The position numbers were made by a program, and so were the translations under genes. The notes beneath the pieces were generated by a model. It was given only the letters and a program-made list of their open reading frames with translations, made no database searches and was not told the origin of the DNA. Source: Syntrophomonadaceae bacterium (GTDB lineage: Bacteria; Bacillota; Syntrophomonadia; Syntrophomonadales; DTU052). Taken from it: DNA of 64,000 nucleotides. Positions 1 through 64,000 of this stretch are shown here, in pieces (position 1 is the first letter of the stretch; the number at the start of each line of letters is the position of its first letter). Location of the stretch: NCBI GenBank assembly GCA_012729505.1, contig JAAYDA010000019.1, positions 234 through 64,233 on the forward strand, given 5' to 3'.

Positions 1-1
1 G

Positions 2-190
2 TACAGTATGACCGGTTCAGAAATGATAATCACCGAGCCAACTCCAGGGTACTGGACTACAGGGCCGGGATACTACCCGCCGAAAACGGCAACCATGGAG
101 CCGATCTACGATACCTATACGATATACGGCTGGAAGGAAGTTGACTATGAATCAAACAAGCCGAAGATAAAAACCAGGCTAGTTAGGTGA
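2..190 (+). CDS. 3' end of an ORF that probably enters from the left edge; no family recognised
   Basis: The frame is open from the window edge to the stop at 190. The tail is Tyr/Pro/Thr-rich (GYWTTGPGYYPPK). No motif recognised. Confidence 0.2.
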   Translation, partial: YSMTGSEMIITEPTPGYWTTGPGYYPPKTATMEPIYDTYTIYGWKEVDYESNKPKIKTRLVR

Positions 191-519
191 TACCAGCACA
201 AATTAGTATATTATGCTCGAAAGGAGGGGAGTTCCTTGAACTATCCTTGGAAAAGACTTAAAATAAAAGCAGTTATTTATAGGGATATAAAGCTACAAGC
301 AGGCGGAGCTTGCTGAGGAGTTTAGCAGCCTGATAACAGGGCTGCCGCCTTGACGGGTATAACCATCAAGGGTGGGCCGTTTGACACGGCCTGAAGGGGG
401 AGCAAACGACATTGGGCAGAAATGTACCGACCGATGCGGACCCCAACCATCCTGGTAATCAGGAATCCCCTGGATTTCCCCATGGGGAGGATGTCAATCG
501 AGAAAGGAGGCTGTTAGGC

Positions 520-702
520 TTGAAGCGGGATTTGAAAACTAATCCAAAAGTAAATATCATATATGCTAAAAAAGAGCAGCCGTCCATTGAAGCTAACGAA
601 AAGCTTCCAGAAGGAATAACAGAATCTTTTAAGGAAGTCGTATTGATGAGGCAGGGTAAAATTCCTAAAAAGACTTGGTGGGAGGTTAGGGATGAAATAT
701 GA
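520..702 (+). CDS. putative small antitoxin partner of the downstream RelE/ParE-type toxin (60 aa, TTG start)
   Basis: RBS AAAGGAGG at 503-510 lies 9 nt before an in-frame TTG at 520. The stop overlaps the toxin start by 11 nt. The C-terminus (SFKEVVLMRQGKIPKK) resembles small antitoxin tails as I recall them. Confidence 0.45.
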   Translation: MKRDLKTNPKVNIIYAKKEQPSIEANEKLPEGITESFKEVVLMRQGKIPKKTWWEVRDEI

Positions 703-994
703 GGTCATACCAACCTCGTACTTTCTAAGAAGATTGAAACAACTTAAAGAGCGCGGCGTAGAGCGAGGAGTAGATTCCCTCGCTCTCGGTTTGCAGGAAG
801 GTATTTTTCCTGGAGTTATCATAAAGGGCACCAAAGGTAAGGTTCGCAAGACTCGCATTGAAGCTGCTGGTCAAGGGAAAAGGGGTGGCTTTCGGGTGAT
901 CTATTATCTCTGCATTGAGGAAAACAAAGAAATCTACCTAATAGACGTATACGGCAAAAATGAGAAAGAAACCATAACCCCAGCTGAGATTTAA
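692..994 (+). CDS. RelE/ParE-superfamily type II toxin
   Basis: 100 aa. The GGFRVIYY...IYLIDVYGKNEKE signature is typical of RelE/ParE-like addiction-module toxins. It is translationally coupled to the upstream small ORF. Confidence 0.7.
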   Translation: MKYEVIPTSYFLRRLKQLKERGVERGVDSLALGLQEGIFPGVIIKGTKGKVRKTRIEAAGQGKRGGFRVIYYLCIEENKEIYLIDVYGKNEKETITPAEI

Positions 995-1030
995 CAGCTT
1001 CTAAAACAACAAGAATTGCCCCTATGGTGA

Positions 1031-1066
1031 GCCAAAAGCCCCTTGTTTAAACAAGAGGCTTTTGGC
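1031..1066 (+). terminator. stem-loop downstream of the RelE-like gene
   Basis: GCCAAAAGCC...GGCTTTTGGC forms a 10-bp stem around the palindromic CTTGTTTAAACAAG. It lies about 35 nt after the stop at 994. Confidence 0.5.
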
Positions 1067-1117
1067 GTTAGTAGTTGTAGGAATTATTTCTCTGTGCTTA
1101 AAGCCTAAAAAGAAAGA

Positions 1118-1245
1118 AGACTGCCTTTGTGTAAGGCGGTCTAGTCCCGATGTAGGACCTACCGCCCCGCAAAAAACGGCAACCCCTTTATTAGTTGTAT
1201 GATATCATCTAAAAAATAATACGTCAACGTACCAAAAGGCGGGCT
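1118..1245 (-). ncRNA. copy A of a promoter-bearing ~125-nt repeat (candidate small RNA), leftward orientation
   Basis: On the minus strand: TTGACG (plus 1222-1227), a 17-nt spacer, then TATCAT (plus 1199-1204). An AAGGGGTTGCCG...GGCGG hairpin follows, then a terminal hairpin AGACTGCC..GGCGGTCT at 1118-1142. It aligns along its whole length with copies at 5000-5131 and 5805-5931. Confidence 0.4.
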
Positions 1246-1367
1246 CCTAACACTCAGATCAATAGCTGGGGCTAAAATATTTCACATATGTCCTCAGTCT
1301 TGAGTCACGAATAATCCAGTCTCTCTTGCGCATACTATGTACATAGTGTACGCTAGGAGGTGGAGGG

Positions 1368-1784
1368 ATGTTTATGCAGGACATAATGAGTGCAACAGAG
1401 GTTCGAAAAGAATGGAGCACCTGGGTTGACAGAGTGGTTAGAGAGAAGCCTTTGGTGGTAAAGCGCACCCACGATTACTTTGTAGGAATATCTATTGAGC
1501 ACCTGAAAAAACTACTTGAACCCTACAAATTTGAAATAGAAATTGACGCAGAGAAAAGCGGTGCTTTTGTGGCGTCGTTAAAAGGCTTTGACTTGGTGGT
1601 ATCCGGGCAAAATAAAGATGAGGTGCGCAAAGCTATGGCGCATGAGTTGTTGGAATACGCCCAAGATTATTTTGCGGAATTTGATCTTTATTATAAGGCT
1701 CCCAACCGGCAGGAACACTTTCCGTATTTACTTAAGGTGTTGTTATTGAATGATACTCGGGAGCTTGAAAGACTAATTGCCTAG
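1368..1784 (+). CDS. antitoxin-like protein (Phd/YefM-like N-terminus, HicB/UPF0150-like middle region)
   Basis: RBS AGGAGGTGGAGGG precedes the ATG. The N-terminus SATEVRKEWSTWVDRV..KPLVVKR resembles Phd/YefM antitoxins. No cognate toxin follows because the truncated IS66 abuts the stop. Confidence 0.4.
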   Translation: MFMQDIMSATEVRKEWSTWVDRVVREKPLVVKRTHDYFVGISIEHLKKLLEPYKFEIEIDAEKSGAFVASLKGFDLVVSGQNKDEVRKAMAHELLEYAQDYFAEFDLYYKAPNRQEHFPYLLKVLLLNDTRELERLIA

Positions 1785-2062
1785 ATGCGCCGATAGGTGA
1801 TAGTCTCCGTCTGGGGTTCTTCTGTATGGGGATTGGCGCTCTCTTCAGCCTCGTTGAAAAGGTTAAGCTGTTCGGGCGAAGACTTCTCACTGGAAGAACC
1901 AAAGCGCTTCTGATTTATTAGGCGCAACTGTTCCTCATACCATTTGAGGCGGGAATTAAGCTCGGCGTTCTGCTGTTCCAATGTTAAAATATGTTGATCT
2001 TTTTGAAGCAAAACAGTTTGAAGTTGTTCAACAAGAGCAGCAGAATTTTCATGCTTATCCAT
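1781..2062 (-). pseudogene. IS66 transposase (TnpC) N-terminal fragment
   Basis: LEQQNAELNSRLKWYEEQLRLINQKRFGSSSEK..QLNLFNEAE is the leucine-zipper N-terminus of IS66 TnpC. Only 93 of roughly 500 aa are present. Confidence 0.8.
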
Positions 2063-2137
2063 GTCTTAATTATACCGTAAAATCGGGCTTTTTGCCAGTT
2101 TAATATGCTTAAATTTCCCGAAATATCGGTATTTTTA

Positions 2138-2491
2138 TCAAAGAACCGTTCGTTCTTTTACCGCTTTATGGGCTTGCTTTTGCCGAAGCGATAATCCGTC
2201 CAGAAGCCAGCGCAGTTCCCGATAACTGATGTTAACTACTCTGGTGTTTTCATCCGGCCAGTTGAACTTGCCCCGTTCAAGACGGCGGTAATGCAGCCAG
2301 AAGCCATTATGATCCCATTGCAGGATTTTGAGCTTATTGCGGCTGCGGTTGCAAAATACATAAAGGCTCTGACTGAATGGATCCAGAGCAAATGATTCTT
2401 TGACTACTACAGCTAAAGAGTCGATGGATTTTCTAAGATCAGTGCTGCCGCAGGCCAGGTAAACCTGCCGATTTGAAATGTCACTTATCAT
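2138..2491 (-). CDS. IS66 family accessory protein Orf2 (TnpB)
   Basis: 117 aa with YLACGSTDLRKSIDSLAVVV...LYVFCNRSRNKLKILQWDHNGFWLHYRRLE, the conserved IS66 Orf2 pattern. It overlaps orf1 by 4 nt. Confidence 0.85.
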   Translation of the reverse strand: MISDISNRQVYLACGSTDLRKSIDSLAVVVKESFALDPFSQSLYVFCNRSRNKLKILQWDHNGFWLHYRRLERGKFNWPDENTRVVNISYRELRWLLDGLSLRQKQAHKAVKERTVL

Positions 2492-2799
2492 AGCGTCTTC
2501 AGAACTTTAACAACCTGGCCAAGCAGTTCATGATCAAAGCCATCTTGAACTTCGACTGAGATTTGCCCGACATGGATCATTACGGTTTTAGAATCAAATC
2601 TGGTTCTGACATCAAGCGGCAACCATTTGACTGCGGCATTGTTGGTTTTCGGTTTCGGATTTAACCGTCTGCGCCAGTAATAAAACCGGCTAACGGGTAG
2701 CGAATGCTTCCGGCACCAGGCCACGATGCTCAATCCGCTGCGTTGATAGTCCAAAAACCGTTGTTCCCATTCTTTTTGAAGATTTATCATCCTGAACAC
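2488..2799 (-). CDS. IS66 family Orf1 (TnpA, helix-turn-helix protein)
   Basis: 103 aa. WEQRFLDYQRSGLSIVAWCRKHSLPVSRFYYWRRRL is the IS66 Orf1 HTH motif. Confidence 0.8.
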   Translation of the reverse strand: MFRMINLQKEWEQRFLDYQRSGLSIVAWCRKHSLPVSRFYYWRRRLNPKPKTNNAAVKWLPLDVRTRFDSKTVMIHVGQISVEVQDGFDHELLGQVVKVLKTL

Positions 2800-2873
2800 T
2801 CCTTATTTTAAGGCTCAGGATATTCTCTCAAATCTCATTTGCTTTGTGAATGTGTCCGCGTTTTGACGCTTAC

Positions 2874-3020
2874 TATAAAGTGGAATAACCCAACAGCCTT
2901 ACTGAATTCAACCAGTATATCGACATCACTATTCTCTTTAGCTTCACCCCTGGCAAACGAACCGAATACACCAATGCGGCTCACATAGTATTGCTTGAAA
3001 AAACGGTGGGTATTCTGACC
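2874..3020 (-). pseudogene. nucleotidyltransferase (MNT/minimal NTase) gene fragment disrupted by the IS66 insertion
   Basis: The minus-strand frame reads ..KQYYVSRIGVFGSFARGEAKENSDVDILVEFSKAVGLFHF and runs straight into the IS66 IR at 2873. GSxxRGE..DxD is the NTase motif. No start codon or C-terminal half is present. Confidence 0.5.
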
Positions 3021-3145
3021 TGATTAATATGTTAGAATTAATAAATCTAAGACAGTCGGTTGAGGTAAAAGGTTTTGACCGGCTTTTTAAGTGAGGTCCC
3101 ATTACTTAAGAAAATCCGGTTCGTCCCCATAGAAAGGAATAAACC

Positions 3146-3403
3146 TTGTATTTAGGAATAATTTTTGGCTTATATGTACTGTTTACCATAGGTTTGTATC
3201 ACATACTGGTAGTGAAGCTGGAAGAACGCTACGGGGTATGGCCCTGGCTGGTTTTCCTCGTTATCGGACTGCTGTGTCTGTATTTATCCTGGCGCAGTTC
3301 CAGTGAAGCCTTATCCATGTGGTGGGGATATAACGCCTTTTTAAACCTATGGACCATCAAAGAAATGTTTGAGCAACCCAAGCGGCGTCTGAGCAAGAGG
3401 TAA
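3146..3403 (+). CDS. small predicted membrane protein
   Basis: 85 aa with two hydrophobic helices (GIIFGLYVLFTIGLY; WLVFLVIGLLCLYL). TTG start. No family recognised. Confidence 0.3.
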   Translation: MYLGIIFGLYVLFTIGLYHILVVKLEERYGVWPWLVFLVIGLLCLYLSWRSSSEALSMWWGYNAFLNLWTIKEMFEQPKRRLSKR

Positions 3404-3567
3404 AAGAACTGCCCCTGGTTCATAAATTAAGAAACGGAAGCGATCAATTTCCGGCGGGAGCATGACCGATTCGGCCCTTTGAACGGAAAGTTTGTCCTGA
3501 GACACGAACAGCAAAAACATAATGATAAGCAGCGCGATATAGACCACCGCGAACGGTACAATGGACT

Positions 3568-4488
3568 TTAATCCTTCAACAGGTTCAAGTATTGGGAAAG
3601 CCTTTCCCTTACATATTCGCCCACCATATTCACCATCGGTGACGCGTCGCTGTCCCAATAATAGCTGTCAAAGCAGGCATAATATTTTCTCCTGTCCGCA
3701 AATTTCACGTCGATGGGCGGGTAGCCCGCCTGCATCAGCATTAGATTCAATATCAGCCGCCCGGTGCGTCCATTACCGTCGATGAACGGATGAATTCCCT
3801 CAAAGTTCAGGTGGAACAGCGCCGCCGTTTCTATGGTATGCCGGTTGCCGCGGTGTAAATCCGCAACCAACCCTTCCATTTGAACCGGAACAAGATAAGG
3901 CTGGGGCGGCTCGTGATGCGCACCCATAATCTTCACCGGAATTCTCCGGTACACACCCTTGTCCTCCGGCCGATCCATCAAAACAAGGGAATGGATTTCG
4001 CGGATAATCCGTTCCGAAATCGGGACCTTATCGCTGACGAGCGAAACCACATAAAGAAAAGCGTCACGGTGCCCCACCGCCTCCAGATGGTCTTTCAGCG
4101 GTTTTTTGCCAATCGTCACACCCTCCAAAGCGAGCGCGGTTTCCTGCAGCGTGAGCGTGTTGCCCTCGATGGCGTTCGAGTTGTAGGTGAATTCCACGAG
4201 GAACTCGTCCTGCAATCGTTTCAATTCCCCGCTTGTTAAGGAACGCCGACGGTCAAGTTCCGCTTTCATTCCGTCAATAGACGCGAAAAACGCGGCATAT
4301 TGTTCCGGAATATCCTTGCCTCGCAGACTACGACCGTCAATCGGTTTTAGCGCGTCTGCCGGAATGAGGTAGGAACGTCCTTTCTGAATGGCGCCCTCTA
4401 CCCGCCCCTCGGAACAAAGCAAACGAACCCGACGGTCAGATATGCCCCACCGCTCCGACGCTTGTTTTACGGTCATGTATTGCATCAC
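3568..4488 (-). CDS. Fic/DOC family protein with N-terminal MerR/excisionase-like HTH
   Basis: It carries the canonical Fic motif HPFIDGNGRTGR. The N-terminus TVKQASERWGISDRRVRLLCSEGRVEGA is HTH-like. Confidence 0.9.
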   Translation of the reverse strand: MMQYMTVKQASERWGISDRRVRLLCSEGRVEGAIQKGRSYLIPADALKPIDGRSLRGKDIPEQYAAFFASIDGMKAELDRRRSLTSGELKRLQDEFLVEFTYNSNAIEGNTLTLQETALALEGVTIGKKPLKDHLEAVGHRDAFLYVVSLVSDKVPISERIIREIHSLVLMDRPEDKGVYRRIPVKIMGAHHEPPQPYLVPVQMEGLVADLHRGNRHTIETAALFHLNFEGIHPFIDGNGRTGRLILNLMLMQAGYPPIDVKFADRRKYYACFDSYYWDSDASPMVNMVGEYVRERLSQYLNLLKD

Positions 4489-4577
4489 TTCACCTCCTAA
4501 TCTTTATATAGTATACTACGTTAACGGAATAATATCAATGACATTTCAATAATTATACCCCTATTATTCCGACAAGG

Positions 4578-4853
4578 TTTAAAACATCCGGTTCTCATGC
4601 AATTCGCCACAAATCCTTCGGCTACATAGCCAAGGAATCAGTCAGCAGGCAATCGCAGAAAGCCTTTCCTGCTCACGCAACACCGTAGCCAAGGTGTTAC
4701 ACAGAGCGAAGGAACTTTCCATCGCCTGGCCACTGACACCAGAAACCACCGACGCAGTGCTGGACTGACTATTATATCCAGACTCCGTCACCCCGACAAA
4801 TCGTTGTCTTCCTGATAACGAGTATATCCATAAGGAGATGGCGTAAAAAGGAG
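4578..4853 (+). pseudogene. IS21-family transposase (IstA) N-terminal remnant, frameshifted and truncated
   Basis: One frame reads ..QILRLHSQGISQQAIAESLSCSRNTVAKVLHRAKELSIAWPLTPETTDAVLD then a stop. The next frame continues LLYPDSVTPTNRCLPDNEYIHKEMA then a stop. This is the IstA HTH followed by the PD.EYIHKEL region. Confidence 0.55.
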
Positions 4854-4970
4854 TTAGTCTACCCACTCCAGGATCTGAATGATCTGGGCCACGCTTCTCG
4901 CTTGATTTCCACCTTTGTCAAATTGCCCATCATGTGCTTTCGCAGCGATTATAATCGCTTTATTAAGCAT
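4854..4970 (-). pseudogene. truncated HD-domain ((p)ppGpp-hydrolase-like) gene stub, 38 codons
   Basis: RBS GAAGGGGGG precedes an ATG at 4970. MLNKAIIIAAKAHDGQFDKGG.. matches HD-domain N-termini. The frame ends exactly where the IS21 remnant begins. Confidence 0.35.
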
Positions 4971-4999
4971 TAGAAAAATCCCCCCTTCACATCACTAGG

Positions 5000-5131
5000 A
5001 ACGCCCTTTGCCTCGGTGACGTATTCTTTTTCTGATGAATATCATACAATTTATAAAGGAGTTGCCGCTTTTTACGAGGCGGTAGATCCTAAATCGTGTT
5101 AGACCGCCTTACACAATGAAGGCGGTCTTCT
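5000..5131 (+). ncRNA. copy B of the promoter-bearing ~125-nt repeat (candidate small RNA)
   Basis: GTGACG (5016-5021), an 18-nt spacer, then TATCAT (5040-5045). AAAGGAGTTGCCGC..GGCGG follows, then a terminal hairpin AGACCGCC..GGCGGTCT at 5101-5128. Confidence 0.4.
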
Positions 5132-5249
5132 TACCCCTCCTTCACAGGAATTATAACATGGTTCTACCACAAAAGAGCCCGGCATTAAACCGGGCTTTTC
5201 TGTAAATATATGATACGTTTTTCAAGGTGCTCCTTTAACATTGCGCCGT

Positions 5250-5480
5250 TTAATTATTGGAGGATTGGGTTATTGTCGTCTTAGTTAAAGGCAAAGAAAT
5301 CGCTTCCAGTACCGATAAGTCACTGGCCTTGCTTGCGTTGTCAATATCTATTCCCACTATCCTGCCTTCGGTATCATAGTCAAGCACTACGCCAGGAGCG
5401 ACTTCTTCCGAATCGGCACTGGGTCGTTCAGATAGCTCGATATAAAGGGAATCTGTTTCAGGATAATAACTTAGTTTCAT
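5250..5480 (-). CDS. DUF2283-family small protein
   Basis: 76 aa. MKLSYYPETDSLYIELSERP...GVVLDYDTEGRIVGIDI is the characteristic DUF2283 pattern. Confidence 0.7.
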   Translation of the reverse strand: MKLSYYPETDSLYIELSERPSADSEEVAPGVVLDYDTEGRIVGIDIDNASKASDLSVLEAISLPLTKTTITQSSNN

Positions 5481-5482
5481 TA

Positions 5483-5719
5483 CTACTCCTCCTTCCTAAA
5501 TCCTCTATCAGGGAAGGCATTATGTATAGTTTCGCCGTCTTCCAAGGTTACTACACGAAGGTATTTTTGAATCTCGCTGACGAAAATCCAATGACGAATG
5601 CGTCCATCATCTTGAGTTTCTTTTCGTTCTGGTTGATTGATGGCCTGTAAACACCATTCGCGTTTAATATATGAGCGTTTACGAAGAACTTGTTCCTCAA
5701 ATTATCTGGTCGTCTTCAT
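5483..5719 (-). pseudogene. DUF4258-like gene with an in-frame TAA at codon 6
   Basis: RBS GGAGG precedes the ATG at 5719. The frame reads MKTTR, stop (plus 5702-5704), then FEEQVLRKRSYIKREWCLQAINQPERKE..DGRIRHWIF..VVTLEDGETIHNAF. It ends 2 nt before the DUF2283 start. Confidence 0.5.
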
Positions 5720-5804
5720 ATCAATCCTCCGTTTCCGTACAAATATTATAACATCTGGAAGGTCTTGGTCAAGGAGACATCGCCCTTCGTTGGCCCCAAA
5801 CCTC

Positions 5805-5931
5805 CCACGCTTTTGCCTCGTTGACGTATTATTTTTTAGGTGATATCATACAATTAATAAAGGAGTTGCCGCTTGTGGTATGGCGGCAGGTCCTAATCGG
5901 TTTTAGACCGCCTTACACAAAGGCGGTCTCG
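5805..5931 (+). ncRNA. copy C of the promoter-bearing ~125-nt repeat (candidate antisense/small RNA convergent with a toxin ORF)
   Basis: TTGACG (5821-5826), a 17-nt spacer, then TATCAT (5844-5849). AAAGGAGTTGCCGCTTGTGGTATGGCGGCAGG forms a hairpin, and a terminal hairpin sits at 5905-5929. The element ends 2 nt from the stop of the convergent 28-codon ORF. Confidence 0.45.
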
Positions 5932-6018
5932 TTATTTCTTGTGCATAATACACAAAGAAATGACTCCTAAAATTACTAAGCAGAATTGAAACAATTCGCT
6001 AAATGTAATCATAGGCAT
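5932..6018 (-). CDS. 28-aa hydrophobic peptide, holin-like (type I) toxin candidate
   Basis: MPMITFSELFQFCLVILGVISLCIMHKK has one TM helix and a basic C-terminus, like the 'putative holin-like toxin' peptides of Firmicutes as I recall them. The ORF is absent from the track because it is under 60 aa. Confidence 0.45.
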   Translation of the reverse strand: MPMITFSELFQFCLVILGVISLCIMHKK

Positions 6019-6133
6019 CACCTAGCCGCACTGACCTCACCGCCAAACGGCAACTCCTGAGTTATATTAACATAATATGCTAATTTATGCTGCTGATGCT
6101 GGCATCACAATATTTCTGTTTAAAAGATAATGA

Positions 6134-6176
6134 CCCGCTGCACACTCACGATTAGAAATCACGAGTGTGCAGCGGG
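6134..6176. terminator. strong stem-loop downstream of the 6243-7925 gene
   Basis: CCCGCTGCACACTC / GAGTGTGCAGCGGG forms a 14-bp stem. On the minus strand a moderately T-rich stretch follows it. Confidence 0.6.
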
Positions 6177-6242
6177 CCAGCCTTTCGAACTGCAACAACT
6201 GAGAGTAATAAGACTTAACACTCAATCATTATACTGAGACTG

Positions 6243-7925
6243 TTATTCACCACGTTTATCGGCTTCTTCAGCCCTTAATTCGCGGCGCAGCAACTTATTG
6301 GTTCCCGATTTCGGCAGTGCGTCTCTGAATTCAATATAGCGAGGCGCTTTATGTGGTGACATATTGTCGAGAGACCATTTCTTGAGCTCGTCTTCGGTCA
6401 CCTTGCCTTTAAAGCCTTCCTTTAATACGACAAAGGCCTTAACAACTTCACCCCGTCTCTCATCGGGCACCGGGATTACTGCAGATTCTGCAACCGCTTC
6501 ATTGAAAGATAACAGGGATTCTACATCTTCCGGGAACACTGAGACCCCGGAGACTTTTATCATCTCTTTAAATCTGCCGTACCAGAACAAGTAGCCATCC
6601 TCATCGATCATTCCCATGTCCCCGGTACGGACATAGCCATCAATCAATGCTTCCTCACTAGCTTCAGGCTTATTCCAATATCCTAAGAAGTTGCCCGGAC
6701 CCTTGATGCGGATTTCGCCTTGTTCACCATAAGGAAGAACCTTTTTGGGATCTTCGGTGTCAGTGATAATGATATCGTTTTCCGGCAGCGGGATTCCCTG
6801 GGCACCCCATTTAACCATGTGATAAGGCATCAAAGTATCCAGCGTATGGGTTTCCGTCAGACCGAAAGAGGACTCCCACACTGGGCATCCGGTGGCCTTC
6901 CTGAATTTTTCACTCAATTCCTCATTAACCGGAAGCACGAAGGAGGAGGAGGTACATACCCGCAAGGAGGACAGGTCATATTTGCCCAAGTCCGGATGAG
7001 CGGCAATAGCATGGTTAATGGGCGCAAGTGAATAGAAAAACGTAGCCTTATATTTGTCCATGACAGTCATCAATCCAACTGGATCAGGGGTAGGCAAAAG
7101 AAGCGCCGTACAGCCGATATACCAGGTGGCCAGCATTGCGTCCATACCGGCAATATGATAGAAGGGCATTGCTGTTACGTAAACATCAAAATCACGTACT
7201 CCCCATGCGTAATAAGCGGCATACGGCTTATAAATATGGGCCAAATGGCTTAGCATAGCCCCTTTGGGCATACCGGATGTGCCACTGGTATACTCCAGCA
7301 TGCAAACCTCATCCATATCCCAATCCAGGAATTTATAGGGTGTTGCATCACCATTCTTAAAGACTTCATAAAGATCATCGATATCTTCATCGGCGGTAAT
7401 ATACCTTGGTGTAGTATATGTTTCCGGGATGGGGGCTACTGGTTCCGCCGGGAGAAAATCGTTAAAGTTAGTATAAGCGAGGAATTTAACTGTCGGAATT
7501 TCCGGCCGGACTTTTTTGATAGCGGGGTAGAGAGCATCCGACATCAGAATACCAACCATACCGGCATCGTTGATCTGATAACGAAGCTCCATTTCCTTAA
7601 ACAAAACATTCAGGGGGCAAAGAATGGCTCCCGCTTTCAGGATGCCGAAATGAGCGGCAATATGCTCGGGGCAATTATACATATAAAGCCCGACCCTATC
7701 GCCTCTTTTTACGCCTTTGGATATAAGATAATTTGCTACCTGGTCAGACATTTTGTCCATTTCTTTAAAGGAGATTTCAGTGCCAAAAAATATCGTGCCT
7801 GGCTTGTCACCATAACGTAATGCATTGCGTCTAAGGATTTCATGGCCCGGTATTTTCCCATAAGGGTATTCAAACTTATTAGGTATGCCCAACTTGTCAT
7901 ACCACTTATACCATGGTCTTTCCAT
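6243..7925 (-). CDS. acyl-CoA synthetase / AMP-dependent ligase (paralogue 1)
   Basis: It has the AMP-binding motifs YTSGTSGMPKGA, GLTE and TGD..DEDGY. The start was moved to MERPWYKWYD (ATG 7925) behind RBS AGGAGGAG, because the track's N-terminal extension has no support. Confidence 0.9.
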   Translation of the reverse strand: MERPWYKWYDKLGIPNKFEYPYGKIPGHEILRRNALRYGDKPGTIFFGTEISFKEMDKMSDQVANYLISKGVKRGDRVGLYMYNCPEHIAAHFGILKAGAILCPLNVLFKEMELRYQINDAGMVGILMSDALYPAIKKVRPEIPTVKFLAYTNFNDFLPAEPVAPIPETYTTPRYITADEDIDDLYEVFKNGDATPYKFLDWDMDEVCMLEYTSGTSGMPKGAMLSHLAHIYKPYAAYYAWGVRDFDVYVTAMPFYHIAGMDAMLATWYIGCTALLLPTPDPVGLMTVMDKYKATFFYSLAPINHAIAAHPDLGKYDLSSLRVCTSSSFVLPVNEELSEKFRKATGCPVWESSFGLTETHTLDTLMPYHMVKWGAQGIPLPENDIIITDTEDPKKVLPYGEQGEIRIKGPGNFLGYWNKPEASEEALIDGYVRTGDMGMIDEDGYLFWYGRFKEMIKVSGVSVFPEDVESLLSFNEAVAESAVIPVPDERRGEVVKAFVVLKEGFKGKVTEDELKKWSLDNMSPHKAPRYIEFRDALPKSGTNKLLRRELRAEEADKRGE

Positions 7926-8215
7926 AAACACTCCTCCTGACATTATATTTATTGATCCACTACTTCGACTTCGGCTCAACCCGGCAGGTAACAATACCTT
8001 TGTGCAGTCCCCCTTTGGTAAAGCCGACAAATTCATCCGAGGTATCCAGGGGCGCCCCTTGACGTACATTGTTCGAACACATTAATACCTCGCAAATTAT
8101 TGTGGCAATACTCGAAATATTATATTAATAATATCATATTTGCTAGTGTTGTGTTTCTGTATTCAGTGTTATTTGCCAAACTGGCTGGTAAATTGGGATA
8201 CATTAACCTACCCCC

Positions 8216-8267
8216 GTTAGCTAGATGAGCAGACCCGCCTATAGGCGGGTCTGCTCATCTAGCTAAC
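8216..8267. terminator. long perfect palindrome; terminator after the carboxyltransferase gene
   Basis: GTTAGCTAGATGAGCAGACCCGCC TATA GGCGGGTCTGCTCATCTAGCTAAC forms a 24-bp stem. Confidence 0.7.
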
Positions 8268-8322
8268 AATGATGTAAGTATGAAACACCAATTTCAGTTG
8301 GGTTTCTTCTCTTCTATACGAT

Positions 8323-9933
8323 TTACCATGTATCAACAAAGCTATGCTTGGCGGCTGGTTTTGGTTTGGCCATAGTTGATTCCAGACTCCTTATGATCCA
8401 TTTTCGGGTATCAGCCGGGTCTATTACTGAATCTACTTCCAGATATGCAGCCATATTGACAGCTTTTCCTCTTTGGATCTGCTGGTTAAGAAGTTCATCA
8501 AACAAAGCCTGCTTTTCCACCGGGTCTTCGATAGCGTTGAGCTGCTTCTCATAACCTTTCTTGACAAAGCCCTCCAGCCCCATGCCGCCAAATTCTCCGG
8601 TCGGCCAGGCAGTGATTGGGCTCTGGGTAAAGCCGCCTTTGGCCATAGCCATGGCGCCAAGTCCATAGCCCCGCCTTGTTACAACCGACAAATAAGGAAC
8701 CGTTACATGAGCACCATTTACAAACATACGGCATACATGGCGCACCTGCCCCCGAGTCTCAATATCAGGGCCAACCATAAATCCAGGTGTGTCAATCAAT
8801 GACAAGATCGGCAGACCATGCGCATTACAGATTTGCATTAAACGGGCGGCCTTATCAGCTCCTTCAGCCTCTATAGCTCCGGCCTGATGTTTACAGTTAT
8901 TCGCAATAACCCCAAAGGGTTGTCCTTCAATCCGGATAAAGCCCGTAATCATCTCCAGACCAAAATCCTTTTTTAACTCCAGGAAGGAGTCAACATCTGC
9001 CAGGGTTTTTATCACCAGCCGCATATCATAAACCCGGCGGCGGTTTTCCGGAATCAACTTGCGTAGTTTCTTCTGATCTGGTACCTCCCAGTTTTCCGTC
9101 TTGCCCTGGAAGTAAGACAAGTACTTCTTAGCTGTCGCAACCGCTTCTGCGTCATCCTCTACCAGGATATCAATCACGCCACTCTTGGTCTGTACATCAA
9201 CCGGGCCAATTTCCTCGGGAGAAAACACCCCAATTCCACCACCCTCAATCATGACCGGGCCGCCCATACCAATGTTGGCATTCTTGGTGGCGATAATCAC
9301 ATCACAACACCCCAAGAGTGCTGCATTTCCGGCAAAACACCGCCCTGAAACAATACCTACTATGGGGGCTTTTCCACTGTAGGATCCAAACATGGCAAAG
9401 GTCGTACAATCCAAACCAGCGACCATTAGCCCGGTAGGTCCATCTGCATCAACATCACCAGGTCTGCCTCCGCCTCCTTCGGCAAAAAGGATTAACGGTA
9501 AACATTCTTCATGTGCAATCCGCAGCATGCGATCCTTCTTGCGGTGGTTGAAGTAGCCTTGGGTGCCGGCCAGGACCGAGTAATCATAAGCCAATATAAC
9601 GCAACGGGCTTTATCCGGTCCGAACTGGGAACCGTTAACTGAACCTATTCCGGTAATAAGCCCATCAGCTGGAGTCCTGGTCCGCAAGTCTTCCTCGGAA
9701 CGGCGTCCACGCTGTGCGGCGACCGCTAATGCACCGTACTCGACAAAGCTGTCCGGATCACAAAGCTCGTTAACGTTGGCGCGAGCTGTGCGCTGCTTAG
9801 TCTTCGCACGTTTCGCAACTATATCAGGGCGATTTTCATCCAAACCATAAGTATAAAGCTTGTACATTTCGGCCAATTCCGGACGAATTGCATAATTATC
9901 TGCTTTACTATTTGAGCTGCTGATAACGTACAC
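8323..9933 (-). CDS. acyl-CoA carboxylase carboxyltransferase (PccB/MmdA/GcdA-like, fused two-domain type)
   Basis: 536 aa with two crotonase-like carboxyltransferase halves (..AEGGGGRPGD..; ..LSLIDTPGFMVG..GQVRH..). The exact start is uncertain because a non-ATG start was used by the track. Confidence 0.85.
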   Translation of the reverse strand: MYVISSSNSKADNYAIRPELAEMYKLYTYGLDENRPDIVAKRAKTKQRTARANVNELCDPDSFVEYGALAVAAQRGRRSEEDLRTRTPADGLITGIGSVNGSQFGPDKARCVILAYDYSVLAGTQGYFNHRKKDRMLRIAHEECLPLILFAEGGGGRPGDVDADGPTGLMVAGLDCTTFAMFGSYSGKAPIVGIVSGRCFAGNAALLGCCDVIIATKNANIGMGGPVMIEGGGIGVFSPEEIGPVDVQTKSGVIDILVEDDAEAVATAKKYLSYFQGKTENWEVPDQKKLRKLIPENRRRVYDMRLVIKTLADVDSFLELKKDFGLEMITGFIRIEGQPFGVIANNCKHQAGAIEAEGADKAARLMQICNAHGLPILSLIDTPGFMVGPDIETRGQVRHVCRMFVNGAHVTVPYLSVVTRRGYGLGAMAMAKGGFTQSPITAWPTGEFGGMGLEGFVKKGYEKQLNAIEDPVEKQALFDELLNQQIQRGKAVNMAAYLEVDSVIDPADTRKWIIRSLESTMAKPKPAAKHSFVDTW

Positions 9934-10238
9934 CTTCTCTCTTCATTATTTAACTACTACATTTCCTTTAAGCTTACCAGTTAACAAGTCACAAGACCAA
10001 AACAGTTTTGTTTGTTGGCCCCAAACAAAGCCATTTCATTTACGGTTATACTATCGCTTCTAAGTCGTAAACGGAAGACAATTTATGACTAGAGCATCAT
10101 ATTATCTGCCTGAAGCTGTGACGGTACCTTCTGCCGCTGCCATAAACAAAACCTCCAAACAGATGCTCTCATTCTACATCTGCCCGGAGGTTGCACAAAA
10201 TCTGAAACGGTCTCGAATAAATTAGAAAGAAACCGCCC

Positions 10239-12176
10239 TTATATCTCTATGTTTAACTCCTTCAATCTTCGGTAAAGGGTTGTTCTGGACACACCTAATG
10301 CAATAGCTGTTGCAGATTTTTTATATTTGCATTCAGCCAGGCAATCCAAAATCCTCTGCTTTTCTAAAACTGCCCGTGAAGCACTATTGACGCAGCCCGG
10401 CTGGATATCCATGATAGCAGGTGCAACAATGCTTATCAGCTCACCGGTTATACTTTTTTCGGTCGCCAAAAGCACGGCTCCTTCAATAACATTTTGCATT
10501 TCTCTAACATTGCCGGGCCATTTGTAAGCTCTAAACGCTTCTACTACATCCGGATCGATCTTCAACGCCGGCATATTGAAACGTTGGCAGATCTTTTCCG
10601 TAATAGACCGCGATAATTCCAGAATATCTTCAGGTCTTTCCCGCAAAGGCGGGATTGCAATTTTGATTACCCCTAACCGATAAAAGAGGTCGCGACGAAA
10701 TCGGTTGCGCTCTATTTCGGCTTCCAAATCTTTATTAGTAGCCGCAATGATTCGCACATTGACTGAAACAAATTTGTCTCCCCCCAGGCGCATCACCTTC
10801 TTATCTTCCAAAAACCGCAACAGGGAAGCTTGAATGTCTAACGGCATATCTCCAATTTCATCTAAAAAGATAGTCCCCTGATCAGCTATCTCAAATTTGC
10901 CTAAATTACCGCCCTTTCGGGCCCCTGTAAAAGCCCCGTCCTCATAACCAAAAAGCTCGCTGGCGATTAATTCCCTCGGTAAGGCGGCACAGTTAATGGC
11001 TAAATACGGGTTATTGTTCCTGGAGCTTGCATTGTGCATGGCCTGAGCAACCATATCCTTGCCGGTTCCGCTTTCGCCCAGCAATAAGACATTGGAAGTG
11101 ACTGCCGCTGCGGTCTGCGCGGTTTTCAATATCTTCGAGAAATTTACGTCTTTCGCTACAATATCTTTAAAGGTTACCGTAGCCCCGCCTCCAATATTGT
11201 TTTGAACCAATTTATTGATACGGTGGCGTTCCCTGATAATGATGACTACACCGCCACCTTGCGAATTAACATTTTTCAACGGTGTGCAAGTGACACTGCA
11301 GGGCACCACCTGCTTGCCGATCCTCAGACTGAAGTTCTCATCAGTAAAAGACCGCCCCTGGGTGATCTGGTTGATGAAGTATTGATTATCCGGGTTGTTG
11401 CCTAAAAGGTCGTAAATGCTTTTACCCACCACCGGTTGATTGTTTCCGATATGAAATATTTTGAAACAGTTCTCGTTCATCAGATTGATTACCAGGTTGG
11501 AATCTAATGAAAATAAACCTTCATTCATGGAATCGATAATCACTTCATAAAGGTCCTCAACCTTCTTCTTTTGCATCTTTGATTTAATGTGCATGGCCGC
11601 GGCAACCACCATGCCCAGAGTATGGCTGCCGCCTCCTTTATCATAGGGCGCCACCAACCCCAGCCCCCCAACAAGTCTGCCTTCATCTATAATTGGTGTA
11701 GAAAAACTGCTGACAACATGGGAAAACAGGCAAAAGTGTTCGTAACCATACAAATAATAAGGTTTAGCCAGCAACAAACTCATTGATCCCGAATTGGTTC
11801 CAACCAGTTCCTCCAGCCACAGTGCTCCTGATACAGCACGGGCATCTTTGGCCCAACGAAGTGCTTCCGAGTCCCCAATAACATCAAGCCAACATAGGTT
11901 AGGATCCGATAGCCCTATCACAAATCCCGAACCGGCCACGTATTCCAATAAGCCGTCCATAACCGGGCGGCTGGTTTCTATCAGAAAACTGGAGGCTTCA
12001 CGCCTTTGTTTGAGTTCCGCTTCTGTACAAATATATGGATTTTCCCGTAAATAAGGATTGATCTGGTAATCGCTGCTCCGTTCCCAAGAGTCCCTGATTT
12101 CTGCACGAAGGGAGCTCCGCTTTTCAGGGCAGCGATGCAATTCCTCCCACTTTTGCCGCAGTTCTTTTCTGTTCAC
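10239..12176 (-). CDS. sigma-54-dependent transcriptional activator (sensor domains + AAA+ + Fis-type HTH)
   Basis: It has Walker A GESGTGKD, the sigma-54 contact loop GAFTGA, and a C-terminal HTH (SATAIALGVSRTTLYRRLK). The N-terminal ~330 aa are GAF/PAS-like sensor regions. Confidence 0.9.
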   Translation of the reverse strand: MNRKELRQKWEELHRCPEKRSSLRAEIRDSWERSSDYQINPYLRENPYICTEAELKQRREASSFLIETSRPVMDGLLEYVAGSGFVIGLSDPNLCWLDVIGDSEALRWAKDARAVSGALWLEELVGTNSGSMSLLLAKPYYLYGYEHFCLFSHVVSSFSTPIIDEGRLVGGLGLVAPYDKGGGSHTLGMVVAAAMHIKSKMQKKKVEDLYEVIIDSMNEGLFSLDSNLVINLMNENCFKIFHIGNNQPVVGKSIYDLLGNNPDNQYFINQITQGRSFTDENFSLRIGKQVVPCSVTCTPLKNVNSQGGGVVIIIRERHRINKLVQNNIGGGATVTFKDIVAKDVNFSKILKTAQTAAAVTSNVLLLGESGTGKDMVAQAMHNASSRNNNPYLAINCAALPRELIASELFGYEDGAFTGARKGGNLGKFEIADQGTIFLDEIGDMPLDIQASLLRFLEDKKVMRLGGDKFVSVNVRIIAATNKDLEAEIERNRFRRDLFYRLGVIKIAIPPLRERPEDILELSRSITEKICQRFNMPALKIDPDVVEAFRAYKWPGNVREMQNVIEGAVLLATEKSITGELISIVAPAIMDIQPGCVNSASRAVLEKQRILDCLAECKYKKSATAIALGVSRTTLYRRLKELNIEI

Positions 12177-12202
12177 CGAGTCTTCCTCCTAAACCCCAGT
12201 GA

Positions 12203-12273
12203 TTGAAACAAATTGAAACATTCTGGCCGTATTTTAGGCTGTTTCATTTTAAATATACTTTATTCGTGAAACA
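12203..12273 (+). promoter_or_regulatory. TGAAACA repeat cluster, candidate upstream activator sites for the sigma-54 activator
   Basis: TTGAAACA occurs at 12203 and 12213, inverted TGTTTCA at 12240, and GTGAAACA at 12266. The cluster lies about 110-180 nt upstream of the -24/-12 promoter. Confidence 0.35.
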
Positions 12274-12379
12274 CAATGCAACATAATGTTCAATATGTGC
12301 GTATCAATCCTATATACCACATCATAAGATTCCGATTAAAAACCCTGAAGTTAGGGGCTTCCAGACCCAATTCGTAAGT

Positions 12380-12395
12380 TGGCACACATTTTGCA
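12380..12395 (+). promoter_or_regulatory. sigma-54 (-24/-12) promoter
   Basis: TGGCAC-acatt-TTGCA is an exact match to TGGCAC-N5-TTGCA. It lies about 140 nt upstream of the 12534 start and is divergent from the sigma-54 activator gene. Confidence 0.75.
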
Positions 12396-12533
12396 ATTGC
12401 TAAAAGGCACCGCCGCTCCGAAATAATATCATGACAGGTAAAAGTCTAGGAGGGATGCATCAGCAACCGATGAACAATTTGTACCACATATTATACTTCA
12501 ATTAGCAAACATTAACGAGAAAGGGTGTTGAAA

Positions 12534-14150
12534 ATGATCGACAAAAGCAAACGATTAGTAAGGCCGACTCAAACTCTGGAGCAGGCCGTACCGCTTAAAA
12601 ACAGGCAGATCTATTTTGACAGCATAGCCGAGATGTTCAAAGTGAGAGCTCAAGAATCGCCGGATTCTATATTTGTTTACTACTATGATCAAGTCATTAC
12701 CTATGCCCAGACTAATGAAAGATCTAATCGGGTAGCTAATTTTCTGAAAAGCGAGGGAGTAAAAAAAGGTGATTTCATATCAGTAATGGTTATGAATTCA
12801 CCCGAATGCTACTACACCATGTTTGGAGCCCAGAAGCTTGGAGCAGTCGCCGGTGCGATCAATTATATGCTGAAAGGTCCGGAAATAGCCTATGTCCTTG
12901 ATGACTGCAAACCCAAAGTGGCCTTTGTGAGCAGTGAGTTTATGAGTGAGTTCGCACGCGGCTGGGAATTAGCTGAGCATAAGCCGTTGGTAGTGGAAGT
13001 TGTCACCGGAGTCGATCATGGCACCCAGGTGGCATCTTTTGAACTCACCGATATTCTGGAATCATATCCAAATGACGAAGCCTTAGTGCCTCAGTCACCG
13101 GATGATCCGTTTATGCTGCTCTATTCTTCAGGTACCACCGGACACCCTAAAGGAATTCTGCTTTCCAACCGGAACCAATTGGCGAACTGCCAACTCTCGG
13201 CCAAAATGAAAGTTCTGGAAGCGGGTGACATTATGATGGTCATCCTGCCCATGTTCCATACCAACCCACTTTGCGTTTTCACTTATCCGCTTGCCTACCA
13301 GGGGTTGACCGTTTGTATACGCAAAACATTCTCTCCGGACGACTTCTGGCCCGCACTCATGCAATACGGGGTAACTGTTGTGATGGCAGTTCCAGCCATG
13401 TATGCCTATGTTTATAGCACAATCGATCCTGATACCATAGACCTTTCCAAGCTTAAGCTGAGATATGCCTTCGCAGGCGCAGCCCCATTCCCAGTCGAAT
13501 TGGTTCAAGCCTTCCAGGAAAAGTTTGGGGTAACAGTAATAGACGGCTATGGGCTGACCGAGGCCGCCGGTCTGTCAACCCAGAGTTTCAACCTGCCCGC
13601 GAATTGGAGATCCATAGGAGCAGCCGTCCCAGATCAGGAAGTCGAGATCATGGACGAAAATAACAACATTTTACCCTATGGAGAAAAAGGGGAAATCTGC
13701 ATCAAAAGCGATGTAGTTATGCTGGGATACTTGAATCAGCCCGAAGCAACCGCCGAAGCAATCAAAGACGGGTGGCTTCACACGGGTGACATGGGCTATA
13801 TGGATGAACAGGGTTATGTTTATATCGCCGGACGAAAAAAAGAAATGATCAATCGGGGCGGTGAAAATATTTACCCCCGGGAAATTGAAATACCGTTGGA
13901 AGGTCATCCCCAAATAGCTGAAGCTGTAGTAATAGGTATCGCCGACCCCTCCCTGGGTGAACGAGTAAAAGCCTGCATCATTTTAAAGGAACCCGGAACA
14001 CTCACTGCGGAGGAAGTTAAGACCTATCTGTCCGATAAGATTGCCAAGTACAAAATCCCGGAATTTGTGGAATTTATGAATGATTTCCCGCGTAATTCAA
14101 CCGGTAAGGTACTAAAGCTGGAACTAAAGAAAATGTACGAGGCTAAATAG
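12534..14150 (+). CDS. acyl-CoA synthetase / AMP-dependent ligase (paralogue 2)
   Basis: It has YSSGTTGHPKGI, GYGLTE and TGDMGYMDEQGY. ATG 12534 lies 8 nt after RBS GAGAAAGGG, whereas the track begins at GTG 12525. Confidence 0.9.
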   Translation: MIDKSKRLVRPTQTLEQAVPLKNRQIYFDSIAEMFKVRAQESPDSIFVYYYDQVITYAQTNERSNRVANFLKSEGVKKGDFISVMVMNSPECYYTMFGAQKLGAVAGAINYMLKGPEIAYVLDDCKPKVAFVSSEFMSEFARGWELAEHKPLVVEVVTGVDHGTQVASFELTDILESYPNDEALVPQSPDDPFMLLYSSGTTGHPKGILLSNRNQLANCQLSAKMKVLEAGDIMMVILPMFHTNPLCVFTYPLAYQGLTVCIRKTFSPDDFWPALMQYGVTVVMAVPAMYAYVYSTIDPDTIDLSKLKLRYAFAGAAPFPVELVQAFQEKFGVTVIDGYGLTEAAGLSTQSFNLPANWRSIGAAVPDQEVEIMDENNNILPYGEKGEICIKSDVVMLGYLNQPEATAEAIKDGWLHTGDMGYMDEQGYVYIAGRKKEMINRGGENIYPREIEIPLEGHPQIAEAVVIGIADPSLGERVKACIILKEPGTLTAEEVKTYLSDKIAKYKIPEFVEFMNDFPRNSTGKVLKLELKKMYEAK

Positions 14151-14339
14151 AGCATGATATTTGAAGCTGACATAATGGATATGTAATCTATTGAAAGAAA
14201 GAGCATCCCCTACAACTGGATTTACAGCAAACTTTCGGGAAGAGGCAGCTTTCACTGCCTTTTCCCCTATAATTTCGCTTTTGTCCATAAAAATAAAGCC
14301 TCCGTCCTTTCAATTAGCATATTAAAGGTGGAGACCTCA

Positions 14340-14810
14340 TTATTCGCTTACATCACACAATTCAAAATCGATAATTCTTTTCAGCTCCGCCAGGCTTATT
14401 TCAATTTGATAGCCGATTTTCCCGGCACTGAAAATTATTGTCTCATGATTGTTAGCGCTTTCATCAATTACAGTTTTAAATCTCTTTTTCATGCCAATCG
14501 GCGAACAGCCGCCATGTATATAGCCGGTAAGCGCTAAAAGATCCTTGGACTTAATCATCTCGATTTTCTTTTCCGCCACACTCTTCGCGGCTTTCTTTAA
14601 ATCTAATTCCCTGTTTACCGGAATCAAAAAAACATAATGAGCCGCAGATTTTCCTGTGGTCACCAATGTCTTGAAAACCAGGGCCGGATCCTGAGATAAA
14701 GCCCTGGCAACATCAAGTCCGCTTATCGCCCCAGTATTTACGTAATTGTGGTATGTATATTTGATTTTATTTTTATCCAGGATCCTCATAACATTTGTTT
14801 TATCTTCCAT
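14340..14810 (-). CDS. ybaK: YbaK/ProX-type aminoacyl-tRNA trans-editing deacylase
   Basis: 156 aa. The pattern ..FKTLV....HYVFLIP....LDLKK.A......ELLALTGYIHGGCSPIG is the YbaK family signature. Confidence 0.75.
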   Translation of the reverse strand: MEDKTNVMRILDKNKIKYTYHNYVNTGAISGLDVARALSQDPALVFKTLVTTGKSAAHYVFLIPVNRELDLKKAAKSVAEKKIEMIKSKDLLALTGYIHGGCSPIGMKKRFKTVIDESANNHETIIFSAGKIGYQIEISLAELKRIIDFELCDVSE

Positions 14811-14959
14811 ATGCCTCCACTCCTGCCAAACCCAATGCTCCCTGTATGAACCATTACCAAGATAAAATGGCCGGCAAGCCGGGAACGGCCATTATATTGA
14901 TTATCTCAGGTGGTGGGAAATTCTGTCCAAACTCACATATGCCGATTATAGCATTGAAG

Positions 14960-15838
14960 CTACTTCAAAAACACCGACATTTCCACGGAATTGTTCTCCG
15001 TTCCGGGCCGGCCGTTTAAAAGGTTTTCTCTCCATTGCTTCATATGCAAGTTTCCCTGGGGATGAGTAAATATCATAAACTGTCCATCTTCCAGACCCTT
15101 GAATGCAATATCAACACATTGTTCAACCGGAATCCCCAGACTAACAAACTTCTTGCTGAGATAGTTGGCTTTCATCTGAGCCGGAGTCTTTTTGAAGGCC
15201 ACCCCTTCCTCATCCAGCGCATAGCGAGGAGAGCGGTTTCCCTCGATATCCCCGAAGTCAGTGGCGACAAAGCCCGGGCAAAGACCGTGAATCCATACTT
15301 TAGTGCCTTCGGCGCGCATCTGCAGTTCCAGGGATTCTGTTAGGGATAAGGCGGCGAACTTACTGGCGGCATAGGGTTGATTGGCAGCAAAGGAAAAGAA
15401 CGCCGACACCGAAAGAGTATTGATCACATGGCATTCCCTGTTCTGCTCAACCATGCGAGGGACAAAAGCCTGAGCTGCATATACCAGAGCCATGGTATTT
15501 ACTGCAAAGACCCATTCGAAATCCTTTAGGTAGGCTTCTGTTGCGTGGCCGCCCGCTGAAGCTCCCGCGTTATTAAACAAATAATCAACCGAGCCGAAGG
15601 CATCGAAAGTCAGGTTGGCGAATTTCTGCACCTCTTCCCTGCTGCTGACATCAATTATGTTGGCTATGACTTCCACCCCTCTGGCTTTCAGAGCAGTCTC
15701 CACCTCCGCCAGCTTAGGGCCATTAATGTCGGCCAGGGAAAGCCGGGCCCCATATTCGCCGAACCTCCCGGCCAAGCCTCTGCCAATACCACTGGCAGCG
15801 CCGGTGATAGCTATAATTTTTCCTGTGTAATCAGTCAT
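14960..15838 (-). CDS. short-chain dehydrogenase/reductase (SDR)
   Basis: It has TGAASGIG (the Rossmann TGxxxGIG), NNAG and the catalytic YAASK. Confidence 0.85.
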   Translation of the reverse strand: MTDYTGKIIAITGAASGIGRGLAGRFGEYGARLSLADINGPKLAEVETALKARGVEVIANIIDVSSREEVQKFANLTFDAFGSVDYLFNNAGASAGGHATEAYLKDFEWVFAVNTMALVYAAQAFVPRMVEQNRECHVINTLSVSAFFSFAANQPYAASKFAALSLTESLELQMRAEGTKVWIHGLCPGFVATDFGDIEGNRSPRYALDEEGVAFKKTPAQMKANYLSKKFVSLGIPVEQCVDIAFKGLEDGQFMIFTHPQGNLHMKQWRENLLNGRPGTENNSVEMSVFLK

Positions 15839-15883
15839 GTGTTATCTCCTTTCTGAGATAAGCTAATCCTTACCACTAAAGAT

Positions 15884-18800
15884 TTATTCTACAGGATATT
15901 TGATGTGGCCTTTAGCGGCAAAGTTTAATAAGTACTTATACATTAAGCTCATATCCGGCATTGGACTTTGAATGCCTGTTCCTGCCAAACCCTTTCGGAT
16001 GTTGGTTGTATCAAAATCAGGTTCCATATCGCCGTACCTTCTTACGATTGCGGTTTCTTCCGACTCATCGGCCGCAAAAAGAGATTCCAATATTTTTAAG
16101 ACATTGTTATCCGTAGCTTTAAACAACATCTTCTGCCATTCTTTGTACGGCATAAGTTTGGTCTGATAGCCCAGATTGTTTATGATCGCCTGCAATTCCT
16201 TGACACCGGCAATATCTTTATTAATTACATTAAAGGCTTTGCCAGGTGAGTCCTCCCGGGTGGAAAGAGCAACCACGGCCCGGCTGATAAAGTCAACCGG
16301 AGTAATATAAATGTTCACATTAATATCTGGTATAGCCTCCATCTGAATGCAGGCATTGAGAACCCGACTGACCAAATCGCTCATTTCCCAGATGCCATTT
16401 TTGCTGTCTCCGGTTATGTCACCCGGACGGTATATCGTGGCTTTCAAACCTCTTTGTTCAGCAGCACGAACCAGCTTTTCCGAAACCCATTTCGTTTCCG
16501 AGTACCCCAGAAAATACCCTTCGCCACAGGTTAACGGGTCGTCCTCCAAGGCAGGCTTTTGGAAATGGCTCGGATTATCATAGACACTGAATGTGGATAT
16601 GTAATGGAAGTATTTTGTTTTTTCCCGGCATGCCAGGCGGAGGCATTCAATAGTTCCGTCAACATTGGTCTTCTTAAGATGATTGTACGGAAAAATAAAG
16701 TTTAATAAAGCGCCGTTATGGTATATGGTGTCAATCATTCCGGCTAAAGCACCATACTCACCGGGCTCTATTCCCAATAGCGGTTTGGTCAAATCTCCTA
16801 ATACAGGCTTGATCCTATGGGCATAAGCATCGGCCCATATTTTGTATTTCTCCATGTTGCCCTTGATTCTGGCTAAGCCGTTTTCCTTATTGTCCGCACG
16901 GACATGGCAGTAAAGGTCGGCCTGGGTATGCTCCATCAGTTCTTTGATTAAGTATGCGCCCAAAAAACCCGTTGAACCCGTAAGAAAAACATTCTGCGGA
17001 CAAGAGATATCAGAATATTGATACGGACCGGGAATGATGTCCTCCGGCAACTCACAGTCCGCATAAAGGTAAGTTTTGTCATTCACAATATCTTCCCGCT
17101 TCATTATCTTTTTTATGTGTTCAGCAATTCCCCTGATGGTAGGTTTTTCAACCACATCCTTTAAGATAAGCGTTACTTCGAATTCCTCTTCCAGCGAACT
17201 TAAGAGATGAACCGTATCCAGGGAATCCCCCCCCAGACTGAAGAAGCTGTCTTCTGCAGTAATTCCTTCACCTGTTTCAATGATCTGGCCGAAGATCTTT
17301 TTAATCTTCAATTCCACTTCATCCGTAATTTCACTTTTGGCTTTAGCCGTCTCCACATTTTCAGGTTCAAGCAAGGCATCGGGCATAGTAAACAGCCGCT
17401 TGCTCTCGTAATTTTCCTTCACTTTGAACATCTGAATTTTACCATTGTCAGTTCGCGGCAAACCGCCTTCCCGGACAAAAAACACCTCAAAGGGGCTGAC
17501 TTCAAAATGCCGATGCACACTGTTCCGGATTTCCTCAATTAAGCTTTGGGTATCCAGACCTTCAGTATTGGCTTCAATACCGATCACAACTCGCTCTTTA
17601 CCCTGGATCCTGACAGGGAATACCGACATGGCACAGGGAGCCATGTCTTTTATGTCTTCCTTGATGTTTCGCTCAATATCCTGCGGATATATATTGTGCC
17701 CGTTAATGATGATCAGCTCTTTGCATCGACCAGTGATATAGAGCTCTCCTCCGGAAACAGCCCCAAGGTCCCCTGTTCTCAAATAGAACCCAGGGTGATC
17801 GGCCAATATTCCCCGGAACGTTTTACCGTTCTCTTCCGGCATATCCCAGTAACCGTCAGCAACACTTTCGCTTTGCAGCCATATTTCTCCGATTTCATTC
17901 TCACTGCACACCCTGCCGCTGTCGGGATCTACTACCGCGACTTTTGAATGATTAAATACCTTGCCAACACTGATAATTTCTTTTTTTCTTCCGTCATCCG
18001 CAATGTCTTCCGCTAATAAATTTTTCTGAAATTGCGCATAGCCCACTTCCCTGACCGGTATTTTTCGATTATTTCCTGCCACAAACATGGTTGATTCCGC
18101 CAAGCCATAGGCAGGGCAAAAAGCAAGGCTGTCGAACCCACTCGGACCAAACTTAAGACTGAACATCTTCAGGCTTTGGGAGTCAATCGGTTCGGAACCG
18201 TTTAAGGCGCATTTTAACGAGCTCAGGTCAATTCTCTTCAGGTCCTCTTCTTTAGCAATTTTTGCGCACAAAGCATAAGCAGAATTGGGTCCGGCCGTGG
18301 TATAGGCCTTAAATTCGCTAATAGCCTCCAGCCACCGGACTGGCTTTTCCATAAATGCTTGGGGCGACATAATAACACTTCTAAAATGGTAAAACACATT
18401 AAAAAACAAAAATGCCACTAAGCCGATATTATGAAAAAAGGGCACCCAGGAAACGGCAGTCTCAAAGGGTTCGTCTTTAAAGAAGCCGGCCAGGCTGGCC
18501 ATATTGTGCATCACATTCCTTTGGCTGATCATAATGCCTTTGGGGACGCTGGTAGACCCGGAAGAGTATTGCAGGTAAGCCAAATCATCCGGATTCATGC
18601 CACCTTTAACCCATGCGGCAGGCTCCGTGTCAATCTCTTCAACATTGATGACCGTAACCGCGTCATGAATAAACCTTAATACGGGATTTGTTTTGGCCGC
18701 CCGGAAAAGCGGCGTATTGCAGAGTATAAACTTGGCCCCGGACGAAGCTAATATATTGCTAAACCTTTGTACTTTGGGCTCGTCAATGGGAGGAGGAACC

Positions 18801-19078
18801 AAAACAAATACGGCCCCTGCCATCAAAGCTCCATAAAGGGAATAAACATTATCAGAGGTTTGCGTTGCAAAAACAATGACCCTGTCGCCTTTCTTGATCC
18901 CTTTTTCCTGTAAGTCAGCAGCTATCCTTCTGGCATTGTCATACGCCTCTCGATAGCTGATATTAATATCACACCGGGTACCGTCTTTATAGTTCAGAAA
19001 TGTATACGGAATCCCCTCCGGTTCATCCAACGCCTTTGCTGCTAATATTTCGACGACATTGGTCATGTCCATGGCCAC
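15884..19078 (-). CDS. fatty-acyl-AMP ligase - carrier protein - thioester reductase tri-domain enzyme (NRPS-like / CAR-like)
   Basis: The FAAL-type adenylation domain has LQYSSGSTSVPKG. The carrier domain has FFSLGGDSLD, the phosphopantetheine serine. The terminal reductase has VFLTGSTGFLGAYL. Confidence 0.85.
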   Translation of the reverse strand: MAMDMTNVVEILAAKALDEPEGIPYTFLNYKDGTRCDINISYREAYDNARRIAADLQEKGIKKGDRVIVFATQTSDNVYSLYGALMAGAVFVLVPPPIDEPKVQRFSNILASSGAKFILCNTPLFRAAKTNPVLRFIHDAVTVINVEEIDTEPAAWVKGGMNPDDLAYLQYSSGSTSVPKGIMISQRNVMHNMASLAGFFKDEPFETAVSWVPFFHNIGLVAFLFFNVFYHFRSVIMSPQAFMEKPVRWLEAISEFKAYTTAGPNSAYALCAKIAKEEDLKRIDLSSLKCALNGSEPIDSQSLKMFSLKFGPSGFDSLAFCPAYGLAESTMFVAGNNRKIPVREVGYAQFQKNLLAEDIADDGRKKEIISVGKVFNHSKVAVVDPDSGRVCSENEIGEIWLQSESVADGYWDMPEENGKTFRGILADHPGFYLRTGDLGAVSGGELYITGRCKELIIINGHNIYPQDIERNIKEDIKDMAPCAMSVFPVRIQGKERVVIGIEANTEGLDTQSLIEEIRNSVHRHFEVSPFEVFFVREGGLPRTDNGKIQMFKVKENYESKRLFTMPDALLEPENVETAKAKSEITDEVELKIKKIFGQIIETGEGITAEDSFFSLGGDSLDTVHLLSSLEEEFEVTLILKDVVEKPTIRGIAEHIKKIMKREDIVNDKTYLYADCELPEDIIPGPYQYSDISCPQNVFLTGSTGFLGAYLIKELMEHTQADLYCHVRADNKENGLARIKGNMEKYKIWADAYAHRIKPVLGDLTKPLLGIEPGEYGALAGMIDTIYHNGALLNFIFPYNHLKKTNVDGTIECLRLACREKTKYFHYISTFSVYDNPSHFQKPALEDDPLTCGEGYFLGYSETKWVSEKLVRAAEQRGLKATIYRPGDITGDSKNGIWEMSDLVSRVLNACIQMEAIPDINVNIYITPVDFISRAVVALSTREDSPGKAFNVINKDIAGVKELQAIINNLGYQTKLMPYKEWQKMLFKATDNNVLKILESLFAADESEETAIVRRYGDMEPDFDTTNIRKGLAGTGIQSPMPDMSLMYKYLLNFAAKGHIKYPVE

Positions 19079-19298
19079 ATCTCCTTATAAATCAATGAAA
19101 TCTATATTCTCACGGAATCCACTATAACAGTTTTTCAGTAGGTTATGGGCATAAATGCAAAAAATTCTTACCGCTTTTTTCGAACAGTTTTTCCGACACA
19201 AAAGCCCCGGCCAGTGCCGGAGCTTCTTTGATGAATGCTATCTAAAGGAGTCGCCGCTTGTGGCTTTCCACAGGAACACAGCAAAGGCGATCACATTA

Positions 19299-20036
19299 TC
19301 ATTTTGACCCGCAGAGACAAAAACGGTTTAAACCCAGGATCGCCGCAGCCCCTGCTATCGTCGTACCATAAAAGATCACCGGTTTGCCGGTCTGCAAAAA
19401 ATTCTCCAGGGTATTGTTAACCAAGGTACTCCCCGTAACCAGAAGAACATCACACCACTCAACAATATCTTTGGTATCTGTCTCGCCGCTTTCCACAGTA
19501 ATTCCGTATTTCGGCTGACCAATATTATCCGGGTCCAGATCGGCAATCCGTACGGGAAAACATCGGCTGCAAGCTTCCAGCAGAGCAGGTTGGAAACCAA
19601 TAATTCCCACCTTCGGTTCTCCATACTGTTCCTTAAGATAATGCGTAATGCCTTGTGCGCATTGCTCTGGCTCTTCATTCTTGCAATGCACCGTTTTCTC
19701 CGCCTTGCCTGAATAATTCATCACCGCATTCAGAACAGCCACAAAACAAGCCCGGTCAAAGTTATTATCCAGAGGAAATTCCAGAAAATCCTGAAGTATC
19801 CCGGTGAAATTACGGGGAGAATCTGTGAACGCCTGCCCCAAAGCTCCCTTAAATTCAGCCTGCACCAGACTTTCCTTGCCTTTCAGCAAAGGAAAATCAC
19901 GACGCTGTGGGTTGCCTATAGATTCTTCCGCAGATAAAATCTTGCCGCGAACAACCACCTTTTCCCCCAACAGATGATTAGTCTCAGCTTCCTCTGCCAG
20001 ATAGCCCTGTAATCTTTTCAAAATATCGGTTCCCAT
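19299..20036 (-). CDS. DUF364/DUF4213-type Rossmann-like protein (putative metal/cofactor chelation domain)
   Basis: 245 aa. The C-terminal IGFQP....DLDP..........DVLLVTGSTLVNNTL pattern matches what I recall of DUF364. It sits directly downstream of modC. Confidence 0.5.
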   Translation of the reverse strand: MGTDILKRLQGYLAEEAETNHLLGEKVVVRGKILSAEESIGNPQRRDFPLLKGKESLVQAEFKGALGQAFTDSPRNFTGILQDFLEFPLDNNFDRACFVAVLNAVMNYSGKAEKTVHCKNEEPEQCAQGITHYLKEQYGEPKVGIIGFQPALLEACSRCFPVRIADLDPDNIGQPKYGITVESGETDTKDIVEWCDVLLVTGSTLVNNTLENFLQTGKPVIFYGTTIAGAAAILGLNRFCLCGSK

Positions 20037-20052
20037 TCCTTACCTCCCCCTC

Positions 20053-21144
20053 TCACTCTTCAAGCAAGTGAACATCATTAACATCCGCCGAGAGCCGCAC
20101 CGGTGATCCTTTTTGCAGATTCATCCTTTTCCATTCAGCACCGGACATAACAACCCTATAATTCTCCTGCCCCCTGCAAATGATCTCAACGTGGGTACTA
20201 TGCCAGTTAATCTGCGCAATACGGCAATTCCAGCTATTCACTGCCAAGGATTCATGGCTATCGCTGCTGAGAACTAAATTTCCGGCGCGAATCAAAAGGG
20301 TTACTTCCTGGGCCTCCTTATTGGGCAGCTTGCACTCATTTAAAGGTCCTATCCTAACATTATCACTTCCCGACTGTGCAAACCAGGCTCGTTCTTCCCG
20401 CCATTCAATCCTGCCCTGCAGCAGATTTTCCCCCATTAAAAAATTGGCGATATTCAAGGAAGCCGGTTGTGAAAAAACCTCCAGGGGATTGCCCTGCTGC
20501 AGAACCAGGCCCTGATTCATAACCAGCAGATGAGTACCCATCTGTAAAGCTTCATTAAAGTCATGGGTAACATGGATAGTCCCCAATTCCTCTGCTCTGT
20601 GTATTTCCTGCAGCAATTCCTGCATGGAGCGGCGCGTTTGCGGGTCTAAAGAAGACAGCGGTTCGTCCAGCAAAAGCAGCGGAGGGTGAGTTAAAATAGC
20701 CCTGGCCAGAGAAACCCGCTGTTTTTCACCCCCGCTTAAGAAGCGAGGAAAACGGTTTAGTAAATGAGCTATACCCATGGCCTCAGCCAGTTTATCCACC
20801 CTGCTTAATATTTCAGGCTCCTGGTGTCTATTTTGGGCCTTGGCGCCAAAAAGAATATTGTCCTTGACATTCAGAAAAGGGTACAAGAGGCTGTCTTGAT
20901 AGGCAAAGCCAAATCTTCGAGCTTCAGGTGGCGTCAGGGTAATGTCATTACCCTTTAAGAAAACTTTGCCTCGCGCCGGGCAGCGCAAACCGGCCAAAGT
21001 CTCCAGCAGCATTGTTTTTCCGCAGCCGGTCGGACCCAAAATAACAAGGTATTCGCCCGCCTCCAGAGAAAATGAAACCTCCCGCAGCTGGAAGCTGCCT
21101 GCCTGGACATAAATGTTTTCCACTTCAAAAAGCGCCGGCTTCAT
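20053..21144 (-). CDS. modC: molybdate/tungstate ABC transporter ATP-binding protein with C-terminal TOBE-like domain
   Basis: It has Walker A GPTGCGKT, the signature LSGGEKQRV and Walker B LLLLDEP. A C-terminal extension of about 120 aa is present. It overlaps modB by 4 nt. Confidence 0.85.
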   Translation of the reverse strand: MKPALFEVENIYVQAGSFQLREVSFSLEAGEYLVILGPTGCGKTMLLETLAGLRCPARGKVFLKGNDITLTPPEARRFGFAYQDSLLYPFLNVKDNILFGAKAQNRHQEPEILSRVDKLAEAMGIAHLLNRFPRFLSGGEKQRVSLARAILTHPPLLLLDEPLSSLDPQTRRSMQELLQEIHRAEELGTIHVTHDFNEALQMGTHLLVMNQGLVLQQGNPLEVFSQPASLNIANFLMGENLLQGRIEWREERAWFAQSGSDNVRIGPLNECKLPNKEAQEVTLLIRAGNLVLSSDSHESLAVNSWNCRIAQINWHSTHVEIICRGQENYRVVMSGAEWKRMNLQKGSPVRLSADVNDVHLLEE

Positions 21145-22007
21145 ACCATAACCTCAGTTCGCAGAAACACTTTCAAGATAACTAAAGAAATCAGCGCAAT
21201 CATCAGCATGACAATAGCAGTGGAAATTGCAAACTCAAGATCACCTACAGTCATATTAAGAAAAATAGCGACCGAGAGAGTTTCCGTCTTCATACGCGTA
21301 ATACCGGCCAGCATGGCCGTGGCTCCGAATTCCCCCAGAGCTCTGGTCCAGGCCATGATGAGACCGCTGATAATCCCATTCTTTGCCAAGGGCAAAGTCA
21401 CCTTGCAAAACACCCGGCCAGGTGTAAATCCCAGGGTGCGGGCCACCTTCTCCATGCGGGGATCAATAGAATCAAAGGCCTGCTTAATCGCTTTGATCGC
21501 AAAGGGAGTAGCAATAAACCACTGGGCTATTACAACACCCCGGGGAGAAAAAACGATTTCCAGACCCAGCTTGGTGAGGTGCTCTCCCAGCAAAGGCCCA
21601 AAAAGAATCAGCAAAGCAATCCCGCTGATCAGAGGGGGAAGGACAATGGGAATGTCCAGCAAAGTATCCACAAAAGCCTGCCCCGGGATTCTGCAGCGGG
21701 AAAGAACATAGCCGCTGGGCAAAGCAACGAAAGCCGTTAAAGCCGTAGCCACCAGCGAAGTCCATAAAGTTAATTTTAAAGCAAAATGAAATTCGGGCTG
21801 TTGAATTACGGCCGCAATTGCTGCCCAGCTGCCGTAATAAAACAGCCCGCCAATCAGCACTGCTTGGAAAAGAATCAAACCGGCGAATATTGCCTGGAAG
21901 CAGCGCAGAAAAGTGCTGGGTTCAATCCGTTCACTCTGATTATTATAGCCGCGTCTTAAAACCATATTTTTCGAATGCTGCCGGACCTTCTTCCATAACA
22001 AACTCAA
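21141..22007 (-). CDS. modB: molybdate ABC transporter permease
   Basis: It is a multi-TM protein with the EAA-type loop (..ARTLGFTPGRVFCKVTLPLA..). The true start is probably internal (MVLRRG..) because the track ORF overlaps the modA 3' end. Confidence 0.85.
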   Translation of the reverse strand: MSLLWKKVRQHSKNMVLRRGYNNQSERIEPSTFLRCFQAIFAGLILFQAVLIGGLFYYGSWAAIAAVIQQPEFHFALKLTLWTSLVATALTAFVALPSGYVLSRCRIPGQAFVDTLLDIPIVLPPLISGIALLILFGPLLGEHLTKLGLEIVFSPRGVVIAQWFIATPFAIKAIKQAFDSIDPRMEKVARTLGFTPGRVFCKVTLPLAKNGIISGLIMAWTRALGEFGATAMLAGITRMKTETLSVAIFLNMTVGDLEFAISTAIVMLMIALISLVILKVFLRTEVMV

Positions 22008-22728
22008 TAAAATCAGCCGCTTGTTCCTTGTTAGAGGAGTATTTCAGCAAAGCAACCGGTATTTCTTCTATTTCATTAATCTCAGGATCAATCTCTACTA
22101 CCTCAATTTTATCCCGATCCTTGAAAGTATTGCTGAACTCGACGATACCTGCGTTCCCCTGCCCCATAGTGATTGCGGCCATGACTTTTGCCGGGCTTTC
22201 CGCATTGGACAAAATGTTTTTCTCCACTTCTTCTGCTATACCCAATTTATTAAAAATCTTAAAAGCCGTTTTGCCAATAGCCGTGGCTTCTTTGTCCGGT
22301 ATCACCAGCTTTGTTCCTTCCTTCGCCAAATCCTCAACAGAAGTGATTCCTGCGGGATTCCCCTTGGGAGTAACAATTACCGGGGTATGGTAGGCAACAG
22401 GACCGTCCACACTCTCAAGGTGTCCTTTCTGATTAGCTGCCTCCACGAAGGGCATTCCTCCCGGCATGTAGATATCCCCTTCTTCCATGATCTCCAGCTG
22501 GCCCAGCAGAGTACCGGAATTATTAAAGGATAACTCCACTTTGACTCCGGTTTTTTCTTCATAGGCTTGAGCAAGCTCACTGACCGGGTCTTTTAAGTTA
22601 GCTCCCACATAAGCAAACAGGGTAACCGGCTCGCTTGGCGCTTGGGCAGCCGGTGAGTTGTTACAACCAAAAAGTCCTGCCATAAACACAAGTACCATGA
22701 ATGCTGCTAAAATCCGAGATCTTCTCAT
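21943..22728 (-). CDS. modA: molybdate/tungstate-binding periplasmic lipoprotein
   Basis: The start was set at MRRSRILAAFMVLVFMAGLFGC (lipobox LFGC) behind RBS GGGAGG. It shows ModA-like FAYVGANL....FNNSGTL. Confidence 0.8.
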   Translation of the reverse strand: MRRSRILAAFMVLVFMAGLFGCNNSPAAQAPSEPVTLFAYVGANLKDPVSELAQAYEEKTGVKVELSFNNSGTLLGQLEIMEEGDIYMPGGMPFVEAANQKGHLESVDGPVAYHTPVIVTPKGNPAGITSVEDLAKEGTKLVIPDKEATAIGKTAFKIFNKLGIAEEVEKNILSNAESPAKVMAAITMGQGNAGIVEFSNTFKDRDKIEVVEIDPEINEIEEIPVALLKYSSNKEQAADFIEFVMEEGPAAFEKYGFKTRL

Positions 22729-23093
22729 CACATTCTCGCCTCCCAATTATTATGAAAACCTTTCGGCACCGCCGAGGCAGATGGCCCAAGACTATGCTTA
22801 GTCATCATATTGAATTTGCACCCGATCTGAGAATGCCGGTAAACGCCAGTAAGTTGATTATGCCCCCCTTCCATAACCAGAGGCTTAGAAAACTACATTA
22901 TTAATAAACTTTAAGCCTGGTCTGGTTTGTCTCGCCACACCGGATATGTAACTTAATATAGATTAACATAACTCATCTAAACATGACAAAATTAAATATA
23001 TTTGCGACACACACATAGATTATATATCATAATGTTCTGTTATGTTTGGTTATTTATTGCCCTTGTTGTTAAGCAGTGAAAAAACAATAACTG

Positions 23094-23130
23094 TATAAAG
23101 GCCGCGGCATTTTCTGCCGCGGCCTTTATA
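23094..23130. terminator. perfect palindromic terminator after the 23202-24899 gene
   Basis: TATAAAGGCCGCGGCA TTTTC TGCCGCGGCCTTTATA. Confidence 0.7.
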
Positions 23131-23201
23131 CAGTCATTCAATGATAATTCTCTCGGGTACTCTATTCGTCCCTTATTATTTGGCGACTCCGGGCTATCGC
23201 C

Positions 23202-24899
23202 TCACCTTACTTCCCTTTCTGCATTCATTTTGGCTATCTCTTCTTCCCTGAGTTTGCGCCGTAAAGCTTTGCCAGTATCAGTTCGGGGAAGCTGCTGGCG
23301 GAACTCTATCATTTTCGGAACCTTGTATGCTGCCAGATGCTGCTTGCAGAATGCGGTGAGTTCTTCCTCGGTGACCGCGACTCCTTCCACCGGCTGAATA
23401 AAGGCTTTGACGGTCTCTCCCCGATACTGGTCAGGAATACCTACCACAATGGCATCCTTCACTTTGGGATGCTTCAGCAGCACCTCATCAATGTCCCGGG
23501 GATAAATGTTGAATCCGCCGGCGATGATCATGTCTTTGGTACGATCAACGATGAATATATAGCCCTCCTCATCCATATATGCAACATCACCAGTTCTGAG
23601 CCAGCCTTCAACCATGCTGTTCCTGGTTTCCGCCGGATTATTCCAGTACTCCTTCATCACGGTAGGACCTTTAATCCAGATTTCTCCCCGCTCACCCCGG
23701 GGCACATCCTCCAGGGTTTCCGGACTCACTAAGCGGACATCAAAGTCCGGCATGGGAATCCCGCAGCTGGCAACTTTTTTGGGTCCTTGTACCGGGTTGG
23801 AGATGCCCAAAGCAAAGGTTTCGCTCATGCCCCAACCTTCACTATAGTAGATGTCAAAATCAAGAGCCTTTTCAATCAGCTCCACCGGGCAAGGCGCAGC
23901 TCCGGTCCCGACAAAATCCGTTTTGAGGTTCAAGTCAAGCTCGTCCGCCTGAGGATGATCCAGCACCGCCTGCAGCATAGTCGGTACACATGGCCAGTAG
24001 ACAATCTCGTCATGCTGCTTGAGAGTAGCCACCACCTCATTGGTATCCCACTTGGGCAGGATTACCTGGGTAGCATAGGTAAACATACAATAAAGTATGC
24101 AGCAAACCTCGCCATAAACGTGGAAATAAGGAAGAGTGCAGAATACCCAGCGCCGATCAAGGGATACATCGTCAATAGTCGTTCCCCCCCACCTGCTCAC
24201 AATAACAGTGGCAGCCACCACATTCCCTTGGGTTAATACCGCTCCTTTCGGGACTCCGGTAGTGCCTCCCGTAAATTGAATGATAGCCGGGTCATCCTGA
24301 TCAATAGGAATACGAAGCGGAATTTTGTTGGTACTCTGATCGAGGAGCTGGGAGAGATGATGCCACCCCTCTTCAAGACCTAACTCTTCGGGAGTGCTGA
24401 TCCCTGCTCCATTAACAAAGTCACCCATTCTGGTTACTATAATCAGGGGAATATCAATTGCCTCGCACAAGGCCTTAACATTGGGCAATACCAAATCAAA
24501 GGCGAATAAACCGGTTAAGCCGGTATTGGCGGCAATACCCTTTAATTCTTCGTAAGTGTACATCGGATTAAGGTTAACCACAACGGCCCCAGTCATGAGT
24601 ATTGACCAATAGGCTAAATTAAACTGCGGAGAATTAGGCAGCAATACACCTATACGATCACCCTTTTTCACTCCCAGCTCGACCAGTTTATTGGCCAGAC
24701 GGATACAAGACCGGTATAACTCCAGGTAAGTGATCTCTGTGCCATAAAACCAGGTTGCAGGTCTGTGAGGAACACCATTTGAAGCATTGCGAATAAGATG
24801 CCAGGCCGGAAATTTCGGATAATTGAAAGACCAGGGTACTTTCCAATCGTATTGCTTAATCCACGGGCGCCGCTCAAAAACCTCCTCAGTCAGAATCAT
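23202..24899 (-). CDS. acyl-CoA synthetase / AMP-dependent ligase (paralogue 3, long-chain FadD-like)
   Basis: It has FTGGTTGVPKGA, GWGMSE and TGDVAYMDEEGY. Its N-terminus resembles that of paralogue 1. Confidence 0.9.
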   Translation of the reverse strand: MILTEEVFERRPWIKQYDWKVPWSFNYPKFPAWHLIRNASNGVPHRPATWFYGTEITYLELYRSCIRLANKLVELGVKKGDRIGVLLPNSPQFNLAYWSILMTGAVVVNLNPMYTYEELKGIAANTGLTGLFAFDLVLPNVKALCEAIDIPLIIVTRMGDFVNGAGISTPEELGLEEGWHHLSQLLDQSTNKIPLRIPIDQDDPAIIQFTGGTTGVPKGAVLTQGNVVAATVIVSRWGGTTIDDVSLDRRWVFCTLPYFHVYGEVCCILYCMFTYATQVILPKWDTNEVVATLKQHDEIVYWPCVPTMLQAVLDHPQADELDLNLKTDFVGTGAAPCPVELIEKALDFDIYYSEGWGMSETFALGISNPVQGPKKVASCGIPMPDFDVRLVSPETLEDVPRGERGEIWIKGPTVMKEYWNNPAETRNSMVEGWLRTGDVAYMDEEGYIFIVDRTKDMIIAGGFNIYPRDIDEVLLKHPKVKDAIVVGIPDQYRGETVKAFIQPVEGVAVTEEELTAFCKQHLAAYKVPKMIEFRQQLPRTDTGKALRRKLREEEIAKMNAEREVR

Positions 24900-25213
24900 T
24901 TAATCGCCCCCTCCGATCATCAACACCAAAAACAACAACATGCTAATCACCGCCGACATTTGTTCCTTACCCACCACCTCCTTGAGGCCAGATGAGCAAT
25001 TCCGCCGGTTTTATTCAGAACTGCGCACCTGCTTGTCCCGGCACCAGGGGAACGACACCCTCCTTTCTTCCGAAATTATGGGTTATGAAATTTGTGGCAA
25101 GTATTAAATATGGTGCTGTAAACTGCATATGATGTGATAAGTGGTGCAGTAACTCAGGTGTGTTTAACCGGGCTGCATTTCATTTCAATAAACTGGCAAG
25201 GCATTATAAACTA

Positions 25214-25246
25214 TTATATCATAGAAGCGTAGCTTCTATGATATAA
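25214..25246. terminator. 15-bp palindromic hairpin after the CoA-transferase gene
   Basis: TTATATCATAGAAGC gta GCTTCTATGATATAA. Confidence 0.55.
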
Positions 25247-25280
25247 TCGACGCATGTGCGTTTGGCCGACAGTGAATTGA

Positions 25281-26603
25281 TTAGATGAATTTCATCTTCT
25301 TCGCGGCAAACATCAGTTCGTCGCGGAAATCCGGGTGGGCAATGGAAATAAGTTTTTGCACACGCGTCTTAACACTCTGGCCCTTCAACAGAACCGCACC
25401 GTACTCGGTAACAACCCAGTGGACCTCAGTGCGAGGTGTGGTCACAAAGCTGCCGGGATACAGCTGAGGCACAATTTTAGTCTGCCTTTTCCCCTTCTTG
25501 TCAGTAAAGGTTGACTCGGTACATATGAAGGATTTGCCCCCCTTGGACATCCAGGCGCCCTGAACAAAATCAAGCTGTCCCCCGGTAGAGGCAAACTGGA
25601 TGGGCCCCATAGCTTCAGAAGCGCATTGACCGGTGAGATCGACCTGAAGAGTGGCATTGACAGAGATCATATTGTCATTCTGAGCAATATTAAAAGGATT
25701 GTTGACAAAACCACAGCCGTACATTTCAATCATTGGGTTTTCATCTAAAAAATCATAGAGCTTCTGAGTTCCATTAGCAAAAGCGGCCACCCATTTATGA
25801 GGCATATATGTCTTTCTGGTGCTGGTGATGACCCCTGCTTCATACAATTCCATAAAAACATCCGGTATGACCTCGGAATGAACCCCCAGATCGTGTTTAT
25901 CCATGAGGCAATGTCCGACCGCACCGGGAATGCCTCCTACACCCAGCTGCAGAGTCGCGCCATCGGGAACCATCTCAGCGATATAGTGCCCCATCAAATC
26001 CCATTCCTTTTTAGTCGGGGGTGCCGGAACCTCAATTAAAGGTTCGTCATGTTCAACAATTACATCGACCTCTGATACGTGCAGCTGATTCCTGCCGTAA
26101 GTGCGCGGAGAAAACTTATTGACCTCCACCATCAATAGCCTCCGGTTGGGATTTGACTTTGCCATATCCCAGCCAAAGTCGACACTGATCCCGGTGCTGA
26201 AAAAACCGTGTCTGTCCATGGGAGAAACTTTCAAAATCGAAATATCCACCGGCCGCAGCCCATCTGAAGAAATTTTCTCCAAATCACCGAATTTGTTCGG
26301 AGTGTGAGTGAAATAGCCCTCTCTGATCCTGCTTCTCTCGTCCCGAACAAAGAAAGAATCGAACTCAATCCTGTCCTCGATAGCCGGATCCATCATCGCC
26401 AGGCCATCCGTCATGCTGGCGGCCAAGATGGTGGGCTTGTAAAGCTTGCCCTCCATAACCCTCTTGACCATCGCCGCACATATACCAAGAGGCTGACCGT
26501 TGCCAAAGGCCGAGCTTATCACTTCACCATCACGAATCAATGCAACTGCCTCATCGGGGAGTGTCAGCTTAGCTTTATACATGTCCTGCCATTTCTGATA
26601 CAT
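25281..26603 (-). CDS. acetyl-CoA hydrolase/transferase family protein (4-hydroxybutyrate CoA-transferase-like)
   Basis: 440 aa. The ..LQLGVGGIPGAV.. and ..GPIQFASTGGQLDFVQGA.. patterns are characteristic of the Cat/AbfT CoA-transferase family. Confidence 0.85.
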   Translation of the reverse strand: MYQKWQDMYKAKLTLPDEAVALIRDGEVISSAFGNGQPLGICAAMVKRVMEGKLYKPTILAASMTDGLAMMDPAIEDRIEFDSFFVRDERSRIREGYFTHTPNKFGDLEKISSDGLRPVDISILKVSPMDRHGFFSTGISVDFGWDMAKSNPNRRLLMVEVNKFSPRTYGRNQLHVSEVDVIVEHDEPLIEVPAPPTKKEWDLMGHYIAEMVPDGATLQLGVGGIPGAVGHCLMDKHDLGVHSEVIPDVFMELYEAGVITSTRKTYMPHKWVAAFANGTQKLYDFLDENPMIEMYGCGFVNNPFNIAQNDNMISVNATLQVDLTGQCASEAMGPIQFASTGGQLDFVQGAWMSKGGKSFICTESTFTDKKGKRQTKIVPQLYPGSFVTTPRTEVHWVVTEYGAVLLKGQSVKTRVQKLISIAHPDFRDELMFAAKKMKFI

Positions 26604-26708
26604 AACCTTCCTCCATTCACTTGTTATTCACACGAAAAAACACTTTGTAATGGAATAGTTGTTAAACCCAGTTTTCCGGCTTATCTTCCCATAAAACAAC
26701 CCAAACGA

Positions 26709-26727
26709 CATATGTCAACATGACATG
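26709..26727. promoter_or_regulatory. ATGT-N7-ACAT palindrome (PadR-operator-like), between the CoA-transferase gene and padR
   Basis: CATATGTCAACATGACATG. It shares the CATATGTCA/TGACAT core with the sites at 26829, 27446 and 34964. Confidence 0.35.
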
Positions 26728-26828
26728 TATCTTTATATTTACTATATTCACTTATTTGCATTCCCGTCAAGTTGATTTTTAACGTAAAATGAAGTTTCAT
26801 TGACACAACCCAAGGTTAAAATTACAAT

Positions 26829-26846
26829 AAGTCAAAATGACATATG
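26829..26846. promoter_or_regulatory. PadR-operator-like half-palindrome overlapping the padR start region
   Basis: AAGTCAAAATGACATATG has the same TGACATATG core. Confidence 0.3.
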
Positions 26847-27440
26847 CAGAGGTTAGCAACAATGATAGATTTAGAGCTTATTATTTTGGGTGCGTTAATC
26901 AATGGACCAATGACCGGCTATGATATTAAACATTTAATGAGCTATACTTCCAACTATTTTTTTAAGGTCAGTAACGGAAATCTATATCCTACCTTAAAAC
27001 GCTTTGAATCCTCGGGGTTAGTCAGATCCACTGAACTGATCGAAAATGGCCGCTGTAAAAAAGTCTATGAAATTACCGAGGATGGATACCAAACATTTAT
27101 TGATTATGTAAGCAAACCACTTCGGCCAATCGTTTACAAAGACGAGATGCTTATCCGCATGTACTTTGCAAACAGCTTCCCGGAACATATTCTCCGCAAA
27201 AGTCTGGAACAAAAGCTGGAGATAATCGATGCACTAAGAAAGGATTGCGAAAGAGTAAGGGGCGAACATCAAGATGAGGCCCAAGATAAATATAAGCGTT
27301 TAATAAACAAATTTGGTCTTGAACTGTCAGATTTTATGGAAGGATTCTTTCGGGAATTGTTAGATGAGTTAGATGAACCGGAAGAAATTGAGACAGCAGC
27401 AGCAAACGTGACCCTGCCGGATCCGGAATCGCCCCGGTAA
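26844..27440 (+). CDS. PadR-family transcriptional regulator
   Basis: ILGALINGPMTGYDIKHLM......NGNLYPTLKRFESSGLV is the PadR winged-helix signature. The start may instead be the internal MIDLEL (26862). Confidence 0.8.
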   Translation: MQRLATMIDLELIILGALINGPMTGYDIKHLMSYTSNYFFKVSNGNLYPTLKRFESSGLVRSTELIENGRCKKVYEITEDGYQTFIDYVSKPLRPIVYKDEMLIRMYFANSFPEHILRKSLEQKLEIIDALRKDCERVRGEHQDEAQDKYKRLINKFGLELSDFMEGFFRELLDELDEPEEIETAAANVTLPDPESPR

Positions 27441-27445
27441 CCCGC

Positions 27446-27464
27446 CATATGTCAAACCTGACAT
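27446..27464. promoter_or_regulatory. ATGT-N8-ACAT palindrome (PadR-operator-like) upstream of the HGD-D/activase pair
   Basis: CATATGTCAAACCTGACAT has exactly the ATGT-N8-ACAT spacing reported for PadR operators. Confidence 0.4.
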
Positions 27465-27646
27465 CGGACACCTCATTGCTGTAAATTTCCAACAATAGAG
27501 CCGCCCCTGATATTTCTATATAACTAATTGTAATTAGACATATAACATATTATCGGGTTATCATTCTATTCAGGATCAATGACTGACTGTGATCTTCACA
27601 CACAGAAAGGTTTTTCGATTCTTGAAAAATTATGGGGAGTGATACG

Positions 27647-28795
27647 ATGAGGCCCGGTATATTGGATTCATTTAAAGAGATCAGAGAACAAAACATTATG
27701 ACTCTTAAGCAAAAGAAGGAAGAGGGAGTTAAAGTAGCCGGTATTTATTGCGGATTCTGTCCGCGGGAGCTGGTGCTGGCTGCCGGGGCCATACCGGTGG
27801 GATTATGTGGTACCAGAGATGAACCCATCGCGGCTGCTGAAAAGGATCTGCCCCGCAACCTATGCCCTCTTATTAAAAGCTCATACGGTTTTGCCGTCAC
27901 CGATACCTGCCCGTACTTTCACTTTTCTGACCTGGTTATCGGGGAGACCACCTGTGACGGCAAGAAAAAGATGTTTGAAATCATGGATAAAATCAAGCCG
28001 GTACATGTGATGCATCTTCCCCAAATGCCGGAGAAGCCATCATCCATGACCCTCTGGTATGATGAAATTGCCGATTTAAAAAAAGCCATCGAAGAAAGAT
28101 TCCAGGTTGAAATCACCGAAGAAGCCATCCGCGAAGCCATTCACATCACCAATGAAGAGGCCCGGGCCTTAAAAGATCTGTATGATTTGAATACCGCAAA
28201 ACCAGCCTTGATGACAGGAATCGATTTGCTGATGACCTCCTTCCAGGTTTCATTCAATGCTGATCGCCGGGAAGGGATTGCTATGGTGGATAAACTGGTA
28301 TCCCAGGTACGGGAGCTGGCCCGGGAAGGCTATCATGTTGGAGATGAAAACACCCCCCGGATCCTGGTCACCGGAACCCCCGTAGGCATGGGGAGTGAAA
28401 AGGTAATATCCCTGGTAGAGGAATGCGGAGGTTTGGTGGTAGCCATGCAAAACTGCAGCGGCTATACACCGGCCGAGCTTCACATTGACGAATCCGATTC
28501 CCGGGACCCCCTGATGCTTTTAGCTGAAAAATATATAGGAATACCTTGCTCGATTGTAACCCCGAACCCCGGCAGACGGGATACATTGGAACGAATGATC
28601 TCCAAATTCAAGGTTGACGGAGTGATTGACCTGACCTGGCAGGCCTGCCATACTTTTAATGTTGAATCCTATTTCCTTGAGGATCTGGTGAAAAATAAGC
28701 TCGGGCTGCCATTCTTGCATCTGGAAACCGACTATTCCGATTCTGATCGGGAGACTCTCCGGGTGCGGGTAGAAGCATTTCTGGAAATGATCTAA
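27647..28795 (+). CDS. 2-hydroxyacyl-CoA dehydratase D-component family (HGD-D/BcrC/BadD) protein, single-subunit type
   Basis: About 380 aa with multiple conserved Cys (YCGFCPRE, GLCGT, NLCPLIKS, GETTCDGKKK). It is followed by its activase. The start was set at ATG 27647 behind RBS GGGGAG. Confidence 0.8.
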   Translation: MRPGILDSFKEIREQNIMTLKQKKEEGVKVAGIYCGFCPRELVLAAGAIPVGLCGTRDEPIAAAEKDLPRNLCPLIKSSYGFAVTDTCPYFHFSDLVIGETTCDGKKKMFEIMDKIKPVHVMHLPQMPEKPSSMTLWYDEIADLKKAIEERFQVEITEEAIREAIHITNEEARALKDLYDLNTAKPALMTGIDLLMTSFQVSFNADRREGIAMVDKLVSQVRELAREGYHVGDENTPRILVTGTPVGMGSEKVISLVEECGGLVVAMQNCSGYTPAELHIDESDSRDPLMLLAEKYIGIPCSIVTPNPGRRDTLERMISKFKVDGVIDLTWQACHTFNVESYFLEDLVKNKLGLPFLHLETDYSDSDRETLRVRVEAFLEMI

Positions 28796-28824
28796 ATGAC
28801 CTGGACGTTAAACTGGAGGATAAA

Positions 28825-29598
28825 ATGTTAGTTGCAGGGGTTGATGTAGGCTCTGTTGCTACTAAAGTAGTTATAATCAAAGACGACGCCTTCTATTATA
28901 GAACCGCACCTACCGGATGGAGTCCCCGTGAAGCGGGAGGCCAAGTCTTCAGGGAAGCCTTATCTGCTCTGGGCTGCGCAGCAGAACAGGTGGAATTTGT
29001 GGTTGGAACCGGATATGGCAGGGTATCGCTAAGCTTTGCCGACAAGGCTGTGACCGAGATCACCTGCCATGCCCGCGGTGCGGCCCATCTGGTCCCCGGA
29101 AGCTCTATGGTGATAGATATCGGCGGCCAGGACAGTAAAGTCATTAAAATTGACAACCAGGGCCAGGTCCTGGATTTTGCCATGAATGACAAATGTGCAG
29201 CCGGTACCGGGAGATTCTTGCAGGTAATTGCCGCTTCCCTGGGCAACGATGTAAGTGAATTATCCGATTTGGCAGCGGGAAAGTCCCCCCTGGCCTTGAA
29301 TAGCATGTGTGCCGTTTTCGCCGAATCCGAGGTGATTGGATTACTGGCCTCCGGCCACGATAAAGGTGAAATCGTATCCGGCCTGCACCAGTCAATCGCC
29401 CGGCGTATTGCCAGTATGGTTGGGCGGTTGGGTCATTCCCACCAGGTCACCTTTACCGGGGGTGTTGCCAGAAATGAGAGTATGCGCCGCTCCCTGGAGA
29501 ATGTTTTAGGTATGAAGGTAATAGTGCCGGAGCATTGTCAGATGGCAGGCGCTCTGGGCGCCGCCCTGATTGCCCGGAAACACCGGCCCGAAAAATGA
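28825..29598 (+). CDS. BadF/BadG/BcrA/BcrD-type ATPase, CoA-substrate-specific enzyme activase (HgdC-like)
   Basis: GVDVGSVATK is the actin-fold phosphate-1 motif. IGGQDSK, NDKCAAGTGRF and MCAVFAESEV carry the bridging [4Fe-4S] Cys. Confidence 0.9.
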   Translation: MLVAGVDVGSVATKVVIIKDDAFYYRTAPTGWSPREAGGQVFREALSALGCAAEQVEFVVGTGYGRVSLSFADKAVTEITCHARGAAHLVPGSSMVIDIGGQDSKVIKIDNQGQVLDFAMNDKCAAGTGRFLQVIAASLGNDVSELSDLAAGKSPLALNSMCAVFAESEVIGLLASGHDKGEIVSGLHQSIARRIASMVGRLGHSHQVTFTGGVARNESMRRSLENVLGMKVIVPEHCQMAGALGAALIARKHRPEK

Positions 29599-29691
29599 CC
29601 CCCATTCCCTGTGAACCCCCTCGGACAAATAATATTATAAAGGCAGTGGGTTTTCTCCCGCTGCTTTTTATTTGCCAAACGAATCTCCGCG

Positions 29692-30399
29692 CTACACTCG
29701 GTGAATATTTGATGATTCTATTTGAAAGACATCGACCTTAGCTTCAATTCTGCCAAGGGTAGTTAGGATCTGTTCGTTTATATCGTTTTGGACTTCCCTG
29801 TAGTCATACAATGCACGAATCCTTTCAATGACTTCATTCTCCATCCGCAGCTCCAGCTTATCAACCTTAGTTTCCAGTCTGGTTTGATTGGCCCCGATTT
29901 CATCGACCTTAGCTTCCAGGTTTTCAACCTTGGTCTCCAGATTATCAACCTTGATTTCCAGATTATCAAACCTAATTTCTAATCTGGCCTGATTAGCCCC
30001 GATTTCATCAACCTTAGCTTCCAGGTTTTCAAATTTAGCTTCCAGTCCAGCTTGATTAGCCCCGATTTCATCAACCTTAGCTTCCAAGTTTTCAAATTTA
30101 GCTTCCAGTCCAGCTTGATTAGCTCCGATTTCATCAACCTTAGCTTCCAAGTTTTCAAATTTAGCTTCCAGTCCAGCTTGATTAGCCCCGATTTCATCGA
30201 CCTTGGTTTCCAGATTATCGAACTTAATTTCTAATCTGGCTTGATTGTCCCCAAATTCATCAAATCTAGCTTCCAGTCCGGCTTGATTGCTTTCAATGCT
30301 ATCCATTCGCTGACCCAGAGAATTTACATCAATCTTAATAATGTCAACATCTGATACAACTTTTTCGAGGAGACTTAGAATCCTTGCCTCATTATTCAT
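29692..30399 (-). CDS. coiled-coil repeat protein of unknown function
   Basis: The start was set at MNNEARIL behind RBS GGGGGGAA. The body is made of 21-aa repeats (GANQAGLEAKFENLEAKVDEI), three of them identical. No family recognised. Confidence 0.6.
   Translation of the reverse strand: MNNEARILSLLEKVVSDVDIIKIDVNSLGQRMDSIESNQAGLEARFDEFGDNQARLEIKFDNLETKVDEIGANQAGLEAKFENLEAKVDEIGANQAGLEAKFENLEAKVDEIGANQAGLEAKFENLEAKVDEIGANQARLEIRFDNLEIKVDNLETKVENLEAKVDEIGANQTRLETKVDKLELRMENEVIERIRALYDYREVQNDINEQILTTLGRIEAKVDVFQIESSNIHRV
29991..30202. repeat. tandem 63-nt coding repeat (3.3 units, near-identical)
   Basis: Units lie at 29991-30053, 30054-30116 and 30117-30179, plus a partial fourth. All are inside the coiled-coil CDS. 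Confidence 0.9.
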
Positions 30400-30751
30400 G
30401 CGGTTTCCCCCCCTGTCTTCCGGACGCATTTCAGGCCACTTTACCGAACATATCTAATTCTCAAAAGAGTTTATGGTGTCTTCCTTTTGTATAACCGCTT
30501 CCGGTGAATTTTATTTAATCTATATTATATCCTCACCTTCCAAGATGAGGAAGCGAAAATTATGTATGTCTGCTGATCGGGCTTTGGGCCTGCGTAAGTG
30601 AATTTTATCCAGCCACGGTCCAATATCTCTGCCCAGCCATTATACACTTCTACCCACGAAATCTGCTAGAATATCAAGAGATGGCAGACAAAAGCAGTCA
30701 AAATAACCCTCTTGCCTGCTAATTATAAAATTTATCCAGGAGGGATCGCTT

Positions 30752-31684
30752 ATGTATATTACTTCAACCGGTAAGATTCGCAATAACCTATATATGCTAG
30801 GACACTCAGGTTATCCCATGTTTCTTGTGGACGCGCCAAAACCGGCCCTGTTTGAAGCCGGGGCCTGCTTCACAGGGAAAATGTACGTTGAGGATATCAA
30901 CTCCACCCTGCCCGGCCGGCCGCCCTCGTTTCTTTTTCTTACCCATGCCCATTGGGACCACTGTGGTGCTGTCGCCCATCTGAAGGAGGCCTTCCCGACT
31001 CTGCAGGTGGCCGCGTCGAGTATGGCCGCGGACATTCTCAGACGACCCAATGCCTTGGCTTTAATAAGGAAGCTTAATGATGATGCCCGAACTTATATGG
31101 ACTCCTTTCCCGGAATTGACACATCCCTGTTCATAGATGAAACTTTCCAGCCCTTTGAGGTGGATATTGAGCTGGAGGACAGTTCCGTTATTGATTTAGG
31201 CAACGGTACTACCGTAGAAATATTGGCGACCCCCGGCCACACCCGGGATCACCACAGCTTCTATTTGCCCAGGGAAAAAGTCATGATAGCCGGAGAAGCC
31301 GCCGGCCTGCTTTTAAATACCGGCGAAGTCACCACCGAGTTTTTATTTGATTACGACGCCTATCTTCTGTCTCTGCAAAAGTTAGCGCAGCTCCCCATAG
31401 AAGTATTTTGTCAGGGCCACAACCTGGTTATCATAGGAGAAGAAAAAATAAAGACCTTCCTGGAAAGATCCATCCAGGAAACAATTGATTTTAAAGACAG
31501 GGCTTTAGAACTCCTTGACGAAGAAGACGGCTCTGTAGAACAAGTTATTCAAAGAGTAAAAGCAGAGCGTTATGATCCTATCCAGGGACTTAAACAACCA
31601 GTGGTCCCGTATATGATAAATCTGACCGCTAAGATAAACCACCTGGCCGCCAGAAAAAATCAGCCTTCAGGTGCCGTTACATAA
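30752..31684 (+). CDS. metallo-beta-lactamase-fold hydrolase
   Basis: It has the HxHxDH motif (THAHWDHCG) and a later TPGHTRDH. Confidence 0.75.
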   Translation: MYITSTGKIRNNLYMLGHSGYPMFLVDAPKPALFEAGACFTGKMYVEDINSTLPGRPPSFLFLTHAHWDHCGAVAHLKEAFPTLQVAASSMAADILRRPNALALIRKLNDDARTYMDSFPGIDTSLFIDETFQPFEVDIELEDSSVIDLGNGTTVEILATPGHTRDHHSFYLPREKVMIAGEAAGLLLNTGEVTTEFLFDYDAYLLSLQKLAQLPIEVFCQGHNLVIIGEEKIKTFLERSIQETIDFKDRALELLDEEDGSVEQVIQRVKAERYDPIQGLKQPVVPYMINLTAKINHLAARKNQPSGAVT

Positions 31685-31763
31685 ACAACTAACCCCTGAA
31701 TAAAGGCAGGGGGCTGGGGCAGTCAAACCGCCTCAGCCCCCTATTTCATCAACCCGCTGCCAG

Positions 31764-33206
31764 CTAATCCTGATTTGTGGTAATACCGCAGACATTTTTG
31801 GCCAGCTTTTTAAGATGCTCCAAATTAGCATCCCTTAGAAGCATTACCCGTTGAGCCTGCGGCGAACCCGCTCCATGCATAGATTCAACCAAGGCCGTTC
31901 CTCCCGTGGCGTTTTCAATGAACCGGCCCATTTTGATTCGGTCCATTGCCGGCACATCAGCCCGGGCCTGTGAATACTTTTCCACCATAGGCCCTATTAC
32001 CGGATGAGCCAAATCCTTCTCAGACGGCAGGGTGGCAATAAACCCCCCGGTAATATCGTGGGCCAGACGACAGATTTCATAGTGATAACGAGTTATATGC
32101 TGCTTGGTAATATTAGCATAGGTAGTATGAGGGTAATAATTCCCCGCCGGAAGAGGCCGGGACTCATAACCGGCCGCCAGAGAACTGGCATGCATCGTAT
32201 CATTCATCAAAACCATCTCAATAATTTTATCCCTGATATGGCTGGCCTTGGGCACACCATTATATTCAGCCATAGCAGCACTGGCGCCGATCACCACATC
32301 AAAAACCCCGGCTTTGCAGGCCCCGTAATTTTGGCGGTGGTAAGTCGCGAAGCGTTCCACCATCATACCCACAAATTCAGTTTCCCCGCACATAAATACC
32401 CGTTCCCAAGGAACAAAAACATCATTAAATACCACCAGAGCTTCGCCACCCACCACACCGTAGGTGATATTACCCTGATCCAATTCCCCCAATTTGCGTT
32501 CATCATTAGTTTGACGCCCAAAAATCATTACGATCCCCGGAGTATCCAGGGGCAAAGCAAAGGAGATTGCATAATCCTGATCCTCCGGCTTCATAGCCAC
32601 AGTAGGCATAACCAAAATCTCATGAGAATTGGCCGCTCCGGTTTGATGAGCTTTCGCCCCCCGCACCACGATCCCATCCTCCCTCTTTTCCACCACATGA
32701 ACAAAAAGGTCGGGATCCGCCTGCTTACTCGGCGAAAGACTCCGATCCCCCTTGGGATCAGTCATCCCTCCTACAACCATCAAATCATTCTGTTGAATAA
32801 ACTTGACATAATCACAAATCCTCACAAAATAATCAGTATTATATTTCTGATCAATCTCGTAAGCCACACTGTAGACAGCATTCATTGCATCCCAGCCCAC
32901 ACACCGCTGAAAACAAGTGCCGGTCTTTTGTCCAATAACCCGCAGCAATTTTGACTTTTTGACCATATCATCCCTGGACTGCTGAATATGGGTAAAACGG
33001 TTGATTTTTTCACCGGTCAAACCGGAAGTTGCCACCGATAAATCCATAACCTCAGGATCAAAAGCTATATCATAGGTGAGGGCCGCAGTATTAATATGAG
33101 GTCTGAGATAAGGGTTATCCACGATATTATCAATTCTCTCCCCCATAATATACAGCTCAGTTTTAAGCTCCCTGAGACTTTCCCTATATTCCTGCCCGGT
33201 CTTCAT
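31764..33206 (-). CDS. 4-hydroxybutyryl-CoA dehydratase / 4-hydroxyphenylacetate 3-monooxygenase (AbfD/HpaB) family protein
   Basis: 480 aa. TCFQRCVGWD carries the AbfD-type Cys pair. The acyl-CoA-dehydrogenase-like fold patterns are typical of the family. Confidence 0.85.
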   Translation of the reverse strand: MKTGQEYRESLRELKTELYIMGERIDNIVDNPYLRPHINTAALTYDIAFDPEVMDLSVATSGLTGEKINRFTHIQQSRDDMVKKSKLLRVIGQKTGTCFQRCVGWDAMNAVYSVAYEIDQKYNTDYFVRICDYVKFIQQNDLMVVGGMTDPKGDRSLSPSKQADPDLFVHVVEKREDGIVVRGAKAHQTGAANSHEILVMPTVAMKPEDQDYAISFALPLDTPGIVMIFGRQTNDERKLGELDQGNITYGVVGGEALVVFNDVFVPWERVFMCGETEFVGMMVERFATYHRQNYGACKAGVFDVVIGASAAMAEYNGVPKASHIRDKIIEMVLMNDTMHASSLAAGYESRPLPAGNYYPHTTYANITKQHITRYHYEICRLAHDITGGFIATLPSEKDLAHPVIGPMVEKYSQARADVPAMDRIKMGRFIENATGGTALVESMHGAGSPQAQRVMLLRDANLEHLKKLAKNVCGITTNQD

Positions 33207-33315
33207 TCAAAATCATCCTCCCTCATTAATAATCCAACGGCTTAGCTGCGGTATATCCAAACCGCATAATTTGTTATGGGCATGTTCCCAAAATCCCCAT
33301 ATCAGAAAAGCCTGA

Positions 33316-34935
33316 TTATTCCGGGATATAACGCAATTCCTTCTTCATGACCTTGCCATTAGCATTCCGGGGAAGCTCCTTCACAAATTCCACATAGGTA
33401 GGAGTCTTGAATTTTGCCATCCGGTCCATAACCCAGTCCTTTACTTCCTGTTCAGTAAGTGACACCCCTTCTTTGGGAACCACCACCGCTTTAGTAAGCT
33501 CGCCGAATTTGGCATCAGGCACTCCAACTATAGCAACCTCCAATATTTTAGGATTAGTATATAATACATCCTCGACCTCAACACTGAAAATCTTTTCACC
33601 GCCCCGGTTAATCATGTCTTTGAGCCGGTCCTTAATATAGACATAGCCTTGTTCATCGATAGTAACCATATCCCCCGTATGCAGCCAGCCATCTGTAATT
33701 GCCTGGGCAGTAGCTTCAGGCATTTCCCAGTAGCCCTTAGTCACATTCACCGATTTAATCCACAGCTCGCCTTCCATATTGGGAGGCATTTCCTCTCCCG
33801 TTTCCGGATTAACCGATCTCACCTCCGATACCACCGAAGGGAAGCCTATTGTGGCCGCGTTTACGGATGAATCAGGTGTCAAAGTGCCCGGTGAGGACAC
33901 CTCCGTAAGTCCGTAAGTGTTGTGTACCTTAATCCCCGGTATCCATTCAATTATCTGGCGGATTGACTCGGCGGAAATAGCCGCGCCGCCCATGGCGCCA
34001 ATCCGGAAATGGCTCAGGTCGTATTTCTTGGCATCCGGATGATTCATCATCATAATATAGACAGTCGGTACCGAAAGAGTATGGGTACAGTGCTTTTCTC
34101 CAATAAGCCTTATCATTTCCGCGGCATCCATCTTCGGCATAATGACCGACGACCCGCCCGCGTAAATCAAAGCCATAAGCTGAGCAAACAAACCGGTAAC
34201 ATGGAACAGAGGCACGGCAATAATTCCCCGGTCTTCCTCAGTAATTTCGTAGCTATTAGCGTAAACCATAGCAGAATGAATGCCGTTAATATGACTTGAC
34301 TGTGATCCCTTAGGCTGTCCGGTTGTTCCCGAGGTATAAATGATCCAGGCCGTATCTTCCTCATCCACCGGCACACTCACCAATTCAGCCACATCTTTTT
34401 CGACCAGCTTCGCAAACGGAATAGTACCAGGCATTTGCTCCCCTAATACCACAAACAGCCGACATCGAATCTCATCTTTTATAGGCGCTATGGTCGGTCC
34501 ATAATTTTCCTCTTCGGTGATCAACATGATAGACCCGGAGTTTTCCAGCTGATATTTTATTTCGGCGGATTTCATTTTGTTGTTTAAAAGGACCACAATA
34601 GCACCGGCCCTTATAATCCCGAACATGCTTATGGCACATTCAAGGCAGTTTTTAAACAACAGGCCGATCCGATCACCCTTTTTTATTCCGTAATCATTGA
34701 TAAGTGCCGCGGCCATGTTATTTACTAACCGGTCCCATTCCCGGTAGGTAAGGGTCTGATCCTCATAAATCAATGCGACTTTATCCGGATACTTGGCGAC
34801 CGTCCTCCTAAAGAGCTCATCCAGGGATTTTGGTCTTTCCTTGAAAACATAATTTTCTCGTCCATGTACCATCTGTCTGGTAAGCTTGTCGGTAATTTCT
34901 TTTGGCCAACCCACCTTAGTGCCATCAGCATACAT
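33316..34935 (-). CDS. acyl-CoA synthetase / AMP-dependent ligase (paralogue 4)
   Basis: It has YTSGTTGQPKGS, TYGLTE and TGDMVTIDEQGY. Confidence 0.9.
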   Translation of the reverse strand: MYADGTKVGWPKEITDKLTRQMVHGRENYVFKERPKSLDELFRRTVAKYPDKVALIYEDQTLTYREWDRLVNNMAAALINDYGIKKGDRIGLLFKNCLECAISMFGIIRAGAIVVLLNNKMKSAEIKYQLENSGSIMLITEEENYGPTIAPIKDEIRCRLFVVLGEQMPGTIPFAKLVEKDVAELVSVPVDEEDTAWIIYTSGTTGQPKGSQSSHINGIHSAMVYANSYEITEEDRGIIAVPLFHVTGLFAQLMALIYAGGSSVIMPKMDAAEMIRLIGEKHCTHTLSVPTVYIMMMNHPDAKKYDLSHFRIGAMGGAAISAESIRQIIEWIPGIKVHNTYGLTEVSSPGTLTPDSSVNAATIGFPSVVSEVRSVNPETGEEMPPNMEGELWIKSVNVTKGYWEMPEATAQAITDGWLHTGDMVTIDEQGYVYIKDRLKDMINRGGEKIFSVEVEDVLYTNPKILEVAIVGVPDAKFGELTKAVVVPKEGVSLTEQEVKDWVMDRMAKFKTPTYVEFVKELPRNANGKVMKKELRYIPE

Positions 34936-34963
34936 TTAAATCCTCCCTTTCCTATGGAGCGTC

Positions 34964-35001
34964 TGTCATATGTGAAAACCCAACGGCCTTCACATATGAC
35001 A
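34964..35001. promoter_or_regulatory. 13-bp inverted repeat carrying the same CATATG-TCA/TGA core (operator or terminator)
   Basis: TGTCATATGTGAA-N12-TTCACATATGACA lies between the MBL gene stop and the paralogue-4 ligase start. Confidence 0.3.
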
Positions 35002-35029
35002 AAATTTCTCCAATTTTAATTTCTTCAGA

Positions 35030-35824
35030 CTATTTTCCAGGGAATACTTTGCCATTGATAAACGGGTCATGGCCCGGCAGTATACGCTTACGGCTCCCGG
35101 CCACCTTCAAAACTCGCCACACACTGTTATACCAGTCCATAAGATTAACATGAATTCCAGGAGGATAAAAAGCGTGGCCCGGCTGGGGAATAACTTCAAT
35201 CTTTGCGCCGGTGGCGTCAATAAATTCGGTAGTGTCAGGGTACATATTAAGCTGCATATAAATCAAATCACCGGAGATTACATATTTACCCTCACTGGTA
35301 TTTACTACCGTAGCCTGCTGTCCCATAGTATGACCAGGCACACATATGACATTAACCCCGTCCGCTACCTCATAGCCGTCATCAGCCAGAACCAGATCAT
35401 AACCCTCTAGTTCCCGGAGCAATTCAGCCACGTAAACACCGTCTTGGATGGGAATGGGATTTTTAGCATACTCCCATTCAGTTTTCTGCAAAATAAACTG
35501 AGCATTAGGGAACAAGCCGATATTAGCGGCATGGTCAAAGTGGAAATGAGAAATAATTACGATATCTATATCCTCCGGTTTTAAGCCTACCTTAGCCAGC
35601 CCCTTCCGCATCCCCTCCGGCCCGACTCCCGCAAGAGTGAAGCCATGATAGTTAGGATCGTCCACACATCCGGTATCAACCAATATTTTTTTATCTCCGC
35701 CTTCAATATAGAAAGCGAGAATAGGCACTGTAAAAGCCAGGTCCGGCTGAAGATTAAACGTCATAGTAGCCTTAGTGACACCTATTAAACCTACCTCGAT
35801 CGGATAAATCTTATATTCCGTCAT
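35030..35824 (-). CDS. metallo-beta-lactamase-fold hydrolase (N-acyl-homoserine-lactonase-like)
   Basis: It has the SHFHFDHAAN (HxHxDH) motif. The start was set at MTEYKIYPIE behind RBS AAGGAG. The track extension has no RBS. Confidence 0.8.
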   Translation of the reverse strand: MTEYKIYPIEVGLIGVTKATMTFNLQPDLAFTVPILAFYIEGGDKKILVDTGCVDDPNYHGFTLAGVGPEGMRKGLAKVGLKPEDIDIVIISHFHFDHAANIGLFPNAQFILQKTEWEYAKNPIPIQDGVYVAELLRELEGYDLVLADDGYEVADGVNVICVPGHTMGQQATVVNTSEGKYVISGDLIYMQLNMYPDTTEFIDATGAKIEVIPQPGHAFYPPGIHVNLMDWYNSVWRVLKVAGSRKRILPGHDPFINGKVFPGK

Positions 35825-36243
35825 TTTTGTCACTCCTTTTTTATTGCATTTTCTCCTGGACTGTGATAATCTGAGTTCAGTTTTTTTGAATGGTGTTTTG
35901 GTGATTGCAGGATTGACTGAGATAAATTGGTTTTCCTCCAAATATCACCCCTTTACATAATGGATTTGCGGTATTGGTGGCAGGGACACTGGGGACGTAT
36001 GTGCCTGGTGTGATAATACGTACAATATCCTCTACGGAAATTGTGATCCTTAATAAAATATATGTCAATTCTTGTCGAAGGTCATATCCGGTCATTGATA
36101 AGCAATTAAGCTTGTCTGACTAAAAGAGATGGTCTTTGGTTAGTTTTTTGTTTTTTATTTGGCCTAATTGCTCCGGATTTCACAAATCACCTGAATACGA
36201 AGGAGGGCTGTTGAGAACAGCCCTCCTTCTGTCGTAATATTCT

Positions 36244-37695
36244 TTATGGCATAACCGAGCCGGTTGTGGTTATGGTAACCGTCTCCTTTACCCCGTCCCA
36301 GGCCACATCAGCCCCCAGGGCAGTGCTGACAAACCTCAGAGGCACCAGGGTTCTGCCTTCCTTAATGACCGGCTTCACATCCAGCCGGACCTCTTCCCCA
36401 TTGACCAGGGCCCGGTTGCTGTCAGGAGAAAGCTCCACAGTAGTGCTGCCTTTTACCGCCGTTATCAGGCGGGTGTCATTATCCCAATCCACCTCTGCTC
36501 CCAATGATTCGAAAAGCCCGCGCATAGGCACCAAAACCCGGCCCTCCTGATTTATGGGCGGCACCTCAAAATATAAGCGCTCACCATCTATGTACACCGG
36601 GATCTGAGAAATGATCAATATAGCATTGGCGACCTTGCGTTCACTCCCGCCGGAAGGAGTATTTACCACTTTTTCTCCGGCATATAGGGTGGTGGAGCCG
36701 CCGCCATCCAATGCCATAGCATCCCGGGCACCCAGCTCCTTCATAAGGTCAGCCAAAGCCTCAAATCTCATACCCGCACTTCCGCTGGCATTACGGCCGT
36801 CTACCGTCACCAGCAGCAGATGATTATCAGCCGTTACTCCAATAGCGGAGCGAGGCTGAAGCTGATTCAGATTAGGCTGCAGATTAGTAAGATCCGGTTT
36901 TTGCACCTGTCCGTTCCGGACCAGCAGCGGCCCGCAGCCCAGCATGGCCTTAATATTCTCATAACCGGAAGGATAGTAGGTTGTAACCGATATCTCGTCC
37001 CCCACGGCCAGCTCCGCTATGTTGCCGCTGGTTCCCTGGTAAGACAACACATAGCCATCCTCCGGTATGGGAGCGTTGCCGTAATAAACCTCCTGGATAA
37101 CATCCTTGCCATTCTCCGGCCGGACCGTAAATTCAACCGAAGTCGGGGGAGTACCCGTCTCAGTGCCGTAATCCGGAGTATACAATATGAGCCCGATTCC
37201 GGTCTCATGATTTATAGCTTCGATATTAGACTGAGCAAAGCTTTTGGCTATGGTTAACACCGTATAAGGAGTAAAAATATCAATAAAGGGCGTATCATCA
37301 GCCAACAGCCCAAATGCCGCCGGATCTTTTACCCCCTTGCTGACAATGCGGCCCTCTAAAATGAAGGTATCCGTAGGGATGGCCCGCTTGGACATAACGA
37401 AAAATCCGCCGTTTATTCCTGCCACCGCCATATTATCTTTGGCCATGCCGCTAAGGGCTTGGGTAGTCCCCAGCCCCCCCTGAGCCATAACCAGCCTGGG
37501 CTCCACTCGGGTGTCACTGAGATCCGCCCTAACCACATTTACCACAATAGAACGCCCCTGGCTGTCCTCGCGAACCATAGACGTATATGTAACCCCCCGG
37601 TCCAACTGGACCGATTCCGCCAGACACGGTGCGGGAAATGCCATAACCATAACCATTAACATCAATACAATCTTACGAAAAACCTTAAATGACAT
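36244..37695 (-). CDS. secreted phosphodiester glycosidase (DUF2233) family protein with C-terminal copper-amine-oxidase-N-like stalk repeats
   Basis: It has a signal peptide (MSFKVFRKIVLMLMVMVMAFPAPCLA), then GINGGFF and LDGGGSTTL. The C-terminal VPMRGLFESLGAEVDWD and VPLRFVSTALGADVAWD are stalk repeats. Confidence 0.75.
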   Translation of the reverse strand: MSFKVFRKIVLMLMVMVMAFPAPCLAESVQLDRGVTYTSMVREDSQGRSIVVNVVRADLSDTRVEPRLVMAQGGLGTTQALSGMAKDNMAVAGINGGFFVMSKRAIPTDTFILEGRIVSKGVKDPAAFGLLADDTPFIDIFTPYTVLTIAKSFAQSNIEAINHETGIGLILYTPDYGTETGTPPTSVEFTVRPENGKDVIQEVYYGNAPIPEDGYVLSYQGTSGNIAELAVGDEISVTTYYPSGYENIKAMLGCGPLLVRNGQVQKPDLTNLQPNLNQLQPRSAIGVTADNHLLLVTVDGRNASGSAGMRFEALADLMKELGARDAMALDGGGSTTLYAGEKVVNTPSGGSERKVANAILIISQIPVYIDGERLYFEVPPINQEGRVLVPMRGLFESLGAEVDWDNDTRLITAVKGSTTVELSPDSNRALVNGEEVRLDVKPVIKEGRTLVPLRFVSTALGADVAWDGVKETVTITTTGSVMP

Positions 37696-37946
37696 AATAA
37701 CCTCCTCTTCAAATATCTGCGGCAAAACATCTGTCCCATAGTACTACGCTATGTGGATTGGATAATTACACTAATTCCAAAAATCGAAGTGTTTCCAGCA
37801 TACCCTGATTCAATTAAGCTATCAATGCCGGTTTTCAGAGGCCTTATGTCAATTTGAGGACCTGTCCCTCATTCCCGCGAATATTATCACCGGTCCGGGG
37901 AAATGCGAACATTTACCAATATTTCGGGCAATTAAACCCCAACAGT

Positions 37947-39257
37947 TTAAAAGAGAGTGTAAAAATCATGGGTAAAATAAAGCCGGCCTTCTCCATTGAC
38001 CGCCACCCCGGTTCCGCAATACTTAAGAGTTCCATTCAGAATCGCCTGGCGGTGTCCTTTAGAATTCATCAATTCTTCATGAGCGTTTATGGCGTTCTGT
38101 TGTCCCGCCGCAATATTTTCCGCCACCGTCATGTATGTATAGCCGGTTTTTTTCATTCGGTCCAGGACCGACTTTCCATCCAGGCTATCGTGGCTGAAAT
38201 AATTGCGTTTGGCCATATCCTCACTATGTAATCTGGCAATTGCCGCCACCTTATCATCATAAACGAGAGGTGTCACCCCTTGTCTGGCCCTGACCGCATT
38301 GGTCAAATCGAAAAGCTGCAATTCATTGGCTTTCAAAACACCGGGAGTCAAAACCGCCTCACTGCCTCCATAATCCCGGATGCTGTCGGCCCGGATCAGA
38401 ACAGACGTGACCTTGTTGTTGTCTTGAATATCAATAAACGCCGTCACCCTCATTCCCCCGGTGCTTATCTGCGCGGCAGTCGAAGCTAAGCTTATCCCCT
38501 CCTTGAACACCGTCCGCAAGGTGTCCCGGGTCATACCCGCTTTCAGCCTGCCGTCAAAAGTAAAATTAGCCGCATTAGTATAAACCGCCACAACTGAATT
38601 GTCTTTAATCCCGATTTGCAGGTAGCGGGCGTAGTTGGAATTATAAATATACCACTGGAACCCTGATTCACTTGGGTCTATCCTGGACGGCATACCCATC
38701 TGCCTGATCATCTCGTCTTTAGACTGGCCCGGATAAATCTGCTTATCTCCCACCACCAGGCCATGCCTGCCAGTCACCGCGACTTTATCCTCCAGGGCGG
38801 CAATTTTCGTATTTGCATCCCAGGAAACCTCCATATCCAGGCTTTCCGCCACCAACCTTAGCGGCACAAAGGTCCGGCCCGCCATGATTATCGCCGGACA
38901 ATCCAGCTGCTCCCGCCGGCCGTTAATCTCAGCGTAGCTGCTGCCGATTTTCAGCTCCACCGCCGTACCATCCTTAATTCCCTTTACCGTTCTGGCCTCT
39001 TCATTCCAGCTAACCTCCGCCCCCAACGCCTCAAAGATCACCCTCATAGGCAGCATTATCCGGTTATTAACTATTGAGGGACCCTGGTCGGAAACCAACT
39101 CCCTGCCCTTCAGCATGATTTTGGCCTCAGCCCCGGCCGCAAAACCGGAAAAGGCAGTCACCGCCAGAATCATAACAACTGCCGCCGCCACTGCCCCGAG
39201 CCCCAGCCTCTTCCGGGCTGTATCCCAGTCGCACCAGTAATCCCGTATCATAATCAA
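37947..39257 (-). CDS. secreted CAP/SCP (YkwD-like) domain protein with N-terminal copper-amine-oxidase-N-like domain
   Basis: It has a TM/signal region, the MLPMRVIFEALGAEVSW and FVPLRLVAESLDMEVSW stalk repeats, and a C-terminal CAP motif (HSEDMAKRNYFSH...GHRQAIL). Confidence 0.75.
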   Translation of the reverse strand: MIMIRDYWCDWDTARKRLGLGAVAAAVVMILAVTAFSGFAAGAEAKIMLKGRELVSDQGPSIVNNRIMLPMRVIFEALGAEVSWNEEARTVKGIKDGTAVELKIGSSYAEINGRREQLDCPAIIMAGRTFVPLRLVAESLDMEVSWDANTKIAALEDKVAVTGRHGLVVGDKQIYPGQSKDEMIRQMGMPSRIDPSESGFQWYIYNSNYARYLQIGIKDNSVVAVYTNAANFTFDGRLKAGMTRDTLRTVFKEGISLASTAAQISTGGMRVTAFIDIQDNNKVTSVLIRADSIRDYGGSEAVLTPGVLKANELQLFDLTNAVRARQGVTPLVYDDKVAAIARLHSEDMAKRNYFSHDSLDGKSVLDRMKKTGYTYMTVAENIAAGQQNAINAHEELMNSKGHRQAILNGTLKYCGTGVAVNGEGRLYFTHDFYTLF

Positions 39258-39529
39258 TACTCCTTTGCCCTGGCATTTATGAATATACTATAACATTTTT
39301 TAGGTTATGCGGCAGTTCTGCAGCTCAAGATTATGAACAAAACAGCTTGGGGAACATGTTCCGAATACATGGTATAGAATCACGTCATCATCCTTTTCGC
39401 CAAATAATATGTACTGCCGGTATATATGGGCCTTAGACTCAATATAAATATTTAGGGTATTTGTCGAATTTTTTCTGGAAATAGAGGTTATCATAACCAA
39501 ACAAATTATGATATATTTAGATTGAGACT

Positions 39530-40792
39530 ATGGATTATGAAGCGAGGGTGGTTAAATTGGTTGCGGATTCAGGCCTTCAAATTATAACCTTGGGAAACTT
39601 CGACCTGCGAAACGGCAATGGATCCCTGTTGGAGCCCAAACATAATCGATCTTATAAGATTATGGATCTCTTAAAGCTGTTTATTACATATAAAGATAAA
39701 AACATGATAGCCGATGCCATTGCCGAAAAGCTGTATCCCGAAAATGAGCTGCTGGACCCCAGAAACACATTGCGCACTCAGGTTTACCGTTTGCGCAAGA
39801 TGCTGGCTGAAATGGGGATTATGGACGACCCGGATGATGACCGTTATTGCCAGCTTAACTTTCAAAACGGATATTATGTCTTTTCTTTAAACGGCAACTG
39901 CAATCTTGATGTCGATTTATTCGAAAAGTACATTCAGAACGGCAATACCTTCAAGGACCAGGAGCCTGATCAGGCTATGGACTGGTATCGTAAGGCCCTG
40001 ACCCTTTATAAAGGGGAATACCTGCCGGATAATATGTACACCGAATGGGTCATCCCCACCAGAAACCGGTACCACAGACTTTACTTCCGGGCCTTGCTCC
40101 AGCAGCTGGACCTGCTGAAAAAAGATAACCTCGTCCAGGAAATTATAGAAACCTGTGAAGAGGCTTTTCAAATCGATCCTTACGAAGAAGCTGTTCAGGA
40201 GTACTATCTGGAATCACTGCTGATGCTGGGCCAGATTAAACAGGCCGCCAGCCACTATAAATACATAACCACCAAGCTGAATCAGGAATTGGGTATCAAG
40301 CCCTCCCCCGTTCTGCGGGAAATATATCAGGAAATCAAACGCAAAGCCATTCAGAAAAATGACATGAACTTTTTAGACATTATCCGCGACCTTCAGGAAG
40401 ATGAAGCCGTGGAAAGTGCTTTTGACTGTGATATGGAAGAATTTCGCGCCATTTACAACCTGGAAAAGAGAAAAAGCCTGCGTGATCCGGGCACCTCTTT
40501 TATCGGCTTTGTTTCCGCGCCTGCCGAGATCAGTCAATGGGAGCCCCGGGAGCTGAAAAGCTGTATGCAAAAGGTTAAGGGCATCCTCCTCTCTTCCCTG
40601 CGCCGCGGAGATGTGGTAACCCAGTGGAGCGAACGCACCGTTGTCTTTATTGTAACAGACACCTCCCCGGAGAGCCTGCCCTTCATATCTCGCCGGATCG
40701 AAAACCATTTCGACCGGGAAATTACTATAAAAAATGATGTGCCTTTAAGAATTGATTTTAAACAAATTGACGACAGCCAAGCCCTTCTGTAA
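39530..40792 (+). CDS. SARP/BTAD-family transcriptional regulator with a C-terminal degenerate GGDEF-like domain
   Basis: The N-terminus is an OmpR-type winged helix (..RNTLRTQVYRLRKML). The BTAD/TPR-like core has WYRKALTLYKGEYLPD. The C-terminal ~140 aa end in LRRGDVVTQWSERTVVFIV, which is RxxD plus 5 residues plus SERTV in place of GGDEF. Confidence 0.65.
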   Translation: MDYEARVVKLVADSGLQIITLGNFDLRNGNGSLLEPKHNRSYKIMDLLKLFITYKDKNMIADAIAEKLYPENELLDPRNTLRTQVYRLRKMLAEMGIMDDPDDDRYCQLNFQNGYYVFSLNGNCNLDVDLFEKYIQNGNTFKDQEPDQAMDWYRKALTLYKGEYLPDNMYTEWVIPTRNRYHRLYFRALLQQLDLLKKDNLVQEIIETCEEAFQIDPYEEAVQEYYLESLLMLGQIKQAASHYKYITTKLNQELGIKPSPVLREIYQEIKRKAIQKNDMNFLDIIRDLQEDEAVESAFDCDMEEFRAIYNLEKRKSLRDPGTSFIGFVSAPAEISQWEPRELKSCMQKVKGILLSSLRRGDVVTQWSERTVVFIVTDTSPESLPFISRRIENHFDREITIKNDVPLRIDFKQIDDSQALL

Positions 40793-40839
40793 TCATATAA
40801 CATAACCTTAAACAGCGCGGTAAACCCGCGCTTTTCTGC

Positions 40840-40932
40840 TTTTCATTCCCCCTTTCCCCCTTTCTCCTTTCCCCTCACCCCTTACCCCTTACCCCTTTCC
40901 CCTCACCCCTTTCGCCTCACTCCTCACTCCTT
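40840..40932. repeat. C-rich low-complexity tract (CCCTCAC/CCCTTAC/CCTTTC units), member of the mosaic repeat family
   Basis: ..CCCCTTTCCCCCTTTCTCCTTTCCCCTCACCCCTTACCCCTTACCCCTTTCCCCTCACCCCTTTCGCCTCACTCCTCACTCC.. Confidence 0.8.
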
Positions 40933-40937
40933 ACTTT

Positions 40938-40966
40938 TTGACAAGTAACGCAAATTGCGTTACAAT
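40938..40966 (+). promoter_or_regulatory. sigma-A-type promoter with embedded palindromic operator for the dinJ-like gene
   Basis: TTGACA, a 17-nt spacer, then TACAAT. The spacer holds the perfect palindrome GTAACGCAAATTGCGTTAC (40945-40963). Confidence 0.7.
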
Positions 40967-40988
40967 GTCGGCAAAAGGAGTTGATAAT

Positions 40989-41342
40989 ATGGAAAAGTCT
41001 ACGACCCTGAATCTACGGGTAAATCCTATGGTTAAGCAGCAAGCTGAGAATGTTTTGAAGCAGTTGGGGGTTCCTATGGCTACTGCTGTAGATATGTTTT
41101 TGCGCCAGATCACCCTGACCGGAGGAATTCCCTTTGACGTATCCTTGCCTAAAGCGCCTGCAACCATCAACGCAGATACTATGACGGTAGAGCATCTGCG
41201 TGCAGAGTTGATGGCAGGTTATGAGGATATGAGGCAGGGCAACACACAAGAGGCCCCTGACGCCTTTGCCAAGTTTCGGGAAGCGCACAAAGGTGGTGGA
41301 AGGTTTGGGCGGGAAGGCAAGGGAGAAGATCGAAATGCTTAA
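40989..41342 (+). CDS. RelB/DinJ-family antitoxin
   Basis: RBS AAAGGAG precedes the start. MEKSTTLNLRVNPMVKQQAENVLKQLGVPMATAVDMFLRQI is the DinJ ribbon-helix-helix pattern. Confidence 0.7.
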   Translation: MEKSTTLNLRVNPMVKQQAENVLKQLGVPMATAVDMFLRQITLTGGIPFDVSLPKAPATINADTMTVEHLRAELMAGYEDMRQGNTQEAPDAFAKFREAHKGGGRFGREGKGEDRNA

Positions 41343-41607
41343 CCAAATATCATCAATTCGTGAAGAACTGGCTAATAATTTTACCGTTAAACGCATTGGA
41401 ATTTTCGGCTCATTTGCCCGAGGCGAGGAAAATGCCGAAAGTGATGTAGATATTATCGTTGAGCTTGATGAGCAAACCTTTGATCACTATATGGATTTAA
41501 AATTCCGGCTGGAAGAAGTGCTGCAGCGTCCAGTAGACTTAGTAATTGCCGATACTGTAAAGCCACGCCTTAAAGCGATTATTGAGCAGGAGGTTATCTA
41601 TGCCTAG
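41335..41607 (+). CDS. minimal nucleotidyltransferase (MNT, HEPN/MNT-type antitoxin-like)
   Basis: It has the GIFGSFARGEE..SDVDIIV motif. The start ATG 41335 overlaps the dinJ-like stop by 8 nt. No HEPN gene follows. Confidence 0.8.
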   Translation: MLNQISSIREELANNFTVKRIGIFGSFARGEENAESDVDIIVELDEQTFDHYMDLKFRLEEVLQRPVDLVIADTVKPRLKAIIEQEVIYA

Positions 41608-41609
41608 AG

Positions 41610-41815
41610 ATTCCCTCCATTACCCTCACCCCTCACCCCTCACCCCTCACTCCTCTCGCCTCACCCCTCCCGCAGTAACACGTAGTTAGTTCCACTTGCT
41701 CCCGGAAAGAGATTAAGGAATTAAGGAAGTTCGACGCTCCACGTCGAACCAAGCGAGGAGCACAAATCTCTTAACAAGATTTGGCTCCCGCCTGCCTCAC
41801 CCCTCCGCCTCACTT
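41610..41815 (+). repeat. mosaic structured repeat: C-rich tract + inverted M2 fragment + M1 double hairpin + C-rich tract
   Basis: M1 is GGAATTAAGGAAGTTCGACGCTCCACGTCGAACCAAGCGAGGAGCACAAATCTCTTAACAAGATTTGGCTCCCGCCTG (41717-41794). Related copies lie at 47294, 55848(-), 58503(-) and 63525. Confidence 0.85.
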
Positions 41816-41827
41816 TTCCATGTGCTC

Positions 41828-41930
41828 CTCCTGTGCCTGTTATGTACACTAAAAAAAATTAATAAAAAATTAACATGTGATTCTCTTGTATCTATCCTTG
41901 CAATTCCCCTATGTGATAGTAGGTTATGGT
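41828..41930 (+). promoter_or_regulatory. conserved ~105-nt upstream element (copy 1) with three ATGTRMW direct repeats spaced 33 and 36 nt
   Basis: It aligns with 49201-49305. The repeats are ATGTACA at 41842, ATGTGAT at 41875 and ATGTGAT at 41911. TTGCAA lies between the last two. Confidence 0.4.
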
Positions 41931-41955
41931 ACCAGATAAGCCAGGAGGGTTTAAG

Positions 41956-42165
41956 ATGCCTGATCAATATTGCATACAAGGTTGCACTCATGGGAAGGGA
42001 AACTTCCTTCTTAAAATCCTGTATACGCAAAACGACGATATCCAAGGCACAATTCAATGGCTGGAAGAAGAGAGAACCGTGAATTTTCGCAGCTTCTTAG
42101 AGTTAACCGCCCTCCTATATGAGGCGGTAGGCTTGATAGAAAGTCCACCGGTCTCTCATCCTTAA
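41956..42165 (+). CDS. small cytoplasmic protein (69 aa) heading the fibre operon; unknown function
   Basis: RBS CCAGGAGGG lies 6 nt before the ATG. GNFLLKILYTQNDDIQGTIQWLEEERTVNFRSFLELTALLYEAV resembles a small-protein family I recall next to sipW/tasA-like genes in Clostridia. That recollection is unverified. Confidence 0.4.
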   Translation: MPDQYCIQGCTHGKGNFLLKILYTQNDDIQGTIQWLEEERTVNFRSFLELTALLYEAVGLIESPPVSHP

Positions 42166-42228
42166 AGATATATTGGACAGCAGCTTTAAGTAACGCAACC
42201 AATTATTAGCCCGAAAGTGAGGTACTGC

Positions 42229-42885
42229 ATGATGAAGAAGGAAGGAACCGAAAACATTAATACCCCCGCCAAGCTCCTGAAAATTGCGGCTACCGGTGTG
42301 ATGATAATAGCCTTTACCGCTGGTTCTTTACACCTGGCCACTACCCAATCTTATTTTACCGACAAAGAAACAGGCTTCGCCTCATTTACTCTGGAGGTAA
42401 AACACTCTCAGCATAATTTAGCCGAGCAACTGGACCTTGGGACTAGCAGCACTCCCGGTGAAGAACCAAGCGCTCCCAGCGGAGGCTCAGTCAACCCCGG
42501 CAATGACGGCGACACCGGCGGAGGCGACAATGACGGCAACCCCGACACTGGCGACAACGACGGCGACACCGGCGGAGGTGACAATGACAGCAATACCGGC
42601 GGAGGCGACAACGACGGCAACACCGGCGGAGGCGACAACGACGGCAACACCGGCGGAGGCGACAACGACGGCAACACCGGCGGAGGCGACAGCGGTAGCA
42701 CCGGCGACAGCGGTAGCACCGGCGACAGCGGTAGCACCGGCGACAGCGGTAGCACCGGCGACAGCGGTAGCACCGGCGACAGCGGTAGCACCGGCGATAG
42801 CGGTGGCGGCAGCGACAGCGGTGGCGGCAGCGACGGCGGTGGCGGTAGCGACGGCGGCGGCGGCAGCGACGGCGGCGGCGAATAA
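42229..42885 (+). CDS. secreted protein with SipW-type signal peptide followed almost entirely by Gly/Asp/Asn/Ser/Thr repeats
   Basis: A TM segment is followed by ATTQSYFTDKE, like the SipW-cognate signal motif. A short strand GFASFTLEV comes next. The rest is (GDNDGNTGG)n, (DSGSTG)6 and (GGGSD)n. Confidence 0.6.
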   Translation: MMKKEGTENINTPAKLLKIAATGVMIIAFTAGSLHLATTQSYFTDKETGFASFTLEVKHSQHNLAEQLDLGTSSTPGEEPSAPSGGSVNPGNDGDTGGGDNDGNPDTGDNDGDTGGGDNDSNTGGGDNDGNTGGGDNDGNTGGGDNDGNTGGGDSGSTGDSGSTGDSGSTGDSGSTGDSGSTGDSGSTGDSGGGSDSGGGSDGGGGSDGGGGSDGGGE

Positions 42886-42901
42886 GGAGGCATCCCTGTA
42901 A

Positions 42902-43516
42902 GTGGCTGAGAACGAACAAGCAACCCCGGCGGAGCCAAAAAGAACCGGGTTGGAAAAAGCACTGAAAATAATAGGCAATGTAGTTTGGGGTCTGCTTCTC
43001 ATACTTATAGCCATAAGCATATTCTTCTTCGTACAGTACAAGATAACCGGCGGAACTCCCCAGATACTGGGGCACCGGATGTACATAGTTTTAAGCGGCA
43101 GTATGGAACCGGCGTTCAGTCCCCGCAGCCTGATTTTTGTTAAACCGATGGAGCCGGAGGAGATTCACGAAGGAGACATTATCACCTTCACCGGTGCCCA
43201 GGCCAATAGTAAAGACCTTACCACCCATCGGGTAATAGAGATTGAACGGGATGAAGCAGGGCAGTTAAGCTTTGTTACCAAGGGCGACGCCAATGACGTC
43301 AACGATCCCTACCCGGTACCCGGTGACAGGCTGATAGGCAAAGTAAACCTGGCCCTGCCCTTTCTGGGAGCGGTTATGGACTTTGCCCAGACAAAAGAAG
43401 GAATCTTGGCCTTGATAATTGTCCCCGGCGTTCTCCTCATAGGCATTGAGGCCCGAGGTATTATAGGTAACCTGGCTAAAAAGCCGGAACCGGATAACCC
43501 TGATGATGAAGTTTGA
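42902..43516 (+). CDS. sipW: signal peptidase I, archaeal/SipW type
   Basis: It has an N-terminal TM, the catalytic SGSMEP, THRVIE and KGDAND, and a C-terminal TM. RBS AAGGAGG lies 10 nt before the GTG start. Confidence 0.85.
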   Translation: MAENEQATPAEPKRTGLEKALKIIGNVVWGLLLILIAISIFFFVQYKITGGTPQILGHRMYIVLSGSMEPAFSPRSLIFVKPMEPEEIHEGDIITFTGAQANSKDLTTHRVIEIERDEAGQLSFVTKGDANDVNDPYPVPGDRLIGKVNLALPFLGAVMDFAQTKEGILALIIVPGVLLIGIEARGIIGNLAKKPEPDNPDDEV

Positions 43517-43532
43517 TGGAAGGAGAGAAACT

Positions 43533-44189
43533 ATGAAAAGGAAGATACTGTTTGGATTTCTGTTAATTAGCCTTCAGAGTTTTATGGTAGGAGGCGGCAC
43601 CATGGCTTACTTTACATCCGATGCCACTCTCGCTTCCACTGCTTTTAATTTCAGTACAGTGGACATAAAAATCGTAGAACCCGCTGCTCCCCAGTGTGGC
43701 GGCGGTGGCGGCCAGCAGAGCGCCGCATGGGAAATCACAAATGTCGGAGATCAGGATGTTCAGCTTCGGGTGAAGGTAACAGGGAGATTTGAAAATAATG
43801 AACTCAATACGATGGATACGGAAGAGATAGTTAATCTTACTGGTGAAGCCGACCTCATGAAAGGACCAGGAGGACCAGGAGGACCAGGAGGACCAGGAGG
43901 ACCAGGAGGACCAGGAGGTCCAGGAGGTCCAGGAGGTCCGGGAGGGCCAGGAGGGCCAGGTGGTTCATCCGAGCCTCCCACAGTTGATCTGGTGCCTTGT
44001 AATGGCTGGTATTTAGAAAACGGGTACTATTATTACGATGGTATATTACCCATGGGTGACTCGGTTCCCTTTAGTCTCACATTGAATAAAAGCGGAGGCA
44101 GCACAGGCACCTACAACTATAATCTTGATATCGAAGCCCAAGCCTTGCAGACCGTTAATGAGCCCCAGTGGACAGACGTCAGCTTTTAA
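43533..44189 (+). CDS. TasA/camelysin-like secreted protein with internal (GPG)n linker
   Basis: It has a SipW-type signal ([12 protein letters not shown]). It contains the run GPGGPGGPG... (ten GPG units). The C-terminal [12 protein letters not shown] is like the TasA-family end motif. Confidence 0.65.
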
Positions 44190-44309
44190 TTGCAGGAGAC
44201 ACCCCTTATTATAAATTTTTAGAAATCATAGATTTTTCTACAGTCCAGGGTTCTCTAGTATGCCAAACTTGAAAGGAGGCGAGATACTACTACATATTAT
44301 TCCCCCGAA

Positions 44310-44396
44310 ACAGATAAAGGCAAACCTGCCGAAAGACAGGGACGCAAAGCTATAGGGCCTTTCTGAAAGCAGAATGGCAGCCTGGCCGCCGATAAT
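44310..44396 (+). promoter_or_regulatory. c-di-GMP-I (GEMM-I) riboswitch
   Basis: AAAGGCAAACCTGCCGAAAGACAGGGACGCAAAGCTATAGGGCC....GGCAGCCTGGCCGCCGATAA matches the GGCAAA..GAAAG..GGACGCAAAGCC..GGGTTRCCGA core. It ends about 30 nt before the 44427 start. Confidence 0.8.
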
Positions 44397-44426
44397 TAAG
44401 TAATTAAGTATTGGAGGTAAAAAGGA

Positions 44427-45689
44427 ATGAATAGAAAACTATTATTGAGTTTATTAGCTATCGGTCTGATCGCCGCCCTTATCGGCGGAGCCACCATGGC
44501 ATGGTTTACCGATGAAGAAGCAGTAGCACCGGCAACGTTCACCGCAGGAACCGTGGTTGTAGATGTGGATGGCCCGGAGATTGGAACTCCAGATGGCAAA
44601 TTCTTCGACAATGTTAACCCGGGCGATTGTGCCAATGTTGAGTGGAATGTAGTTAACAAGGGAACCAAGGATGCTTACTTAAGAGTAAAACTGGCCGGAT
44701 CTTGGACAGATGAAAACTTACTTAATAATAACGTATTCTGGGCCCCTGATCCGACCAGCGGCTGGAAGGTTTTTGAAGATGCCGAAGGTGCTGTATGGCT
44801 GGTTTATCCCCAGATAGTAGCGGGAACATATGACAACGAACCAGGTGAATTTGTATCAGTAAAACTTCCCGTCATCATCGGTTTTGACGGCGACCTCACC
44901 GGCAACGTATACCAAGGCAAAACCTATATCCTAGGCGGAGAAGGCAGCGAAGTACAAGCAATTCAGGCTTCCAACGACGCAGCCTTAGCATCATGGGGCG
45001 AAGAATGGTCAGAGATTCTGGGCAATCCTGATTATACAGACGCATACCTGGATGCTGTTGACTACTTCACCAACCCCGAAAGAGGCGGCTATAAGATGCC
45101 TTGCTATGACCGTGGTGATCCTGTAGAAGAGCCCGGTGAGACCACTTTATACGATGTAATCGCTAATGTTATCGTTGCAGGCGGCGGCTCCGTAGTCGGC
45201 GACGACACCAACATAGCACCGAATACTCTCGTAACCCTGACAGCAACTGCTAACGAAGGCTTTGATTTCAAGGGTTGGACCTTGCCCGCAGGCCTGGTCT
45301 TAACTGATGGCAATGAAGAAAGTTCTACAATCGGCTTTGTAATGCCAGCCAATGATGTGAATGTAACCGCTAATTTCGCAGCAACTCCTGCTCCTGTTAA
45401 GTACAATCTGGACGCATCAGCATGGAAATATTATAAGGTTAATTATTGGGAGTATACTTGGGTGAAAAGCACTGATTACGGAACAGTCGCCCCCACCAGC
45501 GGCTCATATGATAAAGACACATCAGTAAAACTGACTGCTTCACCCAAACATGGTAAGAAAGTAAAACAATGGGATGAATACAAGAATGGCGACTGGAAGA
45601 AGATTTCCAATTCCGACGGCAAGACCAGCATTAACGTAACAATGAATGCTGACAAAACTATCAGAGTCGTCTTCTGCGACTGCAATTAA
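44427..45689 (+). CDS. TasA/camelysin-like fibre subunit with C-terminal InlB-B-repeat-like display domains
   Basis: It has a SipW-type signal (GGATMAWFTDEE), then DNVNPGDCANVEWNVVNKG and NVYQG...VQAIQASN. The C-terminal GGSVVGD..VTLTATANEGFDFKGW repeat is also present. Confidence 0.7.
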   Translation: MNRKLLLSLLAIGLIAALIGGATMAWFTDEEAVAPATFTAGTVVVDVDGPEIGTPDGKFFDNVNPGDCANVEWNVVNKGTKDAYLRVKLAGSWTDENLLNNNVFWAPDPTSGWKVFEDAEGAVWLVYPQIVAGTYDNEPGEFVSVKLPVIIGFDGDLTGNVYQGKTYILGGEGSEVQAIQASNDAALASWGEEWSEILGNPDYTDAYLDAVDYFTNPERGGYKMPCYDRGDPVEEPGETTLYDVIANVIVAGGGSVVGDDTNIAPNTLVTLTATANEGFDFKGWTLPAGLVLTDGNEESSTIGFVMPANDVNVTANFAATPAPVKYNLDASAWKYYKVNYWEYTWVKSTDYGTVAPTSGSYDKDTSVKLTASPKHGKKVKQWDEYKNGDWKKISNSDGKTSINVTMNADKTIRVVFCDCN

Positions 45690-45819
45690 TAGCAGGTAAA
45701 CAAATTGCTACACTGAAGAAATCTATTAAATACTAATAACCACCGTAATCCCGGGGTGCGCCCATAGCGCATCCCGGAGGATTACCTGATAAACTGCCCG
45801 AATAAGGAGGGTTGCAGTT

Positions 45820-46575
45820 ATGTTGAGGAGAAACCTAAAAATTATACTGGCCGTATTGTTGGCTTCCTTCCTTATGGCCGGGTCAGCCTTGGGAGCCACC
45901 GGATCCGGGTACAAGATAGTGGGGGAAAGCAACGGATTAGTCATTAGCGCCCCTGACGATCCGGAAAAAACCGATAACCTGAATCCCGGGGACATTAAAA
46001 ACTCACGGCTGGTGCTGAAGAACGAGGGATCTAACACACTGACCGTTTCCATGCGGACGGAGATCACCTGTGAGAACACCATACGCGGCGGTCAACTGGC
46101 CGACATTATGAAGCTGATCATCAAGGACGGCACCCGAGTCATTACCGATGAAACCTTCCGTCAGGCCCATGGCCGGGGGAACTTCGTAATTGGCAGCATG
46201 GCCCCGGGCGATGAAAAGACTCTGTACTTCAACGCGGATCTGCCCGGCGCAGCCGCCAACAACGATTACCAAGGCGCTAAAATGTGTGTTATATGGGTAT
46301 TCACCACTACCAGCAGCTCCACCGGAGGAGGCGGCGGCGGAGGTGGCGGCGGAGGCGGCGGCGGCGGTTTTGTTCCCGATGAGCCGGTCGTTACTCCTGG
46401 GGAACCGGATGTGGTCACCCCCGGTGAAATCCCAACCCCTGATGAAGAAATCATCGTACCGGATGAGGAAACTCCGCAAATGCCCAAAACCGGCGTAGGC
46501 AGCCCTCTGCCCTTTTACGCCCTGGGTGCCTTTGTACTCACCGGCGGAGTCTTCATTCTGAAGAAAAAACAATAA
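45820..46575 (+). CDS. sortase-anchored surface protein with TasA-like N-terminal domain, poly-Gly linker and MPKTG sorting signal
   Basis: It has a Sec signal, then NLNPGDIKNSRLVLKNEG and NDYQGAKMCVIWVF. A G14 run follows, then PQMPKTG, a hydrophobic helix and KKKQ. Confidence 0.75.
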   Translation: MLRRNLKIILAVLLASFLMAGSALGATGSGYKIVGESNGLVISAPDDPEKTDNLNPGDIKNSRLVLKNEGSNTLTVSMRTEITCENTIRGGQLADIMKLIIKDGTRVITDETFRQAHGRGNFVIGSMAPGDEKTLYFNADLPGAAANNDYQGAKMCVIWVFTTTSSSTGGGGGGGGGGGGGGGFVPDEPVVTPGEPDVVTPGEIPTPDEEIIVPDEETPQMPKTGVGSPLPFYALGAFVLTGGVFILKKKQ

Positions 46576-46591
46576 ACTGACACTCAGTAAA

Positions 46592-46627
46592 GAATAGCCG
46601 GTGACCCCGGCTATTCTTTTATTTTGC
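46592..46627 (+). terminator. intrinsic terminator after the LPXTG-type gene
   Basis: AGAATAGCCGG tgacc CCGGCTATTCT followed by TTTATTTTG. Confidence 0.7.
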
Positions 46628-46644
46628 TTAAAGAGGGATGACAG

Positions 46645-47235
46645 ATGCAACGAAAAATAGCGGCGGTACTTTTAATTCTCATCGGTCTGGCTATAGTAAG
46701 CTATCCCCTGGCCCGGGACGCCTACTTTGAATACCAGCAGAGAAAGCTGGCGGAGCTATGGCAGGCCGACCTCCAGCAGATCGACGGCGATGCTGCCATT
46801 GAATATACTATGGCCCAACCGGCCATCGATCTCACCAAAGAAATGGAAGGCCTTTTGATCATAGATAAGATCAAACTGACCGCCCCTATTCTTACGGGGA
46901 TCACCAACCGGAATCTTAATCTCTCCGTAGCCAGTGTGGAAAAAACAGGCCGCCCCGGCGAACCGGGCAACTACTGCATCGCCGGTCACCGCAGCCGTTC
47001 TTACGGTTTATTGTTCAACCGGCTGAACGAATTGGCCGTCGGGGATGATATTGTAGTCCAGACTGAGGATCAGACTTTTGTTTACCAGGTCACTGCCAGC
47101 AAGGTCGTAAAACCGGAAAATGTTGAGCTTCTGAAGCCTGACGGGGACCGAAAGCTCATCACCCTGATAACCTGCGATTACAGCGTAAAAAAACCCTATC
47201 TCCGCCTGATCGTCACGGGGGAATTGGAAGAGTGA
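46645..47235 (+). CDS. sortase-family transpeptidase
   Basis: It has an N-terminal TM, IAGHRS (catalytic His), TLITC (catalytic Cys) and LRLIV (Arg). Confidence 0.85.
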   Translation: MQRKIAAVLLILIGLAIVSYPLARDAYFEYQQRKLAELWQADLQQIDGDAAIEYTMAQPAIDLTKEMEGLLIIDKIKLTAPILTGITNRNLNLSVASVEKTGRPGEPGNYCIAGHRSRSYGLLFNRLNELAVGDDIVVQTEDQTFVYQVTASKVVKPENVELLKPDGDRKLITLITCDYSVKKPYLRLIVTGELEE

Positions 47236-47455
47236 GCATTAGTGAGGCGTAAGGAGTAAGGCGTAAGGCGTTAGGTGTTAGGAGAGATGGGGTAATTAAG
47301 GAAGTTCGACGCTCCACGTCGAACCAAGCGAGGAGCACAAATCTCTTAACAAGATTTGGCTCCCGCCTGAACGCTCCACGTCGAACCAAGCGAGGAGCAC
47401 AAATCTCTTAGCAAGATTTGGCTCCCGCCTGCCTTACCCCTCTCTCCTCACCCCT
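47236..47455 (+). repeat. mosaic structured repeat: G-rich tract + M1 with internal partial duplication + C-rich tract
   Basis: GTGAGGCGTAAGGAGTAAGGCGTAAGGCGTTAGG.. is followed by M1 at 47294-47368. A second copy lacking the first ~16 nt lies at 47369-47433, followed by CCTTACCCCTCTCTCCTCACCCCTCA. The two arms are inverse-complementary in composition. Confidence 0.85.
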
Positions 47456-47457
47456 CA

Positions 47458-48462
47458 TCAACTTCTCATTGTCCGGTTAAACATGACCTGAGCATAGTTC
47501 TCGATGTCATTCGGGGTTAACATATTATATTTCTGTCTTACCGCGCTAAAATACTCTCCAATATCCTCCTTAGCAATTATGCGATTAGAATGGGCGTCAG
47601 ACGGCAGATAGCCGCGGGTTTTGATCCAAGGCATCTCCGAATGCGTAAATCGCTCCAGTATTTTTCCGCTGTAACAGCACAAATGCTGAATCACACTATC
47701 AATAACCGCTTTCTCGGCATCGGTAAAAACAGAAACATCAAACTCTCCGTTGCTTTCAATCTGATCAAAACGGTAATTCGAATAGCGGTTATAAATTTCT
47801 CGATAAACCGGCCCATGCACCCACGCTTCGCAATCATCAACAAATAAGAAAACCTTCATAAAAGCGAAGTAGAAGCCCTGAATATAATACAGCGCCTTTT
47901 GCAACGCCAGAGGAGTGATGTCTTCGCACTGGAACAATAAGTACCCAATAACCGCATCCACTTTAGATGCTTTGTTTATGGGCCGGCCCAGAAATTCTGC
48001 CGTCTGGCGTTTGCTCTTTTCATAGGCTATTTGAGATCTGAGGTTGCCTTTGTTTTCTTCGAGGAATGAAAGGTAAAAAGCCGGATCCCCGTAAATTTTT
48101 TGTAGCATATCAGAATATTGCTTTGTTGGCATATCGCCATCGCAATAGCGGGTAAACGTCATTTCTCCCCAGCCTAAAAGCAGTGACAGCGGCCGTTTGC
48201 CAATGTTATATTTTCGCGGAATCTCTAAGATTTTTTCCAGCGAAATAATGCCGTTTTTTTGACGATAAGCATCATAAAGCGCCTTAAGGTTGCCGTCCTC
48301 GATTTCAGCCGCATAGACTTCGGTGCCGCATTCAGTGCATACAGCTTTATTTCCGGTATAACTATATTCCTCACCTTTCAACGAGCCTTTTAGCGGAACT
48401 CTTTCACAATAATAGGCCACATCTGTTCTGCATTCCTCGCAGAATGTCATTTTCTCATTCAT
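47458..48462 (-). CDS. antitoxin: MqsA-like zinc-ribbon + HTH fused to a DUF4065 (Panacea/SocA-like) domain
   Basis: RBS AAGGAGGAGG precedes the start. The zinc ribbon is CEEC..(34 aa)..CTEC. The HTH-like segment is ISLEKILEIPRKYNIGKRPLSLLLGWGEMTFTRY. The C-terminal LQKALYYIQGFYFAF...WVHGPV resembles DUF4065. Confidence 0.65.
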   Translation of the reverse strand: MNEKMTFCEECRTDVAYYCERVPLKGSLKGEEYSYTGNKAVCTECGTEVYAAEIEDGNLKALYDAYRQKNGIISLEKILEIPRKYNIGKRPLSLLLGWGEMTFTRYCDGDMPTKQYSDMLQKIYGDPAFYLSFLEENKGNLRSQIAYEKSKRQTAEFLGRPINKASKVDAVIGYLLFQCEDITPLALQKALYYIQGFYFAFMKVFLFVDDCEAWVHGPVYREIYNRYSNYRFDQIESNGEFDVSVFTDAEKAVIDSVIQHLCCYSGKILERFTHSEMPWIKTRGYLPSDAHSNRIIAKEDIGEYFSAVRQKYNMLTPNDIENYAQVMFNRTMRS

Positions 48463-48489
48463 AAAGCCTCCTCCTTTCAATTCCAACCC

Positions 48490-48900
48490 TTACTTAAAAC
48501 AGTAATCGATCGGCTTGTTACGCTTATGGAATGATATGACCACCACACGCTTTCCTTCACTGATGCCTATTATGTTAAATTTGGTATAAACATCTACCAT
48601 TTCTTCGTTGCCTTCAAAATTGAATAACATGATCTGTGAACAAAACACATATAAGACTTCATATTCATATCCCAAATTAGTATTTTGTAACGTATGGCAG
48701 AAATCTTCAGGCGCAATTTGTAAAAGAATTTCTTTCTGCTTTTCGCTGGTGAGGTTATACTCGTTTATAAAGTCTACATTTTCCTGTCTATTCTCGTTTT
48801 TAGAAATATAAAAACGGCTCTCTCTTACACAATCCTGTATTGTCTGCAAAGTCAGCACTATTTGCTCTCGTGTATAGTTCTGATCGTAATGCGGATTCAT
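48490..48900 (-). CDS. putative MqsR-like toxin (start uncertain; 48918 is the alternative)
   Basis: It lies directly upstream of the MqsA-like gene with a 27-nt gap. ..EDFCHTLQN....VDVYTKF......VVVISFHKRN parallels MqsR ..DFYKSMT...QDVYRP....LIVSFKEK. The track's N-terminal extension runs into repeat sequence. Confidence 0.45.
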   Translation of the reverse strand: MNPHYDQNYTREQIVLTLQTIQDCVRESRFYISKNENRQENVDFINEYNLTSEKQKEILLQIAPEDFCHTLQNTNLGYEYEVLYVFCSQIMLFNFEGNEEMVDVYTKFNIIGISEGKRVVVISFHKRNKPIDYCFK

Positions 48901-49107
48901 TGCACCACCCCGCACCATCTCTTTGTAATGCAATAATACTATATTATATGCCTTCCGTAAAGTTTTATGCACTAATTGGTTCAGTATAGCTAAGTCATTG
49001 ATCTCTTTTAAAGTTTTCAGACGCTGATTGGAATGTGAGGCGATGATGTGGCACGTGATTAGTTCCAATGCGGCGACTCCCCTCACTTCCCCATCCGCGT
49101 AAATCAT

Positions 49108-49200
49108 AATAATCTGCGTTCATCTGCGTTTTCGTTTCCCCGTTCCCCGTCCCTCGTCTTCCCGTATCTCCTCCCGCCTCACTCCTTTCTCATCGCAACA
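49108..49200. repeat. mosaic repeat fragment (ATCTGCGT units + C-rich tract)
   Basis: AATCTGCGTTCATCTGCGTTTTCGTTTCCCCGTTCCCCGTCCCTCGTC..CCTCCCGCCTCACTCCTTTCTC shares modules with 50571-50690 and 63230-63290. Confidence 0.75.
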
Positions 49201-49305
49201 CTCCCGTGTGCCTGTCATGTACACTAAAAGAGATTCATAAAAAATGTCCGTGTAATTCTCTTATATCTCCCCATGCAATTCCCTTATGTAATAGTAGGTT
49301 ATAGT
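49201..49305 (+). promoter_or_regulatory. conserved ~105-nt upstream element (copy 2)
   Basis: It aligns with 41828-41930. ATGTACA at 49217, GTGTAAT at 49250 and ATGTAAT at 49286 have the same 33/36-nt spacing. Confidence 0.4.
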
Positions 49306-49376
49306 GGCAAAGCTAGTACCGCAAAACCTGACTAGCTGATAATAAAATTATTGAATATATTGGGAGGTAATAGGCG

Positions 49377-50510
49377 ATGAAGAGAAAACTACTATTAAGT
49401 ATACTGACTGTAAGCTTGATCTCCGCTCTTATTGGCGGAGCAACAATGGCCTGGTTCACCGATGAAGCCAAAGTAACAGAAGTACATTTCCAGGCAGGAA
49501 CAGTCAAAGTGGCTACAGATGCGGATTCACCCAACATTGCAGTGCCACCGGGCAAATCACTGGATAATGTTAACCCGGGAGATTGTGCCACCATAACCTG
49601 GAATATTGTTAACGAAGGCACCAAGGCGGCTCAATTGAGAGTCAATCTAAAGGCATTATGGGATGCTGCTCCAGGTATCAGTGAAGATTTAACTTTAGAT
49701 AACGTCTACTACGTTCCTGCTCCTGACAGCAGCTGGGTTCTTTATGAAGACACAAACAAGGTGCTGTGGCTGGTTTATCCCGAATCCGTGCGGGGAACAT
49801 ATAATTCTGCAAATCCTGAAATGCCTTTAGAGCCTGCAGAAATACCGCTTACAGTCGTCATCGGTTTTGACGGTATAGGTACCGGCAACGAATATCAAGG
49901 TGCCGAATTTACCCTGGGCAGTGAAGGCAGCCAAGTAGAAGCTATCCAGGCTTCCAACAACGCCCCCTTGGCAGTATGGGGTGACGAATGGGAGGCAGTT
50001 CTCAATAGAACTTATGTGCCGGTAACTGGTCTGGACGCAAGATACATGAATTATTTCAGCCCGGGACAGCCTGGATATGAAATGGTATGCTTCCAGCATT
50101 TCATCGGTGGAGATGATAACCCTCCTGCCAATAATAAAAAATATAAATTGACCGTCGAAGTATGGGAAGGAGATAGTCAGCGAAACAGTAACCCGTGGAA
50201 GCTTGTAAAAAGTGACCAGCAGGGAGCATCAGACTATGCAGCTAAACTAGTAATACCTAATTTAGCGGCTGACGCAGCAGTGGTGAAATTAACAGCTAAA
50301 GAACACAGCACAGCGCACTTTGTAGAGTGGCAGTATAAAGATGGTTCTGTATGGAAAACATTGACTAACCAAGGCACTACTCAAGGCTCTGGTCAAAGCG
50401 CAATTCACGAATTGAACTTTCCTATTAATACCGAATTTTTAAATAATCCAGATCAAAACGGTAATAATAAAGATATTTATGTCAGAGCCCTCTACGGGTC
50501 TCCCCAATAA
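49377..50510 (+). CDS. TasA/camelysin-like fibre subunit paralogue with a different C-terminal domain
   Basis: It has a SipW-type signal (GGATMAWFTDEA). The first ~210 aa are colinear with the 44427 protein (DNVNPGDCATITWNIVNEG, NEYQG..VEAIQASN). The C-terminal ~170 aa are unrelated. Confidence 0.7.
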   Translation: MKRKLLLSILTVSLISALIGGATMAWFTDEAKVTEVHFQAGTVKVATDADSPNIAVPPGKSLDNVNPGDCATITWNIVNEGTKAAQLRVNLKALWDAAPGISEDLTLDNVYYVPAPDSSWVLYEDTNKVLWLVYPESVRGTYNSANPEMPLEPAEIPLTVVIGFDGIGTGNEYQGAEFTLGSEGSQVEAIQASNNAPLAVWGDEWEAVLNRTYVPVTGLDARYMNYFSPGQPGYEMVCFQHFIGGDDNPPANNKKYKLTVEVWEGDSQRNSNPWKLVKSDQQGASDYAAKLVIPNLAADAAVVKLTAKEHSTAHFVEWQYKDGSVWKTLTNQGTTQGSGQSAIHELNFPINTEFLNNPDQNGNNKDIYVRALYGSPQ

Positions 50511-50570
50511 CCTCCAAACCTGAAATCTAATAACAACAAGGGATGGGTAATCGGCCCATCCCTTATTACG

Positions 50571-50690
50571 TCCCCCCATTCTCCTCCTTCTCACCCCTCA
50601 CGGTCCCCATCTGCGTAAATCTGCGTTAATCTGCGTCTTCGTTCACCCTTTCGCCTTTCGCCTTTCGCCTCACTCCTAACTCCCTCTTGC
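50571..50690. repeat. mosaic repeat fragment (C-rich tract + ATCTGCGT units + TTCGCC units)
   Basis: ..CTCACCCCTCACGGTCCCCATCTGCGTAAATCTGCGTTAATCTGCGTCTTCGTTCACCCTTTCGCCTTTCGCCTTTCGCCTCACTCC.. is the reverse complement of modules at 63230-63290. Confidence 0.8.
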
Positions 50691-50730
50691 ATAATTATTT
50701 TTTTCTGCTAAAATTAGATATAAGTAAAGT

Positions 50731-50812
50731 TGATAAAGGCAAATTCGTCGAAAGGCGGAGACGCAAAGCCACGGGCCTAAGACCGGAAGGTTATGGTCGC
50801 CGGGTTGCCGAT
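50731..50812 (+). promoter_or_regulatory. c-di-GMP-I (GEMM-I) riboswitch, first of a tandem pair
   Basis: AAAGGCAAATTCGTCGAAAGGCGGAGACGCAAAGCCACGGGCCTAAGACC..GGTCGCCGGGTTGCCGATAA aligns closely with the Vc2 aptamer sequence as I recall it. Confidence 0.9.
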
Positions 50813-50831
50813 AATAAAGTGATGATTCCAT

Positions 50832-50869
50832 CATCTGTTTCGGTATCCCGAGGCAGATGTTTTTGTTTT
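50832..50869 (+). terminator. intrinsic terminator / expression platform of the first riboswitch
   Basis: CATCTG..(16 nt)..CAGATG followed by TTTTTGTTTT. Confidence 0.6.
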
Positions 50870-50904
50870 ATCCGACTCTTTGCGTAAAAAGCGAATAGCA
50901 AAAC

Positions 50905-50986
50905 CGATAATGGCAAATCCGTCGAAAGGCGGAGACGCAAAGCCACGGGCCTAAGACCGAAAGGTTATGGTCGCCGGGTTGCCGAA
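50905..50986 (+). promoter_or_regulatory. c-di-GMP-I (GEMM-I) riboswitch, second of the tandem pair
   Basis: AATGGCAAATCCGTCGAAAGGCGGAGACGCAAAGCCACGGGCCTAAGACC..GGTCGCCGGGTTGCCGAAG is nearly identical to the first aptamer. Confidence 0.9.
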
Positions 50987-51024
50987 GTGCGGAAGGCATT
51001 TAATCTGTATTAATGTCTTCATTA

Positions 51025-51062
51025 AAGTCCTCTTCAGGCTTACCCGGGAGAGGACTTTTTTA
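51025..51062 (+). terminator. intrinsic terminator / expression platform of the second riboswitch
   Basis: AGTCCTCT..(14 nt)..GAGAGGACT followed by TTTTTT. It ends about 30 nt before the 51094 start. Confidence 0.7.
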
Positions 51063-51093
51063 ATTCCGATTTTACAAAAGAGGAGTTGTTGAC

Positions 51094-51990
51094 ATGAGGT
51101 CCAAAAAGATTGCCGCCCGGCTTCTAACGTCGATTCTGGCCGCCCTGGTTATTATGGCAGTGTTCGCCGCCCCGTCCCTTGCCGCTGCCTACAGTATCTC
51201 TTTTTCGACTCCCACCATTCAGGTTGCCTCTCCCTCTGTGAACAATACCACTTATGATAAGACCATGTGGGTAGAAGGAACCAGCACCCTGTCCAAAGTA
51301 TGGATTTGTCTGCGGGGACCCAATGGCGAATTAGCCGTCTATCCTGCCGAGGTCAAGAACGGCAGCTTCGGTGAAGAAATATGGCTGCGGTTTGGAACCG
51401 GGAAATATACGGTCTGGGCCGGAGACAATGAAAAGCGTTTTGATGGGAAAATCCGCTTTGAGATTGAGAATTCTTCCCGGGAAGATTACCGCAATCTGGC
51501 CCCATCCGCCCAAGTCAACCCCGAAGATCAATTGATTCAAAAGATAGCGGACAGCATCATAACTGAAAAAATGTCCGATAAGGAGAAGGCTCGGGCTATC
51601 CACGGCTGGGTAACCAACAATATATCCTATGATACCACCGCTTACTTCAGCGGCAATGTTGGATTAAACTCCGCCGCCGATATAATTGCCAGCAAAAAAG
51701 GATTATGCCGGGACTTTTCATTTGTCTATGCTTCCCTGGCCCGCGCCGCCAATATTCCCACCCGGGTCGTTTATGGCGACGCCTGGAACTCCTCTTCCCA
51801 AGCCTACGAAAAACACGCCTGGAACGAATCTTTCATCGATGGTGAATGGATCAATATTGACACCACCTGGGATGCGGGCTATATCAACAGTAAGCAGAAT
51901 TTTGTCCGGGCCGCCGGAGACAAATATTTTAACGCCGATACTATAACCTTCGCCAAGACCCATAAGGTCACATCAGTAACCCTGTTCTAG
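51094..51990 (+). CDS. secreted transglutaminase-like (Cys-His-Asp) protein
   Basis: It has a signal peptide (..VFAAPSLAAA). The transglutaminase core is KKGLCRDFSFVY (Cys), KHAWNE (His) and NIDTTWD (Asp). Confidence 0.8.
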   Translation: MRSKKIAARLLTSILAALVIMAVFAAPSLAAAYSISFSTPTIQVASPSVNNTTYDKTMWVEGTSTLSKVWICLRGPNGELAVYPAEVKNGSFGEEIWLRFGTGKYTVWAGDNEKRFDGKIRFEIENSSREDYRNLAPSAQVNPEDQLIQKIADSIITEKMSDKEKARAIHGWVTNNISYDTTAYFSGNVGLNSAADIIASKKGLCRDFSFVYASLARAANIPTRVVYGDAWNSSSQAYEKHAWNESFIDGEWINIDTTWDAGYINSKQNFVRAAGDKYFNADTITFAKTHKVTSVTLF

Positions 51991-52044
51991 CAAGGAAAAA
52001 ACCGGGCTGCTCACCACAGCCCGGCCTTGATCTCAATTCCCGTA

Positions 52045-53406
52045 TTATTCATTTCTTATGGCTTCCAGAGCACTCAGGTTCATGGCGCGCCGGGCCGGAA
52101 TATAGCCGGAAACAACGCCGATGATGGTGGCAAATATAACTGCAATTATGGCCAGCTCCGGAACTATCACCGACATCTGCCCCACTCCCCCCATGGATTG
52201 CTGACCGTAAATTCTGGCCACTCCCTCATTCAACCCGAATGAGATCAGATAGCTAAGAGCCACCCCCATTAGCCCGCCCCCAAATCCGATCATGGCCGCT
52301 TCCAGCAAAAACATTTTCCTGATATCAGATATATTGGCTCCCAGAACCTTAATAATTCCGATTTCCCTGGTTCTTTCGTAAATGCTCATCATCATGGTAT
52401 TGGCTATGCCTATGGCTGCCACCAAAAGACTTACCGCTCCAATGGCGCCCAAAATGCCCATGATGGTGCGGGATTGTTTTTGCATGGATTCCAGTATCTC
52501 CGTGAGGCTGTGGGCCTGATAACCCATATTTTTAATCTGCTCCTGCACACCTTCTACCTTATCAATATCCAAGGCCTTTACCTTGATAGTCGAATACTTT
52601 TCCTCCTGATTGTTGCGGGTGTTTCTCTGGCCGGTAGCCCGCTGATCCTGTTCGATTATCTCTTCCAGCACCTTAATATTCATATAAGCATTCCAGTCTT
52701 TTTCATCATTGGAACGCACCAGAATACCTACCCCTCTTACCTCATGAGGATCCGGAGCCTTGTAGTCAGAATCCTGAACCGAGCGGCGCGGCTCCCCGTA
52801 ATTGTGATCCGAGCTCATCATAAGCTTGCCGCTTAATAATTTCACCGGCGGCTCCGGTTCCGCTTCCCCTTCTGACATACCTCCGTAGTACATCATCCCC
52901 TCTTGGTCCCGGGAACGGGGATTATAGAAATTGAAAGCCACCTGTTTGCCAAAGACCAGGGCATTCTTATCTGAGGATTGGAGCAAACGGCCTTCTTCTG
53001 CTTCAAAGCCGAAGTTCTCCATAACGTCGGGATTTATACCGACGATGGAAACACCGCCCACCATTCGGCCGGATACCATTTTCATGTAGGTGTTTTTTTC
53101 CGCCATAACCGCTTCAACCCCGGGGATCATCTCGAAAGCCGCCACTGCTGCGTCATCCAGCTTGGCATCCTGCCCTGGCTGGTCGGTGCTGTAGCCATAA
53201 CCTCCGCCGGAGTATACCTGGATAGTATTGAGGCTGCCCATGCTGGCCAGGCTGTCTTTAAAACTCTTCTCCATGGCCAAACCCAAAGAGAGCATTACCA
53301 CAATAGAAGCAGTACCGATAACTACTCCCAAAACGGTAAGAATGGCGCGGGTTTTGCGCCGCATCAAATTGCCGAAGCTCATGGAAATCAGATCAAGATT
53401 ATTCAT
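52045..53406 (-). CDS. MacB/FtsX-type ABC transporter permease
   Basis: It has an N-terminal TM, a large extracytoplasmic domain and a C-terminal FtsX 3-TM bundle (..IGIIKVLGANISDIRKMFLLEA..). Confidence 0.85.
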   Translation of the reverse strand: MNNLDLISMSFGNLMRRKTRAILTVLGVVIGTASIVVMLSLGLAMEKSFKDSLASMGSLNTIQVYSGGGYGYSTDQPGQDAKLDDAAVAAFEMIPGVEAVMAEKNTYMKMVSGRMVGGVSIVGINPDVMENFGFEAEEGRLLQSSDKNALVFGKQVAFNFYNPRSRDQEGMMYYGGMSEGEAEPEPPVKLLSGKLMMSSDHNYGEPRRSVQDSDYKAPDPHEVRGVGILVRSNDEKDWNAYMNIKVLEEIIEQDQRATGQRNTRNNQEEKYSTIKVKALDIDKVEGVQEQIKNMGYQAHSLTEILESMQKQSRTIMGILGAIGAVSLLVAAIGIANTMMMSIYERTREIGIIKVLGANISDIRKMFLLEAAMIGFGGGLMGVALSYLISFGLNEGVARIYGQQSMGGVGQMSVIVPELAIIAVIFATIIGVVSGYIPARRAMNLSALEAIRNE

Positions 53407-55060
53407 CTAAAAACAAGGCCTCTTTTGCTCTCTTCTTTTTGCGATAAATAAAGAACCCTATTGCTGCCAGCAGTATCACCGGCACCGCTGCCATCCACCA
53501 TTTGAAGGACATTTTGCTCTGGCCCTCCATAGGCATGGGCATCTCGTCGGGATTGGGCATAGGCATCGGTTCCCCCACCATCAGCTTAAACTCTTTTTCC
53601 ATCCGGTAATCCTGACCGCCGCCGTCATCGTACTCAAAAACAATTTTCCCCGTTACTTCTCCGGGTTGGTTAGGAATCAAAGTGACATCGTAATAATCAC
53701 TGCCGCCCGAATCCACCGTTCCCAGATACAGTTCACCATCACTGACATCAAAATCGCCAATGGTATGTATTCTCAGATTACGAACCGCGGCCCGTCCGGT
53801 GTTATAAAAGTCAAGGGATATGTGGACAGATTGACCGGCAAAAACCTCCGGCGGGGTTACCGGTTCAGTTATTAACAGCTCCAGGGGCTGCAAAACCGGG
53901 ATGCTTATGATCTCCTGCTCCGTATATTTGTTGCCATCCTCATCCTGAAATTCAATATCGGCGGAAACACTGAAGGTTTGCGATTCCGCACTTTCCTTGG
54001 GCTTAAGGCTGATGGAGGCATCCGCTCTGCCTCCGGCCCCGATTTCCCGGATAAACAGGGTGTTGCCGCTGCCTATCGGCGTAAAGACATTGCCATCAGA
54101 CTTGAGGCTCAGCTTAACATTTTTTACCGCCGTTTGCTCACTGGTATTTATAAGGGATATAGTCAGGGGGAAAGTCTGTCCGGCTACGGTCTGCTCCCCG
54201 CTTCCGTAATTATAGTTACCGATGATAAGTCTGGGGACCAGGTCATCCTGACTTCCTTTGCCTGAAACAGGCAGATATACTTTGGTTTCCTTTTCATATT
54301 CCTGGTTATAATCATCCTTATAGGTCACCTTCAGGTCCAATATATAGGTGCCATCCTTCGTATCCCCATCCACATGAATCCGGAAGGAAGCCGATTTAGT
54401 CTCTTTGCCCTCCATTTGGCCCAGGCTCTGAGCATCTGACCAGTTATCAAGGGTCAGTCCGCTGTTAAAGCCGGCCAGACTGGCCTCCACATCCTTTACC
54501 TTCAGATCTCCCTCGTTGTTAAGGACCAGGGTCACCAGGCTGGTTTTACCCGCCGGCAGACGCTCCCCGGGAAGGCGGACATTCATGAGCTTTACCTGGG
54601 GCTGGCTGAAATCGTTTTCTATTTTTATGTACAGAGTGCTGCTAAACTGTCCCCCGCCTCCATAATCAGAGTCATAGCTGACACTGACATTGACCGGGTA
54701 CACATCCGGCTTGATGTTGGCTGGCACAGTCAAATTAAAACCGGCTACTACCGTTCCGTCGGTTATGGAGGAAATATAACGGGTGAAGGTCATCCTCTCC
54801 GATTCAAAAGGGAACTTATCGTCAACCAGCAGTGATACTTGCAGGTTTTTGGCAGTTCCGGAGGTGGTATTTTCAATAGGCACATTGAGCGATATTTTCT
54901 CACCGGCCTTGAAAACCGGCATCCACCTGTCTCCCGGAATTCTGAGATTTGGCGCTTCAGATGACCCTCGGTCATCCCCATTGGCGGCAAAAACCAGGGA
55001 ACCGCCACATAGCATAATCACCATTAAAAATCCGCACAGTACTAAACGTCCCCATCTCAT
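53399..55060 (-). CDS. secreted beta-sandwich repeat protein (CARDB/COG1361-like) with C-terminal membrane anchor
   Basis: It has a signal peptide and four repeated ~100-aa modules of the pattern 'G....L.V.L.N.G...A.N..V'. A C-terminal TM is followed by KKKRAK. It overlaps the permease gene by 8 nt. Confidence 0.55.
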   Translation of the reverse strand: MRWGRLVLCGFLMVIMLCGGSLVFAANGDDRGSSEAPNLRIPGDRWMPVFKAGEKISLNVPIENTTSGTAKNLQVSLLVDDKFPFESERMTFTRYISSITDGTVVAGFNLTVPANIKPDVYPVNVSVSYDSDYGGGGQFSSTLYIKIENDFSQPQVKLMNVRLPGERLPAGKTSLVTLVLNNEGDLKVKDVEASLAGFNSGLTLDNWSDAQSLGQMEGKETKSASFRIHVDGDTKDGTYILDLKVTYKDDYNQEYEKETKVYLPVSGKGSQDDLVPRLIIGNYNYGSGEQTVAGQTFPLTISLINTSEQTAVKNVKLSLKSDGNVFTPIGSGNTLFIREIGAGGRADASISLKPKESAESQTFSVSADIEFQDEDGNKYTEQEIISIPVLQPLELLITEPVTPPEVFAGQSVHISLDFYNTGRAAVRNLRIHTIGDFDVSDGELYLGTVDSGGSDYYDVTLIPNQPGEVTGKIVFEYDDGGGQDYRMEKEFKLMVGEPMPMPNPDEMPMPMEGQSKMSFKWWMAAVPVILLAAIGFFIYRKKKRAKEALFLDE

Positions 55061-55083
55061 TTTATTCTTCCTCTCTCCCCTGT

Positions 55084-55767
55084 TTATTCTATTCTTTCGA
55101 TAGCTCCGTCCAGGATATGGACAGTCTTGTCCGCTATACGAGCCACATCGCTGTCATGAGTGACGATAACCATAGTCTGCTGATTATCCCGAGCCAATTT
55201 TAAAATCAGCTCTATGATTTCACCAGAGGTTTTGGAGTCCAGGTTGCCGGTAGGTTCATCAGCCAGCATTAACCGGGGCTTGCTGACAAAAGCCCGGGCA
55301 ATTCCGACTCTTTGCTGCTGACCGCCGCTCATCTGGGTCGGCCGGTGATTCAGATGGGTTTTCAACCCGATGGAGGTCAGAATTTTAGCCGCTTCTTTTT
55401 CCCGGACTTGTTTTTTGATTCCGCGAAAGGTCAGGGGCAGACTGACATTTTCCAAAGCGGTAAGGGTAGGCAGGAGGTTATATGATTGGAACACAAATCC
55501 TAAATAACGCTGCCTGAAAAGAACCAGCTGCCGCTCATTCATTTTCTCGATGCTGTTGCCGTTGATTCTGATGGAACCCCGCGTCGGTCTTTCCAACCCG
55601 GCAATGAGGTTAAGGAGGGTAGATTTGCCTGAGCCTGAGGTGCCCAGAATACAGTAAATCTCACCCGTTTGGATGTTGAGTGTAACGTCGTCGAGAGCCA
55701 CGATCTTCTCGTTCCCTACCCGGTATACTTTACGCAGACTCTCGATTTCCACCGCATAATTGTTCAT
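55084..55767 (-). CDS. MacB-type ABC transporter ATP-binding protein
   Basis: It has GTSGSGKST, MSGGQQQRVGIARA and LMLADEPTGNLD. The start was set at MNNYAVEI behind RBS GGAAGG. Confidence 0.9.
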   Translation of the reverse strand: MNNYAVEIESLRKVYRVGNEKIVALDDVTLNIQTGEIYCILGTSGSGKSTLLNLIAGLERPTRGSIRINGNSIEKMNERQLVLFRQRYLGFVFQSYNLLPTLTALENVSLPLTFRGIKKQVREKEAAKILTSIGLKTHLNHRPTQMSGGQQQRVGIARAFVSKPRLMLADEPTGNLDSKTSGEIIELILKLARDNQQTMVIVTHDSDVARIADKTVHILDGAIERIE

Positions 55768-55829
55768 AATACCTTCCGAATATACGTGCTCATTACTAAA
55801 TTGTACCATAAAATATGTAGATTGGATAA

Positions 55830-55950
55830 AAAAAGTGAGAAGTGAGGGCAGCGGGAGCCAAATCTCTCTAAGGAGATTTGTGCTCCCCGCTTGGTTCGAC
55901 GTGGAGCGTCGAACTTCCTTATATTAATGTTACCGAAAACGGGGGGAAGG
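55830..55950 (-). repeat. mosaic structured repeat (M1 in reverse orientation plus flanking modules)
   Basis: Plus 55848-55920 is the reverse complement of M1 (..GGGAGCCAAATCTCTCTAAGGAGATTTGTGCTCC..GGTTCGACGTGGAGCGTCGAACTTCCTTA). CCGAAAACGGGGGGAAGGG follows it. Confidence 0.85.
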
Positions 55951-56002
55951 GAATGATGAAGTAAAAACACAGGACGACTATTTGATTTTATAAAAGGTCG
56001 TA

Positions 56003-57109
56003 CTACTTCCAAATACCAACAGGAGCTTTATTCAATAAGGATTTCCAAATCCGAGTTTTGGACGGCGGTGCACCGATTTTTACAATGTCGATAAAACCTT
56101 CATGGGCAGATGCATTCCCGGAACTGGTAACAGGTCCTGAAAACAAATCTGCTTTTTCTAATTCAATAATTGAATCATCGTCATTAGAAATTTTATCACC
56201 ATAGCCGAAAGACAAAATATTGACTTCGTCCAATTGCTCGGATAGGTATTGCGAAAGAATTAACCCTGTTGACTTCGATATATAGTCTGCCAATACATCT
56301 TGAACCAGCCATATAGTTTTGCCGCCCCAAGCCATTCCAGCTTGTGATTTTACAATAAGTTGGCTTACCATTCTCGCCCAAACTTGACGATAGTTTATGC
56401 CCGGAGCATTATGTTCTGCGCCCTTCAGTATTGCGTCCTCGCAAGCCATAGCAATTTGACTGCGGTTTTTCTTGTTTCCACCCGAAGTGCTTGATGTCAT
56501 AACCTCGATAATTATCAGCGGGTCAGACGGAAAATCGTCAATCCATATTTCGGAATCGCGGAAAGCAAGGGTATACCCATTTTTTGTCGCTGTGCGTTTT
56601 ACAACAGCTAATGGTAACCCCACAAGTTCCGCAACATCGCTCAATCTCTTGCGTTGCACACCTGCAAGCACATAGTCAAAAGTATAATCAAACCACTTCG
56701 CTTCGTCCTCGCTATTAGTCAATTCAGTCTTTATTTTTACTTCCGACCATGCGAAATATTTTTCTCCCTTTTCTAATTCGGAAAAACCGGATAATTGATT
56801 GCGCACATGGGATTGATAATTGGAGAGTTCGCCGTTCTTAAGCGACAGCAAACGGCGTGGGCAAATAATCCACGGCTGCTCACCATAGTGCGTTTGCAAA
56901 GAGCACACACCAATTTGAACAGTATCTTTATTGGGAATTCGTGCGCTCAATTCAGGATTTTTCTTTAGATCAATGGCAGACTGAAAGCGATTACCGCCGC
57001 CATCACATTCAGCGTTCATGAATGGACACCATGCCATACTTAGATTCTGCTCTGCTTCTTTATTCCATCGGTCAAGTCTGTATCCATACAATTCAAATAT
57101 TTTGCTCAC
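56003..57109 (-). CDS. type II restriction endonuclease, NotI-like family
   Basis: The N-terminal WCPFMNAEC..(40 aa)..GVCSL....PWIICPRR mirrors the NotI Cys4 metal motif (CPF..C...GVC...W.CP.R). LIIIEVMTSSTSGG resembles the NotI VLEIQTMDFHG catalytic region. It overlaps the methylase gene by 17 nt. Confidence 0.55.
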   Translation of the reverse strand: MSKIFELYGYRLDRWNKEAEQNLSMAWCPFMNAECDGGGNRFQSAIDLKKNPELSARIPNKDTVQIGVCSLQTHYGEQPWIICPRRLLSLKNGELSNYQSHVRNQLSGFSELEKGEKYFAWSEVKIKTELTNSEDEAKWFDYTFDYVLAGVQRKRLSDVAELVGLPLAVVKRTATKNGYTLAFRDSEIWIDDFPSDPLIIIEVMTSSTSGGNKKNRSQIAMACEDAILKGAEHNAPGINYRQVWARMVSQLIVKSQAGMAWGGKTIWLVQDVLADYISKSTGLILSQYLSEQLDEVNILSFGYGDKISNDDDSIIELEKADLFSGPVTSSGNASAHEGFIDIVKIGAPPSKTRIWKSLLNKAPVGIWK

Positions 57110-58208
57110 TTAAATACCTCCGGATTTCGTTTCCCATAGCATACGCTAATGGTGGCGGAACAGAGTTGGCAACCTGACGATGCTGGTCGAGATTTTTTAC
57201 TGTTCCAGTTCGCGAGCGAATAGGGCCGCATAACATGTAGTCGTCTCCATAACCATGTATTCGCATATACTCTCGTGGCGTTAGATATCTATCTTCTGTG
57301 GGATGATAAAATATCTCTCCACATCTCAACGTATTTGAAGGCTTTTTTCTATCAAGCCTTAAATACTTAGTTGTATCTTTCTTTTGTAGGTTACATCGCA
57401 AATCCACGCTTAAATGCTTTTGTGCAGCCAAATAGGAGCCTTCTGGCACTTGCGCAATACGCTCCCTGTCTCTGGGAGGCGTAACATCAACATGACCGTC
57501 AGCACGGTTATAAATTGTCGTGCCAGGTATTTTGGCATCGGGTTGTCCGAGTCCATTTATTACATCACCAACTGTGAAGTAAGGTGGTAATCCAAATAAA
57601 TTTGGTGTCTCCTCTGGCGGAACATGTGTTCTTGCAGGAAATTCAAAACCATTTTTACCTCGTGTGGCAACAACAAAGACCCTTTCCCTCATTTGAGGAA
57701 CACCGTAATCGGCAGCACAGCAAACTTGCCACTTGGGGATATAATCAATGCTTTCAAGCGCCGCAATAAATTGTTCAAATACGCCGCCTTTCTTCCCATC
57801 CTCGTCTTTTGCGGATAGTATTCCTTTTACTTGTTCAAGCAGAATAACTTTCGGTTTAAAATACTCCGCAAATCTAACTATTTCAAATAACAATGGGCCT
57901 CTTGTATCATTAAGCCCATTTTGCTTTCCAGCTAACGAAAATGGTTGACATGGCGGCCCGCCAAAAAGCAAATCTAAAGGCAATGGTTCAACACCTAAAT
58001 CTGCGCCTAATTGAGCAGGATCTACTTTTCTAATATCTGTTTCAAACACCACAGTATTAGTGCGTTCCCGCTTAATCGCAGCACGAAGTGTTTCACAACA
58101 ATATTTATCTATTTCAAGTTCTGCAAGAATATTGAATCCAGCCTGTCTAATCCCAATATCCATCCCGCCGGCACCAGAAAACAAGCTGATTGCATTTAGG
58201 TTATTCAT
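57093..58208 (-). CDS. DNA (cytosine-5)-methyltransferase
   Basis: It has motif I LFSGAGG, motif IV GGPPCQPFS, motif VI LLEQVKG, motif VIII QMRERVFVV and motif X NSVPPPLA. The start was set at MNNLNAIS behind RBS GGAGG. Confidence 0.9.
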   Translation of the reverse strand: MNNLNAISLFSGAGGMDIGIRQAGFNILAELEIDKYCCETLRAAIKRERTNTVVFETDIRKVDPAQLGADLGVEPLPLDLLFGGPPCQPFSLAGKQNGLNDTRGPLLFEIVRFAEYFKPKVILLEQVKGILSAKDEDGKKGGVFEQFIAALESIDYIPKWQVCCAADYGVPQMRERVFVVATRGKNGFEFPARTHVPPEETPNLFGLPPYFTVGDVINGLGQPDAKIPGTTIYNRADGHVDVTPPRDRERIAQVPEGSYLAAQKHLSVDLRCNLQKKDTTKYLRLDRKKPSNTLRCGEIFYHPTEDRYLTPREYMRIHGYGDDYMLCGPIRSRTGTVKNLDQHRQVANSVPPPLAYAMGNEIRRYLSEQNI

Positions 58209-58384
58209 CGGTATTACCTCCATAGGGTTTTACGGCAATATTGATGCCATTAAATTCTGAGTCACTTGTTACTGTGACAATATCCTTTATTGATAAATTT
58301 GACATAAAACAATCTTTTCCTTTTGGATTTTTCCGCAAAGAGCACAAAAAAGCCTTCGCCCTTAAGCCCTTTGGGATTCTCAAT

Positions 58385-58575
58385 TTTGCCGTAACATTTC
58401 GCTGCCGAAAACGGGGGAAAGAGGACGCAGATATAAAAAGTGAGGCGGGAGGCGGGAGGCGGGAGGAGAAAGGCGAACAGCACGGAGTTAGTTCCGACGC
58501 AGGCAGGCGGGAGCCAAATCTTTTTAAGAGATTTGTGCTCCTCGCTTGCCTCACACCTCACTTCTTAACACACTC
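58385..58575 (-). repeat. mosaic structured repeat (partial M1 lacking hairpin 1, plus G-rich GGGAGGC units)
   Basis: CCGAAAACGGGGGAAAGAGGACGCAGAT..GTGAGGCGGGAGGCGGGAGGCGGGAGG..GTTAGTTCCGACGCAGGCAGGCGGGAGCCAAATCTTTTTAAGAGATTTGTGCTCCTCGCTTGCCTCACACCTCAC. Confidence 0.8.
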
Positions 58576-58578
58576 CCA

Positions 58579-59328
58579 TCAGCCATAAAGACCCGAAACA
58601 AAGCCGCGGGTTCTTTCATCGGCAGGTGAACTGAATATTTCTGAGGTGAGGCCCTTTTCCACTAAGCTGCCATCCAGTAAAAAAACAGTTTCCCCCGCAA
58701 TCCGCCGGGCCTGATAAAGATTGTGGGTAACGATTATGATGGACAGTTCCGCCGCCAGCTTCTGGAGCAGTTCTTCGATCAGACCGGTGGAAGCCGGATC
58801 CAGGCTGGAACAGGGTTCATCCAGCAGGAGAACCTGTGGCTCTATGGCCAAAACCCGGGCCATGGCCAGCCGCTGCTTCTGCCCCCCCGAAAGTTTATCG
58901 GCCGGCCGGTTAAGCCGATCCTTTACTTCTTCCCAGAGAGCCACTCGGGTCAGTTGTTTTTCCACAATGCTGTCCAGCCGGGAGCGTCCTTTTTCTCCAT
59001 AGTACCGGGGGCCAAACAGGACGTTTTCCCTGATGCTCAGCGGCAGCACCGCCGGAGTCTGGTAGACCATTCCCACCTGACGCCTTACGGCGGAGACATC
59101 CTTCACCTGATATATGGAGTTATCAAACACCTGTATATCTCCTTGGGACTTGAAGCCGCTTTCCAGCTCAGCGGTACGATTTATGCTCCGCAATAACGTG
59201 GTTTTCCCACAGCCGGAGGGCCCGATAACAGCAGTAATAGAATTATTCCGAAAAGAAAGATCGATGTTATGTAATATCTCTCCCTTTCCATACCAGGTGC
59301 TGAATTCCTTGATCTCTACAGCATTCAT
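58579..59328 (-). CDS. pstB: phosphate ABC transporter ATP-binding protein
   Basis: It has GPSGCGKTT, LSGGQKQRLAMARV and LLLDEP. It is last in a pstSCAB-ordered operon. Confidence 0.9.
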   Translation of the reverse strand: MNAVEIKEFSTWYGKGEILHNIDLSFRNNSITAVIGPSGCGKTTLLRSINRTAELESGFKSQGDIQVFDNSIYQVKDVSAVRRQVGMVYQTPAVLPLSIRENVLFGPRYYGEKGRSRLDSIVEKQLTRVALWEEVKDRLNRPADKLSGGQKQRLAMARVLAIEPQVLLLDEPCSSLDPASTGLIEELLQKLAAELSIIIVTHNLYQARRIAGETVFLLDGSLVEKGLTSEIFSSPADERTRGFVSGLYG

Positions 59329-60173
59329 CGTGTATTAGTCCTTTCCTGGATGTGTTGCAGCCACAAGGCCAGAGCATTGACAAAGACCAGCATAGCCACC
59401 AGAACAAGTGCGGTTCCATAAGCATTATCCAAAGACATATGCTCGTTAAAAAGAATATACAGGTGATAAGGCAGAGCCATGACCGGCTCCAGCAAAACTC
59501 CGGATGAACCGGCAATAATGGCTGCAGCGGTAACCATAATAGGCGCCGTAGCCCCGGCGGCATAACCTAAGGCCAGCAGAATTCCGGCCAGTATTCCCGG
59601 AGCAGCCCGGGGCAGTATTAACCTGCGGAGAGTATAAGTATCTGCCACTCCCATTGATCTTCCCGCTAATCGATATTCATTGCTGACAGCCCTGAGCGCA
59701 TCCCGGCTGAAGATTACGATAACCGGAAAAATCATTATACTCAAGGCCACTCCTCCGGCCAAAAGAGATATTCCCCAGCGGAGCTCTACTACACACAAGG
59801 CATACACAAACAAGCCTATTACAATAGAGGGCAGGCCCATCATGCTTTGAATTAAAAGGTTTATAGACCGGGCCAGCGATGAATAGCCTCCGTATTCACT
59901 CAGGTAAATGGCGGTGATCAGGCCGGGAATGGCTGCAAAGATCAGGGCCAGCAATACCAGCCGCAGAGTTCCTATTATGGCCGGCCAGATCCCCCCTTCA
60001 CTGCCCAGAGGATAACCGGCGGGACTGCCAAAAATGAATTCCATGCTTATTGAAGGTCCGCCTCGCCAGATTATATACATGAGTATTGCGGCCAGGACCA
60101 GCAGAACAAATAAACCTGAAGCCCAGAAAAAGCCGGTGAGAATATAATCCGAAACTATGCGTTTTTTCAACAA
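59325..60173 (-). CDS. pstA: phosphate ABC transporter permease PstA
   Basis: It is a six-TM permease with the EAA-like loop (..LAGRSMGVADTYTLRRLILP..). It overlaps pstB by 4 nt. Confidence 0.85.
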   Translation of the reverse strand: MLKKRIVSDYILTGFFWASGLFVLLVLAAILMYIIWRGGPSISMEFIFGSPAGYPLGSEGGIWPAIIGTLRLVLLALIFAAIPGLITAIYLSEYGGYSSLARSINLLIQSMMGLPSIVIGLFVYALCVVELRWGISLLAGGVALSIMIFPVIVIFSRDALRAVSNEYRLAGRSMGVADTYTLRRLILPRAAPGILAGILLALGYAAGATAPIMVTAAAIIAGSSGVLLEPVMALPYHLYILFNEHMSLDNAYGTALVLVAMLVFVNALALWLQHIQERTNTR

Positions 60174-60177
60174 TCAT

Positions 60178-61071
60178 TCACCTCTTTAACCCGGCCAGGA
60201 TAGTATTCATCATTAAATTTACCGTAATCACCAGCACCACCAGAACCAGCCCGGCTGCAAACAGAGCCTGGTAATGAGCAGTCCCCGGGGTTGCGCTGCC
60301 TATCTCCAAGGCAATAAGGGCTGACAAAGGCTCACCCTTGCTAAACCACGAAATAGGCAGCAGAAGGGTATTCCCCGCCAGCATAAGCACCGCCATAGTC
60401 TCTCCCATGGCTCTCCCCAGGCCCAGCACCAAAGCTCCGATCATCCCTTTTCTGGCCATGGGGACCAGTATATGAACGGTATAGTATTGTCTGGATACTC
60501 CCAGAGAAAGGCCGGCATAGCGGATTTGCGGAGCAACTGCCCGCAGGGCGGCTTCAGAATTGGCAATAATAAACGGAAGAATCATGATAGCCAGCACCAG
60601 AGAGGCGGCGAATAATGATTCCCCGGAAGCTAAATCAAAGGTGGCCTCAAAATATTTGACCAGTACTGCCGCCCCCAGGAATCCGTATACTACCGAAGGA
60701 ATTCCGGTGAGCATATTCAAAACCGGCCGAATGACAGCCGCCAAGCTCCGGGGAGCAAATTCAGCCATAAAAATTGCACAGCCAAAACCGATGGGAGCGG
60801 CAATGACCAAAGCGCCTAATGCCACCCACAGAGTACTGACCAGCATAGCAGCAATACCCATAATCGGTTCAGCCGCCACCGGCCTCCAGGTGGTTCCCGT
60901 TAAAAATTGGAACACCCCAATATCCGACCATATGGGTAAGCTCTCCCTAAACATAAAAAAGACCATGCCCAGAAGCAGCAGGCTGGATAGGACAGCAATT
61001 GTGGTGACACCGGCAATAAAAGGCTTTTCCCGTTTAGATTTCACGTCTCTTGCCTCACTTGCAGCCAACAA
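60178..61071 (-). CDS. pstC: phosphate ABC transporter permease PstC
   Basis: It is a six-TM permease (..AGLSLGVSRQYYTVHILVPMA..) located between pstS and pstA. Confidence 0.85.
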   Translation of the reverse strand: MLAASEARDVKSKREKPFIAGVTTIAVLSSLLLLGMVFFMFRESLPIWSDIGVFQFLTGTTWRPVAAEPIMGIAAMLVSTLWVALGALVIAAPIGFGCAIFMAEFAPRSLAAVIRPVLNMLTGIPSVVYGFLGAAVLVKYFEATFDLASGESLFAASLVLAIMILPFIIANSEAALRAVAPQIRYAGLSLGVSRQYYTVHILVPMARKGMIGALVLGLGRAMGETMAVLMLAGNTLLLPISWFSKGEPLSALIALEIGSATPGTAHYQALFAAGLVLVVLVITVNLMMNTILAGLKR

Positions 61072-61114
61072 TGGGCAGGATACTAATCCCGCCCATTATT
61101 ATCATCTGCAATTA

Positions 61115-62014
61115 TTATTTCGCTACCGGAACATAACCCATGTCTTCTACTACGGTCAGCCCTTTTTCAGACTGGAGATAATCCAGAAAAGCCTGTTCCT
61201 TGGCGTCAGGCTGGCTGGGGCTCACCAGGAGCAGGGGCCGGCTAATTTTATAGTCCCCGGAGATAATATTTTCAATGGTCGGAGCTATGCCGTCAACACT
61301 CAGGGGTATGATTTTATCAGGATTCTGGTTAACCAACCCGGAAGAAACATAGCCGATGGTCTCGGCATTATCCATGACTTTTCCTGCCAGAGCACCCATG
61401 GAAGGAATCTGTAATGCCTCCGGTGAAATAGGGGTTCCATGCATTACCGCTTTGTCAAACACTTCACTGGCGCCGCCGCCCAAGTCACGTACTGCCACCA
61501 CTATGGGGCGATCAGGCAAGCTGGAGTCTAGTTCTTTCCAGGTCTTGATCTCTCCGGCAAAAATAGCTCTTAATTCTTCAGTAGTCAGATCAGGCTTTAC
61601 ATTCACAATGGGATTCTGGGGATTAACGGCCACATCCAGCACATCTGATCCCAGCTGAACTATAACCCCTTCAGCAAATTGAGCCTTTTCTTCATCATTC
61701 AGATCCTTGGATACCATTCCGAAATCAAAAGTCCCGTCCACAGCCGATTTCAAGCCGAAGCCTGATCCGCCGGTAGACACAAATATTACGATTGGCTCTG
61801 CGGGCAAGCCGGCGTCTACCTTGTCCCATGTTTTGAATTCTTCGGTAAAGTCATCCGCGCATTTGGCAATAATCGGGGACAGAGTACTGGAACCACCTAC
61901 CTTGATGGATGTACTCTGCTCCGAGGTTCCTTCTTGTCCTCCGCCGCAACCGGCCAGAAGAGCCATTGCCAGAACCGCAATCAGCAACAGGGGCAACATT
62001 TTTTTCATTCGCAT
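61115..62014 (-). CDS. pstS: phosphate-binding lipoprotein PstS
   Basis: It has a lipoprotein signal (LLAGC). GGSSTLSP and STGGSGFG are PBP-like phosphate-binding motifs. Confidence 0.85.
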   Translation of the reverse strand: MRMKKMLPLLLIAVLAMALLAGCGGGQEGTSEQSTSIKVGGSSTLSPIIAKCADDFTEEFKTWDKVDAGLPAEPIVIFVSTGGSGFGLKSAVDGTFDFGMVSKDLNDEEKAQFAEGVIVQLGSDVLDVAVNPQNPIVNVKPDLTTEELRAIFAGEIKTWKELDSSLPDRPIVVAVRDLGGGASEVFDKAVMHGTPISPEALQIPSMGALAGKVMDNAETIGYVSSGLVNQNPDKIIPLSVDGIAPTIENIISGDYKISRPLLLVSPSQPDAKEQAFLDYLQSEKGLTVVEDMGYVPVAK

Positions 62015-62255
62015 TATGTATTCTACCTCCCCAAAAATTTTGATAACCTGCTTTGTATATTTTGAATTATCCTTGGTTAAATGTCTAATAACTATATGGA
62101 ATAGTTGCCGCCTGACCGATGGAATTTATGATTCCATCATGAACATGATATAATCTTCATAATTGAATCGTAAGGCTTACGATGCAGATGTACGCTGACC
62201 TCACAGAATCAGCGTCTAAGAATAGGACACAGCAATTATTGAGGAGGTTCTTTAA

Positions 62256-63113
62256 ATGAATTACAAACAAATCAAATACGATGTTACCGACCGCATATGC
62301 ACTATCACCCTTAATCGCCCCGAGCGGTTAAACGCTTACACTGAATTTATGCGTGATGAAATGATAGATGCTATGGACCGCGCAGAAGCTGACGACAATG
62401 TAAGGGTGATAATCGTGACCGGAGAAGGACGCGGATTTTGCGCCGGTGCCGATCTGAGCAGCGGAGGATCTTCCTTTACTTATGATGATGTCTCCGAAGA
62501 AGATCACCGTGATGGCGGCGGCATATTGGCTCTTCGCATTTTTCAATTGAAAAAGCCAATTATTGCGGCAATCAATGGTCCTGCCGTAGGGGTGGGACTC
62601 ACCATGACACTTCCCATGGATATCCGTATAGCTTCCAATACTGCCAGGATGGGCATAGTATTCGCCCGCCGGGGCATAGTCATCGATGCGGGTGCTTCGT
62701 GGTTTTTGCCCAGAGTGGTAGGTATTGGCCAGGCTCTGGAATGGGGACTGACCGGAAGAGTATTTTCTGCCCAGGAAGCTCTGGAACGCCGCTTGGTTAC
62801 TAAAATTGTGGATCCGGAAGAAGTGATTCCCGCCGCCCGGGCCATGGCTCTTGAAATTGCCGATAATACAGCGCCCGTGTCGGTAGCCATGACGCGGCAG
62901 CTGATGTGGACCATGCTGGGCGCCAGCCATCCCATGGAAGCACACCGGATCGAATCCAAAGGCTACCATTGGCTTGGACGCCAACCGGATGCCGCCGAAG
63001 GTGTAACATCATTCCTGGAAAAGCGGCCTCCTGATTTCACCATGAGCCCCGCCCGGGATATGCCCCATTTCTATCCCTGGACACCGGAGCCGCCGTTTAA
63101 AAGTGGAGAGTAG
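62256..63113 (+). CDS. enoyl-CoA hydratase/isomerase (crotonase) family protein
   Basis: ITLNRPERLNA, GEGRGFCAGADL and AAINGPAVGVGLTM are the crotonase oxyanion-hole motifs. RBS GAGGAGG precedes the start. Confidence 0.85.
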   Translation: MNYKQIKYDVTDRICTITLNRPERLNAYTEFMRDEMIDAMDRAEADDNVRVIIVTGEGRGFCAGADLSSGGSSFTYDDVSEEDHRDGGGILALRIFQLKKPIIAAINGPAVGVGLTMTLPMDIRIASNTARMGIVFARRGIVIDAGASWFLPRVVGIGQALEWGLTGRVFSAQEALERRLVTKIVDPEEVIPAARAMALEIADNTAPVSVAMTRQLMWTMLGASHPMEAHRIESKGYHWLGRQPDAAEGVTSFLEKRPPDFTMSPARDMPHFYPWTPEPPFKSGE

Positions 63114-63114
63114 G

Positions 63115-63625
63115 ATAGGCGAGAGGCGTGAGGCGGGAGGAGTGGAGCACGGAGGCCGAAACCGAGCAGATGAATTTGCCGGTTCTCATTCCGGGAGCAA
63201 GTGGAATTAACCACGTGTTACTGCGAAAGGCGGGAGGTGTGAGGCGTGAGGCGAAAGGCGAACGAAGACGCAGATGGGGACCGTCAGGGGAGGGGCGTGG
63301 TTAGTTCCGACGCAGAGACCGTTGGGATGAGGGCCGAGCAAACTCCTGCGAAGGTGAGGTCGGAGAGCAGCCGAAGGACAGGAGGTCCTGAGTCCGCCTC
63401 CTGAGCCATGGAGGGCGAATTGGCGGTGTGCTGCTCGGAGACCGAAACCGAGCAGATGAATTTGCCGGTTCTCATTCCGGGAGCAAGTGGAATTAACCAC
63501 GTGTTACTGCTGAAGTAAACTTGTAAGGAATTAAGGAAGTTCAGCGCTCCACGCTGAACCAAGCGAGGAGCACGAATCTCTTTAGGAGATTCGGCTCCCG
63601 CCTGCCTCACGCCTCACCCTCTCCA
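63115..63625 (+). repeat. ~510-nt block made only of mosaic repeat modules (G-rich tracts, two direct M2 copies, M1)
   Basis: M2 (CCGAAACCGAGCAGATGAATTTGCCGGTTCTCATTCCGGGAGCAAGTGGAATTAACCACGTGTTACTGC) occurs at about 63147-63215 and about 63442-63510. M1 lies at 63525-63604 with compensatory stem changes. Confidence 0.85.
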
Positions 63626-63992
63626 ACTCCAGCAAATACGACTTGATCTCCAATCCGCCGCCGTAACCCACCAGCTTTCCATTACTGCCGATTACCCGGT
63701 GACAGGGGATGAAAATTGCGATGGGATTCCGGTTGTTGGCCTGACCTACAGCCCGGTAAGCCCTGTCATTGCCGATGCTCCGGGCAATTTCCCCATAGGT
63801 GCGGGTCTCGCCATAGGGAATAGTTTGCAGGCTCTGCCAGACCCGCCTCATAAAATCAGTACCCGCCGGTGCCAAAGGCACCGTAAAATCCCGTTGTTCC
63901 CCGGCAAAATAATTCAGCAACTGCCGGCCCGCCTCTTTGATAAGGGCAGTTTCCTCCCTGACCATATGGGGATCCGGCAGGTCACCAGGCAA
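63582..63992 (-). CDS. ogt: methylated-DNA-protein-cysteine methyltransferase (Ogt/Ada C-domain family)
   Basis: It has the active site IPCHRV, and YGEIA and NPIAIFIPCHRVIG. The N-terminus may extend past the window end. The last ~12 codons read into repeat M1. Confidence 0.8.
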   Translation of the reverse strand: MPGDLPDPHMVREETALIKEAGRQLLNYFAGEQRDFTVPLAPAGTDFMRRVWQSLQTIPYGETRTYGEIARSIGNDRAYRAVGQANNRNPIAIFIPCHRVIGSNGKLVGYGGGLEIKSYLLELERVRREAGGSRIS

Positions 63993-64000
63993 ATATACAT

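Follow-up and report, generated by a model that had tools for sequence, protein, structure and literature searches.

In the tapA-sipW-tasA system of Bacillus subtilis, filaments of TasA are initiated by strand donation from TapA (PMC10151520). In C. perfringens, the donor strand of the TasA-like BsaA is locked by an intermolecular N-E-K isopeptide bond (PMC11580942), and the description of TasA-type fibres as non-covalent, adopted for Bacillus by an earlier sequence-only reading of the locus described here, is therefore no longer valid for the whole family. Kivimaki et al. further reported that LPxTG and sortase genes are frequent neighbours of BsaA/TasA genes, and that in most C. perfringens strains a BsaB homologue with an LPXTG motif adjoins srtB and sipW; they themselves suggested that this homologue is anchored by sortase (PMC11580942). 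The neighbourhoods of bacterial abpX genes are reported to contain LPXTG proteins, sortases and c-di-GMP enzymes (10.64898/2026.01.04.697558). The association of sipW, sortase and LPXTG-TasA genes was thus known beforehand, on bioinformatic grounds, from these two preprints, and the earlier statement that no characterised precedent was known is overstated. In C. difficile, c-di-GMP reciprocally controls sortase substrates, with the sorting motif PPKTG, and the protease that releases them (PMC4591827).

The locus analysed here, part of a window of 64 kb (the whole stretch of DNA under study), belongs to a type of biofilm-fibre gene cluster that is conserved among anaerobic Firmicutes. We read it as encoding donor-strand fibres of the SipW/TasA type together with a point for their covalent attachment to the cell wall, an interpretation that, taking mechanism and regulation together, we give an even chance of being correct. 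The sequence-only reading had placed all its elements correctly (sipW, four proteins with SipW-type signals, protein E, the sortase, protein J and three aptamers), and the locus reaches upstream beyond its outline, to a 69-aa ORF and then a BTAD/SARP-type regulator. The features are as follows.

39530..40792, + strand: BTAD/SARP-type transcriptional regulator (Pfam BTAD 70.6 bits, weak Trans_reg_C match)
41832..41930, + strand: promoter-region repeat copy 1, a 99-nt direct repeat before the small ORF, A and sipW
41956..42165, + strand: conserved 69-aa cytoplasmic ORF with an AGGAGG ribosome-binding site
42217..42885, + strand: protein A, with a SipW-type signal (...QSYFTDKE), a short strand-like FASFTLEV, then acidic repeats
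42902..43516, + strand: sipW, SipW-type (archaeal/ER-type) signal peptidase I (TIGR02228 128.4 bits, cut-off 51.85)
43533..44189, + strand: protein C, small TasA-like subunit with a SipW-type signal (...TMAYFTSDA) and a (PGG)n insert
44310..44394, + strand: c-di-GMP-I aptamer before D (RF03167 66 bits, gathering score 59) with a short P3 hairpin
44384..44418, + strand: expression platform of D, with possible pairing between the aptamer 3' tail GGCCGCCGATA and GTATTGGAGGT
44427..45689, + strand: protein D, SipW-dependent TasA-like subunit (Peptidase_M73 35.5, Flg_new_2 87, TIGR04088 34.3 bits)
45820..46575, + strand: protein E, with a Sec signal, a predicted TasA-fold domain, a G14 and Pro/Glu-rich stalk and an MPKTG sorting signal
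46589..46619, + strand: terminator-like hairpin between E and the sortase (13-bp stem, 6 GC pairs, T-run, tail TATTTTGCTT)
46645..47235, + strand: sortase (Pfam Sortase 105 bits) with an N-terminal membrane anchor and AGHRS and TLITC motifs
47458-49107, minus strand: toxin-antitoxin-like insertion, which breaks up the block
49207..49305, + strand: second copy of the promoter-region repeat, preceding gene I, 84% identical to copy 1 (family D8)
49377..50510, + strand: protein I (Peptidase_M73 41.2 bits, TIGR04088 31.3 bits) with a SipW-type signal (...TMAWFTDEA)
50728..50869, + strand: c-di-GMP-I riboswitch 1 before J (aptamer 50728-50812, RF01051 84.3 bits)
50902..51061, + strand: c-di-GMP-I riboswitch 2 before J (aptamer 50902-50986, RF01051 89 bits)
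51094..51990, + strand: protein J (Transglut_core 82 bits), carrying a signal peptide; its Cys/His/Asp triad can be read in the sequence

The assignment of the peptidase to the archaeal/SipW type, made earlier from the sequence, is borne out by TIGR02228; its SGSMEP, THRV and GDAN motifs are legible, and it scores 133.7 bits against NF046067 SipW, under the equivalog cut-off of 190. The four SipW-cognate signals proposed for A, C, D and I are all readable, but only D and I pass the TIGR04088 cut-off (19 bits). The same two proteins pass that of Pfam Peptidase_M73 (22.5 bits), while C, which can be aligned with the D family, remains below threshold with 19.3 bits for Peptidase_M73, 30.7 bits for TIGR04090 and 14 bits for TIGR04088. 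D, presumed to be the major fibre subunit, has the SipW-type N-terminus ...TMAWFTDEE and two C-terminal InlB-B-repeat-like domains, and its paralogue I combines a SipW-type signal and a TasA-like N-domain with a different C-terminal part. Protein A occupies the position of tapA and consists, beyond its strand-like segment, only of acidic Gly/Asp/Asn/Ser repeats; family scans including TIGR04088 gave no match. In most related loci spanning this interval, a protein with the layout of A is encoded between the small ORF and sipW, the exceptions being L025, L033 and L036. The small ORF itself (motif FLLKI.Y..N..IQG.I.W.E.....FRS..EL..L) has homologues at the same position in 16 loci, with two copies in L001; it has no match in Pfam, NCBIfam or the PDB, and its AF2 model is poor. 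The BTAD/SARP-type regulator is likely the activator of the locus, and in 13 related loci a homologue precedes the operon.

Protein E is the only sorting-signal protein across the window. It begins with an ordinary Sec signal (...SALGA/TG), carries the NPGD and N.YQG landmarks and ends with the G14 run, MPKTG, a hydrophobic stretch and KKKQ. Its TasA-fold domain is predicted at about residues 37-168. With an AF2 model built from a 6-sequence alignment (core pLDDT 66-93), the best Foldseek match in the PDB was the TasA fibre 8aur_A (E-value 2.5e-7) and the second the archaeal bundling pilus 7ueg_A, at modest TM-scores of 0.41-0.44. By hhalign, E matches the neighbouring SipW-dependent subunits over its full length, with 96.1% (E-value 3.3e-9) and 98.3% (E-value 1.6e-14) over 165 columns, and its invariant segment GY.I.G..NGL.I is aligned with the donor-strand region of D. 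Homologues of E give weak Peptidase_M73 matches in a consistent register (39/78 family members). Fold and profile comparisons show E to be a TasA homologue with a TasA-like fold, related to D, C and I, in line with what the sequence-only reading had suggested for this domain. A profile search with the domain returned 818 clusters, with xPxTG sorting signals in 112 of the top 150 and the xPKTG type in most top members; MPKTG is unchanged throughout the close homologues. This family of about 800 clusters has no characterised member. Its layout is often one domain plus a stalk.

The arrangement around E is conserved in a sample of 38 related loci from Peptococcaceae, Tepidanaerobacteraceae, Syntrophomonadaceae and other Clostridia. 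Wherever the contig extends upstream, E is directly preceded by a TasA-like gene; the sortase follows directly except in L036 and L037, and sipW, farther upstream, was found in 19/19 loci with at least 4-5 kb upstream of E. The order of SipW-dependent TasA-like gene, E and sortase is near-invariant. The adjacency of E and the sortase with sipW and TasA-like genes is not due to chance, a concern that the sequence-only reading had itself raised.

We propose that E is the wall-anchored base or nucleator of the fibre and that its sorting signal probably gives the fibre a covalent link to the cell wall. SipW would process A, C, D and I, and D, with I and C, would polymerise through N-terminal donor-strand exchange, as in TasA. 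In E, an ordinary Sec signal would have replaced the one of SipW type, and the flexible stalk and MPKTG would have been added; the dedicated sortase would join E to peptidoglycan. The fibre may engage E via the same strand-and-groove interface, so that E would be fixed to the wall as the base of the fibre and perhaps nucleate it in the manner of TapA; this physical attachment is an inference. Protein A, whose signal is followed only by a strand and an acidic tail, may serve as a strand-only initiator or cap. The SARP-like regulator would drive the two promoter-region copies, before the operon and before I.

Alternatively, E may be an independent monomeric surface protein anchored by sortase, for instance an adhesin or a matrix receptor on the wall, that is related by descent to the fibre genes and co-regulated with them without entering the polymer by donor-strand exchange. 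The case for contact between E and the fibre is indirect, and the layout frequent in its very large family would also suit a stand-alone surface protein. Moreover, deletion of srtB in C. perfringens strain 13, which lacks the LPXTG form of BsaB, left BsaA polymers and pellicles unchanged (PMC7395162). We nevertheless consider a monomeric E unlikely, given the near-invariant gene order and the retention, with invariant residues, of a segment equivalent to the donor strand; the most conserved TasA-like residues are located in the protomer interface (PMC10151520).

In the anchored-fibre reading, c-di-GMP would add a second layer of control. The locus contains three aptamers of the c-di-GMP-I clan, one before D and a tandem pair before J, at positions that are conserved in related loci; none was detected upstream of I at an E-value <= 1. 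The D aptamer has the core GACGCAAAGC, the same as in RF01051, and its position is conserved in 18 related loci (it is missing from L017, L021, L022 and L037). The Shine-Dalgarno sequence of D (44413-44417) lies within GTATTGGAGGT, and RNAalifold yields a conserved helix between the aptamer tail and this region; the duplex reaches -8 to -12.4 kcal/mol in 9/11 loci, mostly better than shuffled-flank controls. Judged from thermodynamic folds, the element reads as a translational ON switch, whose ligand-bound aptamer would free the Shine-Dalgarno sequence. It acts on the ribosome-binding site of D only, as separate sites serve E and the sortase, and the hairpin between these two genes is a probable attenuation point.

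Before J, the aptamer of riboswitch 1 is followed by an intrinsic terminator with a T-run (50832-50859). When the aptamer 3' strand is free, the antiterminator is predicted to form; when the aptamer is locked, the terminator. Riboswitch 2 has a terminator hairpin with T6 (51024-51058) and no strong antiterminator in its MFE fold. A terminator/antiterminator design is present in 6/8 tandem J units examined, and in the tandem leaders of the window, L001, L011 and L006 the terminator is separate from the aptamer, whose 3' strand is the antiterminator. By the same kind of folding, the first tandem aptamer reads as a transcriptional OFF switch: at least this one would terminate transcription when ligand is bound, so that J would be active at low c-di-GMP. 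The single J-type riboswitches of L007, L016, L017, L021 and L027 allow two P1 registers around the Shine-Dalgarno sequence, which leaves their polarity ambiguous.

J is a secreted enzyme of the transglutaminase fold (papain-like, Cys-His-Asp) and has an Ig-like domain at its N-terminus; its closest solved relative, 3isr, entered the PDB as a 'putative cysteine protease'. In 8 related loci J comes after the sortase, each time controlled by c-di-GMP riboswitches, and it was not found within about 7.5 kb in L020, L022, L032, L033, L035 and L037. Because it is missing from about half of the complete loci, J does not belong to the core of the system. The sequence-only reading had cast it as a possible cross-linker. 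E would then anchor the fibre, J would cross-link the TasA-like subunits mutually or to E, and c-di-GMP would switch everything on together. The clear Transglut_core domain with its intact triad, the signal peptide, the riboswitch-controlled position next to the sortase and the ambiguous polarity of the single riboswitches are compatible with this role. However, the OFF design of the tandem leaders, opposite to the ON switch of D, and the patchy distribution of J argue against a co-expressed cross-linker, as does the protease annotation of its relative, and we regard this scheme as distinctly improbable. To our knowledge, bacterial Transglut_core proteins have not generally been shown to be cross-linkers. 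By analogy with the logic of C. difficile ZmpI/PPEP-1, a role for J in the release or remodelling of the fibre or the E stalk fits better.

The sortase, the only one in the window, is identified as such by Pfam, but no NCBIfam class is passed (class C 100.6 bits, class E 92.2 bits, cut-off 160), and the PDB structures closest to it are of class A and class D, with class C also among its relatives there. It is very unlikely that this sortase is a pilus-type (class C-like) polymerase joining the Thr of MPKTG in E to a lysine of another subunit, to give a covalent pilus of TasA-fold pilins instead of simple wall anchoring, since class C, although the best partial match, scores nearly the same as class E, the enzyme is short (196 aa) and has no C-terminal membrane segment, and E is its single sorting-signal substrate in the window, such signals being absent from D, C, I and A.

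Compared with known systems, the locus resembles sortase-assembled Gram-positive pili (SpaA/Ebp type) in combining a sortase with an LPXTG-like substrate and in having a subunit of Ig-like fold at the wall. It differs in having one sorting-signal substrate, a sortase that passes no class C cut-off, and polymer subunits with SipW-type signals and donor strands instead of sorting signals. With the archaeal bundling pili and AbpX-type biomatrix proteins it shares the fold superfamily, to which 7ueg belongs; the AbpX report remains at the neighbourhood level and describes neither riboswitch wiring nor a TasA-fold anchor subunit (10.64898/2026.01.04.697558).

The regulation resembles that of C. difficile CD2831/CD3246, SrtB and ZmpI (PPEP-1), where an anchored protein and a secreted enzyme are under c-di-GMP riboswitches of opposite polarity, the polarities here being predicted. 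The xPKTG-type sorting motif and the class I aptamer on the repressed gene are also common to both (PMC4591827). The C. difficile substrates are collagen-binding-type adhesins, whereas the present one is predicted to be TasA-fold; the enzyme there is a zinc Pro-Pro endopeptidase, here a transglutaminase-fold Cys enzyme; and the ON switch there is of class II, unlike here. The C. perfringens sipW-bsaABC locus likewise combines sipW, TasA-like BsaA/BsaB and a neighbouring sortase (Obana 2020, PMC7395162; PMC11580942). Its sortase is divergently oriented, however, it is regulated by the two-component system BsaRS and temperature, and no riboswitches or transglutaminase-like gene have been reported, both of which are present here.

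Finally, the locus resembles B. subtilis tapA-sipW-tasA in several respects: the peptidase is of the SipW type, the subunits have the TasA fold and an N-terminal donor strand, a gene for an accessory SipW substrate directly precedes sipW, and the NPGD and N.YQG landmarks are present. Control is by SinR/AbrB in B. subtilis and by c-di-GMP riboswitches and a SARP-like regulator here. Protein A, unlike TapA, is without a folded Ig domain, and the subunits form a set of several paralogues bearing additional C-terminal domains. Unlike that of B. subtilis, the present operon includes a TasA homologue with a sorting signal, together with a dedicated sortase.

The protein at 45820-46575 (E) combines an ordinary Sec signal, the landmarks NPGD and N.YQG, a G14 run, a Pro/Glu-rich stalk, MPKTG, a hydrophobic segment and KKKQ. 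Its C-terminus (MPKTGVGSPLPFYALGAFVLTGGVFILKKKQ) has the full sorting-signal layout of xPxTG, hydrophobic segment and basic tail, although the sorting-signal model TIGR01167 gives a borderline score (15.8 bits against 15.9). MPKTG is invariant in the close homologues of E; five close relatives, with 43-53% identity, were found in the word-indexed database. The sequence-only reading had proposed that the domain preceding the stalk is TasA-like. On the TasA/camelysin family model Peptidase_M73 (PF12389) E itself stays under the gathering score (14.1 bits, E = 0.043), but structural and profile comparisons bear the proposal out. AF2, given a shallow alignment, modelled residues 37-168 with confidence as a beta-sandwich core (pLDDT 66-93), and the best match of this model in a Foldseek search of the PDB was 8aur_A, the subunit of the TasA fibre (E = 2.5e-7, probability 1.00, TM 0.41-0.44), followed by the Pyrobaculum bundling pilus 7ueg_A and then by chaperone-usher pilins. 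When hhalign compared a profile of E homologues with one of the SipW-dependent subunits encoded nearby, the probability was 96.1%, and a broader 78-sequence profile reached 98.3% (E = 1.6e-14) over 165 columns, from the signal peptide to the last strand. In this alignment the invariant N-terminal GY.I.G..NGL.I of E lies opposite the donor-strand region (ATFTAGTVVVDV) of D (44427-45689), the presumed major fibre subunit. E is thus a full-length TasA homologue, in which a Sec signal has replaced the SipW-type one and a stalk and a sorting signal have been gained.

Proteins of this type are numerous. Searched exhaustively as a profile, the E domain retrieved 818 cluster representatives (50% identity) at E <= 1e-3, and 112 of the 150 best family members end in an xPxTG sorting signal, with LPKTG (28), MPKTG (21) and IPKTG (8) among the motifs. 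Within a sample of 78 members, 39 match Peptidase_M73 weakly at E <= 0.01 and a third match Gram_pos_anchor. On these grounds, sortase-anchored, single-domain TasA-like proteins constitute a large family for which no curated entry of its own exists.

The genomic context of E was compared in 38 related loci (2 contig look-ups, 6 species-representative genomes and 30 metagenomes), annotated by profile and sequence searches; about 25 of the 38 are non-redundant, and they come from Peptococcaceae, Tepidanaerobacteraceae, Syntrophomonadaceae and unclassified Clostridia. The metagenomes were scanned with a narrow 20-sequence alignment of E, the broad 78-sequence alignment having no conserved stretch. 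A SipW-type TasA-like gene lies directly 5' of E wherever the contig extends that far, sipW is present in all 19 loci with at least 4-5 kb of upstream sequence, and a sortase gene lies directly 3' of E in all but two: L036 has an extra TasA-like gene between E and the sortase, and L037 lacks one within 7.8 kb. Taken further upstream, the order runs from a SARP-like regulator (39530-40792 in the window) through a small ORF, a gene for an A-like acidic SipW substrate, sipW and one to four TasA-like genes to E and the sortase. Given that this order is conserved, and that the window holds a single sortase and a single sorting-signal protein, E, in 64 kb, a chance adjacency of sortase and E can be rejected. 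The suggestion that the sortase and the xPxTG protein belong with the sipW and tasA-like genes is therefore upheld, and the individual elements that the sequence-only reading had listed were all recovered by the ORF map and family scans.

The sortase (46645-47235) matches PF04203 with 105 bits, and its His and TLxTC Cys motifs are readable as AGHRS and LITCDY. It reaches none of the NCBIfam class cut-offs (160-165), scoring 100.6 for class C, 92.2 for class E and 67.9 for class D. The locus does not qualify as one for a sortase-assembled pilus, as the window offers one substrate rather than at least two sorting-signal pilins and the sortase stays below the class C cut-off. Between E and the sortase gene lies a terminator-like hairpin, which would keep the sortase level below that of the structural genes.

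The sipW product (42902-43516) exceeds the cut-off of TIGR02228, the archaeal/ER-type signal peptidase I model (128.4 bits against 51.85), but not that of NF046067, the equivalog model of Bacillus SipW (133.7 against 190). It is thus classed by these models as SipW-type, without an orthologue-level match to the Bacillus enzyme. VLSGSMEPAF, TTHRVIE and KGDANDVND are readable in its translation, and we take the SGSMEP and THR motifs to hold the catalytic Ser and His. A SipW-type N-terminus is seen in four proteins: A (42217-42885), C (43533-44189), D and I (49377-50510). D and I alone pass the SipW-dependent signal model TIGR04088 (34.3 and 31.3 against 19), and both match Peptidase_M73 (35.5 and 41.2 bits against a gathering score of 22.5). 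C remains below threshold on both models (19.3 bits for M73, 14.4 bits for TIGR04088) but nevertheless aligns with the D family. The C-terminal part of D consists of two InlB-B-repeat-like domains, and a PDB sequence search with D returned nothing relevant, so that among the PDB comparisons the fold search with the E model was the informative one.

A matches neither Peptidase_M73 nor TIGR04088, and what it has in common with the SipW-type subunits is limited to the signal motif and a strand-like segment. Its layout recurs in the counterparts of most related loci: a SipW-type signal is followed by a single short strand-like segment and then by a disordered, acidic tail. The A-like proteins occupy the position that tapA has in Bacillus, where TapA starts TasA filaments through donation of its N-terminal strand (PMC10151520). 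An initiating role in the fibre is conceivable, by analogy, for A, for E or for both.

The host is an uncultured Syntrophomonadaceae MAG, and the small ORF (41956-42165, 69 aa) matches GXY50_02840 with 100% identity. Several digester assemblies contain this locus as well, with differing repeat lengths in A, C and E. On the same-species digester contigs L039-L044, A has 175-222 aa, C 195-228 aa and E 233-251 aa, so the G/D/S repeats of A, the (PGG)n tract of C and the Gly run of E vary in length among strains.

Rfam searches identified exactly three aptamers of the c-di-GMP-I clan (CL00126) in the window: one 33 nt before D (44310-44394), and a tandem pair (J1, 50728-50812; J2, 50902-50986) before J, the gene of a secreted protein at 51094-51990. 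Nothing comparable lies upstream of A, sipW or I. The tandem aptamers scored 84.3 and 89 bits with RF01051 (threshold 35); the aptamer before D matched RF03167, a family of the same clan, with 66 bits (threshold 59). In 18 related loci, the last TasA-like gene 5' of E has an aptamer directly before it. All 18 of these D-type aptamers read CGCAAA(G/A), as RF01051 does, whereas the RF03167 consensus reads CGC-G-AAG, in which we take the isolated G to be the position defining the GGC variant. With A instead of G at this core position throughout, the RF03167 label (c-di-GMP-I-GGC) was rejected as a statement of ligand specificity. The match seems to be driven by a short or truncated P3 hairpin, and we treat the D-type aptamers as c-di-GMP-I aptamers with a short P3.

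The expression platform of D contains no terminator. The 3' tail of its aptamer, GGCCGCCGAU(U/A), is complementary to the stretch holding the Shine-Dalgarno sequence of D; RNAalifold predicted the corresponding helix in all six close loci, and the duplex amounts to -8 to -12.4 kcal/mol in 9 of 11 loci. In most loci, pairing of the flank beside GGAGG is stronger than that of shuffled flanks; this flank pairs as GAUA/UAUU in the window against GAUU/AAUC in the others. Since the pairing tail takes in the base of P3 and junction nucleotides of the aptamer, ligand binding should free the Shine-Dalgarno sequence, and the D leader is predicted to be an ON switch. Before J, tandem aptamers occur in the window, L001, L006 and L011, and a single aptamer in L007, L016, L017, L021 and L027. 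The tandem leaders have a separate U-run hairpin about 20 nt after each aptamer. When the last 22 nt of the aptamer were folded together with the downstream sequence an antiterminator formed, and the downstream sequence alone gave a terminator, in six of the eight units (J1 of the window, both units of L001 and of L011, and J1 of L006), a predicted classic OFF design; J2 of the window forms the terminator in both folds. In the single J-type leaders the Shine-Dalgarno sequence can pair with the P1 3' strand in two registers, and their polarity is ambiguous. On these models, high c-di-GMP should raise D and lower J.

J is a secreted Transglut_core protein (PF01841, 82 bits against 23) with a readable Cys-His-Asp triad (GLCRDF, KHAWNE, NIDTTWD). 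It had been regarded as a possible cross-linker of the fibre. This role is disfavoured, because the opposite predicted polarity (D ON, J OFF) misfits an enzyme made together with its substrates. Moreover, the presence of J is patchy: it was not found within about 7.5 kb downstream in L020, L022, L032, L033, L035 and L037, and counts as an accessory of a single sub-clade. The nearest relative with a solved structure, 3isr, entered the PDB as a putative cysteine protease, the transglutaminase fold being common to J and cysteine proteases. In C. difficile, c-di-GMP turns on CD2831 and CD3246, sortase substrates with PPKTG, and turns off the protease ZmpI that releases them (PMC4591827). With the polarities predicted from folds, the D and J riboswitches would mirror this adhesin/ZmpI logic. 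Given the opposite polarity, the patchy presence, the relationship to 3isr and the C. difficile parallel, we would prefer, as a hypothesis, a role of J in release or remodelling.

Several further elements surround or interrupt the fibre block:

Positions 40938-41607: RelB-like antitoxin gene overlapping a small MNT-type nucleotidyltransferase gene, between the regulator and the operon
Positions 47458-48486 and 48490-49107, minus strand: gene with an MqsA-type zinc-ribbon N-terminus and a SocA/Panacea antitoxin-like part, and the gene of its 205-aa partner, interrupting the fibre block
Positions 52045-55809, minus strand: MacB/FtsX-type permease, 553-aa CARDB/NEW3-domain protein with a C-terminal membrane anchor, and ABC ATPase, directly after J
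Positions 41708-41794, 47283-47369 and 47345-47431 (plus strand) and 55870-55908 (minus strand): four copies of a two-hairpin repeat of about 87 nt
Positions 40825-40943, 41597-41673, 47421-47453, 49159-49205 and 50560-50703: intergenic C-rich 7-nt periodic repeats (CCCCTCA / CCCTTTC type)

Of the 99-nt promoter region that lies ahead of the small ORF (41832-41930), a copy with 84% identity stands before I (49207-49305); I probably shares the transcriptional input of the operon, but not its riboswitch. The Panacea-type toxin-antitoxin module lies between a REP-like repeat and the second promoter copy, which suggests insertion into the duplicated unit. Its 205-aa component has no Pfam or NCBIfam match and could be a new Panacea-associated toxin. 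The RelB-like/MNT pair is missing from the equivalent position in more distant loci. The hairpins of the 87-nt repeat, GTTCGACG..CGTCGAAC and GGAGCACAAATCT..AGATTTGGCTCC, fold with z = -4.2 and have no Rfam match, and the repeat has the look of a REP-like intergenic element specific to this genome. In L006 and L037, too, ABC ATPase homologues lie after the locus, and the genes at 52045-55809 may be linked to the fibre system.

The small ORF precedes the A-like gene in 16 loci, with the strongly conserved motif FL.K..Y..N..IQG.I.W.E.....FRS..EL..L. It has no Pfam, NCBIfam or PDB-profile match, and AF2 with six sequences gave a poor, all-helical model (pLDDT 62.8). A copy also stands ahead of a second cluster in L001, where the region after the first sortase (11644-14850) encodes the small-ORF paralogue, an LPHTG protein of 691 aa that includes DUF7507/DUF11 and SpaA-like domains, and another sortase; a riboswitch-controlled J gene follows this second module on the opposite strand.

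How TasA-type matrix fibres stay on the cell is unclear even in Bacillus. This locus and its approximately 25 non-redundant relatives suggest an attachment route through a TasA-fold protein with a dedicated sortase, and anchoring of the fibre by E is supported, but unproven, by the comparisons made here. If the arrangement is general in the E-domain family, it would represent a common, uncharacterised way in which anaerobic Firmicutes, C. perfringens and other pathogens among them, anchor their biofilm fibres. The predicted opposite polarities of the riboswitches lead to the hypothesis of a c-di-GMP-controlled attachment and release, and provide a candidate function for the transglutaminase-fold enzyme. 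A bolder picture, which we consider rather unlikely, is that E-type proteins are wall-fixed nucleators uniting a TapA-like strand donor with a covalent anchor, and that with the SipW-dependent, strand-only A they define a widespread third route to Gram-positive surface fibres, a non-covalent donor-strand polymer growing on a sortase-anchored base. In one sub-clade, c-di-GMP would then switch the system from one state to the other: assembly, with the subunit ON, or detachment, in which the stalk or fibre is cut by a transglutaminase-fold cysteine enzyme that is OFF at high c-di-GMP.

We found no literature report of a c-di-GMP riboswitch with SipW/TasA loci in Clostridia, nor of a transglutaminase-like partner of such fibre loci. 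The arrangement itself is well conserved and related to systems already described. The closest characterised system is tapA-sipW-tasA of Bacillus. The sequence-only reading had taken TasA-type fibres to be non-covalent, a statement that is not general, because BsaA fibres are locked covalently by an isopeptide bond (PMC11580942); by eye, mature D and I have no Asn in their first ~12 residues, the BsaA-type isopeptide triad being N-E-K. Sortases, LPXTG proteins and c-di-GMP enzymes are reported near bacterial abpX genes (AbpX preprint, 10.64898/2026.01.04.697558), and LPxTG and sortase genes have been noted as frequent neighbours of the BsaA/TasA family (PMC11580942). The closest described gene arrangement is the C. 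perfringens bsa locus: most strains are reported to carry a BsaB homologue with LPXTG beside srtB and sipW, and sortase anchoring of this homologue has been suggested (Kivimaki et al., PMC11580942).

Follow-up and report, generated by a model that had tools for sequence, protein, structure and literature searches.

The window analyzed here, a 64,000-nt stretch of one contig from a Syntrophomonadaceae bacterium, holds two minus-strand ORFs inside a fiber locus, and their presence there raises the question of what the pair is and whether it belongs to that locus. It was originally predicted that an MqsR-like toxin gene precedes a fused antitoxin gene, in the toxin-first order of MqsRA and with a 27-nt gap. 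The ORF coordinates bear this out: The toxin gene, which ends at 48490, lies upstream of the antitoxin gene, whose ATG is at 48462, and a spacer of 27 nt separates the two.

Layout of the gene pair

48490..48900, minus strand: toxin gene, 136 aa (MNPHYD...YCFK), probably a long, divergent member of the MqsR family and of PanT group T2
47458..48462, minus strand: antitoxin gene, 334 aa (MNEKMTFCEEC...), encoding an MqsA-type PanA with three domains
48467..48477, minus strand: antitoxin Shine-Dalgarno (SD) sequence AAAGGAGGAGG, strong, within the 27-nt intergenic gap

The operon extends over ~1.5 kb of the minus strand, from 47458 to about 48983, and the ribosome-binding site of the antitoxin is intact, with a near-perfect SD. 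The toxin ORF had earlier been started at 49107, which makes a protein of 205 aa; this is too long, and a start at 48900 (136 aa) fits the lengths of the homologues better. We place the start at 48900 because the homologues have 136 aa (68 out of 80 loci) and because a conserved promoter and leader occupy 48901-48983.

The layout of 136 aa, 27 nt, and 334 aa recurs in unrelated genomic contexts, one of them a conjugative element with a relaxase and T4CP and another adjoining IS91 and an integrase; the 27-nt gap is also present in loci L004, L025, and L027. Across the genome loci, a CxxC ORF follows the toxin gene in 69 out of 80 cases, at a distance of −4 to 32 nt. Kurata 2022 defined PanA by a conserved two-gene locus whose partner lies ≤100 nt away and which is found in several species. 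Here the gap is 27 nt, the pair occurs at multiple loci, and orthologs are included in the published data set.

Assignment of the cassette and relation to known systems

The cassette is very probably a type II toxin-antitoxin (TA) operon of the MqsR:PanA kind, self-contained and gained by horizontal transfer, in which a PanT of group T2 is paired with a PanA composed of a zinc-binding domain (ZBD), an HTH part, and a Panacea domain. The gene structure, the domain identities, the homology to MqsR and MqsA, the conserved pairing, the conserved regulatory DNA, and the foreignness of the cassette were all observed in this analysis. Judged by sequence, the toxin gene probably encodes a putative mRNA endoribonuclease of the MqsR family, PanT group T2. 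Toxicity, RNase activity, neutralization by the ZBD, and autoregulation are predicted from what has been published on E. coli MqsRA and Bacillus fungorum MqsR:PanA.

In the mechanism that we propose, a single promoter with a 16-bp dyad operator before it would give a bicistronic mRNA. The first cistron would specify a 136-aa MqsR-family endoribonuclease of RelE fold, which would halt translation through mRNA cleavage; the toxin would be weakly translated because its SD and AUG are held in a conserved leader hairpin. The second cistron, with its near-perfect SD, would supply the antitoxin, whose four-Cys zinc ribbon would bind and neutralize the toxin and whose HTH would dimerize and repress the promoter at the dyad. 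The Panacea domain would be accessory, a proposed sensor rather than a neutralizer.

This design of cassette is already known: It was listed in a 2022 catalog, and its parts were examined by experiment in 2023. The fusion of two antitoxin modules had been thought unusual, a view we have to abandon: The architecture is published and common, with 2,525 full-length homologs of the antitoxin and relatives of the toxin in the genomes of 199 species. Dataset S1 of Kurata 2022 lists pairs of PanT group T2 and HTH-PanA in T|A order, among them toxins 69-74% identical to that of the window (WP_091348512.1, WP_094550188.1, WP_045411523.1, and WP_133626862.1). Such T2 pairs, e.g., WP_091348512.1 and WP_091348515.1 of Anaerobranca gottschalkii, are of the same protein family as the window pair; further T2 hosts are Petroclostridium xylanilyticum, Thermoanaerobacterium saccharolyticum, and Fonticella tunisiensis. 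Like the window pair, they combine toxins of 136 aa, the T|A order, a short intergenic distance, and an N-terminal HTH in PanA. The T2 entries are marked "notest," and the table gives neither a promoter dyad nor a leader hairpin. MqsR-like is the commonest known PanT domain in the same study, in which MqsR:PanA of H. frisingense (Herbaspirillum frisingense) was toxic yet not neutralized in E. coli.

The MqsR(D2):PanA system of B. fungorum (Ernits 2023, PMC10440598) resembles that of the window in being a toxin-first operon of a Firmicute, with a toxin of the MqsR family and an antitoxin made of ZBD, HTH, and C-terminal Panacea. In B. fungorum the zinc ribbon/ZBD, not Panacea, neutralizes MqsR, and Panacea is dispensable; the catalytic Tyr of that MqsR, Y97, corresponds to the conserved Y105 of the window toxin. 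In contrast to the B. fungorum system, the window pair is a predicted one, and its toxin is not directly recognized by PF15723. On the role of Panacea where the ZBD neutralizes, the window cassette gives no new leverage, and its importance reaches little beyond correct annotation.

Composition, flanks, and acquisition

As predicted, the cassette is more AT-rich than its surroundings, with a GC content of 40.8% (toxin gene, 34.8%; antitoxin gene, 43.1%) compared with 47.1% for the window and 51.6% for the sortase gene. Repeats lie on either side:

47236..47457, no strand: left flank, short GGCGTAAGG-type repeats and two tandem 62-nt repeat copies (47309-47431)
49069..49217, no strand: right flank, C-rich mosaic repeats that recur at 50595-50683

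The repeats had been described as bracketing the cassette. They do flank it on both sides, but they are not ends specific to it: The tandem 62-nt copies are a genome-wide REP-like hairpin repeat, and the flanking family has 53 matches spread over many contigs. Since the family is REP-like and genome-wide, the flanking repeats are no evidence of cassette ends. The left flank lies outside the mobile module. A role as terminal repeats is rejected, for this reason and because the limits of conservation lie elsewhere: The sequence shared with other loci extends to the antitoxin stop codon on one side and to about 90 nt before the toxin ATG on the other.

The cassette is present as a single copy in the genome. 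Its distribution is patchy, with no copy found in 10 genomes of the same family and close homologs in two out of 23 genomes of the sister family. In two more distant, syntenic loci (L035 and L041), the sortase gene is followed directly by c-di-GMP riboswitch(es) and transglutaminase, without the TA cassette, which agrees with the claim that the cassette was inserted within the locus. A search for the uninterrupted locus in 40 related genomes gave a best sortase only 34% identical and no orthologous locus. A metagenome scan yielded one close locus, L034, with a sortase 86% identical and an end 181 nt past the sortase gene. Some 20 nt past its sortase stop, the tail of L034 enters right-flank repeat sequence; this tail aligns equally well with 49069-49217 alone and with the joined flanks, and also matches 50595-50683; because this sequence is repetitive, L034 is only suggestive as evidence of an empty site. 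The cassette is foreign to the locus, and it marks a recombination-prone, repeat-rich spot within a c-di-GMP-controlled fiber locus.

The same molecules could serve mainly in phage defense by abortive infection, Panacea sensing a phage cue and releasing or activating the RNase, as opposed to plain addiction or stabilization. Such a role accords with the patchy distribution, with the presence of the family on conjugative elements, and with the existence of PHROG families for both toxin and antitoxin (phrog_34059 and phrog_10390); Ernits 2023 (PMC10440598) also favors a sensory role for Panacea, given the dedicated neutralizing domain. However, no PADLOC-DB model matches either protein, no trigger is known, and the locus, with its fiber genes and sortase, is without defense-related content. 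The role is, moreover, compatible with the type II MqsR:PanA mechanism rather than exclusive of it. We regard phage defense as a possible main role, though on balance not the probable one.

Promoter, operator dyad, and leader

Three elements precede or overlap the start of the toxin gene:

48933..48961, minus strand: sigma-70-like promoter TTTACG-17-TATTAT, from a consensus scan
48968..48983, minus strand: 16-bp dyad TGAACCAATTAGTGCA, upstream of the −35, a candidate operator for an HTH dimer
48897..48936, minus strand: leader hairpin, in which 48925-48936 pairs with 48897-48908

The promoter reads TTGAC(A/G)-17-TATCAT in relatives, and the promoter block is conserved across unrelated genomic contexts. 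The dyad, with a family consensus of TGCAyyAATTrrTGCA, is present in 63 out of 63 loci at a fixed position 71-75 nt upstream of the ATG (83 nt in the window), and its sequence differs from the operator of E. coli MqsRA. Inspection of the 16-mer in the window shows six of its eight pairs to be self-complementary and the left arm to be TGAAC, against TGCAC in the family consensus. Scoring by maximal palindrome did not separate the real AT-rich upstream regions from shuffled ones, but fixed position and sequence conservation did set the dyad regions apart from them.

The 3′ arm of the leader hairpin carries the SD-like GGTG of the toxin together with the AUG. This structure was obtained with RNAalifold on five loci, where one G-C substitution retains the pairing, whereas RNAalifold on all 63 leaders returned no structure. 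Across 59 distinct sequences, pairing in the named structure holds for 86.6% of cells, compared with 26-56% when it is slid; six pairs have changed on both sides, a level reached by 0 out of 500 shuffles.

The family-wide 16-bp dyad and the leader hairpin that covers SD and AUG are a small addition to the description of this TA family, and one that is cheap to test. The two may constitute a two-layer throttle in a toxin-first operon, so far undescribed for the long-MqsR/PanA family. A more far-reaching interpretation would join this throttle on the toxin (dyad operator plus SD/AUG hairpin) to a Panacea domain that senses a trigger, to abortive infection, and to an RNase mechanism or specificity unlike that of E. 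coli MqsR; as a whole we consider this combination unlikely.

The window copy departs from the 62 other loci in three ways: Its −35 is weakened (TTTACG), the left arm of its dyad carries a mismatch, and 10 nt inserted in its leader enlarge the loop of the hairpin. Its expression may differ from that of its relatives. The same three changes are what one might see in a silenced or decaying remnant, retained only as harmless. Yet neither ORF is truncated, every invariant or nearly invariant residue of alignment A1 matches the window's own, the hairpin pairing is kept, its one G-C substitution preserving the pair, and the ribosome-binding site of the antitoxin is intact, all of which makes decay improbable compared with a self-contained TA operon.

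Identity of the toxin

The motifs that suggested an MqsR-like toxin, EDFCHTL, VDVYTKF, and VVISFHK, are all located in the ORF. The window toxin itself has no match in Pfam (scanned up to E 10) or NCBIfam and does not reach the gathering cut-off of PF15723. That model does match 29 out of 75 diverse members of the toxin family at E ≤1 (best 3.5e-6). Using hhalign, the profile of the toxin family aligns with a bona fide MqsR (Pfam-passing, 76.6 bits) at 96.5% and E 9.2e-10 over 102 columns, and with E. coli MqsR at E 4.9e-5 over 86 columns. The proposed MqsR likeness is thus upheld, and the profiles support the toxin as a divergent member of the MqsR family.

Four residues are reported for the toxicity of E. 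coli MqsR, K56, Q68, Y81, and K96 (PMC2791442). In our alignment Y81 corresponds to Y105, K96 to H125, and K56 to H69, while Q68 falls within a gapped region. Y105 is kept in at least 90% of toxin-family members, and SFH is present in the Pfam-passing Firmicute MqsR as well; the conserved residues are R38, N41, D66, F67, F86, Y105, K107, S123, and H125. E. coli MqsR is RelE-like, as the window toxin would be, and has the motifs DF..., VY.K, and SF(K/H) in common with it. It has 98 aa, however, so that the window toxin with 136 aa is about 38 aa longer, and the latter differs in the conserved R38/N41 motif of its N-terminal part and in having His at the K56 and K96 positions. Under the interpretation that couples a two-layer throttle to an unusual RNase, these His residues and the R38/N41 motif would underlie the altered mechanism or specificity.

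Homologs of the toxin number 1,363 (clusters), most of them 136 aa long. In the AF2 model of the window toxin (pLDDT 83), three main helices accompany six strands, and there is a further short helix at the C terminus; the order of elements, b1-a1-b2-a2-a3-b3-b4-b5-b6, and their number are consistent with what is given for MqsR. MqsR did not appear in the top 50 of a Foldseek search of the PDB with this model, where weak NTF2-like folds (E ~0.01) ranked best, so the case for the fold is made by sequence profiles and secondary-structure order. Sequence searches of the PDB (phmmer with the toxin, hmmsearch with the family profile) likewise gave no MqsR. Against BFVD, the top match is a phage protein of 124 aa whose name is uninformative (E 3.6e-6), and rank 3 is a polyvalent-protein-associated domain.

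These matches bear on whether the upstream gene might encode some other BECR-fold nuclease ("PBECR3") or a non-toxic partner, in which case the pair would not be a classical MqsRA-like TA. One NCBI name, "PBECR3 domain-containing protein," points in that direction, as do the rank 3 BFVD match and the missing hits of PF15723 and of Foldseek against PDB. But no Pfam model for PBECR is found on the window protein or on P0083 in a scan reaching E 10, whereas profile-profile and transitive matches lead consistently to MqsR, and published clustering places the family in T2 beside members of the CDD "MqsR superfamily." An enzyme other than an MqsR-type RNase is therefore quite improbable. "PBECR3" was also rejected as a better name for the toxin: It stands on a few NCBI entries and is not reproduced by Pfam. 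The toxin is mostly labeled "hypothetical protein," with few other names, and it escapes Pfam although the family is very widespread, which leaves a gap in annotation.

Domains of the antitoxin

48313..48462, minus strand: zinc-binding domain, aa 1-50, with C8, C11, C42, and C45
48055..48309, minus strand: long helix and XRE-type HTH, aa 52-136, the putative DNA-binding/dimerizing autorepressor part
47461..47964, minus strand: Panacea (DUF4065/SocA-like) domain, aa 167-334
47626..47904, minus strand: Pfam core of the Panacea domain, aa 187-279

The motifs CEEC...CTEC, LQKALYYIQGF, and WVHGPV, from which the domains had been predicted, were all located in the sequence. The prediction would have fallen with any other C-terminal domain; PF13274 identifies it as DUF4065/Panacea, with a score of 68.3 bits (E 1.4e-18) where the cut-off is 25.7, and in a scan of the whole genome this model has a single copy, the present antitoxin (70.2 bits).

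The Panacea domain is shared with SocA of the Caulobacter SocA/SocB system (type VI TA). SocA is a ClpXP adaptor without the ZBD-HTH part that the window antitoxin has, and SocB inhibits the replication clamp and is not an RNase; neither a clamp inhibitor nor a ClpXP adaptor is indicated in the window. That Panacea acts here, too, as a proteolytic adaptor delivering the toxin to ClpXP, instead of inhibition by binding, is highly improbable: The common domain (Kurata 2022) and a weak match of NCBIfam SocA_antitoxin (39.5 bits; cut-off, 190) are set against a partner that is MqsR-like and not SocB-like, a complete MqsA-type ZBD that is the neutralizer in a tested homolog (PMC10440598), and PanAT pairs that are type II, form complexes, and do not need proteases (Kurata 2022).

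The N-terminal part is an MqsA-like module that scores below the curated MqsA thresholds, narrowly so for both TIGR03830 (58.9 bits; cut-off, 61.8) and PF15731 (26.2 bits; cut-off, 30). The TIGR03830 match spans residues 16-136 of a 342-aa translation, which correspond to residues 8-128 in the numbering of the 334-aa protein. With the AF2 model of the antitoxin (pLDDT 88.5), the best Foldseek matches are E. coli MqsA structures: full-length MqsA 3gn5 (probability 1.00), 3hi2_A (MqsA-N) for the zinc-binding domain (probability 0.96), and 3fmy (MqsA C-domain) for the HTH part (TMt 0.69, rmsd 2.6 Å). C8, C11, C42, and C45 are invariant across 31 sequences (alignment A3); for MqsA, a zinc site made up of Cys3/6/37/40 is described (PMC2791442). 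E. coli MqsR/MqsA (3HI2, 3GN5, and 3FMY; Brown et al. 2009, PMC2791442) is toxin-first, as in the window, but its MqsA has 131 aa and, unlike the window antitoxin, no Panacea domain. In that system the zinc-binding N-domain binds the toxin and the C-terminal HTH binds palindromes in its own promoter; by analogy, the zinc-binding domain of the window antitoxin would be the toxin-neutralizing element.

The Gene Pair and Its Architecture

The cassette is intact and belongs to a family of toxin–antitoxin pairs that has been catalogued before. Its two genes are as follows:

48490-48900, minus strand: toxin, 136 aa
47458-48462, minus strand: antitoxin, 334 aa

The ORF listing gives longer minus-strand frames for both, of 205 aa (48490-49107) and 342 aa (47458-48486). 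Since toxin homologues are almost all 136 aa long (68 out of 80 loci), we place the toxin start at ATG 48900, correcting the original prediction, which had it at 49107. The antitoxin starts at ATG 48462, preceded by AAAGGAGGAGG. With starts fixed by homologues, the intergenic gap is 27 nt, and the predicted toxin-first order with a gap of this size is borne out. The ORF translations contain each of the antitoxin motifs already picked out (CEEC/CTEC, LQKALYYIQGF, and WVHGPV) and, matching the expected toxin pattern, EDFCHTL, VDVYTKF, and VISFHK. The cassette is AT-richer than its surroundings, as had been noted: GC is 34.8% in the toxin and 43.1% in the antitoxin, against 47.1% in the window and 51.6% in the adjacent sortase gene.

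Family scans, structure matches, and zinc-site cysteines give the antitoxin this layout:

aa 1-50: zinc-binding domain (ZBD)
aa 52-136: long helix and HTH
aa ~167-334: Panacea domain (DUF4065/SocA-like), following a linker

SocA_Panacea scores 68.3 bits in Pfam (cut-off 25.7), which upholds the predicted C-terminal DUF4065. MqsA_antitoxin scores 26.2, below its cut-off of 30, and NCBIfam TIGR03830 (MqsA family, CxxCG_CxxCG_HTH) 58.9, below 61.8. The best PDB match of the AlphaFold2 model (31 homologues; pLDDT 88.5) is full-length Escherichia coli MqsA (3gn5, probability 1.00); further matches are 3hi2_A, the MqsR-bound zinc domain (probability 0.96), and 3fmy, the HTH domain (TMt 0.69, rmsd 2.6 Å). 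C8, C11, C42, and C45, the counterpart of the Cys3/6/37/40 zinc site of E. coli MqsA (PMC2791442), are invariant among aligned homologues. The N-terminus is MqsA-like, as predicted.

Identity of the Toxin

The toxin has no direct match in Pfam, NCBIfam, PADLOC, or PDB sequences. An exhaustive search gave 408 cluster representatives at E ≤ 0.001, and alignment A1 comprises the window toxin and 74 diverse full-length representatives. F86 and K107 are shared by all A1 members, and R38, N41, D66, F67, Y105, S123, and H125 by at least 90% of them. When every A1 member was scanned against Pfam, MqsR_toxin was matched by 29 out of 75 (best E 3.5e-6), and no other family recurred.

Scanning 300 genomes of the phylum with PF15723, we found a bona fide MqsR (76.6 bits) in genome G019; the next gene downstream encodes a 336-aa ZBD-HTH-Panacea protein. 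Comparison with MqsR profiles had been proposed as a check on the toxin; by hhalign, A1 aligns with the G019 MqsR at 96.5% probability (E 9.2e-10, 102 columns), with the LYVF/LWVF, YIKF/YIKI, and ISFH/VSFH motifs in register, and with E. coli MqsR (NC_000913.3) at E 4.9e-5 over 86 of 98 residues. These profile alignments indicate that the toxin is homologous to MqsR. Toxicity of E. coli MqsR needs K56, Q68, Y81, and K96 (PMC2791442); three of the four can be mapped (Y81 to Y105, K96 to H125, and K56 to H69), Q68 falling where the alignment is gapped. The AF2 model of the toxin (pLDDT 83.4) is ordered b1-a1-b2-a2-a3-b3-b4-b5-b6 with a short C-terminal helix, its six strands and three main helices equaling the element count reported for MqsR. 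In a Foldseek search with this model, MqsR is not among the 50 best PDB hits, the top ones being weak NTF2-like folds.

The G019 locus (L028, G019:C1:2755566-2758832) has its 115-aa MqsR ORF and then the antitoxin at 443-1827 on the minus strand. G019 belongs to the same taxonomic order as the window's organism, and its locus represents a second, more canonical MqsR:PanA lineage (PanA, Panacea antitoxin) in that order. The G019 MqsR ends in VSFH rather than SFK, and the window toxin likewise has SFH.

Recurrence and Known Relatives

Genome G032 has exactly the same layout (136-aa toxin, 27-nt gap, 334-aa antitoxin), and G033 has a 136-aa toxin with an antitoxin ORF downstream. The layout is repeated in L025, on a contig that also carries MobL/relaxase and a T4SS coupling protein, and in L027, beside an IS91 transposase and an integrase. 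Scanning a collection of species-representative genomes, we found toxin relatives in 199 stretches, most of them from Bacillota; in 69 of the 80 best loci, a CxxC protein of 330-343 aa lies downstream at -4 to 32 nt. Each cassette protein also has a match among phage families (phrog_34059 and phrog_10390). In L043, L045, and L089, on contigs of 2-36 kb from bins labeled Bacteroidota (Dyadobacter, Porphyromonadaceae, and Bacteroidaceae), the toxin gene is 64-93% identical to the window copy. Such copies point to recent transfer or to binning contamination, the latter more likely for the short contigs.

The pairing of MqsR with DUF4065 has been on record since 2013, and among 1313 predicted Panacea TA-like loci, MqsR-like was the commonest recognizable toxin domain (n = 90), with HTH regions in 343 PanAs (Kurata et al. 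2022; PMC8832971). Dataset S1 of that study includes four relatives of the window toxin, 69-74% identical (WP_091348512.1, WP_094550188.1, WP_045411523.1, and WP_133626862.1). They belong to toxin group T2, with HTH-PanA partners in T|A order, and are marked "notest"; other T2 members match "MqsR superfamily" (PMC8832971). The MqsR:PanA pair of Bacillus fungorum, whose PanA has exactly the ZBD-HTH-Panacea architecture of the window antitoxin, has been validated: ZBD or ZBD-HTH neutralizes, Panacea or HTH-Panacea does not, and Panacea was proposed as a sensor (Ernits et al. 2023; PMC10440598). The two-module fusion, which the original prediction had called unusual, is therefore not so, being present in the 2022 data set and validated in B. 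fungorum. That aside, the interpretation is supported, and the underlying observation is confirmed apart from the toxin start.

Genomic Setting and Acquisition

The cassette is flanked by a fibre locus:

43503, 44427, and 49377: SipW-type/TasA-camelysin fibre proteins
44310-44394: c-di-GMP-I riboswitch, before a TasA-like fibre gene
45820: LPXTG-like protein
46645-47235: sortase
50728-50812 and 50902-50986: tandem c-di-GMP-I riboswitches, before the transglutaminase-like gene
51094: transglutaminase-like protein

We conclude that the cassette entered this locus by horizontal transfer, at a spot rich in repeats. The genome has one copy of it, a search of 10 same-family genomes found none, and close homologues occur in two out of 23 sister-family genomes. 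An orthologous sortase is absent among 40 relatives (best 34% identical). A metagenome scan for related sortase loci gave eight, none with a TA match. Two bear on the search for an uninterrupted locus that the original prediction had suggested: in L035 (sortase 61% identical), two c-di-GMP riboswitches (2418-2516 and 2638-2736) and a transglutaminase orthologue (53% identical) follow the sortase, and in L041 (46%), one riboswitch (1095-1178) and a transglutaminase. Both keep the order downstream from the sortase and lack the cassette and the paralogous fibre gene. The closest locus, L034 (sortase 86%), ends 181 nt past the sortase; its tail omits the 62-nt repeats and passes into sequence resembling window 49069-49217, as expected of an empty site, a reading that is only suggestive because similar sequence recurs at 50595-50683.

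The mosaic repeats said to bracket the cassette are real but are not its ends: the left-flank block has 53 matches across many contigs, which makes the repeats a recombination-prone background. They form a REP-like intergenic family, with two tandem 62-nt copies at 47309-47431, and adjoin several low-GC cassettes without being specific to them; the C-rich mosaic blocks of 49089-49191 are found again at 50558-50682. At 41708-41930, ahead of the fibre locus, a copy of the left-flank repeat (47283-47369) lies 38 nt from a copy of the paralogue-upstream sequence (49207-49305), which shows how this genome rearranges such intergenic modules. Fibre-locus genes contain coding microsatellites: (GPG)n is encoded by a 9-nt AGGACCAGG array (43862-43960), and the poly-Gly linker that precedes the LPXTG-like anchor by a GGN run (46323-46368).

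Conserved Leader of the Operon

The only additions to the known family, both modest, are a family-wide dyad and a leader hairpin sequestering the toxin SD and AUG. Loci with unrelated outer flanks share some 90 nt ahead of the toxin ATG, and at the other end their similarity breaks off exactly at the antitoxin stop codon. The promoter is:

48933-48961, minus strand: TTTACG-17-TATTAT (relatives, TTGAC(A/G)-17-TATCAT)

A 16-bp dyad, TG(C/T)A-yy-AATT-rr-T(G/A)CA, occurs at a fixed distance in 63 out of 63 loci (71-75 nt from the ATG in relatives, 83 nt in the window), and is the natural candidate for an operator that the HTH dimer would bind. The 12-bp leader hairpin holds the toxin SD (GGTGA) and AUG within its 3′ arm. 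Across 59 distinct sequences, pairing is seen in 86.6% of cells, compared with 26-56% with the partner slid, a control somewhat favorable to the hairpin because the structure was derived from the same sequences. In six pairs both partners vary, and none of 500 shuffles attained the pairing or the covariation of the real sequences. A hairpin over the toxin start, with the near-perfect antitoxin SD, would yield antitoxin excess despite the toxin-first operon.

The window leader keeps the pairing and has a 10-nt loop insertion (loop 48909-48924) relative to the 62 other loci. The insertion resembles a local GGTGC duplication; it makes the loop larger and introduces an upstream ATG in frame (MVRGGAM...).

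Follow-up and report, generated by a model that had tools for sequence, protein, structure and literature searches.

Class-I c-di-GMP riboswitches arranged in series have been described repeatedly. In their review, Sherlock et al. 2022 counted 347 c-di-GMP-I doublets (PMC9481103), and the accessible part of a 2025 survey reports COG1305 transglutaminase-like genes of the Bacillota as an enriched target of tandem c-di-GMP-I switches, with 94% of the surveyed leaders being doublets and 6% triplets (PMC12452182). The layout that we describe here and its tie to this gene family are already published, and the present locus is a further instance. As far as the accessible part of the survey allows comparison, it shares with the COG1305 doublets the aptamer class, the layout in series with an expression platform for every aptamer, the gene family and the phylum (PMC12452182, PMC9481103), but while the published link is statistical, the OFF-type platform and its covariation with the aptamer are worked out here in silico.

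An experimentally characterised relative of this design is Bc3-5, a triple tandem from B. thuringiensis CT-43 that gives a more digital dose-response in line with the Welz-Breaker product rule and consists of ON switches, in which each terminator draws its bases from the aptamer (C245, P1 and P3) (PMC4759541). Our locus resembles Bc3-5 (Zhou et al. 2016, PMC4759541) in having near-identical class-I aptamers in series, each with an intrinsic terminator of its own. However, the terminators here are separate from the aptamers and predicted to belong to OFF switches, and the target of the two units is a secreted enzyme, compared with the surface-protein operon that lies behind the three units of Bc3-5.

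Assignment of ON or OFF function in this work rests on published structural criteria (PMC4759541; PMC9262584). In ON switches, such as that of pilM, the aptamer and terminator are mutually exclusive, whereas in the OFF switch Cd1 both coexist, and the Cd1 antiterminator arises when the aptamer 3' strand pairs with the terminator 5' strand (PMC9262584). In silico, the units at our locus share with Cd1 (Cdi-1-3) both the coexisting aptamer and terminator and the antiterminator that draws on the aptamer 3' strand (PMC9262584). Class-I switches of C. difficile have an OFF effect on six of seven responsive genes, including one for a secreted protease, and Cdi-1-12 represses the secreted protease ZmpI, which cleaves c-di-GMP-induced adhesins (PMC6200980). 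The logic that we propose, a secreted enzyme that would be shut off by c-di-GMP, is like that of Cdi-1-12 and ZmpI (PMC6200980), although Cd1 and Cdi-1-12 are single switches and ZmpI is a zinc metalloprotease and does not have a transglutaminase fold. Our reading is that the locus contains two independent and complete class-I switches in series, which act through transcription termination and are of the Cd1 (OFF) type, and we give this a probability of about 0.65.

Two aptamers in series and the parts of their leader

All coordinates given here are positions in the window, by which we mean the whole stretch of 64,000 nt that was analysed, and riboswitches were sought across this window using cmscan against Rfam 15. 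There were three matches, two of which form the tandem on the forward strand: aptamer 1 at 50728-50812 (RF01051, 84.3 bits, E 3.7e-15) and aptamer 2 at 50902-50986 (RF01051, 89 bits, E 2.6e-16), both far above the RF01051 gathering score of 35 and with their starts 174 nt apart. Each match spans positions 1-87 of the model, and in neither was a non-canonical pair flagged. Two near-identical c-di-GMP-I aptamers had been proposed at this site by the first-pass annotation, and the scan recovers both as full-length matches, with the earlier coordinates being right to within 3 nt.

In the RF01051 alignment both aptamers have a GAAA tetraloop on the first hairpin and a CCUAAG/UAUGG receptor in the second, and they are of type 1, which is defined by a GNRA tetraloop in P2 that docks into a receptor in P3 (PMC11218506). 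Using a mapping of Vc2 numbering onto Rfam columns that was made in the present analysis, we found G, A and C at the equivalents of Vc2 G20, A47 and C92 in both aptamers, in agreement with the consensus, and the aligned contact stretches read G-GC-AAA, GACGC-A and UUG-CC-GA in both. These three Vc2 bases contact c-di-GMP, with G instead of A at position 20 conferring selectivity for c-di-GMP over cGAMP (PMC6140456; PMC11218506); the G found at this position argues for c-di-GMP rather than cGAMP as the probable ligand of both aptamers. Since the genome encodes eight GGDEF domains, c-di-GMP is also plausibly made by this organism. Across the 2.45-Mb assembly there are three c-di-GMP-I aptamers in total, namely the tandem pair and one at 44310-44394 that is discussed below. 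Comparison of aptamer 1 with aptamer 2 showed 2 differences between GGCAAA and GCCGA and 7 across the full 85-nt Rfam span, and outside the aptamers, in flanks and expression platforms, the units aligned no better than background.

As had been claimed, each aptamer has its own terminator, a self-contained hairpin with a T-run behind it (50832-50869 and 51024-51061, both on the forward strand). Terminator 1, which was detected by a terminator scan, is a 12-bp hairpin (ΔG -16.9 kcal/mol) in which 50832-50843 pairs with 50848-50859 around the loop UAUC, followed by TTTTTGTTTT at 50860-50869. Terminator 2 was identified from folds, with 51024-51035 paired with 51048-51058 around a 12-nt loop, a T6 run at 51056-51061 and a platform ΔG of approximately -19.6 kcal/mol, and a simple terminator scanner missed it only because this loop is longer than 8 nt. 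The terminators begin 19 nt past the end of aptamer 1 and 37 nt past the end of aptamer 2, respectively, and neither has any base in common with its aptamer. With two aptamers of one class on the same strand, each served by its own platform, the leader has the layout of tandem complete riboswitches of the pseudo-cooperative type (Welz and Breaker 2007; Sherlock et al. 2022). The tandem is real and well formed, and it is probably functional.

Between aptamer 2 and terminator 2, minimum-free-energy folds also contain a spacer hairpin, GAAGGCAUUU...AAUGUCUUC (50992-51020, forward strand). From the sequence we infer a transcript start a few bases 5' of aptamer 1, driven by a weak candidate sigma-A promoter at 50687-50714 on the forward strand (TTGCAT, 16 nt, TAAAAT), which matches 8 of 12 consensus positions, one fewer than the scan threshold of 9/12. 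At that threshold the promoter scan of the forward strand from 50200 to 51093 returned no sites, including between the units. The same interval has a single open reading frame (50687-50887; 66 aa from a TTG start), a mechanical call that overlaps aptamer 1. A ribosome-binding site, GAGGAG, can be read on the forward strand at 51080-51085, 8 nt 5' of the ATG of the downstream gene.

Antiterminator pairing and the predicted sign of regulation

In both units, the only complementarity between aptamer and platform links the aptamer 3' strand to the terminator loop and the adjoining end of the 5' arm. In unit 1, folds pair CGGGUUGCCGA (50801-50811) with UCGGUAUCCCG (50840-50850) to give antiterminator 1 (50801-50850, forward strand), the target spanning the terminator loop together with the 4 nt of the 5' arm before it and the 3 nt of the 3' arm after it. 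This helix is present in the minimum-free-energy fold of unit 1 and contributes 9 cross pairs in the loop-truncated transcript. Likewise, antiterminator 2 (50974-51047, forward strand) is formed in folds by CCGGGUUGCCGAAG (50974-50987) and CUUCAGGCUUACCCGG (51032-51047), the latter being the end of the terminator 2 5' arm and the loop, with 10 cross pairs in the loop-truncated transcript and the same helix seen when the terminator 3' arm is blocked.

We assessed this cross helix in related loci using the minimum-free-energy folds of transcripts cut just past the terminator loop, with shuffled half-terminators as a control. A helix of 9-15 bp between aptamer and terminator formed in 20 of 25 units, both present units included, and was absent from the truncated fold in the other five, compared with 3.8 +/- 1.2 of 25 units when half-terminators were shuffled. 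When either present unit was tested singly, 10-12% of shuffles also reached at least 9 cross pairs, and the statistical support for the cross helix comes from the family and not from the present locus alone. Platform swaps between units gave a helix for aptamers ending GGGUUGCC with 67% of platforms of their own class versus 21% of the other class, while for aptamers ending CCAGYUGCC these values were 74% and 6%, respectively. At the level of sequence, the aptamer 3' strand and the terminator apex covary across the relatives. Within the present locus the same aptamer strand is paired by different platform sequences, UCGGUAUCCCG in unit 1 and GGCUUACCCGG in unit 2, and therefore each pairing has been kept separately.

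The Cd1-type layout, a separate terminator combined with an antiterminator that uses the aptamer 3' strand, was thus found in silico in both units. Because separate terminators together with complementarity between terminator apex and aptamer constitute this layout, c-di-GMP probably represses the gene, and we consider it likely that both units are Cd1-type OFF switches in which binding of c-di-GMP terminates transcription of the gene. The terminators of ON switches of this class use aptamer nucleotides, whereas those at our locus stand apart from the aptamers, as hairpins that begin 19 and 37 nt further on. Furthermore, the sole complementarity between aptamer and platform competes with the terminator instead of forming it, and an element that would let the folded aptamer block the terminator was not found in either platform. 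This makes it unlikely that both units are ON, with c-di-GMP preventing termination and the enzyme made only above a steep threshold as in Bc3-5, even though Bc3-5 is the only experimentally characterised tandem c-di-GMP-I system and is ON (PMC4759541), the 2025 survey, in its accessible part, assumes ON logic for tandem c-di-GMP switches (PMC12452182), and the gene adjoins surface-fibre genes that are expected to be c-di-GMP-induced.

Ligand binding, actual termination, regulatory sign and enzyme activity are what we infer for this locus, and under the OFF reading its operation would be as follows. In the absence of ligand, each aptamer would use its 3' strand (the 3' side of P3 and the C92/P1 tail) to pair with its own terminator at the loop and 5' arm, and with the terminator blocked by this antiterminator RNA polymerase would read through. 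With c-di-GMP bound, the aptamer would hold its 3' strand, the free-standing terminator would fold, and transcription would stop near 50865 or near 51060. Polymerase would have to escape both terminators, making read-through the product of two probabilities. In illustrative arithmetic with at most 90% termination per unit, residual expression would drop from 10% to 1% with two units, and half-repression would move from ~1.25 K with one unit to ~0.48 K with two. The enzyme would be made at low c-di-GMP, with a tight and steep shut-off as c-di-GMP rises. A response sharpened by the tandem, which the first-pass annotation had proposed, is known for such tandems, but here is predicted to apply to shut-off and not to switch-on. 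Its steep c-di-GMP threshold for matrix cross-linking runs against the Cd1-type OFF layout, which predicts shut-off at high c-di-GMP, and both the regulatory sign and the functional story given there are probably wrong.

In unit 2, the equilibrium fold without ligand favours the terminator, with aptamer plus terminator at -55.3 kcal/mol versus -49.8 kcal/mol, and since equilibrium already favours the terminator, the OFF reading of this unit depends on co-transcriptional kinetics. This preference would also suit a constitutive attenuator that is deaf to c-di-GMP, in which the aptamers may serve otherwise, for example within short terminated RNAs that bind c-di-GMP. There is a precedent in Bc1 of B. 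thuringiensis, a c-di-GMP-I leader that has two strong terminators and was found to be c-di-GMP-insensitive in vivo, locked OFF at any c-di-GMP level (PMC11218506). Nonetheless, the conservation of the link between riboswitch and gene at 20 of 20 loci in four families, and the covariation of aptamer strand and platform, both point to a selected switching function and make such an attenuator very improbable.

Occurrence in relatives and age of the doublet

The comparison set comprised 60 related genomes of the same order, or 61 with the present genome (G000). Aptamers of the c-di-GMP-I class were detected in 46 of these 61 genomes, and among the 150 aptamers listed, 25 of 121 leaders carry two to four on one strand, mostly 170-185 nt apart; the 174-nt spacing at the present locus is typical of the order. 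Separately, 26 other c-di-GMP-I leaders of the order showed mixed platform designs.

Riboswitch-controlled relatives of the transglutaminase-like gene are present in 19 other genomes among the 60 searched. Twenty loci were fetched, two of which duplicated others, and adding the present genome brings the number of gene copies to 20, among which a single homologue is more distant. In a covariance-model scan, every one of the 20 fetched loci had one or more c-di-GMP-I aptamers immediately ahead of the transglutaminase-like gene. Of the 20 gene copies, six have two aptamers (G000, G004, G012, G024, G028 and G041) and the remainder have one, including that of the same-genus genome G001. The link between riboswitch and gene is old and general, and its doubling, which would provide the steep response, is optional and not fixed. 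Absence of the doublet from close relatives had been named in the first-pass annotation as a sign of recent neutral duplication; it is indeed missing in G001, but a tandem before this gene recurs in five other genomes from three genera.

We then placed 29 aptamers in a maximum-likelihood tree, in which the G000 aptamers form a sister pair (support 100/98) with a long branch. Nearest to this pair are a G001 aptamer located ahead of a LytTR regulator gene and a G022 aptamer that precedes a distant transglutaminase-like gene, and the pair falls separately from the lone aptamer in front of G001's own transglutaminase-like gene. A sister pair set apart from all relatives, aptamer cores with only 2 differences, a same-genus relative with a single aptamer of another sequence class, and a tandem at just 6 of 20 related loci would all be expected if the doublet were a recent and effectively neutral product of duplication or gene conversion, with one unit regulating and the other adding little. 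We consider this quite unlikely, as both units have kept a full-scoring aptamer, a strong terminator and a differently spelled antiterminator complement, and platforms without residual similarity are a poor fit to a very recent copy of a whole unit. Tandems with a period of 170-185 nt, moreover, occur in 25/121 c-di-GMP-I leaders among the matches listed in the order. In genus g16, upstream units match the upstream units of other genomes and downstream units match the downstream ones, and G030 has a single unit of the upstream type; those tandems have therefore persisted and are old, and have sometimes been lost.

For G000 itself, a recent copy of a whole unit, aptamer and platform together, is unlikely, as the platforms do not align. 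Because the aptamers are near-identical and the platforms are unrelated yet each complementary to the same strand, the doublet suggests either that gene conversion took place or that only the aptamer was duplicated, with both units functional.

The enzyme, its neighbours and a possible role

The gene behind the leader (51094-51990, forward strand) encodes a 298-aa enzyme with an N-terminal signal peptide, a beta-sandwich and a core that contains Cys205, His241 and Asp256. It matches PF01841 (Transglut_core) with E 4.6e-23 and 82 bits, against a cut-off of 23, and the three residues are invariant in 19 relatives, which bears out the earlier description of the target as a secreted Cys-His-Asp transglutaminase-fold protein. 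The next gene (52045-53406) is on the opposite strand and convergent, so the leader controls this one gene as a monocistronic unit.

An AlphaFold model (pLDDT 88) likewise has a beta-sandwich followed by a transglutaminase core, and a Foldseek search of the PDB returned 3ISR, a putative cysteine protease, as the best structural match, with animal transglutaminases next. The fold matches as a whole mix putative cysteine proteases (3ISR, 3KD4, LapG) with true transglutaminases (TG2/TG3 cores). Searching solved structures by sequence likewise assigned the protein to the transglutaminase fold, again with hits to proteases and cross-linkers alike. By profile and modelled fold, the enzyme is a member of the PF01841/COG1305 superfamily that may either cross-link or cleave its substrate.

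LapG, found in Pseudomonas and Legionella, is a transglutaminase-like cysteine protease that acts on a surface adhesin at low c-di-GMP (PMC3032545). The present enzyme has the same Cys-His-Asp transglutaminase fold, with the likeness being one of regulatory logic and not of family membership. The Pfam scan of the enzyme matched PF01841 and PF04473 only, and LapG (4FGP) appeared at Foldseek rank 49 with E 2e-3 and a TM of 0.27 by query length and 0.41 by target length, and with no further Pfam match and only this distant structural similarity, membership of the LapG-type (BTLCP) family was rejected. Control also differs, being post-translational through the LapD receptor for LapG and by riboswitch here.

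The first-pass annotation had tied the enzyme to TasA-like fibres, a link that fared poorly in the wider comparison: relatives of the gene are present in 19 other genomes, whereas PF12389 (TasA/camelysin) genes were detectable in just 4 of 61, using a profile of limited sensitivity that covers only the N-terminal ~80 residues, and a conserved link to TasA fibres was discarded as a general explanation. In most relatives the transglutaminase-like gene stands alone, flanked by genes on the opposite strand. Recurrent families among 33 flanking open reading frames were LuxR/GerE-type regulators (6) and sortases (5), with a sortase gene lying immediately downstream, on the opposite strand and converging, at five loci in two genera. 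In the window, a sortase gene is located 4 kb upstream of the tandem locus (46645-47235). Sortase-handled surface proteins are a better-supported link than TasA as such.

The third c-di-GMP-I aptamer of the window (44310-44394; RF01051) precedes genes for a TasA-like/InlB-repeat protein and a sortase, and lacks a terminator. Minimum-free-energy folding places its 3' strand, GCCGCCGAU, in a helix with the ribosome-binding site UUGGAGGU, which has essentially zero unpaired probability. This aptamer is predicted to be a translational ON switch, with its 3' strand hiding the ribosome-binding site when no ligand is bound. If both sign predictions hold, the fibre/adhesin would be made at high c-di-GMP and the enzyme at low c-di-GMP. 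A tentative and, in our judgement, doubtful extension is a reciprocal wiring in which the fibre/adhesin is ON, the enzyme is OFF, and the enzyme is a cysteine protease that trims or releases sortase-assembled fibres at low c-di-GMP. Such wiring, if true, would resemble CD2831/ZmpI of C. difficile and LapA/LapG of Pseudomonas (PMC3032545), and the enzyme would more likely be a releasing protease than a matrix cross-linker. It would then parallel, in a Gram-positive setting and under riboswitch control, the part played by LapG and that of ZmpI with CD2831.

The locus itself is a clean further example of a published design and adds little. Its modest value lies in the sign of regulation, as the order's whole transglutaminase-like family sits behind class-I switches with OFF-layout platforms, and, going by the accessible part of the survey, this family is statistically the strongest target of tandem c-di-GMP-I switches in the Bacillota. 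If the OFF assignment is true, the family would be made in the low-c-di-GMP (motile/dispersing) state, which would point to a role in surface remodelling or release, not matrix building, and would give these secreted enzymes, a family that is widespread but uncharacterised, a concrete function that can be tested.

Surroundings of the tandem leader

Directly 5' of the candidate promoter of the tandem c-di-GMP-I leader lies a repeat block (window 50609-50667) containing three direct 10-nt repeats, ATCTGCGTAA, ATCTGCGTTA and ATCTGCGTCT, with the heptamer CCTTTCG occurring three times after them. These repeats may represent a regulator-binding site or the remnant of a repeat element. Sequences similar to this motif, CAGAUUUACGCAGAUG and UCUGCGUUAAUC, were also found 3' of an aptamer in L032, a locus from the related genome G016. 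Further upstream, a long, near-perfect 15-bp hairpin (50533-50569) is located directly 3' of the gene at 49377-50510 and has no T-run on the + strand; it may be the terminator of that gene, or a member of the hairpin-repeat families of this genome. Within the leader itself, a 66-aa ORF with a TTG start (50687-50887), which is a mechanical ORF call only, overlaps both aptamer 1 and terminator 1.

A third aptamer, and sortase genes beside the transglutaminase-like gene in relatives

A third c-di-GMP-I aptamer, together with its ribosome-binding site region, spans window 44310-44426, and the TasA-like/InlB-repeat gene (44427-45689) follows directly behind it. This aptamer reaches almost the same score with RF01051 (65.4 bits) as with RF03167, the GGC variant of the model (66 bits), and it lacks a terminator. 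Nucleotides 44385-44393, the aptamer's 3' strand, pair with the ribosome-binding site (44410-44418) in the minimum-free-energy fold, and the predicted layout ahead of the TasA-like/InlB-repeat gene is that of a translational ON switch.

Among related genomes, a sortase gene sits directly 3' of the riboswitch-controlled transglutaminase-like gene in L045, L024, L050, L046 and L048 (from G009, G010, G027 and G058), and in each of these loci it is on the opposite strand and convergent with that gene. G058 also carries a TasA-like gene on the same contig, 5 kb away.

Aptamer arrays in related genomes

G038, from the same order, contains four c-di-GMP-I aptamers at C1:2356130-2356983 (-) with a near-exact period of 256-257 nt, three of which score identically; this quadruple tandem goes beyond the triplets reported in the literature consulted. 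Elsewhere on C1 (2304298-2304476, -) two aptamers start just 91 nt apart, leaving a gap of only ~3 nt, and therefore a separate platform cannot fit between them.

Tandem aptamers also precede a LytTR-type response-regulator gene (L049 1323-2036, -) in G001, a member of the same genus. The upstream aptamer (2279-2364, -; AAAUAGCAAAC) has A at the position equivalent to the ligand-contact residue G20 (Vc2 numbering), and the downstream aptamer (2117-2202, -) has G there. An A at this site characterises the GEMM-Ib aptamers, which are selective for cGAMP, and the pair could constitute a two-ligand gate in a Firmicute.
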